Both the position numbers and the translations under genes were made by a program. This document shows, piece by piece, positions 1 through 64,000 of a DNA stretch of 64,000 bases. Location: NCBI GenBank assembly GCA_945861535.1, contig CAMAUZ010000013.1:37944-101943 (forward strand). Direction: 5' to 3'. This DNA is from Akkermansia muciniphila (GTDB lineage Bacteria > Verrucomicrobiota > Verrucomicrobiia > Limisphaerales > BJHT01). How positions within the stretch are numbered: the stretch's first letter is position 1; the number at the start of each line of letters is the position of its first letter. The notes beneath the pieces were generated by a model, which was not told the DNA's origin, did no database searches, and worked only from the letters and a program-made list of their open reading frames with translations.

Positions 1-1264
1 CGGCACTGCCTCGCCGCCGGCGGTGGCAGCGCGGTTGGATCACCTGGTCCGCTGCGCCGGTGATCGCGCGGCCGGCAAGTTCGTCGAGCATGTGCGTTTC
101 ACGGGTTTTCACTTCACCGACACAACGCACAATCTGCACCAGGAATACTACACGCCGGATGACGCCTGCATCCGGCTGTCGTTCGCCAGAAACGTCGAGG
201 TCCGCAACTGCGAGTTCCGTTGGTGCGCTGGTTATGCGATGAAACTCAGTGAACGTGCCGAGCAGTGCGTCCTGGCGGAAAGCAAGCTGGAGCACCTGGG
301 CATGGGCGGTGTGGTCATGCGGGGAGGCACCCGGGACCAGGCGCACCATTGTTCGGTGGTGGCCAATCAGATGAACCACCTGGGCCTGATCTACAAGCAT
401 GTGGCGGGCGTTTACATCACGTCGGGCAGCGACCACTACATTGCCCACAACCTCATCACCGACCTGCCGCGCTACGCCATCTCTCTCAAGAGCCAGGGGG
501 TGGACAACCTGGCGCATCGAAACGTGGTCGAGTACAACGATATCAGGCACGCCAACATGGAAACCAGCGACACCGGAGCGATCGAGAGCCTGGGCTATGA
601 GCGACAAGCCAGTGGTAATGTCTTCCGACACAATCGCATTCTCGACACCATTGGCATGGACACCACGGCCGACGGTAAGTTCCAGTCACCGCACTTCTCC
701 TGGGGCATCTATCTCGACGACGGCAGCAGCGGGACCACCGTGTATGGGAACATCGTCGCCCGCACCACCACCGGCGGCATTTGCATCCACGGCGGCAAGG
801 ACAACGTCTTCGAGAACAACATCCTGGTGGACGGTCGAGATCGGCAGATTCACCTCCACCCCGAGCGCGACCCGATGACCGGCAATCGCTTTGTCCGCAA
901 CATCGTCGCGTACTCCCGGCCCGAGGCCGAAGTCATCTATCTCTTTCAGTCTTGGAAGAAGAATCAACCGGGGCGCTTCTCCGAGAGTGACTTCAATCTA
1001 TTCTGGCTGACCAAAGGCGATCTCAAGCGGCTCGGCACAAAGAACACCCCCAACGGTCCGTTCGCCGCGTGGTTGGCTGCCGGCTTCGATAAGCACTCGG
1101 TCATCGCCAACCCCAAGTTTGTCAATCCGCAGGTGGATGACTATCGACTCGCCCCCGACTCACCCGCCCTCGCGCTTGGCTTCAAGCCGATCCCGGTGAA
1201 CCTGATCGGCACCGACGGCTGGAGCAAGCGGGGCCGTCCGTTGCGGCTCGAGACGGCGCGGTAG
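1..1264 (+). CDS. Right-handed parallel beta-helix repeat protein, 5'-truncated by window edge (pectate-lyase fold, glycan-active enzyme-like)
   Basis: ORF 23..1264 stays open in frame back to base 2. Periodic beta-helix turn motifs are present (HNLITD, YNDIRH, HNRILD, GNIVAR, ENNILVDG, RNIVAY). TAG stop at 1262-1264. Confidence 0.7.
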   Translation, partial: GTASPPAVAARLDHLVRCAGDRAAGKFVEHVRFTGFHFTDTTHNLHQEYYTPDDACIRLSFARNVEVRNCEFRWCAGYAMKLSERAEQCVLAESKLEHLGMGGVVMRGGTRDQAHHCSVVANQMNHLGLIYKHVAGVYITSGSDHYIAHNLITDLPRYAISLKSQGVDNLAHRNVVEYNDIRHANMETSDTGAIESLGYERQASGNVFRHNRILDTIGMDTTADGKFQSPHFSWGIYLDDGSSGTTVYGNIVARTTTGGICIHGGKDNVFENNILVDGRDRQIHLHPERDPMTGNRFVRNIVAYSRPEAEVIYLFQSWKKNQPGRFSESDFNLFWLTKGDLKRLGTKNTPNGPFAAWLAAGFDKHSVIANPKFVNPQVDDYRLAPDSPALALGFKPIPVNLIGTDGWSKRGRPLRLETAR

Positions 1265-1566
1265 AGCCGGTTGGAAAACCCCGGCTGGAGTTCCGCGCTG
1301 ACGCGGCCCGCCGGTCGCGCGCCGCCTGAACCACGGATCACCAAAAGGTACGGAGACGTGGCACCTGCGATTACGGTGAGCCGCGAGAGACAGGCAAGGC
1401 ACCCCCGGGCGGAATTGCGGTTGGTGCGCAACATCGAAAGCTTGACCATTCTCGTGGATGACCGCCTGCTGCGAGGCCACGGCGCAGCGGTTGGCGCCCG
1501 TGCGCCGAAGCTGCCCGGCAAAGGCAGTAGCGACCAAACTCCAGCACATCGCCGAAGCTCAACATC

Positions 1567-2838
1567 ATGCGCAAACACACTCTCACCCTGCTTGCTTTAT
1601 TAGTCGTGAGCACCGCCACTGTCTCGGCCGACGACCGGGCAGTGGTTGACACTCTGCACGCCCAGGCAACGAGCGGGAATACCAAGGCCCAAGTCGATCT
1701 CGCCTTTCGCTATCGCGACGGAAAAGGCGTCGCCAAGGACGACACCGAGTCCATGAAGTGGGCGCACCGCGCAGCGGACAGCGGCAATGCGGATGCGATG
1801 GAGCTTGTCGGCTTCGTGTATCTCCGTGGTGCGGTAGTTAAGCGCAATCCCGACATCGCGTTCAGCTATTTCAAAGCGGCGGCGAATGACTCGTCGCAGG
1901 CGGCATTCCACCTCGGTCAGTGCTACTTCGGCGCGCAGGGCACGGAGCAGGACATCCCGAAGGCGCTGGAGTGGTGGAAAAGGGCCGCGGAACGCGGACA
2001 CGGCCGCGCGGCCTCGACGGCGGCGATGGCGTATCGCTCCGGCGAAGCCGTCGCAGCCGATGCAGGCCTCGCGCGAAAACTCGCTGAACGAGCGGCGGAA
2101 CTGAACGATCCCTCAGGCCTCATCGTGCTCGGCGAAATCCAATTCCAAGCCGGCGAACTCGACGCCGCAAAAGCGAACTGGACGAAAGCCTCGAAGCTCC
2201 ATGCGACCGGTGCGACGGGCCATCCCGCGCAGCCATCCGGCAACGCCTCCGCGCAACAGGGTGCCGACCTTTTGAAGCTCGCCGACTACCGCCGTCGCAA
2301 GAGCGAACCGGGCAAGTTCGCGTTCGTGCAGATGCCCCACATTCATCAGGGCTACAACAACTGTGGGGCCACCGCGTGCGCGACGTTTGCGCGATTCCAA
2401 GGTGGCAAGATTGGCGGATGGGATTTCAAGAAGCTCTGCCCGTCGCCGCTCGGCACTGGCACCGACTGGTGGCACCTGCTCGACGCCTCCGCGAAGATCG
2501 GCCAGCGCTGGAAGCTCGTCACGTACACGCCCGACGACGCGGGATTCGCCGACGCTACTGCGATGTTGAAGCGCGAACTCGACGCGGGCCGTCCGGTCGT
2601 CGTGGATTTCAAATACATCGGCCCGCAATACCCCGGCGGCTTCGCGGGCCATACGCTGAGCGTCTGCGGCTACATCGCCGATGAAAATCTCTACATCCTC
2701 TGCAACCCCGCCGTCGCCTCGCCCGGCCTCCAACTCATCACGGCGGACGATTTGAAAAACTTCTGGCGCTCCGACTACTACGGCGCCCGCGCCAAAGCCG
2801 TGCTTTCGCGGCCGGCATTTGTCAGCGACAACCATTGA
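1567..2838 (+). CDS. Secreted Sel1-like repeat protein fused to a C-terminal peptidase C39-like (papain-fold) domain
   Basis: Signal-like N-terminus LTLLALLVVSTATVSA. Several Sel1-type repeats (GNTKAQVDLAFRYRDGKGV, GNADAMELVGFVY, AFHLGQCYFGAQG). C-terminal QGYNNCGATACATF (Cys) and GHTLSVCGY (His) motifs. Confidence 0.65.
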   Translation: MRKHTLTLLALLVVSTATVSADDRAVVDTLHAQATSGNTKAQVDLAFRYRDGKGVAKDDTESMKWAHRAADSGNADAMELVGFVYLRGAVVKRNPDIAFSYFKAAANDSSQAAFHLGQCYFGAQGTEQDIPKALEWWKRAAERGHGRAASTAAMAYRSGEAVAADAGLARKLAERAAELNDPSGLIVLGEIQFQAGELDAAKANWTKASKLHATGATGHPAQPSGNASAQQGADLLKLADYRRRKSEPGKFAFVQMPHIHQGYNNCGATACATFARFQGGKIGGWDFKKLCPSPLGTGTDWWHLLDASAKIGQRWKLVTYTPDDAGFADATAMLKRELDAGRPVVVDFKYIGPQYPGGFAGHTLSVCGYIADENLYILCNPAVASPGLQLITADDLKNFWRSDYYGARAKAVLSRPAFVSDNH

Positions 2839-2884
2839 AAACAATTCCCGCTCCCTTCCATACTGCCCACCACCCGAACAAATC

Positions 2885-4081
2885 ATGAAACCAATCCAAA
2901 TTCTCTCGCTCACTTCCCTACTCTTCGCGACTCAGCTTCACGCAAAACCGCTGCAAGTCTTCATCCTCGCCGGACAGTCGAACATGCAGGGCCACGCCAG
3001 GATCAGCACCTTCGAGCACATCGGCATGGACCCGGCGACGAAGCCGATGCTCGTGGAGATGCTCGGCGCGGATGGGAAGCCGAAGATTTGCGAGCGCGTG
3101 TGGATTTCAGCCATCGGCAGCGCGGAGGCGGAGCAAACGGGGAAGCTGACGGCGGGCTTCGGCGCTTCCACCGAGAAAATCGGACCGGAGTTCACGTTCG
3201 GCCTCTACATGCAGAAGTTCACCGACGCGCCCATCCTGCTCATCAAGACTGCGTGGGGCGGCAAGAGCCTGAACACCGACTTCCGCCCGCCCAGCGCCGG
3301 GCCGTATGTGTTCAATGAAGCGCAACTGGCCAATTTTCAAAAACAGGGCAAGGACGTGGCGGCGATGAAGGCGGAGAAGGCGAAGGTGACCGGCGTGTAT
3401 TACCGGCTGATGATTGAGCACGTGAAGAAGGTGCTCGCGGATCCGAAGCGCGTGGTGCCCGGATACGACGCGGCGCAGGGCTATGAACTCGCGGGCTTCG
3501 CGTGGTTCCAAGGCTGGAACGACATGGTGGACGGCGGCACCTATCCGAATCGCGATCAGGCCGGCGGCTACGATGCCTACACCACGGCGATGGCCCATTT
3601 CATCCGCGATGTGCGCAAGGAATTGAACGCGCCGAAGCTGCCCTTTGTCATCGGCGTGATTGGCGTGGGCGGACCGACCGCCGAGTACGGCCCCGACCAG
3701 CAACGCTACAAAGGCACGCACGAAAACATCCGCAACGCCATGGCCGCACCAGCACAGATGCCGGAGTTCAAAGGCAACGTCGCAGCGGTGCTGACGGAGA
3801 AATATTGGGACAAAGAACTGACCGCGGCGAAGGCGAAGGACGGCGCGATCCGACAGCAGGCGAAGAAGCTCGCGGCCGACAAGAAATTGAAGCCTGCTGA
3901 GGAGCGGGCGGCGCTCGAGAAAATGCGTACGGAGGGACTGACCGAACGCGAACGGCAGGCGCTGGAGAAAGGCATCTCGAACCTCGAATTTCACTATCTC
4001 GGCTCGGCGAAAATTCTCGGCGGAGTCGGCAGGGGTTTCGCCGAGGCGATGGCCGGGCTGAAGGGGTTGGCAAAAGAGTGA
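2885..4081 (+). CDS. Sialate O-acetylesterase-like carbohydrate esterase (DUF303/SGNH-like) with Lys/Glu/Ala-rich C-terminal tail
   Basis: Signal peptide MKPIQILSLTSLLFATQLHA. FILAGQSNMQGHA catalytic-Ser motif and WFQGWNDM are present. ATG 2885 is the first Met after the upstream stop in the 2819..4081 ORF. Confidence 0.75.
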   Translation: MKPIQILSLTSLLFATQLHAKPLQVFILAGQSNMQGHARISTFEHIGMDPATKPMLVEMLGADGKPKICERVWISAIGSAEAEQTGKLTAGFGASTEKIGPEFTFGLYMQKFTDAPILLIKTAWGGKSLNTDFRPPSAGPYVFNEAQLANFQKQGKDVAAMKAEKAKVTGVYYRLMIEHVKKVLADPKRVVPGYDAAQGYELAGFAWFQGWNDMVDGGTYPNRDQAGGYDAYTTAMAHFIRDVRKELNAPKLPFVIGVIGVGGPTAEYGPDQQRYKGTHENIRNAMAAPAQMPEFKGNVAAVLTEKYWDKELTAAKAKDGAIRQQAKKLAADKKLKPAEERAALEKMRTEGLTERERQALEKGISNLEFHYLGSAKILGGVGRGFAEAMAGLKGLAKE

Positions 4082-4083
4082 GG

Positions 4084-4177
4084 GTAAAAGACGGGATTCA
4101 AAGTCCAGCGCCCGGGTCGCCACCCGCCCCTGCCCAAATCACGTCCGTCATTTTTACCCCCCATCTTTTACCAGCCT
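4084..4177. repeat. Degenerate relative of the palindromic element family (GGTAAAAGACGGGA ... TTTTTACCCCCCATCTTTTACC)
   Basis: Shares the 14-mer CCCCATCTTTTACC (4159-4172) with the copy at 37043-37056. Also shares GGTAAAAGA(C/T)GGGA with arm A of other copies. The outer GCCGGCAAAAAGATG part is absent. Confidence 0.35.
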
Positions 4178-4330
4178 ATGAAGCTCCCGTTCATTCTCGC
4201 AAAACTGTGCGCGAAACGACTGAGCAACTTCGAGTTCCACCATCTCGGCTCGGCGAAGATTCTGAGCGGCGTCGGCAAAGGTCTGGCCGAGGCGATGGCG
4301 GAACTCAAACAGCTCAAGTCGGCGAAGTGA
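4178..4330 (+). pseudogene. Relic 3' end (50 codons) of a second sialate-O-acetylesterase-like gene
   Basis: Translation ...NFEFHHLGSAKILSGVGKGLAEAMAELKQLKSAK parallels the last residues of the upstream esterase, NLEFHYLGSAKILGGVGRGFAEAMAGLKGLAKE. The similarity is also visible at DNA level. No catalytic domain. Confidence 0.6.
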
Positions 4331-4456
4331 TGAAATCCCCGCGCCTTTCGCTCCATCGTGTGCAACCCACGCTTGTTCCACGCGAACCTATGTTGACGGA
4401 TGCCTGACACGGCGAGAGGCTACCATCGGCCGCATGAATACCCATCAACTAAGCGA

Positions 4457-6961
4457 ATGAAGAACCTCACCGCCGCCTTCAGTTGTCTTGCCGCCGTGAT
4501 TTTCGGATCGGCCCGACTCCCCGCGCAGACGCAGAGCGCCTTCCGCATTGCGCCGGCGGCGGAGCAGCTTCTCGGCACCCACTGCTCCTCCTGCCACGGC
4601 CCCGACAGCCAGAAAGGGGATGTGCGCTTTGACACGCTGGGCGCGCTGCCGCTCGCGGAACGGCTCGCTTTGCTGAACCGCATGCAGGAGCAAACCTTCA
4701 TCGGGCAGATGCCGCCGAAGAGCCGGAAGTCGCAGCCGACGTCGGCGGAGCGGCAGGCGTTGCTGGAGTGGATGGGCGGCGAGCTGCGCGTCCACAACGC
4801 CTCGACGCTGGAGGACAAGCTGCGCCTCCCGGCCTACGGGAACTATGTGGATCATGACCGGCTGTTCAGCGGCGAAATCGCGGATGCGCCCTTCACGCCG
4901 GCGCGGCGCTGGCTCGTAAGCCCGCAGATTTTTTCCCAACGGGCGAGCGATATTTTTGGTCCGCCGGGGCATGGTCGCCCGGCGAGCCTTTACGGAGTGA
5001 CGATTCCCTTCGTGCTGCCCGAGGCGTCCGGCGTGCGGTATTATGACAACGAATCGCTCGATGGCGGCGCGCTACTGGTCATGCTCGCGAACGCGGACTG
5101 GATTTCGCAGAAGCAGGTGCTCGGTGCGCGCGTGAAAGCCGGCGAGTTGAAGCCCGAGGATTTGCCGAACAGGCAGGACCGCTGGGTGCCGAAAAATTAT
5201 CCGGCGGCGTTCGATGCGATTGTGCTGAAAAAGTCCGCGCCCACGGACGCGGAAATCACCGAGGCGGTGCGCGCGCAATTTGCCAGTGTGCTGCAGCGCA
5301 AACCCGGCGAAGCGGAATTGGTGAAGTATGCCAAGCTGACGCGCGACGCCATCGCGATTGGCGGCAACACGGAAGGTTTGCGGCAGACGTTGCTGACGGT
5401 GCTGCTGGAGTCGGAGTTTCTCTACCGCTTGGAATTTGGTGCGGGGCCCGCAGACCGCTTTGGCCGAAAGATGCTCGCGCCCCGCGAAGGAGCGTATGCG
5501 CTGTCCTACGCGCTCGGCGACCGCGGTCCGGATGCGAAGCTGCTGCAGGCCGTCGAGCAGGGGCGGCTCGCCACGCGCGAGGACTACCAGCGCGAGGTGC
5601 TGCGACTCCTCGACGACAAGACCTACTTCGCCGCCGAGATTGACCCCAACATGGGCGGCAAAGTCGTCCGCACCGTCGTCAGCCACCCGCGCATCAACCG
5701 TTTCTTCCGCGAATTTTTCGGCTACCCGATGGCCACCCGCGTTTTCAAAGACCCCGAGCGCGGCCTCGGCATCTACCAAAACCCGGACCGCGGCACCACC
5801 GGCACGCCTGGCTTCCTCGTCAACGAGGCCGACCGCCTCGTGGAGGCGATTCTCCAGCAAGACAAGGATGTCTTCGCCACGCTACTCACGACTGACCGCT
5901 ACATCGTCTATTACGACCGAACGCCCGAGGCGGGCCGCGCGATTATCGCCGAGTGGCGGAAAGTGTGGGACGCCCTCAAAAACAAACCGTGGAAAACCGA
6001 ACCCGAAAAAGTCATCGCCGAAAACAAAGCCGTGTTTGCCGGTCTGAAACACTTCCGCCTGCCCGAGGGGCAGCACCAGAGACGCGAGTTCGTCTGGCAC
6101 ATGTGGTTCTTCAACGACTACTTCGACAAGGGCCTCACGCCGTTTACCACCATCTCCACCGCCCACGGCTACTACCTCAACCACTCGCCCTTCTATAACC
6201 TGCCGCCGACGCCGCTGCGGGGACGTTATACCCCCTTGGAAAATCGGAACTTCAAAGGCTTGGACCAAGCGACATTCTGGGATTACCCGCTGGAGCAGCC
6301 CTTCAAAATCGCCAACCGCAAAGGCATCCTCACGCATCCCGCGTGGCTCATCGCCCATTCGCTGAACACGGAAACCGACCCCGTCCGCCGGGGCCGATGG
6401 ATTCGCGAAAAGCTTCTCGCCGGACGCGTGCCCGACGTGCCCATCACGGTGGACGCCAAGGTTCCCGAGGACCACCACAAGACTCTTCGCGAGCGTCTCG
6501 AAAAAATCACCTCCGACCAGCAGTGCATCAAGTGCCACCAATACATGAACCCGCTCGGACTGCCCTTCGAGCAGTTCGACGACTTTGGCCGCTTCCGCGC
6601 GCAGGAGGCACTGGAACACGCCGAAAACATCGTCGGCAAGACGCCCGGCCCGAAGACCGACTTCCCGATTTACAAAACGCTGCCCGTGAACCCGCGCGGA
6701 GCACTCGACAGCACCGGAGCCGCCGCGCTCGACGGCGAGGTGAAGGACGCCTTCGACATGATTGACCGCATCGCAAAATCTCCGCGCGTCCGCCAGTCTT
6801 TCATCCGCCATGCGTTCCGCTTTTTCATGGGGCGAAATGAAATGCTCTCCGATTCGCGGACACTAATAGAAGCCGACAAAGCCTATCTCCAAAGCGGCGG
6901 CAGCTTCCGCGCCGTCGTTGTTTCGCTGCTCACTTCCGACTCGTTTCTCTACCGCAAATAA
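4457..6961 (+). CDS. DUF1592/DUF1588-family protein with N-terminal planctomycete-type cytochrome c motif (pair 1)
   Basis: Signal peptide MKNLTAAFSCLAAVIFGSARLPA. N-terminal CSSCHGPDSQKGDVRFD followed by GQMPPKSRKSQP. C-terminal HPAWLIAHS...DPVRRGRWIREKLL and a second CIKCHQYMNPLGLPFEQFDDFGRFR motif. Confidence 0.8.
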   Translation: MKNLTAAFSCLAAVIFGSARLPAQTQSAFRIAPAAEQLLGTHCSSCHGPDSQKGDVRFDTLGALPLAERLALLNRMQEQTFIGQMPPKSRKSQPTSAERQALLEWMGGELRVHNASTLEDKLRLPAYGNYVDHDRLFSGEIADAPFTPARRWLVSPQIFSQRASDIFGPPGHGRPASLYGVTIPFVLPEASGVRYYDNESLDGGALLVMLANADWISQKQVLGARVKAGELKPEDLPNRQDRWVPKNYPAAFDAIVLKKSAPTDAEITEAVRAQFASVLQRKPGEAELVKYAKLTRDAIAIGGNTEGLRQTLLTVLLESEFLYRLEFGAGPADRFGRKMLAPREGAYALSYALGDRGPDAKLLQAVEQGRLATREDYQREVLRLLDDKTYFAAEIDPNMGGKVVRTVVSHPRINRFFREFFGYPMATRVFKDPERGLGIYQNPDRGTTGTPGFLVNEADRLVEAILQQDKDVFATLLTTDRYIVYYDRTPEAGRAIIAEWRKVWDALKNKPWKTEPEKVIAENKAVFAGLKHFRLPEGQHQRREFVWHMWFFNDYFDKGLTPFTTISTAHGYYLNHSPFYNLPPTPLRGRYTPLENRNFKGLDQATFWDYPLEQPFKIANRKGILTHPAWLIAHSLNTETDPVRRGRWIREKLLAGRVPDVPITVDAKVPEDHHKTLRERLEKITSDQQCIKCHQYMNPLGLPFEQFDDFGRFRAQEALEHAENIVGKTPGPKTDFPIYKTLPVNPRGALDSTGAAALDGEVKDAFDMIDRIAKSPRVRQSFIRHAFRFFMGRNEMLSDSRTLIEADKAYLQSGGSFRAVVVSLLTSDSFLYRK

Positions 6962-6975
6962 AAAAACCACGACCT

Positions 6976-8388
6976 ATGCACCACCGCAGAGACTTCCTCA
7001 AAAACGCCTTCCTCGCCCTCGGCGGACTCTCGCTGCCCGGCTTCCTCCCGCGCCTTTCCGCCGCGCAGACCGTGCCGCTTTTGGGCCGCGCCACGCCGAT
7101 GCGTTTCATCTTCATGCACCGCGGCAACGGTCTCTTCCCCAAAGTCTGTGTGCCGCCAACGCTAGGCGCTGCGGAGCAGGAAAAAGAAAAGCGCAACGAC
7201 GCCTTCGAGGTGGACCTGGACAAACACCAACTCCCCGCGTGGATGGGGCCGCTGGAGGCGCACAAAAAGAACCTCACCATCATCCAGGGTCTCTCCGGAA
7301 AAATGTGTACCGTGGGCCATCACTCGTGGTGCTCCTCGCTCGGCGTCTATAAGGCCAACGAGCGGCCCAGCTCCATCAAATGGGCCACCGTGGACTTCGA
7401 GCTGGCGCGCCTTTTTCCCTCGCCGATGGAGCACATCGAACTGGCCTGCTTCCCCACCGACGGAGGCAATGCGCGCGGCAATCTCGACGGCATCGCGAAG
7501 GGTTTCTCCGCGCGCGGCCCGCAGCAGCCGAACTACGCCTTCGGTTCGCCCAAAATCGCGGTAGAGGAAATCTTCAAATCCGTCGCCGCGGACAAGACCG
7601 GCCAGGTGCAATATCAGCTCCAGCGCAAGGTGCTGGAGTTCGTCGCCGGCCACGAGACCGAACTCGCCCGGCAGCTCGCGGGCATCGAGCAGCGCAAGGT
7701 CGGCAACTACGCCGGCTCCATTGATGACATCCGCGAGCGCAACCGCAAAATTGACCTCATGGCCGACACCGTGCGCCGTCATGTGCCGAAGCTCGACAGC
7801 AAATACCTCGCGGAAAAGATGACCACGCTCGACCGCCAGATGGGCCACGCCGAGGTGCTCCTCGCCTCGCTCATCTCCGGCCTCACGAACGTCGTCTCCT
7901 TCACCGTGGATGAACTCGGCCACCACTACACCGGCATCCCCGGTATCGAAGGCGAAAACGTCAACATGCACGACGTGGGCCACGGCAAAACCATCGGCGG
8001 CCTCGAGGCCGTCGAAATCCGCCATCGCTCCGAGCTGCACCACATGAAGGTCATGGACAAAATCGTCGCCCGGCTGAAAAGCGTTCCCGAAGGCAAAGGC
8101 ACGATGTTCGACAACACGATGATTTTCTATTTCCCGAACAGCGGCGAAACGCATCACGCCCAAGGCACGGAATTCCCGTTCGTCGTGCTCTCCGGCTCGA
8201 ACACCAAACTCAAGCTCGGCAGCCGCTACATCCGCCTGCCCTACTGGGGCAATCCCGGCCACAAAACTCTCGGCAACTTCTACACCACCCTCCTCAACGC
8301 CTACGGCAACCCCATCAAACACTACGGCGACCCGGATCTAGGACTGAAGCTGGAGCAGACTGGCCCGATCCGGCAGTTCCTCTCCTGA
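6976..8388 (+). CDS. DUF1552 domain protein with twin-arginine signal (pair 1)
   Basis: MHHRRDFLKNAFLALGG Tat motif. Conserved GKGTMFDNTMIFYFPNSGETHH block. Starts 14 nt after the upstream stop. Confidence 0.8.
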   Translation: MHHRRDFLKNAFLALGGLSLPGFLPRLSAAQTVPLLGRATPMRFIFMHRGNGLFPKVCVPPTLGAAEQEKEKRNDAFEVDLDKHQLPAWMGPLEAHKKNLTIIQGLSGKMCTVGHHSWCSSLGVYKANERPSSIKWATVDFELARLFPSPMEHIELACFPTDGGNARGNLDGIAKGFSARGPQQPNYAFGSPKIAVEEIFKSVAADKTGQVQYQLQRKVLEFVAGHETELARQLAGIEQRKVGNYAGSIDDIRERNRKIDLMADTVRRHVPKLDSKYLAEKMTTLDRQMGHAEVLLASLISGLTNVVSFTVDELGHHYTGIPGIEGENVNMHDVGHGKTIGGLEAVEIRHRSELHHMKVMDKIVARLKSVPEGKGTMFDNTMIFYFPNSGETHHAQGTEFPFVVLSGSNTKLKLGSRYIRLPYWGNPGHKTLGNFYTTLLNAYGNPIKHYGDPDLGLKLEQTGPIRQFLS

Positions 8389-8395
8389 TTCAAAC

Positions 8396-11300
8396 ATGAT
8401 TTCGCGCAACACTTGCTGCTCATTCCTCATCCTAATCGCGGCGGCTAATGCCTTCGGTGCCGCACCTCCCGGCGAACCTTTCCTGGTCGGCGGGAAGGTG
8501 TTGCCGTTGCTGGAGAACTATTGCGTGTCCTGCCACGAGGACGGGAAGACGAAGGGCGATGTCCGGCTCGATAATCTCGCGAGTCTGTCATTGGATGCGC
8601 GCCTGGATCTCCTGAACCGCGTGCAGGAGCAGGTCTATTTAGGCGAGATGCCGCCGAAGAAGAAAAAGCAGCCCTCCGAGGCCGAACGCAACCTGCTCAT
8701 CGAATGGGTTGGGAAGGAATTGCGGGCGCACGGCGCGTCGAAGCTCGAAGACAAACTGCGCAAGCCGGAATACGGCAACGTGGTGGACCACGAGAAATTG
8801 TTCTCCGGCCAATACAAGGATCTGCCCGCCTTCACGCCCGACCGGCGCTGGCTGATCAGCGAATTTATTTTCGACGCGAAGTTCAACAAGCTGTTCGAGC
8901 ACATCGGCCAGCGCGACATTGATGGAAAACGCCAGCAACCCATTGGCGACAACAACCGGGGCGGAGTGAATCTGACCAACCCCTTTTTGCTGCCGACGCA
9001 TAGTGGCGTCCGCTACTACGACACTGCGGCGCTGGATGGCGGCCATCTCCTCACGATGCTCACCAATGCCAAGGAGGCGTCGGCACATCTCGTCTCGCTC
9101 GCAAAACGGAAAAACCACCTGCCCGCCGTGAGCGCCATCATGGGAGCGGAATGGGCGCATGAAAAAATCCTCACCACCCGCGAAACCTACCTCAAAGCCA
9201 ACATCGAGGAACTGCTGCGCGGCCTTTACAAAGAGAAACACGACGCGCTCCTGCCGAAGTTTGTCGCCGCAAAATGGGAGGCTCCGCCCGTGGCAAAAGG
9301 GCCGGACGGCAAGCCGCTTAAAAAGCCGGTCTTTGACACGGCCAGCCCTGGCAATGCCGAGTTGAGCGAGATTTGGGGTGCCATCCGACGGAACTTCAAG
9401 GAAGGGGAAAAGGAGGATGCCCTGATCGTCAAATGCGAGCGGGATTGGTTCCATTTTGGCGTCAACGAGCGGACCATCCAGACGCGGGTCGCCTTCATGC
9501 ACGGCTACATGGAGGATTTGCACAAAAGGATGCCGAAGGCGCCCACGGCTCAGTCCAAGCCGCTCGCGGAATCCGAACTGGCCATGTATCGCGCTGCGCT
9601 TTCGAAACACCGCAAAGCCGGGGACACCTACAGCGCGGTCATCGCGAAATGCCTCGCTGAGTGGAGCGACGAGTTCCGCCGCGAGCGCGAAAAGACGAGC
9701 CTGACCGACGAGATGGTTGGCAAGTTAGTGGATCAGCTATTCACCAAAATCATCGAGCGTGCGCCCACGTCTCAGGAAATGGCGGAATATGTCGCACTCA
9801 CGAAGTCGTATGTTCCGAAAGTTGGGACCGAAAAGGCGATTGAGCGGCTCATTCAGACCCTCATCCTCCGGACCGATTTCGTCTATCGTCAGGAGTTCGG
9901 CGAGGGAACTGCGGACGCGCTCGGGCGCAAGATGCTTTCGCCGCGCGACGCCAGCTATGCGCTCGCCTACGCGCTCACGGACAGCAGTCCCGACAAGGAA
10001 CTGCAGGACGCGGTGAAAAACGGGAAGCTGACCACGCGCGAGGATTACCGCCGCGAAGTCGAGCGGATGCTAAAAAACCGCAGCCAGTATTACGTGATTG
10101 AGGAAGCGGTGGAGCGATCCGGCAGCGACAGCTTTACCAACATTCCCATTCGCAAGCTTCGCTTCTTCCGAGAGTTTTTCGGCTATCCGGGGCTGCTCCC
10201 CATATTCAAGGACAACAAGCGATTTGGCGGCAATTACGTGAACACTGCCGGGCGAATTGTGAGCGAAGCGGACATGCTGGTGGAGCACATCCTTAAACAG
10301 GACCAGCATGTGTTTGAGCGACTGCTCACCACGGAGGAGTTTTTCGTTTATCACAGCGGTGACGATGCGGCGATGACCGCCGCGACAGCGCTCATCCGCA
10401 AAATCTATGATTACTTTAAGGACAAAGACTGGCAGAGCTTCGATGCGGAAAAGCTGAGGGTTCACATTCCATTCCTTAAAGAAAACCCGATGCCCGGTCT
10501 GAATCTCGATGCGATCGGCAAAGTCGGCGGGCGCTCGGATCAGGTCAAAATTTTCCAAGGAATGATGACCGACTACGCGCAGCGGCTGGGCAAAGGGACG
10601 ACGGTCACGGCTCCTTTCTCATCGGTCTTCGGAGTCCCGAGCGCCGCGAAGACTCGCACCGGCAAGCAACTCGGAAGTGGGGAGGTGGCCAAGGCCTTCA
10701 ACATCGACATGACGAGCTGGAACTATCCGACCGCCCAGCCTGCCAAAATGGAGCACCGCAAGGGCATCCTCACCCATCCCGCGTGGCTCATCGCCTTTGC
10801 CGGAAATACCGCGACCGACCCCATCCGGCGCGGCAAATGGGTGCGCGAGAAACTCCTCGCCGGCACGATTTCGGATGTCCCGGTCACGGTGGACGCGGTG
10901 ATTCCCGAGGACCACCACAAGACTCTGCGCCAGCGCCTGGAGGCTAGAACGCAGGCTGAGTATTGCTGGAAATGCCACGAGCGCATGAACCCGCTCGGAA
11001 CGACCTTTGAAATGTATGACGACTTCGGCCGCTTCCGCACCGAGGAAGCCCTCGAGCACCCGGACAACCTCGTCAAGAAGATGCCCGACAAAGGCTCCCC
11101 GCAGGCCGACCTGCGCGACATCTACAAGACCCTCCCGGTAAACGCCACCGGTCGCCTCGAAGGAACCGGCGACCCGAAACTCGACGGAGAGCTTCGCGAC
11201 GCTATCGACCTCGCCGACCGGCTCGCGAAATCCACGAAGGTCCGCCAGTCCATCATCCGCCACGCCTTCCGCTATTTCATGGGGCGCAATGAAGTTCTGT

Positions 11301-11425
11301 CCGATTCTAAAACCCTCATCGACGCCGACCAGGCCTACATCCAGAGCGGCGGCAGCTTCGACGCCGTAATCATCTCGCTGCTCACCTCCGATTCATTTAT
11401 TTTCCGCAAACCGATTACCCATTAG
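8396..11425 (+). CDS. DUF1592/DUF1588-family cytochrome-c-motif protein, long paralog (pair 2)
   Basis: Collinear with the 4457 gene: CVSCHEDGKTKGDVRLD, GEMPPKKKKQP, HPAWLIAFAGNTATDPIRRGKWVREKLL, CWKCHERMNPLGTTFEMYDDFGRFR. About 150 aa longer in the middle. Confidence 0.8.
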   Translation: MISRNTCCSFLILIAAANAFGAAPPGEPFLVGGKVLPLLENYCVSCHEDGKTKGDVRLDNLASLSLDARLDLLNRVQEQVYLGEMPPKKKKQPSEAERNLLIEWVGKELRAHGASKLEDKLRKPEYGNVVDHEKLFSGQYKDLPAFTPDRRWLISEFIFDAKFNKLFEHIGQRDIDGKRQQPIGDNNRGGVNLTNPFLLPTHSGVRYYDTAALDGGHLLTMLTNAKEASAHLVSLAKRKNHLPAVSAIMGAEWAHEKILTTRETYLKANIEELLRGLYKEKHDALLPKFVAAKWEAPPVAKGPDGKPLKKPVFDTASPGNAELSEIWGAIRRNFKEGEKEDALIVKCERDWFHFGVNERTIQTRVAFMHGYMEDLHKRMPKAPTAQSKPLAESELAMYRAALSKHRKAGDTYSAVIAKCLAEWSDEFRREREKTSLTDEMVGKLVDQLFTKIIERAPTSQEMAEYVALTKSYVPKVGTEKAIERLIQTLILRTDFVYRQEFGEGTADALGRKMLSPRDASYALAYALTDSSPDKELQDAVKNGKLTTREDYRREVERMLKNRSQYYVIEEAVERSGSDSFTNIPIRKLRFFREFFGYPGLLPIFKDNKRFGGNYVNTAGRIVSEADMLVEHILKQDQHVFERLLTTEEFFVYHSGDDAAMTAATALIRKIYDYFKDKDWQSFDAEKLRVHIPFLKENPMPGLNLDAIGKVGGRSDQVKIFQGMMTDYAQRLGKGTTVTAPFSSVFGVPSAAKTRTGKQLGSGEVAKAFNIDMTSWNYPTAQPAKMEHRKGILTHPAWLIAFAGNTATDPIRRGKWVREKLLAGTISDVPVTVDAVIPEDHHKTLRQRLEARTQAEYCWKCHERMNPLGTTFEMYDDFGRFRTEEALEHPDNLVKKMPDKGSPQADLRDIYKTLPVNATGRLEGTGDPKLDGELRDAIDLADRLAKSTKVRQSIIRHAFRYFMGRNEVLSDSKTLIDADQAYIQSGGSFDAVIISLLTSDSFIFRKPITH

Positions 11426-11428
11426 CAC

Positions 11429-12823
11429 ATGAAAACCAGACGAGACTTTCTCAAGGCCACAGCTCTGGGCGCGGGCGCGCTCTCGCTCACACCGTGCCTC
11501 AGCGCCTTCGCCGGAGCCACGCCCGCCGCCGGACTTCCCAAGCGTTTCGTCTTCATCCGCAAATCCAACGGAGAGCGCCCGAACGAAGTCGCGCTTCCCA
11601 CGCTCTCGGAAAAAGACAAGGCGCTCGAAGCAAAGAAGCAGCCGCTCGAAGTGGACCTGCGCGACCGCGAATTGCCCGTCTATCTGCGCGCGCTGGAAAA
11701 GCACAAAGCCAACCTCTGCATCCTGCAGGGCCTCTCGTGCACGATGAGCGAGAACGGCCACTACTCCTACTCGTCCATCATGGGCGCGTTCAAATCGAAC
11801 CGCAATTCGCTCAGCGGCATCAAACGCGCGACGATTGATTTCGAGCTGGCGAAACTCTTCCCCTCGCCCTTCGGCCACATCGAACTCTCGCTCACCGGCG
11901 ATTATTCCAAATACCGCACCGGCATCGTCTCCGGCTATTCCGCGTCGGGCCCGCACCAGCGCAACTACTGCTACGCCGACCCACAGACCGCGCACAACGA
12001 GCTGTTCCGCGCCGTCACCAATCCCGGTGCCGTGGATTCCGACAACGCCATGCTTAGCTTTTTGGAGAACGAGGAAGCGTTCAAGGAGCGCATCCTGCAA
12101 GGCTACGAAAAGCAGAAGCTCAGCAGCCACATCAGCTCCATCGAAGCCGTCCGCGCGCGCAATTTGAAGCTCTCGAAAATGGCTGGCTCCATCGCCAAAC
12201 ACATTCCGCAGATCGGCAAAATCCACGACGCCGGCGGCCTCAACGCCAGTTCCCCGGAGAAAGAGAAAGCGATGACCGACATCCTCATCGCCGCGCTCAT
12301 CACCGGCCTGACCAACGTGGTCACCTTCACTATCGACGAGCTTTCCACGCCCGTGCGCGGCCTCGCTGGAAACGAGAACGACCGCATCTCCATCCACGCT
12401 ATCGGCCACAACGAAAGCTACAGCGGTGTCCCCGCCGACAAGATCCGCGAAAACATCCGCATCGGCCACATGCGCCAGGTCGCGCGAATCGTGGAACGTC
12501 TCAAGGCCGTGCCCGAAGGCAAAGGCACGATGTTCGACAACACAATGATCATGTATTTCCCCGAAGGCGGCGAAACCCATCACGGCCACGGCACCGAGGC
12601 GCCGTTCGTCATCCTCGCCGGGAACAACTGCAAACTGAACCTGGCCGGCCGCTACATCCGCCTGCCCTTCCACGGCACCGAGGGACACAAGACGATCGGC
12701 AACTGGTACACCACGCTGCTCAACGCCCACGGGAATCCGATCAAACACTACGGCGACTTCGACCTCGAAATGTCCCGCAAGAAGCTGGAGCAGACCGGCC
12801 CTATCAAGCAGTTGCTCAGTTGA
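11429..12823 (+). CDS. DUF1552 domain protein with twin-arginine signal (pair 2)
   Basis: MKTRRDFLKATALGAGA Tat motif. GKGTMFDNTMIMYFPEGGETHHGHG block paralogous to the 6976 gene. Starts 3 nt after the upstream stop. Confidence 0.8.
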   Translation: MKTRRDFLKATALGAGALSLTPCLSAFAGATPAAGLPKRFVFIRKSNGERPNEVALPTLSEKDKALEAKKQPLEVDLRDRELPVYLRALEKHKANLCILQGLSCTMSENGHYSYSSIMGAFKSNRNSLSGIKRATIDFELAKLFPSPFGHIELSLTGDYSKYRTGIVSGYSASGPHQRNYCYADPQTAHNELFRAVTNPGAVDSDNAMLSFLENEEAFKERILQGYEKQKLSSHISSIEAVRARNLKLSKMAGSIAKHIPQIGKIHDAGGLNASSPEKEKAMTDILIAALITGLTNVVTFTIDELSTPVRGLAGNENDRISIHAIGHNESYSGVPADKIRENIRIGHMRQVARIVERLKAVPEGKGTMFDNTMIMYFPEGGETHHGHGTEAPFVILAGNNCKLNLAGRYIRLPFHGTEGHKTIGNWYTTLLNAHGNPIKHYGDFDLEMSRKKLEQTGPIKQLLS

Positions 12824-15381
12824 TGCGTTCTTATCCGACCAACGCGTTTGTCATCGCCACCGCCTTTATGGTGGCCATCGGAGCAACATCGCGAGCCGCG
12901 CTCCCGGTTGATCAGAAGGAGTTCGATATCCAGGTAGCTCCATTTTTCAAAGACAACTGCATCAAGTGTCACGGGCCGGAGAAGAGCAAAGGCAAGATCA
13001 CGTTGCACACGCTCAGTGGCGACCTGGCCGCTGGTCGCGATCTGGAGCGCTGGGAGAAAATTCTCAAGGAACTCAAGAGCGGAGAAATGCCTCCGGAAGA
13101 GGAGAAGCAGCCGACCACCGCTGCTCGAACTGCGGTGATCCAATGGATTGAAACGAGCCTGCGCAAATTCTCCAGCAGCGTTGCTCAGAAGGAGTCTGCA
13201 CCGACGGTTCGTCGCCTGACCAATTTCGAATATCAAAACACGATGCGCGATTTGCTCGGGTTCGAGCTGAAGCTCATCAGCAGCTTGCCTGAGGACCCGG
13301 TGAAGCCTTACCGCTTCAACAACACCGCGGAGTTCATGCTGATCGGCCCGGAGCAGATGGATCGCTACCTGGAGTGCGCCCGGCGGGCGATGGCCAGCGC
13401 GATCGTCGATCCCGGCGCTCCGAAGATTCACCGCACCGCGCAAAACCTCACTTCCGGGAAGAAGGCTGGGGCCAAGGCGGGCGAAAAGGGTGTCGAGATT
13501 GGCGTTTTTAAGGGTCCGGGGGTTGGCGATCTTGGGGCCCTTGGCCTGAAGGACTGGCCGAAGACGGGCGAGTTCAGGATTCGTTTCAAGGCCGCCGCTA
13601 TTCTGCCGCCGGGTTGCAGTGAAGTTCCCTTGCGCATCGTGATGGGAACCGCGTTGAGGCACGACGCTGGCTCCGGTGTGTATGAGTCGGTGGGCACGGC
13701 GCATCTGCGGAACGATCCGGGTCAGGTGCGGCAGTTCGAGTTCCGCGGGCGAATCGAGAACATCCCGGTTGAGCCCGGCGCAGTCACCGCCAAAGGCCCC
13801 AAGCCCGCCAGCATCCTCATCACTTGTCAGAATCTTTTCGACAACGGCGAACTCAATGACCATCGCAAGAGTGCTTTTGACGACTCGTGGGGTCGCGAAG
13901 CGCCCCAAGTGCTGCTGGAGTCGCTCGAGTTCGAGGCACCCGTCGCCGACGTCTGGCCGCCTGAGCACCACAAGCGGATCCTGTTTGATTCTCCTTTGCG
14001 CCTGACCAACACGAAAGCCTACGTCCGCGAGGTGCTCAATCGCTTCATGACCCGCGCCTACCGCCAGCCGGTCAGGGTGGACCAAGTCGATCGGTTCATG
14101 AAGATTTACGAAGGGTTCGCCGCAGATTTCGACACGTTTGAAGGCGCCATACGCGAAACCCTGGCGATGGTGCTGATCTCGCCACAGTTCCTGTATCACA
14201 CCGTCGCCAGCAACGGTGTGGCGACACGGCAATTTGAACTGGCTTCGAGGCTGTCCTATTTCCTGTGGGGAAGCATGCCGGACGACATCCTGTTCACTCT
14301 CGCGACGCAAGGGCACCTCGATGATCCGGCGGTGATTGCAACGCAGGTGAAACGGTTGCTCGCGGATAAGCGTTCGGGGGATTTCGTGAACAACTTTACG
14401 ACGCAATGGCTGAGCCTTGCGAAAATGAAGACGGTCAACATCAACCGGGATCTTTTTCCACGCTTCCTCTACCTGGTCCACGTGGGCGAGCGACACCGCC
14501 AGGAAGTATCGTTTCGCCCGACGATCCGGGATTATATGCACGATGAAACCGTCGGGTTCATCGCCGAGCTGATCAAACGCAACGCGAGTGTCTTGAACAT
14601 CGTGGATTCCGATTTCGCCCTGTTGAACCAGCCGCTTGCTGCGCATTATGGAGTCGCTGGCGTGCAGGGCAACGAACTCCGCCCCGTGCCGATCAAGCCC
14701 GAGCATCATCTGGGCGGGCTGCTGACACAGGGATCCGTTCTGGTCGGAAACTCGACCGGTTCGGCACCGCATCCGATTTATCGCGCCGTGTGGTTGCGCG
14801 AGGCCATTCTCGGTGAAGACGTGAAACCGCCGCCAGCCGAGGTTCCGGCGCTGTCCGACTCCGCCGGAGATGCCGCTGAAAAAGCCATCACGATCAAAGA
14901 TTTGCTGCGCCAGCATCGGAAGCAGGAGAGCTGCAACGTGTGTCATGCCAGCCTCGACCCTTGGGGAATCCCTTTTGAGAAATACAACGCCGCAGGAAAA
15001 TTCCAGCCGATGGTCCCCAAGGCAGGCACCCGAGTCCGGGGATTCAACGTAAAAGCCGACACGGATCCGGCAGGCTATGCGGCTTACCTCAAGACCATTA
15101 ACACCGTGGAAGTGCACGCCGACGCCCGCGTTCCGCGCGGCCCGACGATTGACGGGATGGAGCAGCTCAAGACGTTTCTGCTGAAAGAACGCAAAGACGA
15201 CATCGGCGAAAACGTACTGCGCCGGCTGCTAAGTTACAGCATCGGTCGCAGCCTCACCTATCGCGACAGCGTCCAAGTCGAACAACTGCACACTCAGACC
15301 AGGAAAAACGAATATCGGTTTCAGGACATGATCATCGCCATCTGTCAGAGCGAAGCTTTTCGATCGCGGCCCAAACCGTAA
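12823..15381 (+). CDS. DUF1592/DUF1587/DUF1588/DUF1585-family cytochrome-c-motif protein (pair 3)
   Basis: ATG 12823 shares its A with the upstream TGA (TGATG). Motifs: CIKCHGPEKSKGKITL, GEMPPEEEKQP, RRLTNFEYQNTMRDLLG, LASRLSYFLWGSMPDD, HPIYRAVWLREAILG, CNVCHASLDPWGIPFE. Confidence 0.8.
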   Translation: MRSYPTNAFVIATAFMVAIGATSRAALPVDQKEFDIQVAPFFKDNCIKCHGPEKSKGKITLHTLSGDLAAGRDLERWEKILKELKSGEMPPEEEKQPTTAARTAVIQWIETSLRKFSSSVAQKESAPTVRRLTNFEYQNTMRDLLGFELKLISSLPEDPVKPYRFNNTAEFMLIGPEQMDRYLECARRAMASAIVDPGAPKIHRTAQNLTSGKKAGAKAGEKGVEIGVFKGPGVGDLGALGLKDWPKTGEFRIRFKAAAILPPGCSEVPLRIVMGTALRHDAGSGVYESVGTAHLRNDPGQVRQFEFRGRIENIPVEPGAVTAKGPKPASILITCQNLFDNGELNDHRKSAFDDSWGREAPQVLLESLEFEAPVADVWPPEHHKRILFDSPLRLTNTKAYVREVLNRFMTRAYRQPVRVDQVDRFMKIYEGFAADFDTFEGAIRETLAMVLISPQFLYHTVASNGVATRQFELASRLSYFLWGSMPDDILFTLATQGHLDDPAVIATQVKRLLADKRSGDFVNNFTTQWLSLAKMKTVNINRDLFPRFLYLVHVGERHRQEVSFRPTIRDYMHDETVGFIAELIKRNASVLNIVDSDFALLNQPLAAHYGVAGVQGNELRPVPIKPEHHLGGLLTQGSVLVGNSTGSAPHPIYRAVWLREAILGEDVKPPPAEVPALSDSAGDAAEKAITIKDLLRQHRKQESCNVCHASLDPWGIPFEKYNAAGKFQPMVPKAGTRVRGFNVKADTDPAGYAAYLKTINTVEVHADARVPRGPTIDGMEQLKTFLLKERKDDIGENVLRRLLSYSIGRSLTYRDSVQVEQLHTQTRKNEYRFQDMIIAICQSEAFRSRPKP

Positions 15382-15405
15382 GAAATCAAACCAGCGTATT
15401 TCATC

Positions 15406-16767
15406 ATGAAACAAAAATCATGGCACCTAGATCGTCGGGAGTTTCTCCGGGGCAGCGGTATGGCGCTGGCCTTGCCGTTTCTCGAATGCATGGGCTGGGC
15501 AAACGCCGCTGCCGCCGGCAAGGGACTGCCGAAGCGGATGGTGGTGAGCTATTTTGCCTACGGCGCCTACATGCCTGACTCCAGAGACGGAATGCCTCTG
15601 GCCGGCAAATCGCATCACGATTGGAACTGGTGGCCGTGCTCGAATCCGGGGCCATTGACTTTCAACAAGTCCGCTGCGCCATTCGAGCCGCTCAAGAATT
15701 ACGTCAGCTACCTGCGCGGCCTCGATCACGCGGGCGGTTACGGGCTGGGCGGGCATAGCAGTGGAGATGTCTTCGGCACCGGCGCGAACATGTCCGGCGA
15801 TGAGAAAACCAACAACATTTCCATTGATCAGCTTGCCGCCAATATCAACGGACACAAGACCCGCTACGCATCTCTGGTTCTGGGCACCGAAGGCGGCACC
15901 GGTTCCTACGGAAGCTGCAAGACGCTCTCGCACTACGGGCCGGGCCGGCCGATTCCCTCGATGCAGAACCCCCGGGAAATCTTCAACCGGATGTTCCAGC
16001 CTTACGCCGGATCGAGTGTTGAACAAATTCGCGCCCGGCTCAAACGCGATACCAGCGTGCTAGATTTGATCCTGGATGATTCCAAGATTTTGCACAGCCG
16101 TCTTGGCAAAGCGGATCAGGAGAAAATGGGCGAGTATCTGGACACCGTTCGTGCCATCGAGAAACGAGTCGAGAACACCAGTCGGTGGACTCACGAACCG
16201 CTGCCCAATGTGGATCGCAAGGGACTCAATCTCGACGTGCCCTACAAGGCGGCGCAGGAATATGTCCGTTGCATGTATGATCTCCTCTATCTCGCGTTCC
16301 AGACGGATTCGACGCGCTATGCCACGCTCATGCTGGAGAGTGAACAGTCACAGGGAACCGAAATGTGGAATTACGCCACTTATGCCTTGGGTTACAAAGG
16401 TGCCACTCATGACATCGCGCATAAACGGCCTGTGGAATCCGGCCTCTGGGACAACTGGCGCGCCCAGCAGCACGCCTACTTCCTGCAGCGCCTGCGCGAC
16501 ACCAAGGAGGGCGACGGCAACATGCTCGACCGCACCCTTGTTCTGTGGGGTTCCGGCCATCCGCACGGCTCGCACAGCACCAAGAATTATCCCATCCATC
16601 TCGCAGGCGGCAACGCCCTCGGCTTCAAGCACGGCAAGCTCCATGCATTCGAGGGCGACAAAAAGAAACCGCTGGCGAACCTCTTCGTCTCCATGCTCAA
16701 CGCCGTGGATGCGCCAACGGGGAAATTCGCCGACAGCACCGGCGAGATGACCGAATTGCTCGGGTGA
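15406..16767 (+). CDS. DUF1552 domain protein with twin-arginine signal (pair 3)
   Basis: LDRREFLRGSGMALALPFLE Tat motif. Family-typical FQTDSTRYATLML and GSGHPHGSHS blocks. Confidence 0.8.
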   Translation: MKQKSWHLDRREFLRGSGMALALPFLECMGWANAAAAGKGLPKRMVVSYFAYGAYMPDSRDGMPLAGKSHHDWNWWPCSNPGPLTFNKSAAPFEPLKNYVSYLRGLDHAGGYGLGGHSSGDVFGTGANMSGDEKTNNISIDQLAANINGHKTRYASLVLGTEGGTGSYGSCKTLSHYGPGRPIPSMQNPREIFNRMFQPYAGSSVEQIRARLKRDTSVLDLILDDSKILHSRLGKADQEKMGEYLDTVRAIEKRVENTSRWTHEPLPNVDRKGLNLDVPYKAAQEYVRCMYDLLYLAFQTDSTRYATLMLESEQSQGTEMWNYATYALGYKGATHDIAHKRPVESGLWDNWRAQQHAYFLQRLRDTKEGDGNMLDRTLVLWGSGHPHGSHSTKNYPIHLAGGNALGFKHGKLHAFEGDKKKPLANLFVSMLNAVDAPTGKFADSTGEMTELLG

Positions 16768-16769
16768 AT

Positions 16770-17714
16770 ATGCAGAACAGCTACACCATGACTCGCATCG
16801 CGCTGGTTATCTCGTTAATGGGAATTCTATCCCTACTCCCCTGCCCTGCTGAGACGGCTCCGGTTCCAATCGTAGATTGCCACGTTCACCTCTGGGACAT
16901 CGCGCGGCCTGCGGGCCTCGGCTGGATTAAAAAGGACAACCAGACGCTCAACCGCTCCTTTCTCCCCGCGGACCACGAACGCATCGCCAGAGCCAACGGC
17001 GTCAGCGGCATCATCGTCGTGCAGGCCGGCCAGAGCCTGCCGGACAACCAGTGGAACCTCGACATCACCGCGCACAACCCGCAGTTGTATCGAGGCATCG
17101 TCGGCAATCTCTCCGAAGTCATCGGCACGCCCGCGTTCCAGCCGCTCTTCGAGAAGCTCTGCGAAAACCCGCGCTACGTCGGCTATCGGCTCTCCGGTCG
17201 CTACCAGGAAAAACTCAGCGATGCGTTCTTCGCCGACCTGCGGCTTACCGCGCAAAAAGGCCGCACGGTGGATTTTCTCCTCGGCGGCTACCGCCTCGAT
17301 GAAGTCGCCGAAATCGCCCGCCGCCTGCCGGAACTGCGCATCATTCTCGACCACCTCGGCGGCGTGAAACTCGACGGCAAACCACTCGCGCCCGAATGGG
17401 TCGCGCAATTCCGCGCCATCGCAAAGCAGACCAACGTCCGCTGCAAAGTCTCCGCCCTTTTTGGCCGCTGGGAAAAGCAACCCGCCCCGCAGGACCTCGC
17501 CGCCTACACCGATGTGCTCGACCTCGCCTTCGAGCGCTTCGGCGAGGACCGCCTCATCTTCGGCAGCGACTGGCCCGTGAGCGAACAAACCGCCGACTAC
17601 GCCTCCGTCCTCCGCCTCACCCGCACGTATTTCGACCGCAAAGGCCACGCGGTTTCTGAAAAGCTCTTCCAACAAAACGCAGCCGCATTTTACCGCCCCC
17701 CAACCCCGAAGTGA
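16770..17714 (+). CDS. Secreted amidohydrolase-2 family metal-dependent hydrolase (TIM barrel)
   Basis: ATG 16770 follows the upstream stop directly. Signal-like MQNSYTMTRIALVISLMGILSLLPCPA. VDCHVHLWD metal-binding motif; FGSDWPV near the C-terminus. Confidence 0.7.
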   Translation: MQNSYTMTRIALVISLMGILSLLPCPAETAPVPIVDCHVHLWDIARPAGLGWIKKDNQTLNRSFLPADHERIARANGVSGIIVVQAGQSLPDNQWNLDITAHNPQLYRGIVGNLSEVIGTPAFQPLFEKLCENPRYVGYRLSGRYQEKLSDAFFADLRLTAQKGRTVDFLLGGYRLDEVAEIARRLPELRIILDHLGGVKLDGKPLAPEWVAQFRAIAKQTNVRCKVSALFGRWEKQPAPQDLAAYTDVLDLAFERFGEDRLIFGSDWPVSEQTADYASVLRLTRTYFDRKGHAVSEKLFQQNAAAFYRPPTPK

Positions 17715-18152
17715 CCACGGACAAAAAGTATCGCCACGCCTCCAGATTTCCCTCCTCGCGCTCCCCGCGCTCTTTTGCAGTCACTCGCTACGCGCGCGAA
17801 ACCGCTCAAAGTCTTCCTTCTCGCGAACCAGTCCGCATGCGGGGCCATCCGTAGATCAGCACCTGCGAGCACACCGGCATGGACCGAGGTCTGGCCGAGG
17901 AGTTGGCGGAACGGAAGCCATGCAAACCGATGAAATGACCGGAACAGTCGCCATGCAGACATAGGGCCACCCCACGTCCGGGGCAGGCATAATGGCGGGA
18001 TCGAAGCAGCGCTTTTCAAGGTCAATTGGTCGGCACCAAACACTCCTCCGTGTTCGCTCGAATGGTGATACTACGAGGAACGAGTCCGCTGGTGAGGACC
18101 GACTCCCGGCACTGCGCGATTTATTGAGAATTGTGGTTAACCTTTTGCCAGA

Positions 18153-18710
18153 ATGTGGCATTTGCGAGTGAAAATGAACGACAGCCCCCAGGAAACCGAA
18201 TTCGTTGCGCAGTTGACCGCGATTCAACTGTCGCTGCGGCTCTATGTGCAGTCGCTGCTGGCGGGGGATTCGGCGGCGCATGATGTGGTGCAGCAGGCGA
18301 ACGTGACGCTCTGGCAGAAGCGCGATGAGTTTACGCGGGGCACAAACTTCAAGGCCTGGGCCTTCAGCGTGGCGCGATATGAGGTGTTGAACCATCGCAA
18401 GCGGCAGGCTCGGGATTCGCGACTCGTGTTTGGCGAGGAACTGGAACAAGTGTTCGCCAATGATTTGATCGAGCGCGCGGACGACACCGAGCGGCGGCAT
18501 GAGGCGCTACGAAGTTGTCTGAAAAAGCTCCGCCAGCAGGACCGCGAGCTGTTGCTCCATCGCTACACTGCAACGGCAGGCACGCTGGACGACTTTGCCC
18601 AATGCGTGGGCCGAAGTGTCGGCGGGCTGAAGGTGTCACTTCATCGCCTGCGCAATGCGTTGCTGGGCTGCATCGAGAAACAACTCGCCACCACGGAGAC
18701 CGGATCATGA
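18153..18710 (+). CDS. ECF-type RNA polymerase sigma-70 family factor
   Basis: Region-2-like DVVQQANVTLWQKRDEF...FKAWAFSVARYEVLNH and region-4-like LRQQDRELLLHRY...SVGGLKVSLHRLRNAL. The start could instead be ATG 18174. Confidence 0.75.
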   Translation: MWHLRVKMNDSPQETEFVAQLTAIQLSLRLYVQSLLAGDSAAHDVVQQANVTLWQKRDEFTRGTNFKAWAFSVARYEVLNHRKRQARDSRLVFGEELEQVFANDLIERADDTERRHEALRSCLKKLRQQDRELLLHRYTATAGTLDDFAQCVGRSVGGLKVSLHRLRNALLGCIEKQLATTETGS

Positions 18711-19609
18711 ACCCTACCGAACGAAACGAACTCATCGATGCCCTGATCGAGAATGACATTTCCGAGGCGGATTTCCTGCGATTGGAAGCGGAGCTGTCCG
18801 TCGATCCTGTGGCTCGAAAAGCCTACTTTCACCGCGTCGCGCTATCGCAGGCGCTCGCGACGGAGGCGACATCATTCCCGACCAAGCAAGCGACGATCGT
18901 GAGACCCCATCGGAGTGTCTGGATGCAATGGCGTCCGCTCATGGCGGCGGCGGCGGGGTTGGTGATCGGGTTGTTCAGCGCGTCGGTGGTGTTTGGATTC
19001 GTCGTTCCGCGCGGCGTGGAGAAGAGGACCCCGCTGGCGGTGTTTGCGCCGGGTTTCGAGGCGGCGCCGATGCCCCTCGCCACGGGCTTTCCCGCCGGGG
19101 CGGGACGGTGGAGTGGAGATGCAGCGCAGGTGGTGGCTGCGGAGAACGGGGTAACGCCGAAGGAAGGCAAATTCATGCTCCGGCTGGAATCGGCGGCCAA
19201 AAGCCCCCGGCGTATCTTTCAGGTGCTGGATCTGCAATCGCTGCCGACAAGCTCGCGCGGTGAGTCCCGGGAGATCGAAGTCTCGGCGTCGTTTGCCACG
19301 CCTGCGGCCGAAGCTTCGGTGCGCTACATGATTCGTGCGTTTGCCGTCACCGAAGCACCGGACAACCTCGATGCGGCCTGGTTTGACCGACGGGATGAAT
19401 CAATCGCCTCGGCAACGAGAGGCTTCGATGTCATGGCGGAGACGAAAGGATGGCAGACCTTCAGCGTGAAGATTCAAGTGCCCCGCGCTGCCCGCAGCAT
19501 AGTGCTCTTTTTTGGAGCCCGCACACGCGACAAGACCGCGCGGACCTCCCCGCATTATTTGGATGACGTGCGGGTGTCGCTGCTCATGCCACCAACCTTG
19601 CCGCAATAA
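18707..19609 (+). CDS. Putative single-pass anti-sigma factor with periplasmic jelly-roll-like sensor domain
   Basis: ATG overlaps the sigma stop (ATGA at 18707-18710). One TM helix (WRPLMAAAAGLVIGLFSASVVFGFVV). The position immediately after an ECF sigma gene supports the call. Confidence 0.6.
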   Translation: MNPTERNELIDALIENDISEADFLRLEAELSVDPVARKAYFHRVALSQALATEATSFPTKQATIVRPHRSVWMQWRPLMAAAAGLVIGLFSASVVFGFVVPRGVEKRTPLAVFAPGFEAAPMPLATGFPAGAGRWSGDAAQVVAAENGVTPKEGKFMLRLESAAKSPRRIFQVLDLQSLPTSSRGESREIEVSASFATPAAEASVRYMIRAFAVTEAPDNLDAAWFDRRDESIASATRGFDVMAETKGWQTFSVKIQVPRAARSIVLFFGARTRDKTARTSPHYLDDVRVSLLMPPTLPQ

Positions 19610-19643
19610 TTTCAGTCTGACCCCAAACCAGCAAGAGACACCT

Positions 19644-22400
19644 GTGAACTCGATCATTCTCGCCCTCACTGCCCTGCTTCTGGCTCAACTGGCTCCACTC
19701 CATGCCGCGCTTGGTCTGGCCCGGGAAGCCTATGGCGTTTGGGACCGGGAAGGCTTTCATTCCGTCACCACATATCCCTACGCCCGAGGTCAGTCATTGG
19801 ACATGTCTTGGGCGGCTGTTCAGACAGCACGGACTACCTTTGATTGGTCGGTGCTGAATGCCCAGCTCCAGTTTGCCGAGGATCAGAACCAAGTGTTTAC
19901 CTGCAAGGTATCCCCGATCGACGCCTCGGCTCCGGGCAAAAGCATGCCGCCCTGGATGTTCGGGCCGCTCACAGCGTCCGGCGGGGGCGTCGAGTCAGTC
20001 ACGGAATCGGGCCAAGGTGCGGCACCCTACACGTATGGGTATTATCTGAATCCGCAATTTCAGGTCTATTTCGAAGAAATGGTTAAAGCGTTTGCCAACC
20101 ATCTTCGTATTGAGGTTTCGCCGGGCAAGCAGGCCCGTATCGCATTCGTTCGTGTGGATACCGGCGCCACAGGGGACGAAGCCCCGTATGAAAACGGCAG
20201 CCTGGTTCCGGTGCAGTATCAGATTTCAGCCGCGCAATGGCTGGCCTACCGGCTCTGGGTTTTCGAAGTCTTCCGGAAGGCATTTCAGGAAGGGCCTGGA
20301 CCAGTTATTCCGCTGCTGTTTAATGGCGTAGAACCACCCGCCGCCCAAACCGCATGGGATTGGATTAACACCAACGTGAAGGGTGGTTTCGGCATCAAAC
20401 ATGGCGGTCAGTTGCGGGGGTATCATTTGTCGGAATCTGAGTCGAATGCGACGGTTTATAAACCGCTCGCGGTGGACTCTGATTTCAAGTTTTTCTCGAG
20501 GAACGAAATGGATCCTACTTGGACGAAGCCATACTTTCAGCTCAACGTCCCCTTGACCATGTATTGGGCGGCTCTCGAGCAGTTGAACGTCGGCATGAGC
20601 ATCTGGGACTGGAACGGCACGTGCATGGAGGGAGCGTCTGCCAATGGTTTTGTCTTTACTGGCGAGTTTTTTAATAAGTGGGCGGCAGAGCTGGATCCAG
20701 CCACGGCCGGAGGAGGATTCTGCGTTTTTCATGAGGGACTTGATTCGTCCGATACGAATAGGTTCCCGGTGGCCGCCTATGGCAATGCATCATGGGGCAA
20801 TACCAGCCGATACACGGCAATCTGCAATGCCTATGCCAGTCAGGGTGCCAAGATGGATGATCTGACGGGAGCTACCATGGGGTCTGTTGCCCAGCGGGAC
20901 GACAACCCCGGAATGATTGGATTTAACGATGCCGGGTGGAAAATCCATCCTGGCAATTACGACCGCTTTATCACGCAGATCAACCCCGATGGCACGAGCA
21001 AAGGGCTCTGGCGTGTCAGGGGAACGTTGACTGCCTCATCGCATCATTACGACCGGTTTGCACGGCGCTCTGACCATGCGTCAGGCAAGGATACGATGTA
21101 TTTCGACATTAATGACAACCTTCTGCCGTCAGTTGGCCAGCGGGTGCAGCTTAATGTGACTTATCTCGACCGGGGGACCGGACAGTTTAAGCTGCTATAC
21201 GACGCCGTGGGGAACAGCCAAAAACGGGCGTTCACGGTGACCAAAACCGGCGGTGACAATTGGGTGACGAAGTCGGTAGTCGTTACGGATTGGCTATTCG
21301 GGAACCACGGGCCGGACGGTTGCGATCTGCAACTGGTTAACTTGGCTACCGATGCCAATAATCCCGACACCATTTTTCACGGCTTGGAGGTGATCAAGCT
21401 GGCCGATGTCAATGTTGGCACCGTTGGCAAAGGCACCGTGACCGGTCGCACGGATGGCACCGTCTATGCCCCGGTCGTGGGCACGTTCATGGAGCGGCAA
21501 CGGTTGGAATTGACTGCCACGCCGGCACCGGGTTGGCGATTCACCGGGTGGACCGGCGAATTGAGCGGCACGAACACCCGGCCATTTCTTTTCCCGACGA
21601 AAGACTCCCGCGTCACGGCCAATTTTGCGTTCCTCAGCAGTTCGGTAGGATTAACCACCTCAACCGACAATCTCGATTCTGGGACGTGGACGGGCGGCAC
21701 CGGTTGGAGCGGCAGCTGGGTTACCAGCAATACAGCCATTCCGGGGGCCATCGCCAAACTGGACGGGACCACCGGCCCCGCGCAAATCAGCCGCACCCTC
21801 GCCGTGGCACTGACGAACGCCACTCTGGCCTTTGACTGGGATCTGGATCGAATTGGCAACAGCGAGTTTGGCACGGCCGAAGTTTTTAACGGTTCTTGGA
21901 TAAATGTCTGGACCCAGACCGACAAAGGACCGGATTCCGGGAGCACTGCGGAATTGGTGACAACGAATATCAACCTGAGCGTCTATGGCAGCATCTCGAA
22001 AATCCGCTTCACCCTAAATTCGATCACTTCAACCCGCAGTTTCTACGTTGATAATGTGAGTGTGACCGGAATTCCGTCCTTAACACAGACGAATACTCAG
22101 CCCCTTTTCAGCAGCGATCCCATCAGTAAAATCCCGGCGACAAACGGCGAGGCCTACGCCGGAACGTTGGCGCCTGATGCGAGCGATCCGGGCAATAACC
22201 CGTTGACCTTCGCCAAGTTTTCCGGCCCCGCCTGGCTCAGCATCTCCGCCAACGGAACGCTCTCCGGAACACCGGCGGCCTCCGATGTCGGTTTCAATAG
22301 CTGGAATGTTCAGGTCAGCAGTTCCGGTGGCTCGGACACGGCGATCCTTGTGATTGACGTAAGCGCGCCCAGCTTAATTGCACCCTCGGCGCTGACTTAA
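19644..22400 (+). CDS. Large secreted multidomain surface protein, upstream part; ends at an in-frame TAA (likely pseudogene or interrupted gene)
   Basis: GTG 19644 lies after the anti-sigma stop and gives signal peptide VNSIILALTALLLAQLAPLHA. Has an InlB B-repeat/Listeria-Bacteroides-type module (ELTATPAPGWRFTGWTGELSG) and a putative Ig module (NPLTFAKFSGPAWLSISANGTLSGTP). Confidence 0.65.
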   Translation: MNSIILALTALLLAQLAPLHAALGLAREAYGVWDREGFHSVTTYPYARGQSLDMSWAAVQTARTTFDWSVLNAQLQFAEDQNQVFTCKVSPIDASAPGKSMPPWMFGPLTASGGGVESVTESGQGAAPYTYGYYLNPQFQVYFEEMVKAFANHLRIEVSPGKQARIAFVRVDTGATGDEAPYENGSLVPVQYQISAAQWLAYRLWVFEVFRKAFQEGPGPVIPLLFNGVEPPAAQTAWDWINTNVKGGFGIKHGGQLRGYHLSESESNATVYKPLAVDSDFKFFSRNEMDPTWTKPYFQLNVPLTMYWAALEQLNVGMSIWDWNGTCMEGASANGFVFTGEFFNKWAAELDPATAGGGFCVFHEGLDSSDTNRFPVAAYGNASWGNTSRYTAICNAYASQGAKMDDLTGATMGSVAQRDDNPGMIGFNDAGWKIHPGNYDRFITQINPDGTSKGLWRVRGTLTASSHHYDRFARRSDHASGKDTMYFDINDNLLPSVGQRVQLNVTYLDRGTGQFKLLYDAVGNSQKRAFTVTKTGGDNWVTKSVVVTDWLFGNHGPDGCDLQLVNLATDANNPDTIFHGLEVIKLADVNVGTVGKGTVTGRTDGTVYAPVVGTFMERQRLELTATPAPGWRFTGWTGELSGTNTRPFLFPTKDSRVTANFAFLSSSVGLTTSTDNLDSGTWTGGTGWSGSWVTSNTAIPGAIAKLDGTTGPAQISRTLAVALTNATLAFDWDLDRIGNSEFGTAEVFNGSWINVWTQTDKGPDSGSTAELVTTNINLSVYGSISKIRFTLNSITSTRSFYVDNVSVTGIPSLTQTNTQPLFSSDPISKIPATNGEAYAGTLAPDASDPGNNPLTFAKFSGPAWLSISANGTLSGTPAASDVGFNSWNVQVSSSGGSDTAILVIDVSAPSLIAPSALT

Positions 22401-22430
22401 TCCAGCAACCCCGCTAATTATATCACGGCC

Positions 22431-23003
22431 ATGCCGATCACCAGCAACACTCCGGCCAGCAGTGGTGGAGCTGTGGTTGCGTATTCCATCATACCCCCAC
22501 TACCAACAGGTCTGATACTGAACCCCACCACGGGAGTCATCAGTGGCACGCCGACGGTGGTGACCCCGGCAGCCAGTTACACCATCACTGCCACGAACAG
22601 AGCCGGTTTCACGACCGCCGCATTAACCCTGACTGTGGTTTCCGCATATACCGCATGGGCCGGCCAAAATGGCCTCGTTCAGGGGCCGCAAGGGGACGAC
22701 GATGGCGACGGGAACTCGAACTATTTCGAGTTCATCGCCGGCCTTGATCCAACGAATGCGACCTCGGCTTTTTCGGTAAGAATTGCCCCCGTTGCCGGTC
22801 AGCCGAATCAAACGGCGATCACCTTCAGCCCGGTTGTCATTGGTCGCACCTACACGGTGAAGCGCAGCGATTCCTTGCCCCCTGGATCGTGGACCCCACT
22901 GAGCGGAAGCACTGCAAGCGATGTCGGCAACCAGCGCACTGTGATAGATACCGGAGCCGCGGGCGTGAAAGGGTTCTACTTCGTCGAGATTAGCTACCCA
23001 TGA
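22431..23003 (+). CDS. Downstream part of the same surface protein (Ig-like module, DDDGDG calcium-binding-like motif, C-terminal beta-sandwich)
   Basis: Same reading frame as 19644..22400, with no other stop between 22401 and 22431. Motifs LPTGLILNPTTGVISGTPT and GDDDGDGNSNYFEFIAGLDPTN. Confidence 0.6.
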   Translation: MPITSNTPASSGGAVVAYSIIPPLPTGLILNPTTGVISGTPTVVTPAASYTITATNRAGFTTAALTLTVVSAYTAWAGQNGLVQGPQGDDDGDGNSNYFEFIAGLDPTNATSAFSVRIAPVAGQPNQTAITFSPVVIGRTYTVKRSDSLPPGSWTPLSGSTASDVGNQRTVIDTGAAGVKGFYFVEISYP

Positions 23004-23090
23004 ACGCAACTACCTGCCGCTGCGCCGGGCAAGTCCGGGCGGCACGAAAAGGAAACGGTGGACATTCCACTCAGCCGTAACAACTAACCT

Positions 23091-23894
23091 ATGAAAAACA
23101 AACAACAGCAAGCCGGCTTCACGCTCATCGAACTTCTCGTTGTCATCGCGATTATCGGTATCCTGGCTAGCTTGTTGTTGCCGGCATTGGGAGCGGCCAA
23201 GGAGAAAGGCAAAGCGATCGCTTGCCTGAATCACCAGAAACAAATCGGGCTCGCTACCATGATGTATGTGGACGATTATCAGGACACCTATCCAGCCGAC
23301 CTACGGCTCAGGTCCAGCAATCCGGAATACATGACCAATTCCGGCGCGTGGCCGACCGCGCTCCTGAATTATATGGGCCAGAAATCCACTTGGGTGGCCG
23401 GGATGCCGCAACCGGAAGTTTACCTGTGTCCGGCCGAAAAGAAGTCCCGTTCTACCAATATGTTTTTTGTGGTGGGTTACATGGCGAATGCCCATGTGAT
23501 TCGGGAAACCGACGATAGTGATAGCACTATGAAATCCCCGCTCCGGTCCAGCCAGATTCAGGCACCCAGCGACATTTTACTATTTGCCGAAAAGGCTCCC
23601 CTCGATTGGGATCATAACCGGACGGCGAATGAAATGAACGTCAATGCGATCGGAAAATGGGCCCAAGTCCCGATAGCCTCCGACCCGAAGGGCCTGACGC
23701 GGCACAGTGGTAACTGCAACATGCTGGCAGCGGACGGACACGCCGCTTTGCTTAAGTTCCCGCCGTGGGGAACAATCCCAGCAAATCTAAAGCAACTGGG
23801 CGACGTCCGGAACGGCGCCGGCGGCTATTGGGCCCGGGGCGGATCAGAAGTCGTGTTTATTCGCGAGAATGCCGCGACACAGGGTGGATTCTGA
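23091..23894 (+). CDS. Prepilin-type N-terminal cleavage/methylation domain protein with DUF1559 (H-X9-DG) domain (type II secretion pseudopilin-like)
   Basis: [26 protein letters not shown]-terminus. [13 protein letters not shown] fits H-X9-DG. Confidence 0.85.
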
Positions 23895-23968
23895 GACCGA
23901 GATACAACTGACCGCCAAACACTTGATAGCTCAGCACCTCACAGTCATGACAAAACTCCATTAATCCC

Positions 23969-25228
23969 ATGAACACCCCACACACACCCGTCATCGACCG
24001 CCGCCATTTCCTCCGTGGCCTTGGAATGGCCCTCGCACTCCCGGCTTTCGAAAGCCTGAACGTCGGTTCCGCGGCCACGACTCCGAGCGTCACGCCGAGG
24101 CGGCTCATTTGCATTGGCAATCACCTCGGATTTTGGCCGGGCGGATTTTTTCCGACGGCGGCAGGGCGCGACTATGCGATCAGCCAGACGCTGGCTCCGT
24201 TGCAGGCGCATCGCGGGGATTTCACGGTCTTCTCGCATCTCGATCACAACTCGAAAGGCGGGCATGGCGCGGTGCATTCGTTTCTGTCGGGCGTGAAGAA
24301 GGAGGAATCGGCGGGGTTCCCGGAGAAGAACATTTCGATCGACCAGGTGGCTGCGGAGCATGTCGGTGCGGCGACGCGGTATCCTTCGATCACGGCGGGG
24401 ATTGGTGAAGGCACGAACATGTGCTGGAACCGGGCGGGGGTGAACCTTCCGCCGGTGGACAATCCGGCGCGTCTGTTTGAGGCGCTGTTTGTCGAGTCGA
24501 ACGCGGGCGCGAAGGCGTCGGAACGCGAGCGTCTGTCGAACCGGGCGAGTGTGCTCGATGCGCTGCGCGAGTCGGCGAAGCAATTGGGCGGCAGTCTGGA
24601 TGCGGCAGATCGCGGAAAGCTCGACCAGTATCTGACGTCAGTGCGCGATGTGGAGCGTCGGCTGAAAATGTCCGAGGCGTGGCTGGGGCGGCCGAAGCCG
24701 AAGTCGCCTATCGACCCGGTGAAAGACGAGGAGCGGATGCAGATCGAGGAGATCCCGCTGTTTCTGGATCTGATGACGCTGGCGCTGCAGACGGATTCGA
24801 CGCGCGTGGCGACGTTTGAAGTCCCGCTCGGATTCCACACTACTGACCTCAATGTCGGCAGCTATCATGGGCTGTCACACCACAGCAAGCAGGAGGGCCT
24901 GCTCACGCAGTTGCAGGTCGTGGAGAAATACCTCATGACGCAATTCGCGCACTTGTTCGGGAAGTTGAAGGAGGCGGGATTGATGGACAGCACGCTCGTG
25001 GTGATCGGCAGCGGCATGGGCAATGCCTCGAATCATTCGAATCGCGATTTGCCGGTGCTGCTCGCGGGTGGCGGGATCAAGCATCAGGGCCATGTCGTGT
25101 GCCCGGCGGAGGAGCGGAAGCGCATTCAGTTGTCGAATCTCTGGCTGTCCACACTCCAGTGGTTCGGGGTCGAGCGCGAGCGCTTCGGGCGCAGCACGGG
25201 GACGTTTACGCCGATGAAGATTGGCTGA
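23969..25228 (+). CDS. DUF1552 domain protein with twin-arginine signal (pair 4, precedes its DUF1592 partner)
   Basis: IDRRHFLRGLGMALALPAFES Tat motif. LQTDSTRVATFEV, SYHGLSHHSK and GSGMGNASNHSNRDLPVLLAGGG blocks. Confidence 0.8.
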   Translation: MNTPHTPVIDRRHFLRGLGMALALPAFESLNVGSAATTPSVTPRRLICIGNHLGFWPGGFFPTAAGRDYAISQTLAPLQAHRGDFTVFSHLDHNSKGGHGAVHSFLSGVKKEESAGFPEKNISIDQVAAEHVGAATRYPSITAGIGEGTNMCWNRAGVNLPPVDNPARLFEALFVESNAGAKASERERLSNRASVLDALRESAKQLGGSLDAADRGKLDQYLTSVRDVERRLKMSEAWLGRPKPKSPIDPVKDEERMQIEEIPLFLDLMTLALQTDSTRVATFEVPLGFHTTDLNVGSYHGLSHHSKQEGLLTQLQVVEKYLMTQFAHLFGKLKEAGLMDSTLVVIGSGMGNASNHSNRDLPVLLAGGGIKHQGHVVCPAEERKRIQLSNLWLSTLQWFGVERERFGRSTGTFTPMKIG

Positions 25229-25250
25229 TTCAACCCACGAAATCTCACAT

Positions 25251-25323
25251 TTTTTACCGCACATCTTTTTGCCGGCCGCCCTCCGTCCCGGTGATAGCCG
25301 GCAAAAAGATGTGTGGTAAAAGA
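25251..25323. repeat. Palindromic element copy 1 (inside-out arm order: TTTTTACCGCACATCTTTTTGCCGGC - 20 nt - GCCGGCAAAAAGATGTGTGGTAAAAGA)
   Basis: The arms are reverse complements with 1 mismatch. Lies in the 111-nt spacer between the DUF1552 and DUF1592 genes. Confidence 0.85.
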
Positions 25324-25339
25324 TAACTGAAAAATACCC

Positions 25340-27808
25340 ATGCATTCATCGCTCACCAAACCCTCGCTCTGGCTCGCCGTATTCTTGGCCGCCTGCTCAA
25401 TCTCATCCGCCGCGCCTCTGCGTCAGGATTTCCTGAAGGACTACTGCATCAAATGCCACGGCGCTGAGAAACAGAAGGGCGACCGGCGCTTCGACGCGCT
25501 TACGCCCACAATCAAAACTCCCGACGACGCGTTGGCGTGGCAGGAGATTCTCGATCAGCTCAACAAGGGCGAGATGCCGCCGAAGAAGGAGAAGCAGCCG
25601 CAGACGGCGGAACTGCTCGCGGCTGTGGATGCGATCACCGAATCCGTCGGCGAGGCTGCGCTGCGCTTCAAAGGCACGGCGGCTCACACCGTGCTGCGTC
25701 GGCTTAACAGCTACGAATACCAGCACACCATCGGCGACCTGCTGGGCTTGAACGTTGCGGGCTGGAATCCCGCCGCCGCTTTCCCGCCGGAAACACGCGT
25801 GAACGGCTTCGACAACAATGCCGGCGCGCAGGTGACCTCCGGGATGTTGCTCGATCACTACTTTGTCGCCGCTGAGAAAGCCGTCCAGCGCGCGACGGCG
25901 TTTGGCCCGAAGCCCGAGAGCAAGAGCTACGCGCAGAAGTCGCCGTTCTATTTTGAAGGCAGGAAAAATAATGACCTGCCGAAGCTCTTTCGCACCGACC
26001 GCTACCGCTGGATTTCGGACAAGGGCTACGATGATCTCCAGGCGCGGCATTATCGCGGCGGGCACATCGGCTTCGAGCCGCTGGCGCGCGGCGGCGCACC
26101 GCAGAGCGGGCGTTACACCATCCGCATCCAGGCTGCCGCCATCGATCGCACGCATTCCTACGACTTCCTGAAGGACTTCCGCAACGGCGATCCCATCGTG
26201 ATGGAACTCGCCGCAGTGAATCGCGAGGGCAGCGTCGAGAGCACCGGCAACATCACCACGCAGCGCACGCTCGCGCTGGTGGAACTCACCAGCGAGACAC
26301 CGCAGTGGTTTGAATGGACGGTCAATCTCGATCGCGGTGAAGAGCCGGAGATACGCTTCCGGAATGGCGCGGCCAAGGCCAAGAACCTGGCCTTCAAGTT
26401 GGGCAAGAACGTCAAAGGGCATCCCGAACTGGAAGCGATTGGAAAGCTGGGAAAGGGCGAGATCGCCTTGGCGATGCTCAAGGCCTATCGCGGCCCGAAG
26501 CTCCGCATCTGGGAAATGCAGGTCAAAGGTCCGCAACTCGAGCAGTGGCCGACGCCAGGTCACACGTTGCTTTACGGCAATCTCGCGCCGAATCAGGTCA
26601 GCCGCGCCAACATCCCCGAGCGTCTGCGCGTCTTCGCCGAAGCCGCCTTTCGCCGTCCGTTGCGTTCCGGCGAGCTGGCTCCGATCGAGAAACTGGTCAC
26701 CGCCAAACTTGATGCCGGAATGAAGCCGATGGCCGCACTGCAACTCGGCTTTGAAACGATCCTCTGCTCGCCCGCCTTCCTCCATTTGCATGAAGGAACC
26801 GGCAAGCTGAACGACTACGCGCTGGCTTCACGCCTGTCCTATTTCTTCTGGTCCTCCATTCCGGACCAGACGCTTTACCAGCTCGCCGCCGCCGGCAAAC
26901 TGCACGAGCCCGCGACGCTGGGCGCGCAGGTGGATCGCATGCTCGCCGACCCGAAGTCGCAGCGCTTCGTGCAGAATTTCATCCGCCTCTGGCTGAACCT
27001 CGATCACATCGGCGAGATGCCGGTCTCCACCGACTTCGTCAGCTTCTTCCGCGACAACATCGACGCCGCCATGCGCGCCGAGACCGAGACATTCTTCCGC
27101 CACATCCTCGACAAGAATCTGCCGCCGCGTGAATTCCTCGCCGCCAACTACACCTTCTTGAATCGCGAACTCGCGCTGCACTACGGCCTGCCGCCGCTAG
27201 AGGGCGTGCAGCTGCGCCACGTGTCGCTGCCCAAAGGCGAACGCGGCGGACTGCTCACCCAGGCCTCGTTCCTCACCGCCTCGGCGAATGGCGTGGACAC
27301 CTCGCCCGTCGTGCGCGGCGTCTATGTGCAGGAGAAACTCCTCGGCTACACGCCACCGCCACCTCCGCCCGACGTTCCGCTCATCGAACCCGATGCCAGC
27401 GGGGCCACCAACATCCGCGAGCAACTCGCCAAACATCGCACGATCGAAACCTGCGCCTCCTGCCATCGCAAGATCGACCCCTTCGGCTTCGCGCTCGAGA
27501 ATTTCGACGCCATCGGCGGCTGGCGCGCGAACTACTCGAAAGACCAAAAGATCGACCCCGCCGGCGCGCTGCCCACCGGCGAGAAGTTCACCGGAGTCAC
27601 CGACTTCCGCAGCCTGCTCATCGCCCGGCACGAACAGTTCACCCGCGCGCTCACAGAGAAACTCCTCACCTACGCCCTCGGTCGTGCCCCCGAGTTCTCC
27701 GATCGCGCCGTGATCGACGGCATCATGAAGTACCTCTCGGCCAAGAATGGCGGCTTCAAGGATCTCGTCCGCGCCGTGGTGCTCAGCGATTCCTTCGGGA
27801 GGAACTGA
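25340..27808 (+). CDS. DUF1592/DUF1587/DUF1588/DUF1585-family cytochrome-c-motif protein (pair 4)
   Basis: Own signal peptide MHSSLTKPSLWLAVFLAACSISSA. Motifs: CIKCHGAEKQKGDRRFD, GEMPPKKEKQP, RRLNSYEYQHTIGDLLG, LASRLSYFFWSSIPD, SPVVRGVYVQEKLLG, CASCHRKIDPFGFALENFD. Confidence 0.85.
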   Translation: MHSSLTKPSLWLAVFLAACSISSAAPLRQDFLKDYCIKCHGAEKQKGDRRFDALTPTIKTPDDALAWQEILDQLNKGEMPPKKEKQPQTAELLAAVDAITESVGEAALRFKGTAAHTVLRRLNSYEYQHTIGDLLGLNVAGWNPAAAFPPETRVNGFDNNAGAQVTSGMLLDHYFVAAEKAVQRATAFGPKPESKSYAQKSPFYFEGRKNNDLPKLFRTDRYRWISDKGYDDLQARHYRGGHIGFEPLARGGAPQSGRYTIRIQAAAIDRTHSYDFLKDFRNGDPIVMELAAVNREGSVESTGNITTQRTLALVELTSETPQWFEWTVNLDRGEEPEIRFRNGAAKAKNLAFKLGKNVKGHPELEAIGKLGKGEIALAMLKAYRGPKLRIWEMQVKGPQLEQWPTPGHTLLYGNLAPNQVSRANIPERLRVFAEAAFRRPLRSGELAPIEKLVTAKLDAGMKPMAALQLGFETILCSPAFLHLHEGTGKLNDYALASRLSYFFWSSIPDQTLYQLAAAGKLHEPATLGAQVDRMLADPKSQRFVQNFIRLWLNLDHIGEMPVSTDFVSFFRDNIDAAMRAETETFFRHILDKNLPPREFLAANYTFLNRELALHYGLPPLEGVQLRHVSLPKGERGGLLTQASFLTASANGVDTSPVVRGVYVQEKLLGYTPPPPPPDVPLIEPDASGATNIREQLAKHRTIETCASCHRKIDPFGFALENFDAIGGWRANYSKDQKIDPAGALPTGEKFTGVTDFRSLLIARHEQFTRALTEKLLTYALGRAPEFSDRAVIDGIMKYLSAKNGGFKDLVRAVVLSDSFGRN

Positions 27809-27828
27809 ATGAACAGGAGACAGGCAGC

Positions 27829-27875
27829 AGGAGACAGGAGACAGCCTGTCCACTGCCTCCTTTCTCCTGTCTCCT
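27829..27875 (+). other. Perfect 13-bp inverted repeat (AGGAGACAGGAGA / TCTCCTGTCTCCT, 21-nt loop) in intergenic spacer; possible terminator or regulatory hairpin
   Basis: Verified base by base. Embedded in CAGGAGA heptamer repeats (27814, 27828, 27835). No downstream T-tract. Confidence 0.4.
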
Positions 27876-27881
27876 AGAACT

Positions 27882-29315
27882 ATGAACATCGCCCGCCGAT
27901 TCTTCTTGAAGCTCCTCCCGCTGCTTGCGTGGCGGGGCCACTCCCTGCTGGCTGCCGACTCCAAATCGCAGCCGCTTTTCCTTGGACAAGGAACGATGTC
28001 CGGTGAAGTCACCGATTCCACCGCTCTGCTGCAAACCCGCCTGACGCTCGCTGCGCAACTCGATGCCGACGGCGATCTGCCGGGTGCCGCGGGCGTGGCG
28101 TGTTTTGAATGGAGCACGCACCCGGACTTCCGCGATGCGCAGCGCACTCCGTTTCAACCGGCGGCTGAAAAACGCGACTTCATCGTGCGTGCCGAACTCA
28201 CCGGCCTGAAGCCGAACACCACTTACCATTACCGCGCCGTCTATGGTGTCACGGAGGCCGCGGCCCAGGCCGGACCGAGTTGTTCGTTCAAGACCTTGGC
28301 GGGCGGAGCCATCAATACGCCGGTGCGCTTCATTGTCGGCAGTTGCATGAACTACAACAAATTCCTGCACGGCAAGAAGGGCAAAGCGGGCGGCCCTCTG
28401 ACCGCCACGGATGAGGACAAACGCCTCGGCTATCCATCCTTCGACGCGATGCTGAAACTGCATCCGGACTTCTTCGTCGGCACGGGTGACATCGTTTATT
28501 ACGACAACCCGATGCGCGTGGCCGAGACCGTCCCGCAGTTGCGCAAATGCTGGCACGAGCAGGCTCGGTTTCCTCGGCTGATCGACTTCTTCCGCAGTGT
28601 CCCCGCGTATTGGTCAAAGGACGACCACGACTTTCGCTACAACGAATCGGATAACTCCACCGACCATCTGCCGCTTCCGAAAACCGGCATCGACATGTTC
28701 CGCGAGCAATTGCCCCTCGTGGCCACCGGCAGCGACAAGCCCACCTACCGCACGCATCGTGTCAGTAAGGATCTGCAAATCTGGCTCACCGAAGGACGCG
28801 ACTATCGCTCACCGAATGAGATGGCTGACGGCCCTCAAAAATCGCTCTGGGGCGCGGAGCAGCGCGAATGGTTGAAGACGACGCTGAAGGCGAGTGATGC
28901 GAAATGGAAAATCCTCATCTCGCCCACGCCGATGGTCGGGCCCGACGACCTAAAGAAGATCGACAATCACGCCGACCTCAGCGGCTTCCGCCACGAAGCG
29001 GATGCCTTCTTCGCCTGGCTGAAGGAGAACAAGATCGGACATTTCACAATCATCTGCGGAGACCGTCACTGGCAGTATCACAGCATCCATCCATCGGGTG
29101 TCGAAGAGTTCGCCTGCGGTGCGCTGAACGATGAGAATTCCCGAATGGGCGTCGCGCCCGGCGACAAGAATGGCTCCGACCCGCAAGCGCTGGTCAAACA
29201 GGAATACACCTCTCCGACCCCCAACGGTGGCTTCCTGCAAATCACCGCTGGAGATCACCTGCTCATCGAGCATTTTGACTCGCGAGGAAAGCAGCTTCAC
29301 CGCGTCAACCGATAG
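27882..29315 (+). CDS. PhoD-like metallophosphatase (alkaline phosphatase D family)
   Basis: RR-containing signal MNIARRFFLKLLPLLAWRG. Motifs FFVGTGDIVYYDN, WSKDDHDFRYNES and ICGDRHWQYHS. Confidence 0.7.
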   Translation: MNIARRFFLKLLPLLAWRGHSLLAADSKSQPLFLGQGTMSGEVTDSTALLQTRLTLAAQLDADGDLPGAAGVACFEWSTHPDFRDAQRTPFQPAAEKRDFIVRAELTGLKPNTTYHYRAVYGVTEAAAQAGPSCSFKTLAGGAINTPVRFIVGSCMNYNKFLHGKKGKAGGPLTATDEDKRLGYPSFDAMLKLHPDFFVGTGDIVYYDNPMRVAETVPQLRKCWHEQARFPRLIDFFRSVPAYWSKDDHDFRYNESDNSTDHLPLPKTGIDMFREQLPLVATGSDKPTYRTHRVSKDLQIWLTEGRDYRSPNEMADGPQKSLWGAEQREWLKTTLKASDAKWKILISPTPMVGPDDLKKIDNHADLSGFRHEADAFFAWLKENKIGHFTIICGDRHWQYHSIHPSGVEEFACGALNDENSRMGVAPGDKNGSDPQALVKQEYTSPTPNGGFLQITAGDHLLIEHFDSRGKQLHRVNR

Positions 29316-29335
29316 CATCCGAGCCAACCATCACC

Positions 29336-30652
29336 ATGCCCGCATCCAATCTTCCGTCCTATTCGTCCACCCGCCGTTTTTTCCTGCGAGCCACGGGAGT
29401 GAGCCTTGCCCTTCCGCTGCTCGAATCTCTGGGCGCGCGCGTCTTCGCTCAGAACTCCGCCGTCGGCACTTTGCCGGGGAAGGCGGCGGGCGCGGGGCGT
29501 CCCAAGCGGATGGTGTGCATCGGCAACTTGCTCGGCTTTTATCCTCAGGCGTTTTTCCCGGCGAGAACGGGAGCGGACTACGATCTGCCTGAGTCCATCG
29601 AAGCGCTGAAGCCGCATCAGAAGGACTTCACGCTTTTCTCCGGGCTCGACCACGGCGTGAAGGGCGGGCACTTCGCGATGAGTTCCTTCCTCAGCGGCGT
29701 GCGCACCGCGGATGCCAAGGGCATGCCCGAGGGCAACATCACCGTGGACCAGCGGGCGGCGGAAACGATGGGTGCTGCCACGAGGTTTCCTTCGCTCGCC
29801 CTTGGATCCGAGAGCGGCATTCATGGCGGCTGCCTCATGTCGTGGACACGCAGCGGCACGCGGGTGCCGCCGATCAGCACGCCGCGCGAGCTGTTCCGGA
29901 AACTGTTTGTCTCCGATGGTGCCGCCGACCTCGCAGCGTCGCTGGATCGCCTCGATATGAAAGGTTCGATCCTTGACGCGGTCCAGGGCGATGCAAAAAC
30001 CCTCGAACGCCGTCTGGGCCAGCGGGACAAGGAGAAGCTGGACGAGTATTTCACCTCTGTCCGAGATGTGGAAAAGCAGATCGAGCTGCGCCGCAAGTGG
30101 GCCGGCGTGCCCAAGCCTGATCCGAGAATGCCGGAGCCAGCGAACAAGGATTTTGTATCCGACCTGCCGGTGATGTATGACTTGATCGCGCTCGCCCTGC
30201 AGACTGATTCCACCCGCATCGCCACTCTGGAGATTGGCGGAGATTTCGAGGCTTCGGCCTTCGATTTGAAGGCCGGTTATCACAGCCTCTCGCACCACGG
30301 ACAGCGTGAGGAAGCGATCAAGGGCCTCATCAAGATGGAACGCTATCAGATCGAGCAGTTCGCGCGGTTCATCGCCAGGCTCAAATCCATCGAGGACGGC
30401 GCGGGCACGCTGCTGGATCACTCGATGGTTCTCTTCGGCAGCGGCATGGGCAACGCCAACTCGCACACGAACAACAACCTGCCGATCGTCCTGGCCGGCG
30501 GCGGTTTCAAGCACGGCGAGCACCGGACGTATCCGGCGAAGGGGCTCGGCCGCCAGCCCTTGTGCAATCTCTATCTGACCATGCTCCATCGCTTCGGCGC
30601 GGAGGTGAAAGCGTTTGGCACCAGCACCGGCACACTCACCGGCCTCGCATGA
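29336..30652 (+). CDS. DUF1552 domain protein with twin-arginine signal (pair 5)
   Basis: STRRFFLRATGVSLALPLLES Tat motif. LQTDSTRIATLEI, GYHSLSHHGQ and GSGMGNANSHTNNNLPIVLAGGG blocks. Close paralog of the 23969 gene. Confidence 0.8.
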   Translation: MPASNLPSYSSTRRFFLRATGVSLALPLLESLGARVFAQNSAVGTLPGKAAGAGRPKRMVCIGNLLGFYPQAFFPARTGADYDLPESIEALKPHQKDFTLFSGLDHGVKGGHFAMSSFLSGVRTADAKGMPEGNITVDQRAAETMGAATRFPSLALGSESGIHGGCLMSWTRSGTRVPPISTPRELFRKLFVSDGAADLAASLDRLDMKGSILDAVQGDAKTLERRLGQRDKEKLDEYFTSVRDVEKQIELRRKWAGVPKPDPRMPEPANKDFVSDLPVMYDLIALALQTDSTRIATLEIGGDFEASAFDLKAGYHSLSHHGQREEAIKGLIKMERYQIEQFARFIARLKSIEDGAGTLLDHSMVLFGSGMGNANSHTNNNLPIVLAGGGFKHGEHRTYPAKGLGRQPLCNLYLTMLHRFGAEVKAFGTSTGTLTGLA

Positions 30653-30731
30653 GCCGGCAAAAAGATGGGCGGTAAAAGATAGGAGGATTTTGCAAGCGAT
30701 TCTATTTTTCACCGCCCATCTTTTTGCCGGC
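30653..30731. repeat. Palindromic element copy 2
   Basis: GCCGGCAAAAAGATGGGCGGTAAAAGAT - loop - TTTTTCACCGCCCATCTTTTTGCCGGC. The stem has 21 perfect bp. Starts at the base after the DUF1552 TGA. The internal ATG frame hits TAG after 5 codons. Confidence 0.9.
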
Positions 30732-30743
30732 TAAAGACCACCC

Positions 30744-31529
30744 ATGCCAATCCACCGCACCATCGAGACCGTCCGCCCGACTCAATCCGAGTTCGGTCAA
30801 ATCGCCTTTGACGTGATGAAGTGCGTGTATGAGATCCACAATGAATTCGGCCGCTTCTTTGATGAAGCGGTTTACAAGCGCGAACTCGCCGCGAGGATGC
30901 CTGGCGTGGAACTGGAGGTCCCTGTCACCGTCTCCCATAAAACGTTCTCGAAGCTCTACAAGCTCGACGTTCTGGCGCACCGGCGAGGCGTTTTCGAGTT
31001 CAAGGCTGCCGAGACTATTGTTCCCCGTCATCGCGGCCAGACCATCAACTCCCTGCTCCTCTTTGACCTCCCGCACGGCAAACTCATCAACGTCCGGCCC
31101 GAGCGAGTCAACGATGAGTTCGTGAACTGCCACCTGCGGCTGGAGGCGTTGCGAAATCCATCCGTGGACACAGCCAGTTTCGTTTCCACCGTTGCCGGAG
31201 CAGCCTTCTTTCATGACCACCTGCTCACCTTGATCCGCGACTGGGGTTCCGGCCTTGAGACCGGGCTTTACGAAGAAGGACTCTCTCACTTTCTTGGTGG
31301 CGATGAGCGGGCTCTACAGCCTGTGCCGGTGATGGGATCCAAAGGACATCTGCACGATCAAAAGATGCGTCTGTTGGCACCGGATGTCGCCTTCAAGCTC
31401 ACCGCCTTTCCCGATCGGCTGGAGGCCTTTGAGACGCATGCCCGACGCCTACTTCAGCATACTTCGCTTAAAGCCATTCATTGGGCCAACATCACTCATA
31501 GCCATGTTACCTTCACGACCATCCACTAA
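30744..31529 (+). CDS. GxxExxY-like / PD-(D/E)XK-fold protein with an extra C-terminal region (function unknown)
   Basis: FGRFFDEAVYKRELAARMPGVELEVPVTVSHK...YKLDVLAHRRGVFEFKAAE...GKLINV follows the GxxExxY-family layout (acidic LDV plus ExK). The identification is by eye only. Confidence 0.45.
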   Translation: MPIHRTIETVRPTQSEFGQIAFDVMKCVYEIHNEFGRFFDEAVYKRELAARMPGVELEVPVTVSHKTFSKLYKLDVLAHRRGVFEFKAAETIVPRHRGQTINSLLLFDLPHGKLINVRPERVNDEFVNCHLRLEALRNPSVDTASFVSTVAGAAFFHDHLLTLIRDWGSGLETGLYEEGLSHFLGGDERALQPVPVMGSKGHLHDQKMRLLAPDVAFKLTAFPDRLEAFETHARRLLQHTSLKAIHWANITHSHVTFTTIH

Positions 31530-31536
31530 CTTTTTC

Positions 31537-31610
31537 GCCGGCAAAAAGATGTGCGGTAAAAAATGGGGACTCCTGTTTTTCCTATTTTTCACCGCCCATC
31601 TTTTTGCCGG
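31537..31610. repeat. Palindromic element copy 3 (overlaps the start codon and signal peptide of the downstream gene)
   Basis: GCCGGCAAAAAGATGTGCGGTAAAAAATGGGGA - loop - TTTTTCACCGCCCATCTTTTTGCCGG. Starts 8 nt after the upstream TAA. Confidence 0.9.
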
Positions 31611-34035
31611 ACCTCCGGAGATCCGACGTTTCCTCACCACCTATTGCAACGACTGCCACGGCGCGGAAAAACAAAAGGGCGATCGGCGCTTTGATAAGCT
31701 GCTGCTGCCCGCCACCAAGGTGGACACGCTGATCGATCTCAAAGACATCCTCGATCAAATCAACCTCGGCGAAATGCCGCCGAAAAAATCGAAGCAACCG
31801 TCGCAGCTGGAGCAAAAGGTCTTTATCGAGCAGGCGACTCTCGCGCTCACCGAAGGTCGTGAGAGTCTCGCCAGCACCGATGGCAGCAGCGTGTTGCGTC
31901 GTCTCAACCGCCGCGAATACATCAACACCATCGGCGACCTGTTCGCGATGAATATGGCGGCCTTCGATCCCACCACGAAGTTTCCGCGCGACCAGTCCGC
32001 CGAGCACATGGAGAATCTCGGCGATGTGCTCCAGACCTCGGGCTATCTGTTGGAGCAATATCTCGATGCGGCGGACGCCATCGTTAAGAAGGCGTTCGCA
32101 GTTCAAAAGCAGCCGGATGAGCGCGTTTGGAACTTCCGCGAGAACTTCAAGCCGCAGCAGGAATTAAGCGGCCCGCATCGCCGCCTCCAAAACGCATTTA
32201 TCGGCCTTTACGAATGCATGGCCACCCCAAACCACGAGGGCGGCTACGGCTTCATCAGCGACTTTCAGCAAGGAGTGCCGGTGGACGGAATCTACGAGAT
32301 TCGCGTCCTTGCCCAGGCCATGAACCGGCAGCATCCGTATGATCCGAAAATCTTCGGGACCGACTCACGCGAGCCTTTCCGCCTCGGCTTGGTGCCCGGC
32401 GATGCGAAAGCCGGTCCGCTGTATCAGCCGCAGCCGCTCCAGCCCATGCTCGCCGAGCAGGCTCTGCAAGATGGCGAACCCGAATGGCACACGATGAAGG
32501 TCTGGCTGGATGCCGGACATACACCGCGATTTGTTTTCCTCAATGGCCCGAAAAGCGCACGCAGTTCCTGGGCCCGAATCGTGGAATACCACAAGGACAA
32601 ATGGCCGGCGACCACATCGAAGCGGGACCGCAAGAACGGCCTCGGCATCGTCGAAAATCGCATTCTCAGCATCGTCGAAGGAAAAGTGCCGCACATTCGC
32701 ATCAGCGAGGTGCAGATTCGCGGACCCATCGTCGAGCAGTGGCCGCCCGCTCCCCAGCAGGCCGTTTTGGGAAAGACTGCCTTCGCTCCGGAGAAGATGC
32801 GCGAAGTCCTCCAATCCTTCGCCGACCGAGCTTATCGCCGTCCGGCCAGCCAGGCCGAAGTGGATCGACTCATGGCCGTCGCCAGGAAACGCACGAGCAC
32901 CGGCCGTTCGCCGCAGGAAGGTCTGAAGGACGCTCTCAAGGCAGCGCTCTGCTCGCCCGCCTTCATCTATCTCTCGCAGGATGCCGTGGAGCCAAAAAGT
33001 GACTCGAAAGCACGTCCCAAGCTCACCGCCTACGCGCTCGCCTCGCGGCTGTCCTATTTCCTCTGGTCAACCATGCCGGATGCGGAGTTGCTCCGGCTGG
33101 CGCACAGTCAGGAGCTAACCAAGCCAGCGGTGCTCATTGCACAGACGCGCCGCATGTTGGCCAGCCCGCGCTCCGAGGCCTTCGTGTCGGGCTTTCTCGA
33201 CAGTTGGCTGAACCTCCGCAGCCTCGGAGGCATGCCGCCGGATCGGAAGGATTTTGAAACGTATTACTCCAAGGGCCTGGAGCACGCCTTCAAGCAAGAG
33301 ACACGGCTTTTCATGCGCGACCTCATCGAGCGCGATGCCAGCATCGTAAACTTCCTCAACAGCGACTACGGCTTCGTCAATCAACCGCTCGCCACGCACT
33401 ACGGTCTCGGTGAACTCGGCGATCCGGCCAAGGCGCATGAGTTCCGCAAAGTCAGCTTCAAGACCGACAAGCGCGGCGGCCTGCTCGGCATGGGCTCCGT
33501 GCTCACCATCACCGCCAACGGCATCGAGACTTCGCCCGTCGTGCGTGGGGTCTATCTGCTGGAAAACATCCTCGGCACGCCGCCGCCGCCGCCGCCCGAT
33601 GACGTGCCTGCTATCGATCCCGATGTGCGCGGAGCCAAATCCATGCGCGAGTTGCTCAGCAAACATCGCGAATCGCCGAACTGCGCCGGCTGCCATCAAA
33701 AGATCGACCCACTCGGATTCGCGTTGGAGAACTTTGATCCCATCGGAGGCTGGCGGACGAGCTATGGCAAAACCCCGATCGACACCGCCGGAGAACTGCC
33801 CAGCGGCGATAAGTTCTCGGACGTCGCCGGCCTGAAGGGAATCCTCGTCAAACGCCAGGCCCTCTTCGCCCGGATGCTCACCGATCGCCTCCTCACCTAC
33901 GCTTGCGGTCGCCGCATCGGTGCGCTCGACGAGCCCACCGTGGCAAGAATCGTTGCCGAAATGCCGAGGCACAAACACGGCCTCCGCTCACTTCTCGAAG
34001 CCGTAGTGACGAGCGAACTGTTCCTCAGCCGTTGA
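31549..34035 (+). CDS. DUF1592/DUF1587/DUF1588/DUF1585-family cytochrome-c-motif protein (pair 5)
   Basis: ATG 31549 is the first in-frame start after the upstream gene. N-terminus MCGKKWGLLFFLFFTAHLFAG, then CNDCHGAEKQKGDRRFD, GEMPPKKSKQP, RRLNRREYINTIGDLF, LASRLSYFLWSTMPD, SPVVRGVYLLENILG, CAGCHQKIDPLGFALENFD. Confidence 0.85.
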   Translation: MCGKKWGLLFFLFFTAHLFAGPPEIRRFLTTYCNDCHGAEKQKGDRRFDKLLLPATKVDTLIDLKDILDQINLGEMPPKKSKQPSQLEQKVFIEQATLALTEGRESLASTDGSSVLRRLNRREYINTIGDLFAMNMAAFDPTTKFPRDQSAEHMENLGDVLQTSGYLLEQYLDAADAIVKKAFAVQKQPDERVWNFRENFKPQQELSGPHRRLQNAFIGLYECMATPNHEGGYGFISDFQQGVPVDGIYEIRVLAQAMNRQHPYDPKIFGTDSREPFRLGLVPGDAKAGPLYQPQPLQPMLAEQALQDGEPEWHTMKVWLDAGHTPRFVFLNGPKSARSSWARIVEYHKDKWPATTSKRDRKNGLGIVENRILSIVEGKVPHIRISEVQIRGPIVEQWPPAPQQAVLGKTAFAPEKMREVLQSFADRAYRRPASQAEVDRLMAVARKRTSTGRSPQEGLKDALKAALCSPAFIYLSQDAVEPKSDSKARPKLTAYALASRLSYFLWSTMPDAELLRLAHSQELTKPAVLIAQTRRMLASPRSEAFVSGFLDSWLNLRSLGGMPPDRKDFETYYSKGLEHAFKQETRLFMRDLIERDASIVNFLNSDYGFVNQPLATHYGLGELGDPAKAHEFRKVSFKTDKRGGLLGMGSVLTITANGIETSPVVRGVYLLENILGTPPPPPPDDVPAIDPDVRGAKSMRELLSKHRESPNCAGCHQKIDPLGFALENFDPIGGWRTSYGKTPIDTAGELPSGDKFSDVAGLKGILVKRQALFARMLTDRLLTYACGRRIGALDEPTVARIVAEMPRHKHGLRSLLEAVVTSELFLSR

Positions 34036-34086
34036 TTCCTTGACCCAACGAAAACGACACAATCCTTTATGAAGCCAACCTGCATA

Positions 34087-34160
34087 GCCGGCAAAAAGAT
34101 GGGCGGTAAAAAATGGGGACTTCTCTTCTCCTTATTTTTTACCGCCCATCTTTTTGCCGC
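34087..34160. repeat. Palindromic element copy 4 (overlaps the start and signal peptide of the sulfatase fragment)
   Basis: GCCGGCAAAAAGATGGGCGGTAAAAAATGGGGA - loop - TTTTTTACCGCCCATCTTTTTGCCGC. Confidence 0.9.
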
Positions 34161-34722
34161 TCCTCCCGCCGACAAAGCGCCGGGCAAACAATACAACGTG
34201 CTGTTCATCGCCGTCGACGACTTGAACGACTGGGTCGGGGCCTTCGGCGGCGCGCCCCAAAAGAAGTCGGCGACGCCCAAGCTGGATAAATTCGCGAAGA
34301 GCGGCTCGGTCGTTTTCCAGCAGGCGAATTGCGCGGGCCCGGTCTGTGGCCCGTCGCGCTCGGCTTTGCTGTCGGGCTTTATGCCGAATCGGTCGGGTGT
34401 TTACGGCAACGCTCATAACATGCGCAACTCCGCGCTCGTGCAGACCCACCTCACGCTGCCGGAGTATTTTTCGAAGCATGGCTACCGCACGCTCTCAAGC
34501 GGCAAGATTTTCCATAAACATGCCGGCGACGAGGGCCATTGGGCGTTTGACCAGTGGGTCGCCACTGAAGGCGGCAGCGGTTCGCAGGTTGATCCCCAGC
34601 GTCTGACCTCCCGGAGTCGCAACCTGATTGACGGCAAGCCCGCGCCATTTGCCCCGGCCAAGGGCGAGGGCAACGCCGACGGCGAAGGCGGGGGCACGGA
34701 ATTCTCCTGGGGACCGGCCTGA
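34099..34722 (+). pseudogene. Sulfatase, N-terminal half only (truncated)
   Basis: NVLFIAVDDLNDW and the CGPSRSALLSGF (CxPxR) signature are present. The ORF ends after about 207 codons, whereas the intact sulfatases here are about 450-540 aa. Alternative start ATG 34069. Confidence 0.7.
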
Positions 34723-34949
34723 AGTAGTCGCGGTGCGCTCAAGCATGAATCAGTCGCTGCAAATGGATTGCCCCGCCCCGAAATCGTGGCGCGTCTGGCT
34801 GCCGCCGCCGCCGAATGGAACCGCGGCCTCATCGCCCCCGCCTTCGGCAACAATCCTTTCGGCGGCCTCATCAACCGCACCATACTGGAGAAAAATTCGA
34901 CCCCTTGAAGCGCAATGAGGACTACCAGTCTTTCGCAACCACGCATCCA

Positions 34950-35501
34950 ATGAACCCACGCACCCTTCTTTTATCCATCGCTCTTTCAGCCAGCGCCGTC
35001 GCCGGTTTCGCGCAGGACTCCGCGGATGTCATCGTCTATGGCTCCACGCCCGGCGGGTTCTGCGCGGCCATCGCTGCGGCGCGCGAGGGGGCTTCGGTTA
35101 TTTTGCTGGAGCCGACGGAGCACGTCGGCGGGCTGAGCACGGGCGGGCTGAGCCACTGCGACTCGAATCAGATGCGGCGGGAGACTTTGATGGGACTCTT
35201 CGACGAGTGGCATCGGCGCGTGGTGAAGGACTACACGGACCGCGGGCTTGCAGCTCCCTACGATGCGGCGCTTAAGGACACCGCACGCTGGACGTTTGAG
35301 CCGCATGTGGCGATGCGCGTGACGACGGCGATGCTCAAGGAAGCGGGCGTGGTGGTGCGGACCGGGCGGTATTTGAAATCGGTCACGAAAGAAGGGCCGC
35401 GCATCACTTCGCTCACCGCGAAGGACGGCAAGTTCACGGCGAAAGTATTCGTGGACGGCTCCTACGAAGGCGACCTCATGGCTGCCGCTGGCGTGGACTG
35501 A
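34950..35501 (+). CDS. FAD-dependent oxidoreductase, N-terminal part; ends at an in-frame TGA
   Basis: Signal-like MNPRTLLLSIALSASAVAGFA. Dinucleotide-binding VIVYGSTPGGFCAAIAAAREG...LEPTEHVGGLSTGG. Confidence 0.7.
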   Translation: MNPRTLLLSIALSASAVAGFAQDSADVIVYGSTPGGFCAAIAAAREGASVILLEPTEHVGGLSTGGLSHCDSNQMRRETLMGLFDEWHRRVVKDYTDRGLAAPYDAALKDTARWTFEPHVAMRVTTAMLKEAGVVVRTGRYLKSVTKEGPRITSLTAKDGKFTAKVFVDGSYEGDLMAAAGVD

Positions 35502-35570
35502 ACGATTGGCCGCGAGGGGCGCGCCGAGTTCGGTGAATCCTACGCGGGGAAGCAGTATCCCAAAAAGAAA

Positions 35571-37022
35571 ATGGACATCAGCGGCTTCGATGACGCGGGC
35601 AAACTGCTGCCGCTCGTGACGACCAGCGACGCCGGGCCGGACGAAGCGGGCGACAAGAACATCATGACCTACAGCTTCCGGCTCTGCCTCACGCGAGACC
35701 CGGCCAAGATGGTTTCCATGCCCGCGCCGACGAACTACAACCCCGCCCGATTCGAGCTGGCGCGCCGCGCGCTCAAAGTCGGTGTCAAAGCGGGCTTCGA
35801 CCTCTACCCGTTGCCGGGCAACAAGCTCGACGGCAACAACTCCATTCACGGACAGGTTTCCCTCGGCCTTGTCGGTGCCGGCAACGACTGGCACAGCGCC
35901 GATGAAGCAGGCCGGCAGAAGATTTGGGAGGACCACAAACAATACACGCTTGAGTTCCTGCACTTCCTCCGCACCGACCCCGCCGTGGCGCCGAAAGTCC
36001 GTGGCGAGTTTGCCGGCCTCGGTCTTTGCCAAGACGAGTTTGCGGCGACCGCCCACTTTCCGCCTGCGCTCTATGTGCGCGAATCGCGGCGGATGAAGGG
36101 CCTGCATGTGATCTCGCAAAAGGACATCATTACCTCGCCGGAAAAGGCCGACCCCATCGCCGTCTCGTCGTTCCCGATTGATTCGCACGACTGCCAGCGC
36201 GTCGCGTTGAAAGACGGTGGCGTCATCAATGAGGGCACGATTTTTCCCGTGCGAGTCCCCGGCAGCAAAGTGGGCTACGCCTACCATGTGCCCTATCGCT
36301 CCGTGCTGCCGCAGGCCAGCCAATGCAACAACCTGCTCGTGCCCGTCGCGCTTTCCTCCACGCATGTCGCGATGTCATCGCTTCGGATCGAAGGCGCATG
36401 GATGGCCATCGGCCAGGGCGCGGGTGTCGCCGCGGCGCTGGCGGCGAAACAATCCGTCGCCGTGCAAGACCTGCCCTATCCCGTCCTGCGCCAGCGACTC
36501 CTCGCGCAAGGGCAAGTGCTCGACCTCCCCGCAGTTTCCAAACCAGCGGCGGCGAAGGAGGCTGACTTCATCCCCGTGAAGTCGCTCCCCGGCATCGTGC
36601 TCGACGACGCCGATGCGCAACTCGTCGGCGCATGGACGCAGTCCACGAACTTCAAACCACACATCGGCAGCGGCTACCGCGTCCACGGAGCCAAGGACGC
36701 CCGCGCCGACGGCACAGCCACCGCCACCTTCCGCGTCAAAGTGCCGACGTCCGGCGAATACCAGGTGCTGATGTCCTACTCCGCGCATGAAACCCGCGCC
36801 AAAAACGTGCCCGTCACCATCGTCAGCGGCACCCGCGAGACGAAGCTCACCGTGGACCAAACCAAGCCCATGCCCGCCGGTCAGCACTTTCAGCCCATCG
36901 GCACGGCGACGCTCACATCGGATGGCGAAACAACTCTTCGAATCCAAACCACCGACACCACCGGTTTCGTCATCCTCGACGCCGTGCAGTTGGTTTTGAG
37001 CCGGCAAAAAGATGGGCGGTAA
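35571..37022 (+). CDS. Continuation of the same FAD-dependent oxidoreductase (same frame; open from 35502)
   Basis: Frame identical to 34950..35501. Codons 35502-35570 read TIGREGRAEFGESYAGKQYPKKK without a stop. The last 7 codons and the TAA lie inside palindromic element copy 5. Confidence 0.7.
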   Translation: MDISGFDDAGKLLPLVTTSDAGPDEAGDKNIMTYSFRLCLTRDPAKMVSMPAPTNYNPARFELARRALKVGVKAGFDLYPLPGNKLDGNNSIHGQVSLGLVGAGNDWHSADEAGRQKIWEDHKQYTLEFLHFLRTDPAVAPKVRGEFAGLGLCQDEFAATAHFPPALYVRESRRMKGLHVISQKDIITSPEKADPIAVSSFPIDSHDCQRVALKDGGVINEGTIFPVRVPGSKVGYAYHVPYRSVLPQASQCNNLLVPVALSSTHVAMSSLRIEGAWMAIGQGAGVAAALAAKQSVAVQDLPYPVLRQRLLAQGQVLDLPAVSKPAAAKEADFIPVKSLPGIVLDDADAQLVGAWTQSTNFKPHIGSGYRVHGAKDARADGTATATFRVKVPTSGEYQVLMSYSAHETRAKNVPVTIVSGTRETKLTVDQTKPMPAGQHFQPIGTATLTSDGETTLRIQTTDTTGFVILDAVQLVLSRQKDGR

Positions 37023-37074
37023 AAAATGTGATGAAATGGATTCCCCATCTTTTACCGGCCATCTTTTTGCCGGC
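37000..37074. repeat. Palindromic element copy 5
   Basis: GCCGGCAAAAAGATGGGCGGTAAAAAATG - loop - TCCCCATCTTTTACCGGCCATCTTTTTGCCGGC. Contains the upstream gene's stop codon (37020-37022). Confidence 0.9.
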
Positions 37075-37096
37075 CTGTATGCCCAACATTACTCCT

Positions 37097-39691
37097 ATGA
37101 TCACACGCCTCACATTCCTCGGTTTGATTCTCGGTTTATCCTTCTCGTCCGCAGATGCTCAGAATGCCGCCGTCGGTTCGCCCCGGCTGGTTCTGGATGC
37201 GGACACGGGCATAACCATTCGCGAGGGCTTCGACGCTGAATTGCTCTACGAGGTGCCCAAGTCTCAGGGCTCGTGGGTGGCGATGGCGTTTGATCCGAAA
37301 GGCCGGCTCATCGTTTCCGATCAGGATGACAAGGGTGTGTTCCGCGTGACGCTGCCCACCGGGGGTGCCGGAATCAAAGTCGAGAGCCTGCCCGGATTTC
37401 CTTACGAGCCGGTGGACTGGGGGAGGCGCAAGGTCGGCGGTGCGTATGGCTTTCTCTACGCGTTCGATAGTCTCTACATGGCGAACATGCGGGGCTTTTA
37501 CCGCATCCGCGACACAGATGGGGACGACCAGTTTGACGAATTCACGCTGCTGAAGAAACTCGACATGGGCTACGAGCACTCGGCGCACTGCATCATCCAG
37601 ACGGCTGACGGCAAGGGGCTTTATCTGGTGAGCGGAAACTTCACCCGAGTGCCAAAAGGGACCGTTCCCTCGCAGCCGCCGGTATGGCAGGAGGACACGC
37701 TCATGCCCGTGATTCCCGACCCTTCGGGCCACGCCGTGGGACTCAAGCCTCCGGGCGGCTGGATTTGCCGCATTTCACCCGACGGCAGCGACTGGAGGAT
37801 GATTGCGTCCGGCTTCCGCAACTCGGTGGACATCGCGCTGAATCGCGAGGGCGAACTTTTCACTTACGATTCCGACATGGAGTTTGATGTTGGCGTCCCG
37901 TGGTATCGGCCCACGCGCATCAATCACGTCACCAGCGGCGCGGAGTTTGGCTGGAGGGCGAACTCGGGGGTGTGGCTGGACTATTTCGCCGACAGCCTCG
38001 GCTCGGTGCTCGACATCGGCCCCGGCTCCCCGACGGCCATCAGCTTCGGGCATCACTCGAAGTTTCCGGCGGAGTTTCAGGACAAGCTCTTCATCTGCGA
38101 CTGGACGTTCGGCACGATTTTCACCGTGGAGCTGCAGGAAAGCGGTTCGAGCTACACCGGCACGAAGTCGGAGTTTCTCCACGGCAGCCCGCTGAACATC
38201 GCGGCGATGCGCTTCGGGCCGGACGGTGCGATGTATTTCGTCACCGGCGGACGCACGACAGCCTCGCGGCTCTATCGAGTCCGCCACACAGGCGCGCCGA
38301 CGACGGGCGTGCCGAGGACACTGCTGGCCAACAGCGAACTGCGGGTGTTGCGGCATTCGTTGGAGAAATTCCATGCACGCGGCGAGAGCGCCGACGCCGT
38401 GGAAAAGGCATGGCCGCATCTCGCGCACGCTGACCGCAGCATTCGCTACGCAGCGCGCATCGCCATCGAGAACCAGGGCGTGGCGCTCTGGCAGGAAATG
38501 GTCTTCGCGGAGAAGAACCCGCGCGCGGCGATTTATGCCGCCATCGCGTTGACCCGCCATGGCGACAAATCCCTGTCCGGGCGGCTGATTGACAAGCTCG
38601 CCGAGGTGCCATTTGGCTCGCTTGCGCAAGAAGACCAGCTCGCGCTGCTCCGCGCCTACGCGCTGTGTTTTATGCGATTTGGCCTGCCCGCCGAGGATAA
38701 GACGGCGGCAGTCATCGCCAGGCTGGATGCTCATTTCCCGTCTAAGGATGACACGGTGAACGCCGAACTATGCCGTGTGCTGTCATCGCTCGATGCTCCC
38801 ACAGTGGCGCGGAAAACCATCGGGCTGATGAAAGCCACCCGCGTCGAGACAGTGGCCTACGACAAGGCCATGCTGGGCCGTCACGAGTATGGCGCGGCCA
38901 TTTTGAAGATGATGGCCAACACGCCCAACACGCGAAATATCCACTACGCGTATTTCCTGCGGCGCGTGCGAAGCGGGTGGACGCTCGAGGACCGCAAATA
39001 CTTCTTCGGCTGGCTGAACGAGGCGTTGGCCAAGGACGGCGGCAAGAGCTTTGCCGGATACATCCGGGCCATTCGCAAGGACGCCATCGCGCAACTGGAG
39101 ACCAAGGATGTCGAGCTGATGGCCGGGTTGCTGGAGGACTTTCCCGCTTTCGACCTTTCCAAACTCCCGAAGCCCAAAGGCCCGCCTGTCGCATGGACGG
39201 TGGAGACGGCGATGAACCTGTTTGAGCCGGAGCTTCGCGGCCGGGATTTCGCGAACGGGAAGAAGATGTTCGCCGCCGGATACTGCATCGCCTGTCATCG
39301 CGTCGGCGGCGAAGGCGGCCACTCTGGTCCTGACCTCGGCTCGCTGGGAAATCGCTTTTCCATCCGGGACATTCTCGTCGCCATCTGTGAACCCAGCGCC
39401 TCGGTCTCCGACCAATACCTCGCCAGCGTGGTGAAGCTCAAAGACGGCGACACGCTCAACGGCCGCCTCATTTTCAAGAACGACAAGGAAGTCGGCGTCG
39501 CCACGAATCCGTTTGATTTGAACCAGGTCACGAAAGCGCCGGCGGACCAGGTGGTCGGCATCGCTTCCTCGCAAGTTTCGATGATGCCATCGGAGCTGCT
39601 CTCAGGCATGAACCGCGATGAGCTGATGGACCTGATGGCCTATCTGCTCTCAGGCGGAAACTCGCAGCACAAGGCTTTCAAAAAGGAATGA
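37097..39691 (+). CDS. PVC-type heme-binding protein: putative membrane-bound dehydrogenase (beta-propeller) + HEAT-like repeats + C-terminal cytochrome c domain
   Basis: Signal peptide MITRLTFLGLILGLSFSSADA. C-terminal GYCIACHRVGGEGGHSGPDLGSLG heme c motif. Alternative starts are 37079 or 37028. Confidence 0.75.
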   Translation: MITRLTFLGLILGLSFSSADAQNAAVGSPRLVLDADTGITIREGFDAELLYEVPKSQGSWVAMAFDPKGRLIVSDQDDKGVFRVTLPTGGAGIKVESLPGFPYEPVDWGRRKVGGAYGFLYAFDSLYMANMRGFYRIRDTDGDDQFDEFTLLKKLDMGYEHSAHCIIQTADGKGLYLVSGNFTRVPKGTVPSQPPVWQEDTLMPVIPDPSGHAVGLKPPGGWICRISPDGSDWRMIASGFRNSVDIALNREGELFTYDSDMEFDVGVPWYRPTRINHVTSGAEFGWRANSGVWLDYFADSLGSVLDIGPGSPTAISFGHHSKFPAEFQDKLFICDWTFGTIFTVELQESGSSYTGTKSEFLHGSPLNIAAMRFGPDGAMYFVTGGRTTASRLYRVRHTGAPTTGVPRTLLANSELRVLRHSLEKFHARGESADAVEKAWPHLAHADRSIRYAARIAIENQGVALWQEMVFAEKNPRAAIYAAIALTRHGDKSLSGRLIDKLAEVPFGSLAQEDQLALLRAYALCFMRFGLPAEDKTAAVIARLDAHFPSKDDTVNAELCRVLSSLDAPTVARKTIGLMKATRVETVAYDKAMLGRHEYGAAILKMMANTPNTRNIHYAYFLRRVRSGWTLEDRKYFFGWLNEALAKDGGKSFAGYIRAIRKDAIAQLETKDVELMAGLLEDFPAFDLSKLPKPKGPPVAWTVETAMNLFEPELRGRDFANGKKMFAAGYCIACHRVGGEGGHSGPDLGSLGNRFSIRDILVAICEPSASVSDQYLASVVKLKDGDTLNGRLIFKNDKEVGVATNPFDLNQVTKAPADQVVGIASSQVSMMPSELLSGMNRDELMDLMAYLLSGGNSQHKAFKKE

Positions 39692-39887
39692 TCCCACGCA
39701 CCACATTCCTGGTAAGAATAGATCCGCTGGAGCGGAGCCAAAGCCAACGCCCACATCCGCACCCTCGCCCTCGAAAACCTGACGCTTGCGAGGTGTCCAC
39801 CAAACACAGGCAAGCGCCCGCGGATAACCCCTCCCAAAATCAATCATTCGTGTTCGACAAACCTCCGCGATTCAAAATCAATCCGCC

Positions 39888-41804
<1,917 letters not shown>

Positions 41805-41857
41805 AAATTTCTGAACGTAGCAAGATGACATGCTCACACACAAGGACCGGGGTTTGG

Positions 41858-41932
41858 GCCGGCAAAAAGATGGGCGGTAAAAGATGGGGACTGCTGTTCT
41901 TCCTGTTTTTCACCACACATCTTTTTGCCGGC
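41858..41932. repeat. Palindromic element copy 6 (overlaps the start and signal peptide of the downstream gene)
   Basis: GCCGGCAAAAAGATGGGCGGTAAAAGATGGGGA - loop - TTTTTCACCACACATCTTTTTGCCGGC. Confidence 0.9.
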
Positions 41933-43444
41933 GAACTGGTGGTCTATCCGCCCGTGCCGGGACTGGCGGCGTCGGGACATTACAGAGTGCGCGTGCGTTC
42001 CATCGGCGGTGAATGGCAGAGCGCCTTTGCGTGGGAGACGGCTTGCAAGACCATCGAGAAGAAGACGGACGCCTACTTCGACACGCTGGCGGGATGGACG
42101 CACGCGTACGTGAATTTTGAAACCGACGGCGCGGTAGAGGTCGAAATCACCCGCGCGAACGGCCAGCCGATTCGCACGGCGGCGGTGCATCCGCGGCGCA
42201 AGGCGGCGGCGTGGTCCGTCGTGGATGGCAGGGCGCTCGTGCGGCTCGACCAGCCGTGTCTCGTCGCGGTGGACATTGACGGTCAGATGGACGCGCAGGA
42301 CACCGGCAAGGGCTACAAAGGCCCGCCGATTCACACGGTCTCGATTTTTGCCAACCCGCCGCTGGCCGGAAAACCGAAGCCCGGCAACCCCGGCGTGCTC
42401 ACGGTGAAGCCGGGCGAAAAGCCGCCAACCGACGGGCCGTGGACCACGCTCTATTTTCTGCCGGGGGTTCACGACCTCGGGCTGGCGTTCCCACTGCGCG
42501 CGAACCGCCAGTATTACCTCCCCGGTGACGCGATGGTTTATGGCACGCTCTCCAGCCGGAAATGGGGCGAGGGAAAAAACATCCGCATCTTCGGCCACGG
42601 CACGTTGTCCGGGGCGCGGCTGAAACATCCCGGGCATGTGCAGCCGAAAGTTTCCGACAAAGACCACGGGCTCTATCGCCCCATCGAAATCGTCGGCACC
42701 ACCGACACGCGCGTCGAGGGCATCACCATCGCCGACTCGGCCACGCACTCGCTCATGCTGGTGCATCCGCACCAGCCGGAACATCCCAACGCCGTGCGGT
42801 GGACGAAGATTTTCACCTGGCGCGCGAACGGCGACGGCATCAATCCTTTCGGCAACACGCTCATCGAGGACTGCTTCCTGCGCACGCAGGACGATTCGCT
42901 CTACGTGAACGGCCTCGGCCTCCGCCGCTGCGTGCTGTGGAACGATGCCAACGGCTCGTCGTTCGTGCTCTCCAGCCTGTCGAGCCTCGGCGACCGCAAG
43001 CTGGTCGTGGAGGACTGCGACGTCATCTACTCCCGCGCCAAATGGCATCACTGGAGCGGCGGTCGCGTCTTCAACCTGCGTGCAGAGAATGACGGCCCCG
43101 GCGGCGCGGGCGTCGTCTTCCGCAACATCAACATTGAAGACCCACGACCCACGCTGCAGCAGTTCTTTCTCTGCATGACCGTGCCGCCGCCGTACGCGAA
43201 GCGGGAAGCAAAGAGCAGCGCCGGCGACGTGGCCCGTGTCCTTTTCCAAAACATTTCCATCGCCGCACCGAGTGTGCTGGGCGAGCCGCAAATGCTGTGG
43301 GGAAACGCCAACGCCCGCATCCGCAACCTCACCTTCGAGAACCTTACGCTCGCCGGAAAACCCGCGCTCGCCGCGACATTTTTCAAAACGAACGAGCATG
43401 TCAGCGGCCTGAGTTTCCAGCCCAACACCGTGTCGAACCCGTGA
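41870..43444 (+). CDS. Secreted right-handed beta-helix glycoside hydrolase-like protein (GH28/GH49-like)
   Basis: N-terminus MGGKRWGLLFFLFFTTHLFAG. Motifs GITIADSATHSLML, WRANGDGINPFGN, RTQDDSLYVNG and VLWNDANGSSF. The alternative in-frame ATG 41825 also reads through the element. Confidence 0.6.
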   Translation: MGGKRWGLLFFLFFTTHLFAGELVVYPPVPGLAASGHYRVRVRSIGGEWQSAFAWETACKTIEKKTDAYFDTLAGWTHAYVNFETDGAVEVEITRANGQPIRTAAVHPRRKAAAWSVVDGRALVRLDQPCLVAVDIDGQMDAQDTGKGYKGPPIHTVSIFANPPLAGKPKPGNPGVLTVKPGEKPPTDGPWTTLYFLPGVHDLGLAFPLRANRQYYLPGDAMVYGTLSSRKWGEGKNIRIFGHGTLSGARLKHPGHVQPKVSDKDHGLYRPIEIVGTTDTRVEGITIADSATHSLMLVHPHQPEHPNAVRWTKIFTWRANGDGINPFGNTLIEDCFLRTQDDSLYVNGLGLRRCVLWNDANGSSFVLSSLSSLGDRKLVVEDCDVIYSRAKWHHWSGGRVFNLRAENDGPGGAGVVFRNINIEDPRPTLQQFFLCMTVPPPYAKREAKSSAGDVARVLFQNISIAAPSVLGEPQMLWGNANARIRNLTFENLTLAGKPALAATFFKTNEHVSGLSFQPNTVSNP

Positions 43445-44031
43445 AGGCAACCAACAGCATCAGGACCGCGCTGACACTCCTCACTACCCTGACCCTCGCG
43501 CTGTCGGTTCCTGCGTTGGCCGCAAATCTCCATCTCACCAATGGCGACCTGTTGGGATTCAAGTTCGACTCATGGCAAGGGGGCCATCGCGTGCCTTTCA
43601 TCGCGCGCTGGCCGGGAAAGATTCGCGCGGGCTCCGTCTCAGATCACCTTGTCTGCCAGCTCGATCTTCTCGCGACCTTCGCCGCGTTGACCGGTTCGGA
43701 CGCCTCCGCGCCGGACAGCGTGAACATGCTCCCGGTGCTCACGGGCACGCCATCGACGTCCGTGCGCCGGGAACTCGTGATCACGCCCCAACAAAAGACG
43801 CACATCGCCTTCCGGCACGACGAATGGATTTACATCGGCGCGCGAGGTGGCGGTGGTTTCGCCGGTGCCAAGCCAGGCGATCACGGCCCCGGCGGACCCG
43901 CGGCGCTGAAGCTTTCCGGCGAAGTGAACAGCGACATCGTGGATGGCAAGTTCGTACCCGGCGCCCCAGAGGAGCAGCTCGACGATCTCGGTTCGGACCC
44001 CGGCCAGAAGAAGAACGTGATCGGCCTGTAA
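43441..44031 (+). pseudogene. Sulfatase lacking the N-terminal catalytic half (signal peptide joined to the C-terminal domain)
   Basis: GTG 43441 overlaps the upstream TGA. KATNSIRTALTLLTTLTLALSVPALA is followed directly by WQGGHRVPFIARWPGKI...DDLGSDPGQKKNV. No CxPxR region. An in-frame TAA at 44029 is followed by the sulfatase-tail-like PEYAGWLRMRLADLL. Confidence 0.65.
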
Positions 44032-44325
44032 CCCGAGTATGCGGGCTGGCTGAGAATGCGCCTCGCCGACCTGCTCGCGGGAAATCCTGCTCGGGAACGG
44101 CAGCGACTTCGCCATTCTCTTTCGTGCCCAGGAAAGATTGCATCTTGTCATCCGGTCAACCGCCCCTCCCGCCATCAAACTTCCGCCATGCGGGTTGCGA
44201 AATCGAAGTGGAGGCGGCAGCATCCGTTTCCATGATACCCGATGCACCGATGCTGGACTGGGCCGCTGGGCGGCACCCGCGCGATTTCACGCAGGCCCGG
44301 CGTTTGCTCCCAGTCGTTGCGTAAT

Positions 44326-44601
44326 ATGGCGATGGTTTCTGGATTGGTAATCAGCACGGCACGCGATTGCGATATTGCGGCGGTTCAACGGGCGCTCGTG
44401 GCCCGCGAGGGAGTGACGGTGGGCAAGGCCGAGGCCCAATGGATTCCGGTCGTCATCGAGGCGGAGGATGATGTCGGGATGCGCGAGTTGCATGACTGGA
44501 TCGGCACGATCAAGGGCGTGGAATACGTGGATGTGGCGCATGTAAATTTTGACGAAGATCAAGGCGCTTCTCCGGACGATCATCAACACTCCGCCCAGTA
44601 A
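44326..44601 (+). CDS. napD: NapD, NapA-specific Tat chaperone
   Basis: 91 aa. SGLVIS...IPVVIEAEDDVGMRELHDWIGTIKGVEYVDVAHVNFDED matches the NapD layout (compare E. coli IVVVEAEDSETL...VEGVLAVSLVYH). Located directly upstream of napA. Confidence 0.8.
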   Translation: MAMVSGLVISTARDCDIAAVQRALVAREGVTVGKAEAQWIPVVIEAEDDVGMRELHDWIGTIKGVEYVDVAHVNFDEDQGASPDDHQHSAQ

Positions 44602-44608
44602 TTTACCC

Positions 44609-47023
44609 ATGATGCAACGACGTGAATTCAACAAAATGCTCGCTCTCGCGGCGGCCTCGGCGGCTGTCAGGGCGAATGCTCAATCGCCGGCCAGGGTTGC
44701 GCCGGCACCTGCCGGTGACGGCATCGCCTGGGACAAGGCTCCGTGCCGATTTTGCGGCACCGGCTGCCATGTGCGCGTGGGCGTGAAAAACGGGCGCGTG
44801 GTCGCCATCGAGGGCGATCAGCTTGCGGATGTGAACAAGGGGCTGCTGTGCGTGAAGGGTTATCACGTGGGCCTTGCGCTTTACGGCAAGGACCGGCTCA
44901 CGCAGCCGCTGTTGCGGCGCAATGGCGTGCTGGAGCCGATCTCTTGGGAGGAGGCGATTGAGACCATCGCGCAGAAGGTGATGGCAGCGCCGGCGCAGTT
45001 CGCGATTTATGGCAGCGGCCAGTGGACGATCCCGGAGGGCTACGCGGCGAACAAGTTCATCAAGGGCGGTCTTTCGAGCAATCACATCGACCCGAATGCG
45101 CGGCTCTGCATGGCGAGCGCGGTCACGGGCTTTCTCAGCGTGTATGGCGTGGACGAGCCGGCGGGTTGCTACGATGACCTCGACAAGTGCGACGTGCTCC
45201 TCATGTGGGGCAACAACATGGCGGAGATGCATCCGGTGCTTTTCAGCCGGGTGATCGACCGCCGGACGCGCGGGGAAAAGGTGACGCTCATTGATCTCGG
45301 CACGCGGCGCACACGGACGACGGAGTTTTGCGATCACTACCTCGAGTTCCGCCCGAACAGCGATCTCGCGATCATGAACGGCATCGCGCATCTGCTGATC
45401 AAAAAGAACACGTTTGATCCGAAGTTCGTGGAGAAGTTCTGCAACTTCCGCCAGGCGCCCAAGGACCCTGCGGCCTCGCCCGCCGCGCCGTTGCTCGGCG
45501 ATCCGATGAGCTTTGCTGAATACAAGGCGGCGCTCGAACCCTACACGCCGGAGCATGTGGAAAAACTCAGCGGCGTGCCCGCGGAGAAGATTCGGCTGCT
45601 GGGCGATCTTTTCGCGAACAAGGACATCCGCATCACCTCGACGTGGTGCATGGGATTCAACCAGCACACGCGCGGCACGAATGCGAACCGGCTCTGCCAC
45701 GGCATTCACCTGCTCAGCGGACACTTTGGCCGGCCCGGCGATGCGCCCACTTCGCTCACCGGCCAGCCGAGCGCGTGCGGCACGGCGCGCGAAGTCGGCA
45801 CGCTCTGCCATTTCCTGCCCGGCGGCCGGCTCATCCTGAATGCCGAGCACCGGAAGGAGACGGAGAAATTGTGGAATCTGCCGGAGGGCCGCATCAACCC
45901 GAAGATCGGCCATCACACGGTGCTCATGTGGGAGAAATTCTGCACACCGGCGGACAAGGGCGGCGACATCCGCACGCTGTGGGTGCAGGTGACGAATCCC
46001 GGCCAGTCGCTGCCGAATTTGAACAAGCTTTTCAAAGCGAAGGCGGGGCAGCCGGAAAAGTTCCTCATCGTCTCCGATGTCTATCGCACGGCGACGACCG
46101 AGCTGGCGGACCTCGTGCTGCCTTCCGCGATGTGGGTGGAGAAAAACGGCATGTATGGAAACAGCGAGCGCCGCACGCAGCAGTGGTTCCGGATGGTGAA
46201 GCCGCCCGGCGACGCCCGCGACGACGCGTGGCAGATGATCGCCGTCGCCCGCAAGCTGCACGACCTCGGTCACGCCGGCATGAAGGACAAGGACGGACGT
46301 TTCCTTTTCGCCCTGAAGAACGACAAGGGCGAGGAAGTGCCGGTGTGGGAGTGGCCGCGCTACTACGACATCAACGTGGACAAGGTGCTCTTCGAGGAAT
46401 ACCGCGCCTTCAGCCGCTACAAGCACAAGGACCTCGCGCCTTACGACGTGTATGTGAAGTCCCGCGGCCTGCGCTGGCCCGTCGTGCAGCAACCAGACGG
46501 AACATGGCGCGAGACGAAATTCCGCTTCAGCGAGTTCGACGATCCGTATGTGAAAAAGGGCGCGGAGATTCAGTTCTATCATTCCGTCACGAAGGACGAC
46601 AAAGCGCTCATCTGGTTCGCGCCCGCGGAGAGGGCGCCGGAGGAGCCGGATGCGGAGTTCCCCTTCTGGCTCTGCACTGGTCGCGTGCTCGAGCACTGGC
46701 ACACCGGCAGCATGACGCGCCGCGTCCCGCAGCTCCACGCCGCGATGCCGCACGCCTATGTCGAGATGCATCCCGAGGACGCGCGCGAGCGTGGTTTTGC
46801 GAATGGCGAGACCATCGTGGTGAAGACGCGGCGTGGCGAGTTGAAGCTGCCCGTGTGGGTGGATGGACGCGGGCATCCGCCGCGCGGCTCGCTGTTCATT
46901 CCGTTTTTCGATGAGCGCCTGATGTGCAACGACCTGACGATCGACGCCGTCGATCCGATTTCCAAGGAGCCCGACTACAAGAAGTGCGCCGCCACGGTGG
47001 CGCGGGCCGCCGCTACGCCGTGA
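44609..47023 (+). CDS. napA: Periplasmic nitrate reductase catalytic subunit NapA (molybdopterin, [4Fe-4S])
   Basis: Tat signal MMQRREFNKMLALAAASAAVRANA. CRFCGTGCHVRVGVKNGRVVAIEGD...LCVKG cluster motif. Length about 805 aa. C-terminal ...ISKEPDYKKCA. Confidence 0.9.
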   Translation: MMQRREFNKMLALAAASAAVRANAQSPARVAPAPAGDGIAWDKAPCRFCGTGCHVRVGVKNGRVVAIEGDQLADVNKGLLCVKGYHVGLALYGKDRLTQPLLRRNGVLEPISWEEAIETIAQKVMAAPAQFAIYGSGQWTIPEGYAANKFIKGGLSSNHIDPNARLCMASAVTGFLSVYGVDEPAGCYDDLDKCDVLLMWGNNMAEMHPVLFSRVIDRRTRGEKVTLIDLGTRRTRTTEFCDHYLEFRPNSDLAIMNGIAHLLIKKNTFDPKFVEKFCNFRQAPKDPAASPAAPLLGDPMSFAEYKAALEPYTPEHVEKLSGVPAEKIRLLGDLFANKDIRITSTWCMGFNQHTRGTNANRLCHGIHLLSGHFGRPGDAPTSLTGQPSACGTAREVGTLCHFLPGGRLILNAEHRKETEKLWNLPEGRINPKIGHHTVLMWEKFCTPADKGGDIRTLWVQVTNPGQSLPNLNKLFKAKAGQPEKFLIVSDVYRTATTELADLVLPSAMWVEKNGMYGNSERRTQQWFRMVKPPGDARDDAWQMIAVARKLHDLGHAGMKDKDGRFLFALKNDKGEEVPVWEWPRYYDINVDKVLFEEYRAFSRYKHKDLAPYDVYVKSRGLRWPVVQQPDGTWRETKFRFSEFDDPYVKKGAEIQFYHSVTKDDKALIWFAPAERAPEEPDAEFPFWLCTGRVLEHWHTGSMTRRVPQLHAAMPHAYVEMHPEDARERGFANGETIVVKTRRGELKLPVWVDGRGHPPRGSLFIPFFDERLMCNDLTIDAVDPISKEPDYKKCAATVARAAATP

Positions 47024-47029
47024 TGCGCC

Positions 47030-47929
47030 ATGGCTGAAGAACCGAAGAAATCCAAAGGCATCGAGTCCAGCCTCATCGCTGGCGGCATCATCGTGCTCCT
47101 GGCCGTGAGCGGCTACTTCGTGGGCCTGCGGCAGACAAACTCTGCAATCGCGATGACGCGCGCCGTGGCCGTGGTGAAAGCGGACACGCACCGCGATCTC
47201 ACCGGTGCAAAGGACGCGCCCGTTGCGGTGCGCTACATCGATCAGGACTGGTCGCAGAACGGCCCGAACGCAAAGTGGCGAAACTCGCTCGTGGATTTCC
47301 AGCAACCCGCGGGCGTCGCGCCCGGCGCGAACCAGCCGGTCTCCGTGGAGGTGAAGCTGGCGGCATTGAGCGCGCGCGGGAGCCGCCGCGCCTACGACGG
47401 AGCACCGCCGACGGTGCCGCATCCCATCACGCAGGATTCCTCGGCAGCATGCCTCGCGTGTCATGGTCAGGGCTTGCAAGTGAAGGATCGATTTGCCTCG
47501 AAGATCAGCCATCCCAACTACGGGGGAAGCTGCACGCAATGCCATGTATCGTCGCGCGGAGCATTCAGCGCGGCGGATGCGGCTGGGTTTTCCGCCATGC
47601 TCACGGAGAATACGTTTCAGGGCACCGAAGCGCCGCCGAACGGGCCGCGCGCGTGGCCCGGCGCGCCGCCGACCATTCCGCATCGCACGCTGATGCGGAG
47701 CGATTGCATGAGCTGTCACGGTCCGAAGGGGCTCTTTGCATTGCGCACGCCGCACCCCGAGCGGCAGAGCTGCACACAGTGCCACGTGCCCGCCGCCACG
47801 AACGACCAGCGGCAGTTCATTCCCGCGCCGCCGCTGGATGCGGCTGTGGTAACCGCTCCCGCCCCCACTCCAAAACCTGCGCCTGCACCGAAACCAGCAC
47901 CAGCACCGGAGGTCCCGGCAAACCAATGA
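47030..47929 (+). CDS. napB: NapB-like c-type cytochrome, tandem-duplicated (4 CxxCH), N-terminal membrane anchor, Pro/Ala-rich tail
   Basis: Two modules: GAPPTVPHPI...CLACHG...CTQCHV and GAPPTIPHRT...CMSCHG...CTQCHV. TM segment LIAGGIIVLLAVSGYFVG. Tail TPKPAPAPKPAPAPEVP. Confidence 0.7.
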   Translation: MAEEPKKSKGIESSLIAGGIIVLLAVSGYFVGLRQTNSAIAMTRAVAVVKADTHRDLTGAKDAPVAVRYIDQDWSQNGPNAKWRNSLVDFQQPAGVAPGANQPVSVEVKLAALSARGSRRAYDGAPPTVPHPITQDSSAACLACHGQGLQVKDRFASKISHPNYGGSCTQCHVSSRGAFSAADAAGFSAMLTENTFQGTEAPPNGPRAWPGAPPTIPHRTLMRSDCMSCHGPKGLFALRTPHPERQSCTQCHVPAATNDQRQFIPAPPLDAAVVTAPAPTPKPAPAPKPAPAPEVPANQ

Positions 47930-48270
47930 GCGACGCACTATCCAGACGCGGATTTTTCGCAGCGTTTAGCACGCCGTTTGCGCGCAAGGTCGAGGCCGTT
48001 CCTCAGCCCGTCGCGCGTCCTGCCGCGGGATCAGCCGAGGCAAAGGTCGCGGTCGTGCAGGGCCGGTTTTGCCTCGCGCTCACGTCGTTTTGCTCCGTCT
48101 GCATCGAGCGCTGCCCGGTGCCCGGTGCGATGAAAAAGGAACGCGGCGTGCCCATGGTCGTCGCCGACGTCTGCACCGGCTGCGGCGTCTGCCGCGAGGT
48201 CTGCCCGGCACCGCGCAACGCCGTGCTCATGCTGCCCCGACGCCCTTCCACCCGCCGGCATTCCGTATGA
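47926..48270 (+). CDS. NapF-like 4Fe-4S ferredoxin-type protein with RR N-terminus
   Basis: ATGA overlap with the napB stop. SRRGFFAAF N-terminus. CSVCIERCP and CTGCGVCREVCP cluster motifs. 114 aa. Confidence 0.6.
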   Translation: MSDALSRRGFFAAFSTPFARKVEAVPQPVARPAAGSAEAKVAVVQGRFCLALTSFCSVCIERCPVPGAMKKERGVPMVVADVCTGCGVCREVCPAPRNAVLMLPRRPSTRRHSV

Positions 48271-48602
48271 ACGACTCCACTCAAAACTCCACGCCGCCAC
48301 CGCTGCCGGAATTGCGCCAGGCCACGTTCGACGCCGCCGAACTGGAGACGCTGCTGCGCGACATCGGCGCGTGCGCGCAGATCACCGAGGTCATCCCGAA
48401 ATACTCCGCCACCGGTCACGTGCCGGAGAACGCGACGCTCACGCTCGAAGACGGACGCCGCCTGCTGCTCGATGGCGGCGCGCGGGCCGTGCAGTTTCGC
48501 TACCGCTACCAGGATGCCGACTGGTGGGACACCGTCATGGCGCTTCCCGGCGGCCAGTTTCGCCTCGTCCGCATCCAGCACCAATTTGATTCCGCCGCAT
48601 GA
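48267..48602 (+). CDS. Hypothetical 111-aa protein inside the nap operon (no signal peptide, no recognisable motif)
   Basis: ATGA overlaps at both ends (48267-48270 and 48599-48602). The composition is not shadow-ORF-like. Confidence 0.55.
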   Translation: MNDSTQNSTPPPLPELRQATFDAAELETLLRDIGACAQITEVIPKYSATGHVPENATLTLEDGRRLLLDGGARAVQFRYRYQDADWWDTVMALPGGQFRLVRIQHQFDSAA

Positions 48603-49249
48603 GCCGACTGCTGAAAAAACATCCCGGCCTCGCATGGATCGCCCTCGTCGTATTCACCAGCGTGTGCAGCCTCGCCGTCCTCTGGGCGCAAAAGAACCGC
48701 TCCACAACGGCGGTGGCGCCAGCCGTGAAAAGCGAGGCAAAGCCGGATCTACATCCCGTGACCATCAAGCCCGGCCCGCCGACGCCGCGGCTCGATACCG
48801 GGCTCAAGGATCCCCACGGCAAGCCCATCACCGTCGCGTGCAGCACCTGTCACAGCACCACCACACCGAACGCCGATCGCAAAACTGCGCACGACCTCGT
48901 CCAAGCTCACCGCGGCCTCAGCTACGCCCACGGCAACCTCACCTGCCTGAGCTGCCACAACGCGAAAGACTACGACACGCTGCATCTCGCCGACGGCCGC
49001 AGCGTCGCATTCCCCGACGTGATGACCCTCTGCGCGCAATGCCACGGCACCGCCATGCGCGACTACACGCACGGCAGCCACGGCGGCATGACCGGCCACT
49101 GGGACCTCACCCGCGGGCCGCGCGTAAAAAACAACTGCGTCAACTGCCACGACCCGCACCATCCGAAATTCCCGCTTGTGAAACCCGTGCTCCCGCCGCG
49201 CGACCGCATCTCCGTTCCGAAGGAACCCGCCGGCAACGACAAACACTGA
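48599..49249 (+). CDS. Membrane-anchored tetraheme c-type cytochrome (cytochrome c3/ActA/NrfB-like, not NirT/NapC-like)
   Basis: N-terminal TM helix LAWIALVVFTSVCSLAVLW. Four CxxCH motifs (CSTCH, CLSCH, CAQCH, CVNCH). Confidence 0.75.
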   Translation: MSRLLKKHPGLAWIALVVFTSVCSLAVLWAQKNRSTTAVAPAVKSEAKPDLHPVTIKPGPPTPRLDTGLKDPHGKPITVACSTCHSTTTPNADRKTAHDLVQAHRGLSYAHGNLTCLSCHNAKDYDTLHLADGRSVAFPDVMTLCAQCHGTAMRDYTHGSHGGMTGHWDLTRGPRVKNNCVNCHDPHHPKFPLVKPVLPPRDRISVPKEPAGNDKH

Positions 49250-49262
49250 CCCCCACCGCATC

Positions 49263-50252
49263 ATGCCCGATCCAGCCTCCGAAAAACCAAAGACGCCCTG
49301 CTCCGGCAATTGCTCCTGCGCCGGCGGAAACACCACGCCGCCCGCATCCGCCAATGGCACCACCCGGCGCGCGGTGCTCAAGGGCATCGGCGCCACGCTC
49401 GGCATCGCCGCGTATGCAAAGGCGCTTGCCCCGCTCACCGAACTGACGAAGCAGACCTCGATGGATGAGTTCCTGCAAAAGCACTACAAGGAACTCTCGA
49501 AGGACGAAATCGCCACCGTCCTCAAGCGCCTCACCCGCGAGACCAAGGAGCAATACGGCGCCGACGTCACCATCAACGACCCGAAGCCCATCGACGGCGT
49601 GAAATTTGGCTACGCGCTGAACCTCTCCATCTGCAACGGCTGCCGCAAATGCGCCGAAGCCTGCCACATCGAGAACAATCACGACCGCCCTTCGCACCAG
49701 AGCTACATCCGCGTCTTCGAGATGACCAAGGGTTCCATGGATTTCGAGAAGGCCAACGCGCACTACGACCACCCCGTCCCGCAGCCCGACAAATACTACA
49801 TGCCCGTGCAGTGCCAGCAGTGCGAACACCCGCCGTGCGTGGACGTATGCCCCGTCGAGGCCACGTGGAAGGAAAAGGACGGCATCGTCGTCGTGGACTA
49901 CAACTGGTGCATCGGCTGCCGCTACTGCGAGGCCGCATGCCCGTATCACGCCCGCCGCTTCAACTGGCAGAAGCCGCAGATTCCCGCCGCCGAAATCAAC
50001 CCGGTCCAAAGCTACCTCAGCAACCGTATCCGTCCGCAGGGCGTCATGGAAAAATGCACCTTCTGCCTGCACCGCACGCGCAACGGCCGCCTTCCCGCCT
50101 GCCTCGAAGCCTGCCCCACCGGCGCGCGTGTCTTCGGAGATCTCAACGACCCGAATTCGGAAATCCGTTGGGTGCTCGAAAACAAGCGCGTCTTCGTCCT
50201 CAAGGAGGAACTCGGCCTGAAACCGCAATTCTTCTATTTCTTCGATGAGTAA
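49263..50252 (+). CDS. Tat-exported 4Fe-4S cluster protein, NrfC/PsrB/DmsB family
   Basis: TRRAVLKGIGATLGIAAYA Tat motif. Cluster motifs CNGCRKCAEAC, CQQCEHPPCVDVCP, CIGCRYCEAACP and CTFC...ACLEACP. Confidence 0.85.
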   Translation: MPDPASEKPKTPCSGNCSCAGGNTTPPASANGTTRRAVLKGIGATLGIAAYAKALAPLTELTKQTSMDEFLQKHYKELSKDEIATVLKRLTRETKEQYGADVTINDPKPIDGVKFGYALNLSICNGCRKCAEACHIENNHDRPSHQSYIRVFEMTKGSMDFEKANAHYDHPVPQPDKYYMPVQCQQCEHPPCVDVCPVEATWKEKDGIVVVDYNWCIGCRYCEAACPYHARRFNWQKPQIPAAEINPVQSYLSNRIRPQGVMEKCTFCLHRTRNGRLPACLEACPTGARVFGDLNDPNSEIRWVLENKRVFVLKEELGLKPQFFYFFDE

Positions 50253-51576
50253 TCCCGCCGCCGCGCCCGAAATTCCAGCCGTCGGAAAGCCAGTCCCCGA
50301 GTGGCGACAATACATCCGCTTTGGCTGGAACGCCGTCAGCCAGTCCTTCGAGGGCGGCTGGAAATTCTACGTCTGGATGATCCTGCTCACCGCGATCTTC
50401 CTCGTCGGCGCCAACGCCTGGGCCATCCAGGTACGTGACGGCATGGCCGCCACCGCGATGAGCGACCACGTCTCGTGGGGCCTCTACATTGCAAACTTCA
50501 CCTTCCTCGTCGGCCTTGCCGCCGGCGGCGTGATGATGGTCATCCCCGCCTACCTTTACCACGACGAGGAGATGCACGACATCGTGATCGTGGGCGAACT
50601 GCTCGCCATCGCGTCCATCATCATGTCCATCATGTTTGTCGTGTGCGACCTCGGCCGGCCCGACCGCTTCTGGCACATGATTCCGGGGCTCGGGAAATTC
50701 AACTTCCCCGTCTCCATGCTCACGTGGGATGTCATCGTGCTGAACGGCTACCTGCTCATCAACGTGCACATCTGCGGCTACCTCCTCTACAAGCGCTTCC
50801 GCGCGCAAAAGCCCGTCGCGAAAATGTATGTGCCCGCCGTGCTGCTCAGCATCGTCTGGGCCATCAGCATCCACACCGTCACCGCATTTCTCTACTGCGG
50901 CCTCGGCGGACGCCCCTTTTGGAATACCGCGCTGCTCGCTCCGCGCTTCCTCGCCAGCGCATTCGTCAGCGGCCCCGCATTTCTCATCGTCGCCATCCAG
51001 ATCATTCGCCGGCAGACGGGACGGATGTTCGGCGAGGGAGCCATCCGCACGCTGGTGGGCATCATTCGCATCACCATCCTCATCAGCCTGCTCATGGTCG
51101 TGTCGGAAGTCTTCGTCGAGTTCTACACCGGCGGCAGCCACACCGGCGCGGCGAAGTATCTCTACTTCGGCCTGCACGGGCACCACGAACTCGTCCCGTG
51201 GATCTGGAGTTCCGTCGCCGCGACGGTCATCGCCGTGATCCTCTTCATGCAGCCGCAGGTGAACCGCCGCCCGTTCATCCTCAACACCGCCTGCCTCCTC
51301 GCCTTTGCCGGCCTGTGGATCGAGAAGGGAATGGGAATGATCATCCCCGCCTTCGTTCCCAGCACGCTCCACGAAATCGTCGAATACCGCCCGAGCCTCA
51401 CCGAATGGAAAATCACCGCCGGCATCTGGGCGCTCGGCCTCATGATCTACACGCTCCTCATCAAGATCACGATCAACGTCCACAGCCGCAAACTCCGCGA
51501 CGCCAGCGGCGCAAGAACCGTGACGCCCGACGACGCGATGGCGATGAGGGAAGACAGCGCAAGTTCGGTCATCTGA
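50245..51576 (+). CDS. NrfD/PsrC-family integral membrane quinol-interacting subunit
   Basis: 8-nt overlap with the upstream gene (ATGAGTAA). Multiple TM helices throughout, with polysulfide-reductase NrfD-like organisation. Confidence 0.8.
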   Translation: MSNPAAAPEIPAVGKPVPEWRQYIRFGWNAVSQSFEGGWKFYVWMILLTAIFLVGANAWAIQVRDGMAATAMSDHVSWGLYIANFTFLVGLAAGGVMMVIPAYLYHDEEMHDIVIVGELLAIASIIMSIMFVVCDLGRPDRFWHMIPGLGKFNFPVSMLTWDVIVLNGYLLINVHICGYLLYKRFRAQKPVAKMYVPAVLLSIVWAISIHTVTAFLYCGLGGRPFWNTALLAPRFLASAFVSGPAFLIVAIQIIRRQTGRMFGEGAIRTLVGIIRITILISLLMVVSEVFVEFYTGGSHTGAAKYLYFGLHGHHELVPWIWSSVAATVIAVILFMQPQVNRRPFILNTACLLAFAGLWIEKGMGMIIPAFVPSTLHEIVEYRPSLTEWKITAGIWALGLMIYTLLIKITINVHSRKLRDASGARTVTPDDAMAMREDSASSVI

Positions 51577-51878
51577 CGCGCCGCGCCCGTGCTAGGACGA
51601 AGGAGTCAGAAAGCCCTCGCAACCGCCGGCAGCCGTGTGGGCGTGATTTCACAGAGGCACCGTCCGGCGACTTTTTCGCAGGCCCTGCGCCAAGCCCGCT
51701 CTTGGAAATTCCCCGTTGCCAGTGGCGCCTTGCAAAAGCGGATACACCGCCCTGCCCGCCGCCAAGCCACCCCGCGCACGGCCAAGATTCCTGCATGAAT
51801 TTACGTCGCACGCCGGTGGATTTTCTGCGGGCGACATTGCCTCGGCATCCCACGCCATCCCGACTATCCCACCACCCG

Positions 51879-52355
51879 ATGAAACGCCTCCTGTTTCTCC
51901 GGCCGTTTCTCGTCCTCTCCGCGCACACGGCACCGGTCCCACTTTTCGACGGCGAGTCGCTCGATGGCTGGGACTGCGATCCGACCAACTGCCGCGCGGA
52001 GGAGGGCATGATCACCGGCGGCTCCACGACCGGGAAGCTCAAGGCGAACTACCTCATCTGCACGACGAAGCGGCATCAGAACTTTGAGCTGAAACTGAAG
52101 CGTAAGTGCAGCGGCGATCCCAAAACGGGCCTCGTCAACAGCGGCATGCAGATCCGCAGCGAGCGTGTGCCGGGGCGAGCGCACACGGCGGGGTACCAGG
52201 CGGATTGAGGGGCTGGTTACTTCGATGAGATTTGGGATGAATCACGGCGCTCGGCCAAGATCGCGCTCCTCGTGGACGCCGCGGATTTGGGGCAAGCGGT
52301 CGATGTCGTGGGCTGGAAAGACGTCCTCCTCAGCCATGAGGCCCACGATATCTAA
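51879..52355 (+). pseudogene. DUF1080 (3-keto-disaccharide hydrolase-like) gene remnant with an in-frame TGA
   Basis: MKRLLFLRPFLVLSAHTAPVPLFDGESLDGW...NSGMQIRS...GYQAD, then TGA (52206-52208), then GAGYFDEIWDESRRS in the same frame. Truncated by TAA at 52353. Confidence 0.6.
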
Positions 52356-52367
52356 AGCGGCTACCCC

Positions 52368-52697
52368 ATGAGCACCCTGCGCGAGCGCCGCTCCAAGCTC
52401 ATCTGGAACATGACCTGGAAAGCCGAATACTCCGTGCCTGTCGATACCCTCAACCGCCATCTCTGGAAAACCATCCGTGAGAACAATGCCACCCACATCG
52501 GCCCCTGCACCGTCGAGTCCTGCCTCAACCATCCCAAGTCCGAACTCTACGACCTTGAAACGGATCCCTGAAAACTCAAAAATCCGGCCCACGACCCCGC
52601 CTATGCCAAGCGCCTCAAAACCATGACCGCAAAGCTCCTTCAGCGTCTCGAAGAGACCGAAGCCCCCTGGCTCAAGAAATACCAACCCACCGGGTAA
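52368..52697 (+). pseudogene. Relic C-terminal tail of a sulfatase, with an in-frame TGA at 52569
   Basis: ...KSELYDLETDP(TGA)KLKNPAHDPAYAKRLKTMTAKLLQRLEETEAPW is the typical sulfatase C-terminal 'LYDL..DP.E..N.A.DP' region. No catalytic domain. Confidence 0.55.
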
Positions 52698-52812
52698 ACT
52701 GTCCGCAACATGCTCTGACGAATCTTGCGCAACTTTTCGGCCATGCCCTGCCGACGGAACCGCCGGGAACTCCACCGGTAGCGTAAGCGAAGCGCACGCC
52801 CCTTGAAAAAAG

Positions 52813-54171
52813 ATGAAATCCACATCCTTCCTCCTCGCCCTCCGTACGGCGCTAGTCAGCCTGTCTGGTCTTTCAAATGCCGCCGAAGCTGCCACGCCCA
52901 ACGTCATCGTCATCCTCGCCGACGACCTCGGCTACGAATGCATCGGGGCCAACGGCGGCAAGTCCTACCAGACGCCGCACCTGGACCGCATTGCGCGCAC
53001 GGGTGTGCGCTTCGAGCAGTGCTATGCGCAGCCAAACTGCACGCCGACGCGCGTGCAAATGATGACCGGCATGTCGAACGTGCGGAACTATGTGGACTTC
53101 GGCTCGCTTGAGAAATCGCAGACGACCTTTGGCCATTTGTTCCGCGATGCCGGCTACGCCACCTGCATCGCCGGCAAGTGGCAGCTCGGTTCCAAGGACG
53201 CCACGTTGCCCCGGCACTTCGGCTTCGATGAGCACTGCCTGTGGTCGCTGCTCGGACGCGGCGAGCGCTACGCCGATCCCAGCCTCTCGGTGAATGGCGA
53301 GTTCAAAACCTTCGCCGGAAAATACGGGCCGGACGTGTGCCAGGAGTTCGTCGTCGATTTCATCCGCCGCAATCGCAGCAAGCCGTTCCTCATCTATTAC
53401 CCGATGATCCTCACGCACGGTCACTACGAGGCGACGCCGGACAGCAAGGACTACGGCCAGCCGACCGCGAGGGCGAAGGCGTCCAATCAGCAACACTTCG
53501 CCGACATGGTGGCCTACATGGACAAGCAGATCGGCGGCTTGCAGAAGGAACTCGAATCCCTCGGCCTGAGCGACAACACGCTCCTCCTCTTCACCGGCGA
53601 CAACGGCACGGGCCGCGGTGCGACCTCGAAGCTGGAGGACGGCAGCGAGCAAGACGGGGAAAAGGGCAGCACCACCCGCGGCGGCATGCATGTGCCCCTC
53701 ATCGCGAGCTGGCCCGGCAAAATGAAGCCCGGCACCGTCTGCCCCGACCTCGTGGACATGACCGATTTCCTGCCCACGATCAGCGAAGCCGCGGGCGTGG
53801 CCGTGCCGAACGCGCTGCCCATCGACGGCCGCAGTTTCCTCCCGCAAGTGCGCGGCGAGAAGGGCCAGCCTCGTGATTGGATCTACAGCTACTGGGTGCC
53901 GCTGCGCGCGTCGCAAACCGGGAATGTCGGCAGTCGCGGCGCGGTGGAACAGGCGTTTGATCGTCACTTCAAGCTCTACAGCACCGGCAAGTTTTTCGAC
54001 CTCGACCGCGACGTGGAGGAGAAATCGCCGCGGCGAGTTGCAGACTTGCAAGGCGAAGCAGCGGCCGCCGCGCGCAAACTCCAGGCGGCGCTCGACCAAT
54101 TCAAAGATGCCCGGCCCGCCAGTCTGAGTCCGCCGGTTGTGCCCGGTGAAAAGAAAAGAAAGAACAAGTGA
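52813..54171 (+). CDS. Sulfatase (arylsulfatase A family)
   Basis: Signal peptide. NVIVILADDLGYE, CTPTRVQMMTG (CxPxR) and LLFTGDNG motifs. Confidence 0.85.
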   Translation: MKSTSFLLALRTALVSLSGLSNAAEAATPNVIVILADDLGYECIGANGGKSYQTPHLDRIARTGVRFEQCYAQPNCTPTRVQMMTGMSNVRNYVDFGSLEKSQTTFGHLFRDAGYATCIAGKWQLGSKDATLPRHFGFDEHCLWSLLGRGERYADPSLSVNGEFKTFAGKYGPDVCQEFVVDFIRRNRSKPFLIYYPMILTHGHYEATPDSKDYGQPTARAKASNQQHFADMVAYMDKQIGGLQKELESLGLSDNTLLLFTGDNGTGRGATSKLEDGSEQDGEKGSTTRGGMHVPLIASWPGKMKPGTVCPDLVDMTDFLPTISEAAGVAVPNALPIDGRSFLPQVRGEKGQPRDWIYSYWVPLRASQTGNVGSRGAVEQAFDRHFKLYSTGKFFDLDRDVEEKSPRRVADLQGEAAAAARKLQAALDQFKDARPASLSPPVVPGEKKRKNK

Positions 54172-54211
54172 CCGCAAACTCGGAAAACTAAATTGCCCCT
54201 GCAATAACCCC

Positions 54212-55657
54212 ATGAAATCCACACTCACCCCCTCTTACCGTCTCCTCTTTATCTTCGCCGTCGCGCTGTGCGGCGTCAGCCTCCACGTCCACGCCGCCAA
54301 GAAGCCCAACGTCCTGTTCCTCTTCGCTGATGACCAGTGTTTCGAGACCATCCGCGCGCTCGGTCACACCGACATCGACACGCCCAATCTCGACCGGCTC
54401 GTCGGGCGCGGCACCACGTTCACGCGCGCTTACAACATGGGGTCGTGGAGCGGCGCGGTGTGCGTCGCCAGTCGCACGATGCTCATCACCGGCCGCAGCG
54501 TGTGGAACGCGGAGTCCATTTACAAAGCGACCGACAAGGAACGCCAGGCCGGTGTGCTCTGGCCGCAGTTGATGAGCCAGGCCGGCTACCGCACCTATTT
54601 CACCGGCAAGTGGCACATCCAGACCGACGCCGCGAAGTGCTTCGATGTCGCGCGCCACATCCGCGCCGGCATGCCCAAGGACACGCCCAGCAGTTACAAT
54701 CGTCCGCCCGCGACCGGCGCGGACACCTGGAGTCCCTACGACACTTCGCTCGGCGGCTTCTGGGAAGGCGGCAAACACTGGAGCGAAGTGGCCGCGGACG
54801 ATGCCGTGGATTTTCTCGGCGAGGCGAAACAGCAGGCGAAACCGTTCTTCATGTATATCGCCTTCAACGCGCCGCACGACCCGCGGCAGTCGCCCAAGGA
54901 ATACGTGGACAAGTATCCGCTCAGCCGCATCGCAGTGCCGAAAAGTTTCCTTCCCGAATATCCGCACAAGGAAGCCATCGGCTGCAGCCCCTCGCTGCGC
55001 GATGAGAAGCTCGGGCCGTTCCCGCGCACGGAACAGGCCGTGAAAGTTCACCGGCAGGAATACTACGCGCTCATCACGCATCTCGATGCGCAGATCGGCC
55101 GCATCCTCGACGCGCTCGACCGGTCCGGGCAGGCGGACAACACCTGGATTTTCTTCACCGCCGACCACGGGCTCGCCCTCGGCCATCACGGTCTGTTCGG
55201 CAAACAGAACATGTATGACCACAGCGTGCGCGTGCCCTTCGTCGTGGCCGGGCCCGGCGTGGCGAAGAACCGCCGGCACGACGCCGCGATTTATTTGCAG
55301 GACGCGATGGCCACCGCGCTCGACCTCGCCGCAGCGCCGAAGCCCGCGCACGTTTTCTTCCACAGCCTGCGTCCGTTGCTCGACGGCAAGCAGAGGCAGT
55401 CGAGCTACGAGTCGGTTTACGGCGGCTACCTTCAACTCCAGCGCGCCATCACGCACGACGGCTGGAAGCTCATCGCCTATCCGAAAGCGGGCGTCGTCCG
55501 CCTGTATCACCTCGCGAAGGACCCGTTGGAGATGACCGACCTCGCCGCCGATCCGAAGCACGCGCAGCAGAAACGTGAACTCTTCACCCGCCTCGTCGCC
55601 TTGCAGAAAAGTCTCGCCGACAAGGTGGACTTGGCCGCCGTTTTCCCCAAACTCTGA
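54212..55657 (+). CDS. Sulfatase (CxAxR-variant signature)
   Basis: Signal peptide MKSTLTPSYRLLFIFAVALCGVSLHVHA. NVLFLFADDQ, CVASRTMLITG and FFTADHG motifs. ATG 54212 lies after the upstream stop. Confidence 0.8.
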   Translation: MKSTLTPSYRLLFIFAVALCGVSLHVHAAKKPNVLFLFADDQCFETIRALGHTDIDTPNLDRLVGRGTTFTRAYNMGSWSGAVCVASRTMLITGRSVWNAESIYKATDKERQAGVLWPQLMSQAGYRTYFTGKWHIQTDAAKCFDVARHIRAGMPKDTPSSYNRPPATGADTWSPYDTSLGGFWEGGKHWSEVAADDAVDFLGEAKQQAKPFFMYIAFNAPHDPRQSPKEYVDKYPLSRIAVPKSFLPEYPHKEAIGCSPSLRDEKLGPFPRTEQAVKVHRQEYYALITHLDAQIGRILDALDRSGQADNTWIFFTADHGLALGHHGLFGKQNMYDHSVRVPFVVAGPGVAKNRRHDAAIYLQDAMATALDLAAAPKPAHVFFHSLRPLLDGKQRQSSYESVYGGYLQLQRAITHDGWKLIAYPKAGVVRLYHLAKDPLEMTDLAADPKHAQQKRELFTRLVALQKSLADKVDLAAVFPKL

Positions 55658-55672
55658 CCGCTCCGCCCAACG

Positions 55673-57073
55673 ATGCTCATGAAACACCTCCGCCGCCTGC
55701 TTCTCCTGCTTTCGTGCCTTCCGTGGCTCACTCACGCCGCGCCGCCGAACCTCCTGCTCATCATCGCCGACGACTGCACCTATCGCGACCTCGGTGTGTA
55801 TGGCGGGCAGGCGAAGACGCCGCATCTCGAGCGACTCGCCGGCGAGGGCATGAAGTTCACCCGCTGCTTCCAGGCCGCGCCGATGTGCTCGCCCACGCGG
55901 CATTGCCTCTACACCGGGCTCTACCCCGTGAAATCCGGCGCGTATCCGAATCACACGATGGCCTACGACTGGGTGAAGAGCATCGCGCATTACCTCCAGG
56001 ACGCGGGCTACACCACTCACCTCTCCGGCAAGACGCACATCAATCCGAAGTCCGTCTTCCCCTTCCAATACAGCGGCGACAACAACCCCGACCCCGCCGC
56101 CTTTGACGCCGTGCTCAAGGGCAGCGCGCAGTCGGGAAAGCCGTTCCTCTTCATCGCCGCATCGAATGAGCCGCATTCGCCGTGGAACAAGGGCGACCCC
56201 TCGCAGTATCCGCCCGCGTCACTGAAGCTGCCGCCCGTGCTCGTGGATTCGCCCGACACGCGCGCGGACTTCGCGAAGTATCTCGCGGAGATCACCTTCT
56301 TCGACTCGCAGGTCGGCGAACTCGTCGGCCTGCTCGACCGCTCGCCGCTGCGCGACAACACGCTCGTGATCGTCTTGAGCGAGCAGGGCAACAGTTTCCC
56401 CTTCGCGAAATGGACCTGCTACGACGTGGGCCTCGCGAGCGGCTGCATCACGCGCTGGCCCGGCAAGGTGAAAGCCGGCTCGGTCAGCGACGCACTCATC
56501 GAGTATGTGGACGTGACGCCGACATTTCTCGAAGCGGCGGGCGTCGCGCGTCCGGCCATCCTCAACGGACGCAGCTTCGTCCCCGTGCTCACCGGCGCGG
56601 CGACGGCGCACAAGACGCACGTCTTCGGCTTGCAAACCACGCGCGGCATCATCAATGGCTCCGACCATTACGGCATCCGCTCCGTGCGCGACACGCGCTA
56701 CCGCTACATCCACAACCTCACGCCCGAAGTTAAATTTCAAAACGCCGCCACGAAAGAACCAACCTTCAAGACGTGGGAGAAGATGGCCGCCGCCGGCGAC
56801 GCCAACGCGCAACGGCTCGTCCACGATTACCAGCATCGCCCCGCCGAGGAACTCTTCGACTGCGAGGCCGATCCGTGGAACCGCACCAACCTCGCCACCG
56901 ACCCAAAGTTCGCCGCGCAACTCGCCTCCCTGCGCGCGCAACTCGATGGCTGGATGAAGCAGCAGGGCGACGCCGGTCAGGCGACCGAGATGAAAGCCCT
57001 CGAACGCATGCCGAAGAACAGCAAGAGCGACGAAACGCCGACCAAGAAAGCGAAGCAGAAAGCCGGGCAATGA
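55673..57073 (+). CDS. Sulfatase
   Basis: NLLLIIADDCTYRDLG, CSPTRHCLYTG and VIVLSEQG motifs, plus a signal peptide. Confidence 0.85.
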   Translation: MLMKHLRRLLLLLSCLPWLTHAAPPNLLLIIADDCTYRDLGVYGGQAKTPHLERLAGEGMKFTRCFQAAPMCSPTRHCLYTGLYPVKSGAYPNHTMAYDWVKSIAHYLQDAGYTTHLSGKTHINPKSVFPFQYSGDNNPDPAAFDAVLKGSAQSGKPFLFIAASNEPHSPWNKGDPSQYPPASLKLPPVLVDSPDTRADFAKYLAEITFFDSQVGELVGLLDRSPLRDNTLVIVLSEQGNSFPFAKWTCYDVGLASGCITRWPGKVKAGSVSDALIEYVDVTPTFLEAAGVARPAILNGRSFVPVLTGAATAHKTHVFGLQTTRGIINGSDHYGIRSVRDTRYRYIHNLTPEVKFQNAATKEPTFKTWEKMAAAGDANAQRLVHDYQHRPAEELFDCEADPWNRTNLATDPKFAAQLASLRAQLDGWMKQQGDAGQATEMKALERMPKNSKSDETPTKKAKQKAGQ

Positions 57074-59679
57074 AACTCAAACTCCTGCACCTATTCCTCC
57101 TCGCATCCTTCGCCACACTGGCCATGCCTGCGGCATTGTCCGCACAGAAAGACACCTGGCTCATTCGCATTGAGGCGGAAAGTTTTCAGCGCCAGACCCT
57201 CAGCGAAGTGCGGAAGTGGCACATCCTGCGCCAGGGCGTGGAGGGCGCGTCACATGTCGAGGGCGCGAGCGGCGCGGCTTACATTCAGGTGCTGCCGGAC
57301 ACGCGGAAGACGCACGATGACAAGCTCATCAAGGGCGAGAACTTCACCGACGAGCCCGGCGCGATGGCCGTGCTGAATTACAAGATCAAGGTCGCGGAGC
57401 CGGGGCGATATTTCGTGTGGGCGCGAACTTTTTCCCGCAACACCGAGGACAACGGACTGCACTTCGGCCTCGACGGTCAATGGCCGGAGAGCGGGCGGCG
57501 CTGGCAGACGGTGCGCAAGAACGGCTGGCACTGGGACTGCAAGCAGCGCACGGCCTCGGTGCATACTGGCGTGCCGATGCAGCTCTGGCTGGATGTGGAA
57601 AAGGCGGGGGAGCACGAGTTGTTGCTCTCCATGCGCGAGGACGGCGCGGCGGTGGATGAGATTATTTTGGCACGCGATGCGAAGTTTCGTCCGCCGGGGG
57701 TGGAGTATCGTCAGGAAGATTTGGGTCAGAAAAATCCGGAGAAGGCTGAGTCCGCGCGGAAGCCTGCTGAAAAGCTTCCTCTCCCCAATCTTTCTGAAGT
57801 AAGGCGCCAGCCCGACGGCACCGGTGCGGTCGCGGTGAGCGGCGAATTGAAACAATGGCACAAGGTCACCCTCACGCTCGACGGGCCATTCGCCCACGAG
57901 CGCGACACACAGCCGAATCCGTTCACGGATATCAGCCTGAACGTCACTTTCACGCACGAGAGCGGTGCGCCCTCGTATATCGTGCCGGGTTACTTCGCGG
58001 CGGATGGCAATGCCGCCGAATCCGGCGCGGAGAGCGGTACGAAGTGGCGCGCGCATCTTTCGTCCGACAAGCCTGGCAGGTGGAATTACTCAACTTCACT
58101 GCTGCGCGGGAAAAATGTCGCCTTCGATCCCGAGGCCGTGCGGTTGGCTTCACCCGGCTGGGGCAGGAGTGGTTCCTTCACCATCGCGACGAGCGACAAA
58201 ACCGGCCGCGATTTCCGCGCGAAGGGCCGCCTGCAATACGTCGGCAAGCATCACCTCCAGTTCGCCGGGACGAAGGAGTATTTCCTGAAAGCCGGCCCTG
58301 ACTCGCCGGAAACGCTGCTGGCCTACTCCGACTTTGACAACACGAGCACCGAGAAGCCTGACAAAGGTCCGCTCAAAACCTGGTCGCCTCACGCCGGTGA
58401 CTGGAAGGCAGGCGACCCGACGTGGCGCGACGGCAAGGGCAAGAATCTGATTGGCGCGCTGAACTACCTCGCCGGTAAAGGCGTGAATGCGTTCTCCTTT
58501 CTCACCTACAACGCCGCCGGTGACGGCGACAACGTCTGGCCGTTCATCGAGCGAAACCAGAAGCTGCACTACGACTGCTCGAAGCTCGATCAATGGGGCG
58601 TGGTCTTCGACCATGCGACGAAGCTCGGCCTCTATCTTCACTTCAAACTTCAGGAGAACGAATCCGACGACGAACGCCTCGGCATGAATCGCAAGCCCGG
58701 CAAGCTGCCCGAAGTGCTTGATGGCGGCAGGCTCGGCATCGAGCGGAAGCTGTATTGCCGCGAACTCATCGCCCGTTTTGGCCACGCGCTCGCTTTGAAC
58801 TGGAACATTGGCGAGGAGAACACGCAGAGCACCGAGGAAGTGCAGGACATGGTGAAGTATCTCCACGACACCGATCCCTACCGTCATCACATCGTGCTCC
58901 ACACCTTCCCGCCGGAGATGGAAAAAGTTTATCGACCACTCCTGGGCGACAAGTCGCTGCTCACTGGCGTGTCGATGCAGACCAGTTGGAAGCAGTCGCA
59001 CAAGAAGACCCTCCAGTGGCGTGCCGAATCCGCCGCCTCCGGTCGTGCGTGGGTCGTGGCGCACGACGAGCAAAATCCCGCCAGCCTCGGTGTTCCGCCC
59101 GACCCCGGCTACAAAGGGCACAGCGGCATTGCTGAAGACAGGAACCCCAAAGGAAAAGCGGGCGAAGGATTCGTGGCCTCGGCTGGCTACACGATGCACG
59201 ACGTTCGCAAACTGTGCCTCTGGGGCACGTTGATGGCCGGCGGCGCGGGTCTGGAATACTACTTCGGATATCAACTGCCCGAGAACGATCTCAACTGCGA
59301 AGACTTCCGCAGCCGCGACAGATCGTGGGACTACTGCCGCATCGCGCTCAATTTCTTCCGCGATGAAAAGATCCCGTTCGCCGAAATGAGCAACGCCAAC
59401 GCGCTCATCGGCAACATCCAAGATAACAACGACAAATACTGCTTCGCCAAACCCGGCGACCTCTACCTCGTCTATCTCCCCACCGGCGGCACCACCGATC
59501 TCGACCTCTCTGACGCCACGGAAACCTTCACCGTGAAATGGTTCAACCCGCGCGAAGGCGGCATGCCGACCGTCGCGGGCGCGGCCTCACTCCACGGGGG
59601 CAGCAGAGCAAACCTCACCGCTCCTTCCACCGATGACTGGCTCGCAGTGATTACCAAGGCGGCAGCTTCCACGAAGTAA
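57070..59679 (+). CDS. Secreted glycoside hydrolase-like protein: N-terminal CBM-like domain + DUF5060 + GH5-like/DUF4038-like TIM barrel
   Basis: ATGA overlap with the upstream sulfatase stop. Signal MKLKLLHLFLLASFATLAMPAALSA. DUF5060-type block GELKQWHKVTLTLDGP...VPGYFAADGNAAESGAESGTKWRAH. Confidence 0.6.
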   Translation: MKLKLLHLFLLASFATLAMPAALSAQKDTWLIRIEAESFQRQTLSEVRKWHILRQGVEGASHVEGASGAAYIQVLPDTRKTHDDKLIKGENFTDEPGAMAVLNYKIKVAEPGRYFVWARTFSRNTEDNGLHFGLDGQWPESGRRWQTVRKNGWHWDCKQRTASVHTGVPMQLWLDVEKAGEHELLLSMREDGAAVDEIILARDAKFRPPGVEYRQEDLGQKNPEKAESARKPAEKLPLPNLSEVRRQPDGTGAVAVSGELKQWHKVTLTLDGPFAHERDTQPNPFTDISLNVTFTHESGAPSYIVPGYFAADGNAAESGAESGTKWRAHLSSDKPGRWNYSTSLLRGKNVAFDPEAVRLASPGWGRSGSFTIATSDKTGRDFRAKGRLQYVGKHHLQFAGTKEYFLKAGPDSPETLLAYSDFDNTSTEKPDKGPLKTWSPHAGDWKAGDPTWRDGKGKNLIGALNYLAGKGVNAFSFLTYNAAGDGDNVWPFIERNQKLHYDCSKLDQWGVVFDHATKLGLYLHFKLQENESDDERLGMNRKPGKLPEVLDGGRLGIERKLYCRELIARFGHALALNWNIGEENTQSTEEVQDMVKYLHDTDPYRHHIVLHTFPPEMEKVYRPLLGDKSLLTGVSMQTSWKQSHKKTLQWRAESAASGRAWVVAHDEQNPASLGVPPDPGYKGHSGIAEDRNPKGKAGEGFVASAGYTMHDVRKLCLWGTLMAGGAGLEYYFGYQLPENDLNCEDFRSRDRSWDYCRIALNFFRDEKIPFAEMSNANALIGNIQDNNDKYCFAKPGDLYLVYLPTGGTTDLDLSDATETFTVKWFNPREGGMPTVAGAASLHGGSRANLTAPSTDDWLAVITKAAASTK

Positions 59680-59717
59680 CCCCCCCCTTCCAACCTGTGA
59701 AACCATTTCCTTTGATT

Positions 59718-61949
59718 ATGCAATTCCTCGCTCGCCCGGCAGCTTGCTTTGCGTCCCTGATTCTCCTCATCGCGGTTCCTGCGATGGCGGCAAACCGCGA
59801 ACTGTCCGTCAATGCGGACGCTGGCGGGCCTGGGAAGTTTGCCGCAGAGGAAATCCGCCGTGAGGCCAGGGCAAAAGGCATGGCATTGGTCGATGACGCG
59901 CAAGCGGCTCGCATCGCCATCAGCGTGGAAATGGACAGCAAAGCCGCTGCGCAGAGTTACAGCATTCGTGTGCAGAACGAGGGTGGCCGTCGCGTCATCA
60001 AGGTGAGAGGGGGTGATGCCACGGGTGCGATGTATGGCGGTCTGGACATCGCGGAGGCGATTCGCACGGGAACGTTCGCCACGTTGAAGAACTCCGACCA
60101 CCGGCCGCACATCGCCAAGCGCGGCATCAAGTTCAACATCCCGCTCGATCTGCGCACCCCGAGCTACACCGACTCCTCCGACGCGGCGCAGGCGAACATT
60201 CCGGAGGTGTGGGATCGCGATTTCTGGACGGCGTATCTCGATGCGATGGCGCGTCATCGCTACAATGTGCTTTCGCTTTGGAGCCTGCATCCGTTCCCCT
60301 CGATGGTGAAGGTGCCGGAGTTCCCCGAGGTCGCGCTGGTTGATGTCTGGCGCACCAAGGCAAAGCTCGATGACTCCTTCAGCTTCTCCGGCAAAGGCTT
60401 TGTCCGCGAGAAAATGCTCGCCGATCACGAGGTGGTGAAACGCATCACCATGGATGAAAAGATCGCGTTCTGGCGCTGGGTCATGCAGCAAGCCGCTGAT
60501 CGTGGCATCCAAGTCTATGTCTTCACCTGGAACGTCTTCACCTATGGTGCCGACGGCAAGCACGGCATCACGGACGATCTCGGCAACGACACGACGAAGA
60601 AGTATTTTCGCGCGAGCGTGCGCGAGATGGTGAAGACCTATCCGCTGCTCGCCGGCATGGGCATCACGGCCGGCGAAGGGATGCCTCACGACATGGACTC
60701 CAAAGTGAAGGAAGCGTGGCTCGCCGCGACCTACGGCGAGGGCGTGCGCGATGCGCTCAAGGACGAACCGAAGCGCGAATTCCGCATGATCCATCGCTTC
60801 CACTGGACCGCGCAGGGCGACATCCTCGACGCCTTCAAGGACTACCCGGGGCCGTTCGACTTCAGCTTCAAGTATTCGGTCGCGCACATGTATTCGATCA
60901 CGAAGCCGCCCTTCATCCAACCGCTGCTGGAGGGCCTCGCGCCCGGTCGCAAAACGTGGCTCACCGTCCGCAACGACGACATCTACACCTTCCGCTTTGG
61001 CGACCCCGCCTACGCCCGCGAATACATCGCGAACATCCCGCCGGCGGACAAAATCGCCGGCTTCTACATGGGACCGGACGGCTATACGTGGGGCCGCGAT
61101 TTTCTGGAGCGAAACCCCGCGCCCGGCCCGCGTCCGCTGGTGATGGAGAAGCAGTGGTATTCCTTCGTGCTCTGGGGGCGGCTGGCCTACGATCCTTCGC
61201 TGCCGGACTCACGCTTCGAGCGCGCCCTTGCCGCACGGCATCCCACCGCACCGTCGCCGCAGCTTTTCCGCGCGCTGCAAGGCGCGTCGCAGGTGATGCC
61301 GCTCACCACGCGCTTCTTCTGGGGCGACATTGATTTGAAGTGGTTCCCCGAAGCCTGCTGGAGCCATCCGCGGCGCAAAGGCGGTGACGGTGGCTTCTAC
61401 ACCGTGCGGCATTTCATGGAAGGCAGCGCCATGCCCGGCGCGAACGTGCTGAACATCCGCGAATGGCGCACACGCCTCACCAAGCGCCAGCCGATGACGG
61501 AAACCACCCCGCTCGAAATCGCGGACGCCCTCGACGGCGCGGCGGCGCAGACCTTCACGGCGCTCGAAAAACTCCGCGCCCCCGCGAAGCAGGACACCGA
61601 ATTGCAAAAAACCGTGAACGACTGCGAATCACTCGCCCACCTCGGCCGCTACTACGCCGCCAAGACTCGCGGCGCCTGCGCCCTCGCCCTCTTCGACTCC
61701 AACGCCGATCAGCACGAGCACACCGCCGCGCTCCGCCACCTCGACGACGCCCTCGCCCATTGGAAAAACTACGCCGCCCTCCGCGACGCCCACTACGTCC
61801 CCGCTCTCTACAACCGCCTCGGCTACGTGGACATCACCGCATTGACCAAGAAAGCCGCCGCCGACATCGCGATCGCCCGCGACTGGAAACCAGGCACGCT
61901 CAAAGGCGACGGCAAACGTTCCGGCACCGAGAAAGGTTTTCGGGAATAG
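59718..61949 (+). CDS. Secreted putative glycoside hydrolase (family not assignable by eye)
   Basis: Signal MQFLARPAACFASLILLIAVPAMAA; the GTG at 59697 is an alternative start. The long ORF has coding-like composition and sits between sulfatase genes. Confidence 0.45.
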   Translation: MQFLARPAACFASLILLIAVPAMAANRELSVNADAGGPGKFAAEEIRREARAKGMALVDDAQAARIAISVEMDSKAAAQSYSIRVQNEGGRRVIKVRGGDATGAMYGGLDIAEAIRTGTFATLKNSDHRPHIAKRGIKFNIPLDLRTPSYTDSSDAAQANIPEVWDRDFWTAYLDAMARHRYNVLSLWSLHPFPSMVKVPEFPEVALVDVWRTKAKLDDSFSFSGKGFVREKMLADHEVVKRITMDEKIAFWRWVMQQAADRGIQVYVFTWNVFTYGADGKHGITDDLGNDTTKKYFRASVREMVKTYPLLAGMGITAGEGMPHDMDSKVKEAWLAATYGEGVRDALKDEPKREFRMIHRFHWTAQGDILDAFKDYPGPFDFSFKYSVAHMYSITKPPFIQPLLEGLAPGRKTWLTVRNDDIYTFRFGDPAYAREYIANIPPADKIAGFYMGPDGYTWGRDFLERNPAPGPRPLVMEKQWYSFVLWGRLAYDPSLPDSRFERALAARHPTAPSPQLFRALQGASQVMPLTTRFFWGDIDLKWFPEACWSHPRRKGGDGGFYTVRHFMEGSAMPGANVLNIREWRTRLTKRQPMTETTPLEIADALDGAAAQTFTALEKLRAPAKQDTELQKTVNDCESLAHLGRYYAAKTRGACALALFDSNADQHEHTAALRHLDDALAHWKNYAALRDAHYVPALYNRLGYVDITALTKKAAADIAIARDWKPGTLKGDGKRSGTEKGFRE

Positions 61950-61987
61950 CTCCCCCTCCGCAGACAACTCCCGGAACAACGGACACT

Positions 61988-63607
61988 ATGATCTCAAAAT
62001 GGCGGAACTGGATGGGCGTCCTGGGGGTGCTCCACGCGTGCGTGGCGCCTGCGGCAGAAGAAAAGCCGAACCTCGTCATCATCCTCGTGGACGACATGGG
62101 CTGGTCAGATATCGGCTGTTACGGCTCGGAGATTCCCACGCCGAACCTCGACGCACTGGCAAAGAACGGCGTCCGCTTCACACAGTTCTACAACACCGGA
62201 CGCTGCTCGCCCACGCACGCCTCGCTGCTTACGGGGCATTACCCGCATCAGGCGGGCATGGGTCACCTCGATGGCACCTTCAAGCCCGGCCATCCCGGCT
62301 TTCAGGCGAAGCTCGCCGACACGAGCGTGACGATGGCCGAGGTGCTCAAGGACGCGGGATACTTCACCGCCATGACGGGCAAATGGCATCTCGGCCAGCA
62401 GCGCGGCACGCCGCCGTGGGAGCGCGGCTTCACGCGCAGCCTCAACCTCGCGGCGGGCGGCGTGTTCTTCCACAATCAGACCGGGAGCAAGGGCGGCGCG
62501 AAGCTCTATCTCAACGGCGCGGAGAAGGCGCTCAATGACCCGCTTTTCGGCGAATGGTATGGCACCGACCTGTGGACCGAATGGGGACTGAGATTCATCG
62601 ACGAGGCGCGCGCGAAAAAGAAGCCGTTCTTCCTCTACCTCGCGCATTGTGCGCCGCATTTCCCGCTCATGGCACCAGAGGCGGACATCGCCAAGTTCCG
62701 CGGGAAATACATGGCCGGCTGGGACAAACGACACCGCCGCCAAATCGCGATGGGCCTCGCGGACGCGAAATGGCCGCTCACGCCGCGCGCCGGTAATTCG
62801 CCCGCGTGGGACGCGGTGCCGCCCGCCGAACAGAAACGCTTCGACGACATCATGGCGATTTACGCCGCGATGATTCACGCGCTGGACCGCAGCGTGGGCG
62901 CGCTGGTCAGCGGCCTCAAGCAGCGCGGCGCGTTGGACAACACGCTCATCCTTTTCCTCAGCGACAACGGCGGCAACGCCGAGTCCGGCCCGAATGGAAA
63001 ATACGAGGGCAGCCATCCCGGCGACGCGCACTCGAATGTCTTCCTCGGGCAGAACTGGGCGACGCTGAACAACACGCCGTTCCGCCGGTGGAAGCACTAC
63101 GTCCACGAAGGCGGCAGCGCGACGCCGCTCATCGCGCATTGGCCGACGGGCATCGCGCCGTCGCTCAACGACACGCTCAATCACCAACCCGGCCATCTCA
63201 TTGACGTGATGCCGACGGTGGCGGCACTCGCCGGCGCGAAGTATCCGGCCACCTTCCACGGCAAGACGATCGAGCCGCTGGAAGGCGTGAGCCTCGCGCC
63301 CGCCGTCGCCGGTCGGCCGCTCGGGCGGCCGCAGCCCATCTTCTGCAATCACGAGGACAACCGCGCCGTGCGCGACGGCCGCTGGAAGCTCGTCGCCCTC
63401 GCGGGCCAGCCGTGGGAACTCTACGACCTCGAAGCCGACCGCACCGAACTGCACGACCTCGCCGCGCGGCAGTCCGAGCGCGTCGCCGCCATGTCCGCGC
63501 AATACGACGCGTGGGCGAAGCGCACGCGCGTCGTCGTCAAGGGTGCGGAAGAAACCACGCCCAAGGCCGAAGGCAAGGGGCGCAAAAAGAAGGCCGCCAT
63601 CCAATAA
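61988..63607 (+). CDS. Sulfatase with an atypical CSPTH signature (Arg replaced by His)
   Basis: NLVIILVDDMGWSDIG, RCSPTHASLLTGHYP and LFLSDNGG motifs. The ATG at 61988 gives a signal peptide. Confidence 0.8.
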   Translation: MISKWRNWMGVLGVLHACVAPAAEEKPNLVIILVDDMGWSDIGCYGSEIPTPNLDALAKNGVRFTQFYNTGRCSPTHASLLTGHYPHQAGMGHLDGTFKPGHPGFQAKLADTSVTMAEVLKDAGYFTAMTGKWHLGQQRGTPPWERGFTRSLNLAAGGVFFHNQTGSKGGAKLYLNGAEKALNDPLFGEWYGTDLWTEWGLRFIDEARAKKKPFFLYLAHCAPHFPLMAPEADIAKFRGKYMAGWDKRHRRQIAMGLADAKWPLTPRAGNSPAWDAVPPAEQKRFDDIMAIYAAMIHALDRSVGALVSGLKQRGALDNTLILFLSDNGGNAESGPNGKYEGSHPGDAHSNVFLGQNWATLNNTPFRRWKHYVHEGGSATPLIAHWPTGIAPSLNDTLNHQPGHLIDVMPTVAALAGAKYPATFHGKTIEPLEGVSLAPAVAGRPLGRPQPIFCNHEDNRAVRDGRWKLVALAGQPWELYDLEADRTELHDLAARQSERVAAMSAQYDAWAKRTRVVVKGAEETTPKAEGKGRKKKAAIQ

Positions 63608-63615
63608 GTCTCACC

Positions 63616-64000
63616 ATGAAACTCGCCTTCAACCTCTTCTTTTCATTTGCTCTCACCGCCTCGGCTTTTGCGGCAGCGCAGAAGCCGAACATCATCGTCA
63701 TCATTTCCGACGACCTCACGACCACCGCGCTCTCGTGCTATGGCAACACGATTTGCCAGACGCCGAACATCGACCGACTCGCCGCGCAAGGGACAAGATT
63801 TACGCGCGCCTTCTGCCAGGGCACTTACTGCGGACCTTCGCGCGCGTCATTCATGTCGGGCTACTATCCGCATGCGACGGGCGTGCTCGGCTACACCAGT
63901 CCGCGGCCAGCCATCGGCGACCGCGCGACGTGGGCGCAGCATTTCAAGAACACCGGCTACTACACCGCGCGGGTCAGCAAGATTTTCCACATGGGCGTGC
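63616..64000 (+). CDS. Sulfatase, 3'-truncated by window edge
   Basis: MKLAFNLFFSFALTASAFA signal. NIIVIISDDL and CGPSRASFMSGYYP motifs. The ORF is open to the end of the window. Confidence 0.8.
   Translation, partial: MKLAFNLFFSFALTASAFAAAQKPNIIVIISDDLTTTALSCYGNTICQTPNIDRLAAQGTRFTRAFCQGTYCGPSRASFMSGYYPHATGVLGYTSPRPAIGDRATWAQHFKNTGYYTARVSKIFHMGV

Follow-up and report, generated by a model that had tools for sequence, protein, structure and literature searches.

A nap gene cluster with a cytochrome, FeS protein and NrfD-family protein as a putative quinol dehydrogenase module in Verrucomicrobiota and Planctomycetota

Genes of the nap locus

The window, i.e., the whole stretch of 64,000 nucleotides that was analysed, contains a nap gene cluster at positions 44326-51576. 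Reading of the sequence gave eight tightly packed ORFs, all on the + strand, at the coordinates given in the original prediction, and the domain content proposed there matched the results of the Pfam and NCBIfam profile searches. Gene calling done independently on identical contigs from metagenomes gave the same eight genes. They are as follows:

44326..44601, + strand: napD-like chaperone gene, 91 aa (PF03927 and position directly upstream of napA)
44609..47023, + strand: napA, catalytic Mo-bisMGD subunit with a Tat signal (NF010055)
47030..47929, + strand: tandem NapB, 299 aa, four CxxCH (PF03892 and internal repeat)
47926..48270, + strand: NapF-like small ferredoxin, 114 aa (Fer4-type matches, position and motifs)
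48267..48602, + strand: orf111, conserved putative accessory protein, 111 aa (family conservation)
48599..49249, + strand: cyt4, membrane-anchored tetraheme cytochrome c, 216 aa (four CxxCH, N-terminal helix)
49263..50252, + strand: Tat-exported four-cluster FeS subunit of the NrfC/PsrB/DsrO type, 329 aa (PF13247 Fer4_11)
50245..51576, + strand: NrfD-family integral membrane subunit, predicted to interact with quinol, 443 aa, about 10 transmembrane helices (PF03916, NF045798)

At every junction in 44326-51576, neighbouring genes either overlap by 4 to 8 nt or are separated by no more than 13 nt. The ATGA start/stop overlaps predicted at 47926, 48267 and 48599 were present when the junctions were read from the sequence, as was the overlap at 50245, which reads ATGAGTAA; the intergenic gaps are 7 nt between napD and napA, 6 nt between napA and napB, and 13 nt between cyt4 and the FeS gene. 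Scans for sigma-70 promoters and intrinsic terminators inside the cluster gave results at or below the expectation from shuffled controls, and because there was no signal above the shuffles, it is from the spacing that we infer a single operon of eight genes. A window-wide search for FNR boxes gave 13 matches compared to 15.4 expected, i.e., not above chance, and the sole one-mismatch site in the window falls within napD.

The catalytic subunit scored 911.1 bits with NF010055, above the cut-off of 904, and 867 bits with TIGR01706, below the cut-off of 930.55, whereas the score relative to E. coli NapA (2nya) was 744 bits. The N terminus, MMQRREFNK, is a Tat signal, and alignment to 2nya showed that the FeS motif CRFCGTGC and the context of the Mo-ligand Cys, PNARLCMASAV, are kept. 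Judged from its sequence, this protein is a bona fide, NapAB-type nitrate reductase. The upstream NapD-like protein matched PF03927 with 26.9 bits compared to a cut-off of 28 bits, over positions 3-75 of the 76 in the profile, and its assignment to NapD is weak.

The protein originally described as NapB-like and tetraheme has four hemes as stated, and this description can be refined: the NapB diheme domain occurs twice in tandem, following a hydrophobic anchor at the N terminus. It matched PF03892 (NapB) with 39.1 bits compared to a cut-off of 25.1, contains an internal repeat (residues 119-173 and 206-253), and has a hydrophobic segment at residues 15-33, CxxCH motifs at 141, 168, 226 and 248, and a Pro/Ala-rich C-terminal tail.

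In the NapF-like ferredoxin, SRRGFF at the N terminus is accompanied by two 4-Cys motifs (2x[4Fe-4S]). Profile searches returned Fer4-type matches only; the RnfB, PorD and NapG models gave weak scores, each under its cut-off, and the assignment to NapF, based on position and motifs, is weak. The orf111 product, which lacks a signal peptide, matched no Pfam or NCBIfam family, and a Pfam search with 36 of its homologues gave only noise. These proteins share the motif Q-x-RY...W-x-DT...R-L-V-R-I, and an AlphaFold2 model of the orf111 product (pLDDT 85) has a beta-alpha-beta-alpha-beta3 layout. A Foldseek comparison of this model to the PDB found nothing significant (best E 0.04, TM <0.5). Scattered weak Mog1-, PsbP- and SciW-like matches were seen in the Foldseek output.

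Related loci were taken from the best 80 of at least 469 genome hits, and therefore more distant relatives of cyt4 may have other contexts. Among these best 80 hits, tblastn found a napD homologue in 45 of the 55 complete loci, and the Pirellulales loci that it missed have a divergent NapD (23.8 bits) at the same position; the ferredoxin gene was detected in 34 and orf111 in 48 of the same 55. Exactly four CxxCH motifs were present in each of the 62 tandem NapB homologues (62/62) from this set.

Classification of the three downstream proteins

The cyt4 protein contains four CxxCH motifs and four further His residues, invariant in a 25-sequence alignment, which suggests that its hemes are all bis-His ligated. 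The four heme motifs are kept in all cyt4 homologues, as are the four in all homologues of the tandem NapB, and the cyt4 family comprises 188 clusters at 50% identity (E<=1e-30). AlphaFold2 with the 25-sequence alignment gave an overall pLDDT of 51 and was confident only in the N-terminal helix, predicted at residues 9-32 (pLDDT >90). No curated family, NapC/NirT, DsrJ and NrfB included, matched cyt4 at its cut-off: PF03264 gave 18.1 bits compared to 24.1 and spanned only positions 38-75 of 174, TIGR02161 matched 14 of the 25 family members (best E 0.014), the DsrJ model NF038038 matched two of the 25 (E 0.6), and the NrfB model NF008659 gave 26.8 bits compared to 184. As a positive control, the genuine NrfH of the related locus L029 scored 66.6 bits on the NapC/NirT model. 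The predicted absence of a NirT signature from the cytochrome thus agrees with scores below the PF03264 and TIGR02161 cut-offs. A search of PDB sequences with a cyt4 profile found no real relative.

The FeS subunit is a four-cluster protein (PF13247, Fer4_11) with the Tat motif TRRAVLK, and [ST]RRxxxK is conserved across the related loci. Its best curated models were DsrO (199.8 bits, cut-off 200), followed by QrcC (163.8 bits, cut-off 400), with TtrB (145 bits), ArrB and NrfC (TIGR03149, 124.9 bits compared to 377.6) also scoring; NapG models were absent among the 25 best families listed. In the PDB, the nearest chains were PsrB (2vpw_B) and ActB, the latter through its FeS domains.

The membrane subunit matched PF03916 with 145 bits and has about 10 hydrophobic helices. 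It scored 426.1 bits with the DsrP model NF045798, above the cut-off of 350, compared to 31.7 bits with NrfD (TIGR03148, cut-off 347.6) and 53.3 bits with QrcD (cut-off 570). The nearest solved structures were those of ActC of alternative complex III (ACIII; 6f0k_C, 8k9e_C and 6btm_C), and an invariant pair, E360-K361, aligned with ActC E394-R395. The translation has no CxxCxxCxxxCP motif, and in a scan of the whole window no ORF contained two or more of these motifs. Because of the PF03916 match, the number of helices and the absence of Cys clusters, the membrane subunit is not a NapH, and its description as NrfD-like held.

The last three proteins therefore classify as neither NapC/NirT nor NapG nor NapH. 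The original prediction of a non-canonical input module in place of NapC or NapGH is supported at this locus by these family assignments and by the synteny described below. Its further comparison to NrfBCD or ACIII can be refined: the FeS and membrane subunits are nearer in sequence to DsrO/DsrP, and to the ActC clade, than to E. coli NrfCD.

The last of these results could be taken to mean that the three genes are a DsrJOP-type sulfur module that lies next to nap by chance. The DsrP score is well over its cut-off and the DsrO score is within a fraction of a bit of it, the order cytochrome-FeS-membrane protein is that of dsrJ-O-P, and relatives of the membrane subunit are named 'DsrP' or 'polysulfide reductase' in NCBI, those of Prosthecobacter and Limisphaerales being labelled 'DsrMKJOP subunit DsrP'. 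However, the cytochrome has four hemes, only two of 25 family members gave any match to the DsrJ model (E 0.6), nap genes flank the module in every informative locus, and no dsr-like family was found among the recurrent neighbours in the related loci. We regard this reading as exceedingly improbable, and it was rejected, together with chance adjacency, because of the synteny.

Linkage of the module to nap in related genomes

It was found that napA lies beside the three-gene module in 68 of the 80 related loci (the best 80 of at least 469 hits), and that the module adjoins napDA-tandem napB in 39 of the 39 informative loci from this set, i.e., those in which each flank extends for 4 kb or more. 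Three arrangements were present among the 68 loci: nap first in 15, the module first in 15, and nap and module divergent in 38. Co-transcription is therefore not a general property of the pairing. The loci with nap and module cover both Verrucomicrobiota and Planctomycetota. The comparison across PVC genomes thus showed the linkage to be kept in all three gene orders, and the proposed connection of the last three genes to nitrate respiration is borne out by the conserved adjacency to napA. On the basis of gene order and sequence, the module-nap pairing is a lineage-wide PVC feature and is not peculiar to this genome. A search of the literature found no dedicated study of the pairing, only passing one-sentence mentions in two papers.

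Within 10 kb of the module, other ORFs with three or more CxxCH motifs (for example, of the NapC/NirT type) were absent in 79 of the 80 loci, the single exception being an NrfHA pair in locus L029. Other neighbours in the related loci were an Rrf2-family regulator in 17 and ScdA/RIC in six; these genes and the one NrfHA pair fit nitrate, nitrite and NO physiology.

The linkage also bears on the idea that cyt4, the FeS subunit and the NrfD-type protein form a general quinol:periplasmic-cytochrome oxidoreductase hub, serving NrfA and NO or N2O reductases, with Nap as one client and the linkage due to co-regulation. Such a hub could make transient contacts, as cyt4 and the tandem NapB each have their own membrane anchor, and it would fit the separate, divergent transcription unit in 38 loci and the nrfHA pair near the module in L029. 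In that locus, however, NrfA has a dedicated NrfH, no other reductase gene is recurrent beside the module in the related loci, and adjacency to nap in 39 of 39 informative loci despite three gene orders is stronger conservation than would be expected for a shared hub. We consider this explanation unlikely.

Proposed electron path and comparison to known systems

Our preferred reading, which we hold to be probable on sequence and synteny grounds, is that the three genes encode a third, PVC-wide type of (mena)quinol dehydrogenase that is dedicated to Nap and replaces NapC or NapGH at this locus. The input complex would have three subunits, namely the NrfD/DsrP-type membrane protein, the Tat-exported 4x[4Fe-4S] protein and the anchored tetraheme cyt4. 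Menaquinol would be oxidised at the NrfD-type subunit, and electrons would pass via the four FeS clusters to the four putatively bis-His hemes of cyt4, then to the tetraheme, membrane-anchored tandem NapB, and finally to the [4Fe-4S] cluster and then the Mo-bisMGD of NapA, with reduction of nitrate to nitrite in the periplasm. The NapD-like protein and the NapF-like ferredoxin, and probably orf111, would have a cytoplasmic role in the maturation or assembly of NapA.

NrfCD-type modules run either way depending on the complex. The assembly of the subunits into a complex, the identity of the quinone and any translocation of protons are inferred, as is the direction of electron flow, which is taken to be toward nitrate because NapA is a reductase. 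In the reverse case, the module would reduce quinone from periplasmic donors, as in Qrc, or the NapA homologue would oxidise a substrate and deliver electrons to quinone. The homologous QrcCD module does reduce quinone (NrfD-family review, PMC8076601), and NapA fails one of its two equivalog cut-offs (TIGR01706). However, NapA passes the other, aligns strongly with its E. coli counterpart and retains the residues around the catalytic Cys, a NapB and a NapD-like protein accompany it, the Qrc models are far under their cut-offs, and no hydrogenase or formate dehydrogenase gene is recurrent in the neighbourhood of the related loci. Reverse flow thus appears very improbable.

A forward-running module dedicated to Nap would be a third, structurally different Nap input module, seemingly standard in Verrucomicrobiota and Planctomycetota, which are large and environmentally abundant phyla. 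Metagenome pipelines keyed on napC or napGH, or on the labels 'DsrP' and 'polysulfide reductase', would misjudge the nitrate-reducing potential of both. In textbook Nap systems, electrons from quinol pass through NapC or NapGH, and the pathway is considered to be non-electrogenic downstream of the quinol pool. The invariant mid-membrane Glu-Lys pair lies where the proton gate of ActC has been proposed, and a coupling to proton translocation is therefore possible. It is a tentative suggestion, and one that we would not favour, that PVC Nap could in this way conserve energy from the transfer of electrons from menaquinol to nitrate (~0.5 V). If true, it would contradict the textbook view of non-electrogenic periplasmic nitrate reduction. 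The cultured carriers Haloferula rosea, Adhaeretor mobilis, Novipirellula sp. SH528 and Rhodopirellula maiorica make direct testing possible.

With the NapAB-NapC systems of Paracoccus, Rhodobacter and E. coli, the PVC system shares a Tat-exported NapA of the heterodimeric type, a putative NapD chaperone, NapB-type hemes that would donate directly to NapA, and a tetraheme cytochrome with a membrane anchor within the chain. It differs in that the tetraheme cytochrome is not of the NirT family (18 bits with PF03264 compared to 24.1), in the extra FeS protein and NrfD-type polytopic protein, the latter presumably the quinol site, and in the tandem duplication and membrane anchoring of NapB. As in the NapGH systems of Wolinella succinogenes and E. 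coli, there would be a NapC-independent route from quinol to NapAB through a Tat-exported poly-FeS protein and a membrane protein. However, the membrane partner is a cofactor-less NrfD-family protein with about 10 transmembrane helices, compared to four helices plus cytoplasmic FeS clusters in NapH; the FeS protein is of the NrfC/PsrB/DsrO type instead of NapG, and a tetraheme cytochrome is added.

The E. coli NrfBCD system likewise passes electrons from quinol to an N-oxide reductase in the periplasm by way of NrfD, a four-cluster FeS protein exported by Tat, and a periplasmic multiheme cytochrome. Its equivalog models are far under their cut-offs here (NrfC 125/378, NrfD 32/348 and NrfB 27/184), cyt4 has four hemes and an anchor, in contrast to the soluble pentaheme NrfB, and the client would be NapAB instead of NrfA. 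Similarity to ACIII (ActABCDEF) is seen in ActC as the nearest solved structure for the membrane subunit and in the C-terminal domain of ActB among the nearest structures for the FeS subunit, and ACIII likewise transfers electrons from quinol to a periplasmic acceptor and has a multiheme subunit. In contrast, the alignment of the 329-aa FeS subunit to ActB is confined to the C-terminal FeS part, the molybdopterin-like N-domain is missing, there is one NrfD-type gene compared to ActC and ActF, ActD, ActE and ActF are absent, and cyt4 is tetraheme whereas ActA is pentaheme. Relative to Qrc (QrcABCD), there is no QrcB-like gene besides napA, and the QrcC and QrcD scores were 163.8/400 and 53.3/570.

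A precedent for a nap cluster with a non-canonical quinol-oxidising module is that of Caldithrix abyssi, in which the cluster carries Rieske/cytochrome b genes, and which differs in this module and in having NapGH and NapM as well (PMC5317091). In the papers on Deferrivibrio, Thermosulfurimonas, Caldithrix, Acididesulfobacillus, cable bacteria, Desulfurivibrio and Sporomusa, the arrangements differ from the one seen here.

The closest likeness in sequence is to DsrJOP of DsrMKJOP (DsrP 426 and DsrO 199.8 bits), together with the gene order, about 10 transmembrane helices, and a mid-membrane Lys in place of the Arg of ActC. The differences are the absence of a DsrMK partner in the window and the nap neighbours in 39/39 informative loci, i.e., linkage to nap instead of dsrMK, dsrAB or dsrC; four hemes in cyt4 compared to three in DsrJ, the model of which does not recognise cyt4; and a likely bis-His pattern in cyt4 compared to His/Cys and His/Met ligation in DsrJ. 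The PVC module may thus be viewed as a simpler homologue of DsrJOP, the function of which is still termed an enigma (PMC10861901), and if PVC Nap does conserve energy, the module would by homology provide the first functional model for DsrJOP as a stand-alone quinol:periplasmic-cytochrome oxidoreductase.

Layout of the gene block and the Nap core

The original prediction described eight co-directional genes with overlapping start and stop codons, and this layout was confirmed by the ORFs, by reading the junctions from the sequence and by external gene calls, the same eight genes being called on identical metagenome contigs. The eight ORFs are separated by almost no intergenic space: there are ATGA overlaps at 47926, 48267 and 48599 and an overlap of ATGAGTAA at 50245, and the other three junctions are gaps of 7, 6 and 13 nt.

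44326-51576, + strand: nap block (napD, napA, tandem napB, napF-like gene, orf111, cyt4, FeS subunit gene, NrfD-type gene)
47030-47929, + strand: tandem napB, 299 aa
48267-48602, + strand: orf111, 111 aa
48599-49249, + strand: cyt4, membrane-anchored tetraheme cytochrome c, 216 aa
49263-50252, + strand: FeS subunit, 329 aa
50245-51576, + strand: NrfD-type membrane subunit, 443 aa

Because consensus promoter and terminator scans of the block were uninformative, it is from the spacing of the genes that we infer a single operon.

The block has non-coding flanks of about 290-300 nt on each side, with a truncated sulfatase gene (43441-44031) directly upstream and a short DUF1080-type gene downstream. 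Nothing else related to nitrogen was found in the rest of the 64-kb window, which contains mostly sulfatases, PhoD-like genes and PSCyt/PSD-DUF1552 gene pairs. Three full sulfatases lie downstream of the block (52813-57073) and one more at 61463-63607, and the sulfatase genes around the block suggest a polysaccharide-degradation region to which it belongs or into which it was inserted. The pairs, which are PVC signature genes present here at high local density, number five within 4400-16767 and 23969-34035; they are paralogous, three are in direct tandem, and in each a large protein with PSCyt/PSD domains (DUF1592/DUF1588/DUF1585) and CxxCH motifs like those of cytochrome c is combined with a DUF1552 (HXXSHH) protein. 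At 35571-37022 lies a gene for an FAD-dependent oxidoreductase that carries a Golvesin_C domain, and after it, at 37028-39691, one for an 887-aa protein whose C-terminal domain is a cytochrome c.

The 804-aa protein scored 911 bits on NF010055 (cut-off 904), 867 bits on TIGR01706 (under that model's cut-off) and 744 bits when compared with E. coli NapA (2nya). Its twin-arginine leader, the Cys motif for the N-terminal FeS cluster and the Mo-ligating Cys are all retained, and by these sequence features the protein is a genuine NapA. The 91-aa NapD-like protein encoded upstream of napA reached 26.9 bits (cut-off 28). An FNR/CRP-like palindrome, TTGACGAAGATCAA, is located at 44549-44562, inside the 3′ end of napD and 47 nt ahead of the napA start; it has one mismatch relative to TTGAT-N4-ATCAA and is the sole one-mismatch site in the window, where matches with up to two mismatches were not above chance.

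The 299-aa protein contains a NapB domain (PF03892, 39 bits) in tandem duplication, residues 119-173 aligning with 206-253 and both repeats carrying a PPT(V/I)PH...CxxCH...CTQCHV pattern, with one hydrophobic segment (15-33) before the repeats and a Pro/Ala-rich tail after them. This low-complexity Pro/Ala/Lys tail is encoded at 47813-47926 (APAPTPKPAPAPKPAPAPEVPANQ). In related loci the match spans about 80-98% of the protein, and its ends may be variable. The exact 299-aa sequence was absent from a 15-billion-protein collection in which its seven neighbours were present, possibly due to a different choice of start codon by gene callers. The 114-aa ferredoxin has an SRRGFF N terminus and two four-Cys motifs, and as it matched generic ferredoxin models only, NapF-like is a reasonable label for it. 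For orf111, a small α/β fold was predicted confidently (pLDDT 85), with no signal peptide and no significant structural or sequence relative; as its gene always follows napB/napF, it may be an assembly factor.

Classification of the downstream module

The original prediction held that the three downstream genes are not NapC or NapGH, and profile classification placed none of them as NapC, NapG or NapH, including the FeS and membrane proteins that might have been bona fide NapG/NapH. Besides an N-terminal helix, the cytochrome cyt4 has four CxxCH motifs, and four further His residues are invariant among 25 homologues, which suggests that it carries four bis-His hemes. It scored under all curated cut-offs (18 bits vs 24.1 on PF03264, NapC/NirT; 27 vs 184 on NrfB), was essentially without a match to the DsrJ model and had no sequence relative in the PDB. 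Phylogenetic distance does not explain this negative result, as the same NirT model gave 66.6 bits for a genuine NrfH encoded in a related Verrucomicrobial locus.

The FeS subunit has a Tat motif (TRRAVLK) and, as read from the translation, four FeS-cluster Cys motifs. Its top curated matches were DsrO (199.8 bits, cut-off 200), QrcC, TtrB, ArrB and NrfC, and its nearest structures were PsrB and the FeS domain of ActB. The n-region ahead of the twin-arginine motif contains a Cys-rich CSGNCSC (residues 12-18, 49296-49316), an unusual feature for a Tat signal peptide; the counterpart is CGGNCSC in Verrucomicrobiaceae relatives and CGSGCGC in Haloferula, and it is absent from other lineages.

The membrane subunit, with about ten hydrophobic helices, belongs to the NrfD family (PF03916, 145 bits) and scored 426 bits on the NCBI DsrP equivalog NF045798 (cut-off 350). 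The closest solved relatives are ActC of ACIII, and in the alignment to 6f0k ActC the invariant E360-K361 falls on E394-R395, a mid-membrane position proposed as a proton gate, at which D. vulgaris DsrP also has Lys (PMC8076601).

Public annotation of the module proteins is misleading. Relatives of cyt4 are labelled 'hypothetical' or 'nitrite reductase c552 subunit', and those of the membrane subunit 'DsrMKJOP subunit DsrP', 'polysulfide reductase NrfD' or 'HybB-like'. Prosthecobacter and Limisphaerales relatives appear at NCBI as 'sulfate reduction electron transfer complex DsrMKJOP subunit DsrP', and such naming in nap-linked PVC loci is likely a systematic mis-annotation.

Linkage of the module to nap across genomes

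In a scan that took one genome per species, relatives of cyt4 were encoded in at least 469 genome stretches; we inspected the 80 best using tblastn with the eight window proteins. Nearly all of these 80 were labelled Verrucomicrobiota or Planctomycetota; the few labelled Candidatus Methylomirabilota or 'uncultured Bifidobacterium' we take to be mis-assignments. Cultured carriers among them included Adhaeretor mobilis, Novipirellula sp. SH528, Haloferula rosea, Haloferula sp. BvORR071 and Rhodopirellula maiorica.

The cyt4-FeS-NrfD module adjoins napA in 68 of these best 80 loci, the remaining 12 being cut by contig ends. In the 39 that extend 4 kb or more to each side, napA was always present, and the proposed link held in this comparison of PVC loci. 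Three arrangements were found: nap then module on the same strand (15 loci, including the Prosthecobacter-like relatives of the window), module then nap (15) and divergent (38). The linkage was kept in two phyla although gene order was rearranged repeatedly, which strongly supports the view that the module and nap form a functional unit.

Tandem NapB occurred in 55/55 complete loci, with four CxxCH every time, and orf111 in 48/55. Of the 80 loci, 79 had no further ORF with three or more CxxCH inside 10 kb; the one that did has an NrfHA pair. Recurrent neighbours were an Rrf2-family regulator (17 loci), a ScdA/hemerythrin iron-centre repair protein (6) and a MOSC-domain protein (6), together with the one NrfH-NrfA pair (example sites in related loci L012:2173-2763, L007:418-1266, L042:12958-13482 and L029:3653-5786); none of these is in the window. 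The Rrf2 and ScdA/hemerythrin neighbours fit nitrate, nitrite and NO physiology.

Proposed electron route and comparison with known systems

If the module works as those of the NrfCD/PsrBC type do, its NrfD-type subunit would bind and oxidise (mena)quinol, and electrons would pass through four [4Fe-4S] clusters to the four cyt4 hemes, then via the anchored tandem NapB and its four hemes to NapA. The data show the family assignments and the link to nap; we infer this direction of flow, as well as a physical complex and its energetics. The module might conceivably translocate protons, since its membrane subunit is of the ActC/DsrP branch and has the Glu-Lys pair, but this is pure conjecture.

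The observation behind the original prediction thus stands, and its interpretation is supported with refinements. The suggested resemblance to NrfBCD or ACIII held for the architecture (NrfBCD) and the structure (ActC); the sequence is closest to DsrOP, and the defining tests of both systems failed. The module is like E. coli NrfBCD in architecture, but Nrf models scored far under cut-off on its proteins. DsrOP is nearest in sequence to the FeS/membrane pair, and the gene order is that of dsrJOP, but the module lacks DsrJ and DsrMK. ActC is the nearest structure to the membrane subunit, whereas the ActB N-domain and ActD/E/F of ACIII are absent from the nap module. The module fails the defining tests of the Nrf, Dsr and ACIII systems alike.

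A comprehensive review of the NrfD family does not list a Nap-associated member (PMC8076601). A single sentence in the description of Lacipirellula parvula mentions a NapA operon that includes an FeS and an NrfD-like subunit (PMC6995999), and a metagenome study noted that nap is followed by a multiheme-FeS-NrfD cluster in two Planctomycetota MAGs (PMC10732223). The Caldithrix nap cluster, with Rieske/cytochrome b genes (PMC5317091), is a precedent for module swapping. The variant is not categorically new: both its components and modular exchange as a principle were already known, and the cluster itself had been briefly noted before. Judged from sequence, it is a lineage-wide, essentially uncharacterised form of Nap, combining a putative quinol-dehydrogenase module of the NrfCD/DsrOP type with a novel tetraheme cytochrome, and it fills a real gap among known systems and is directly testable.
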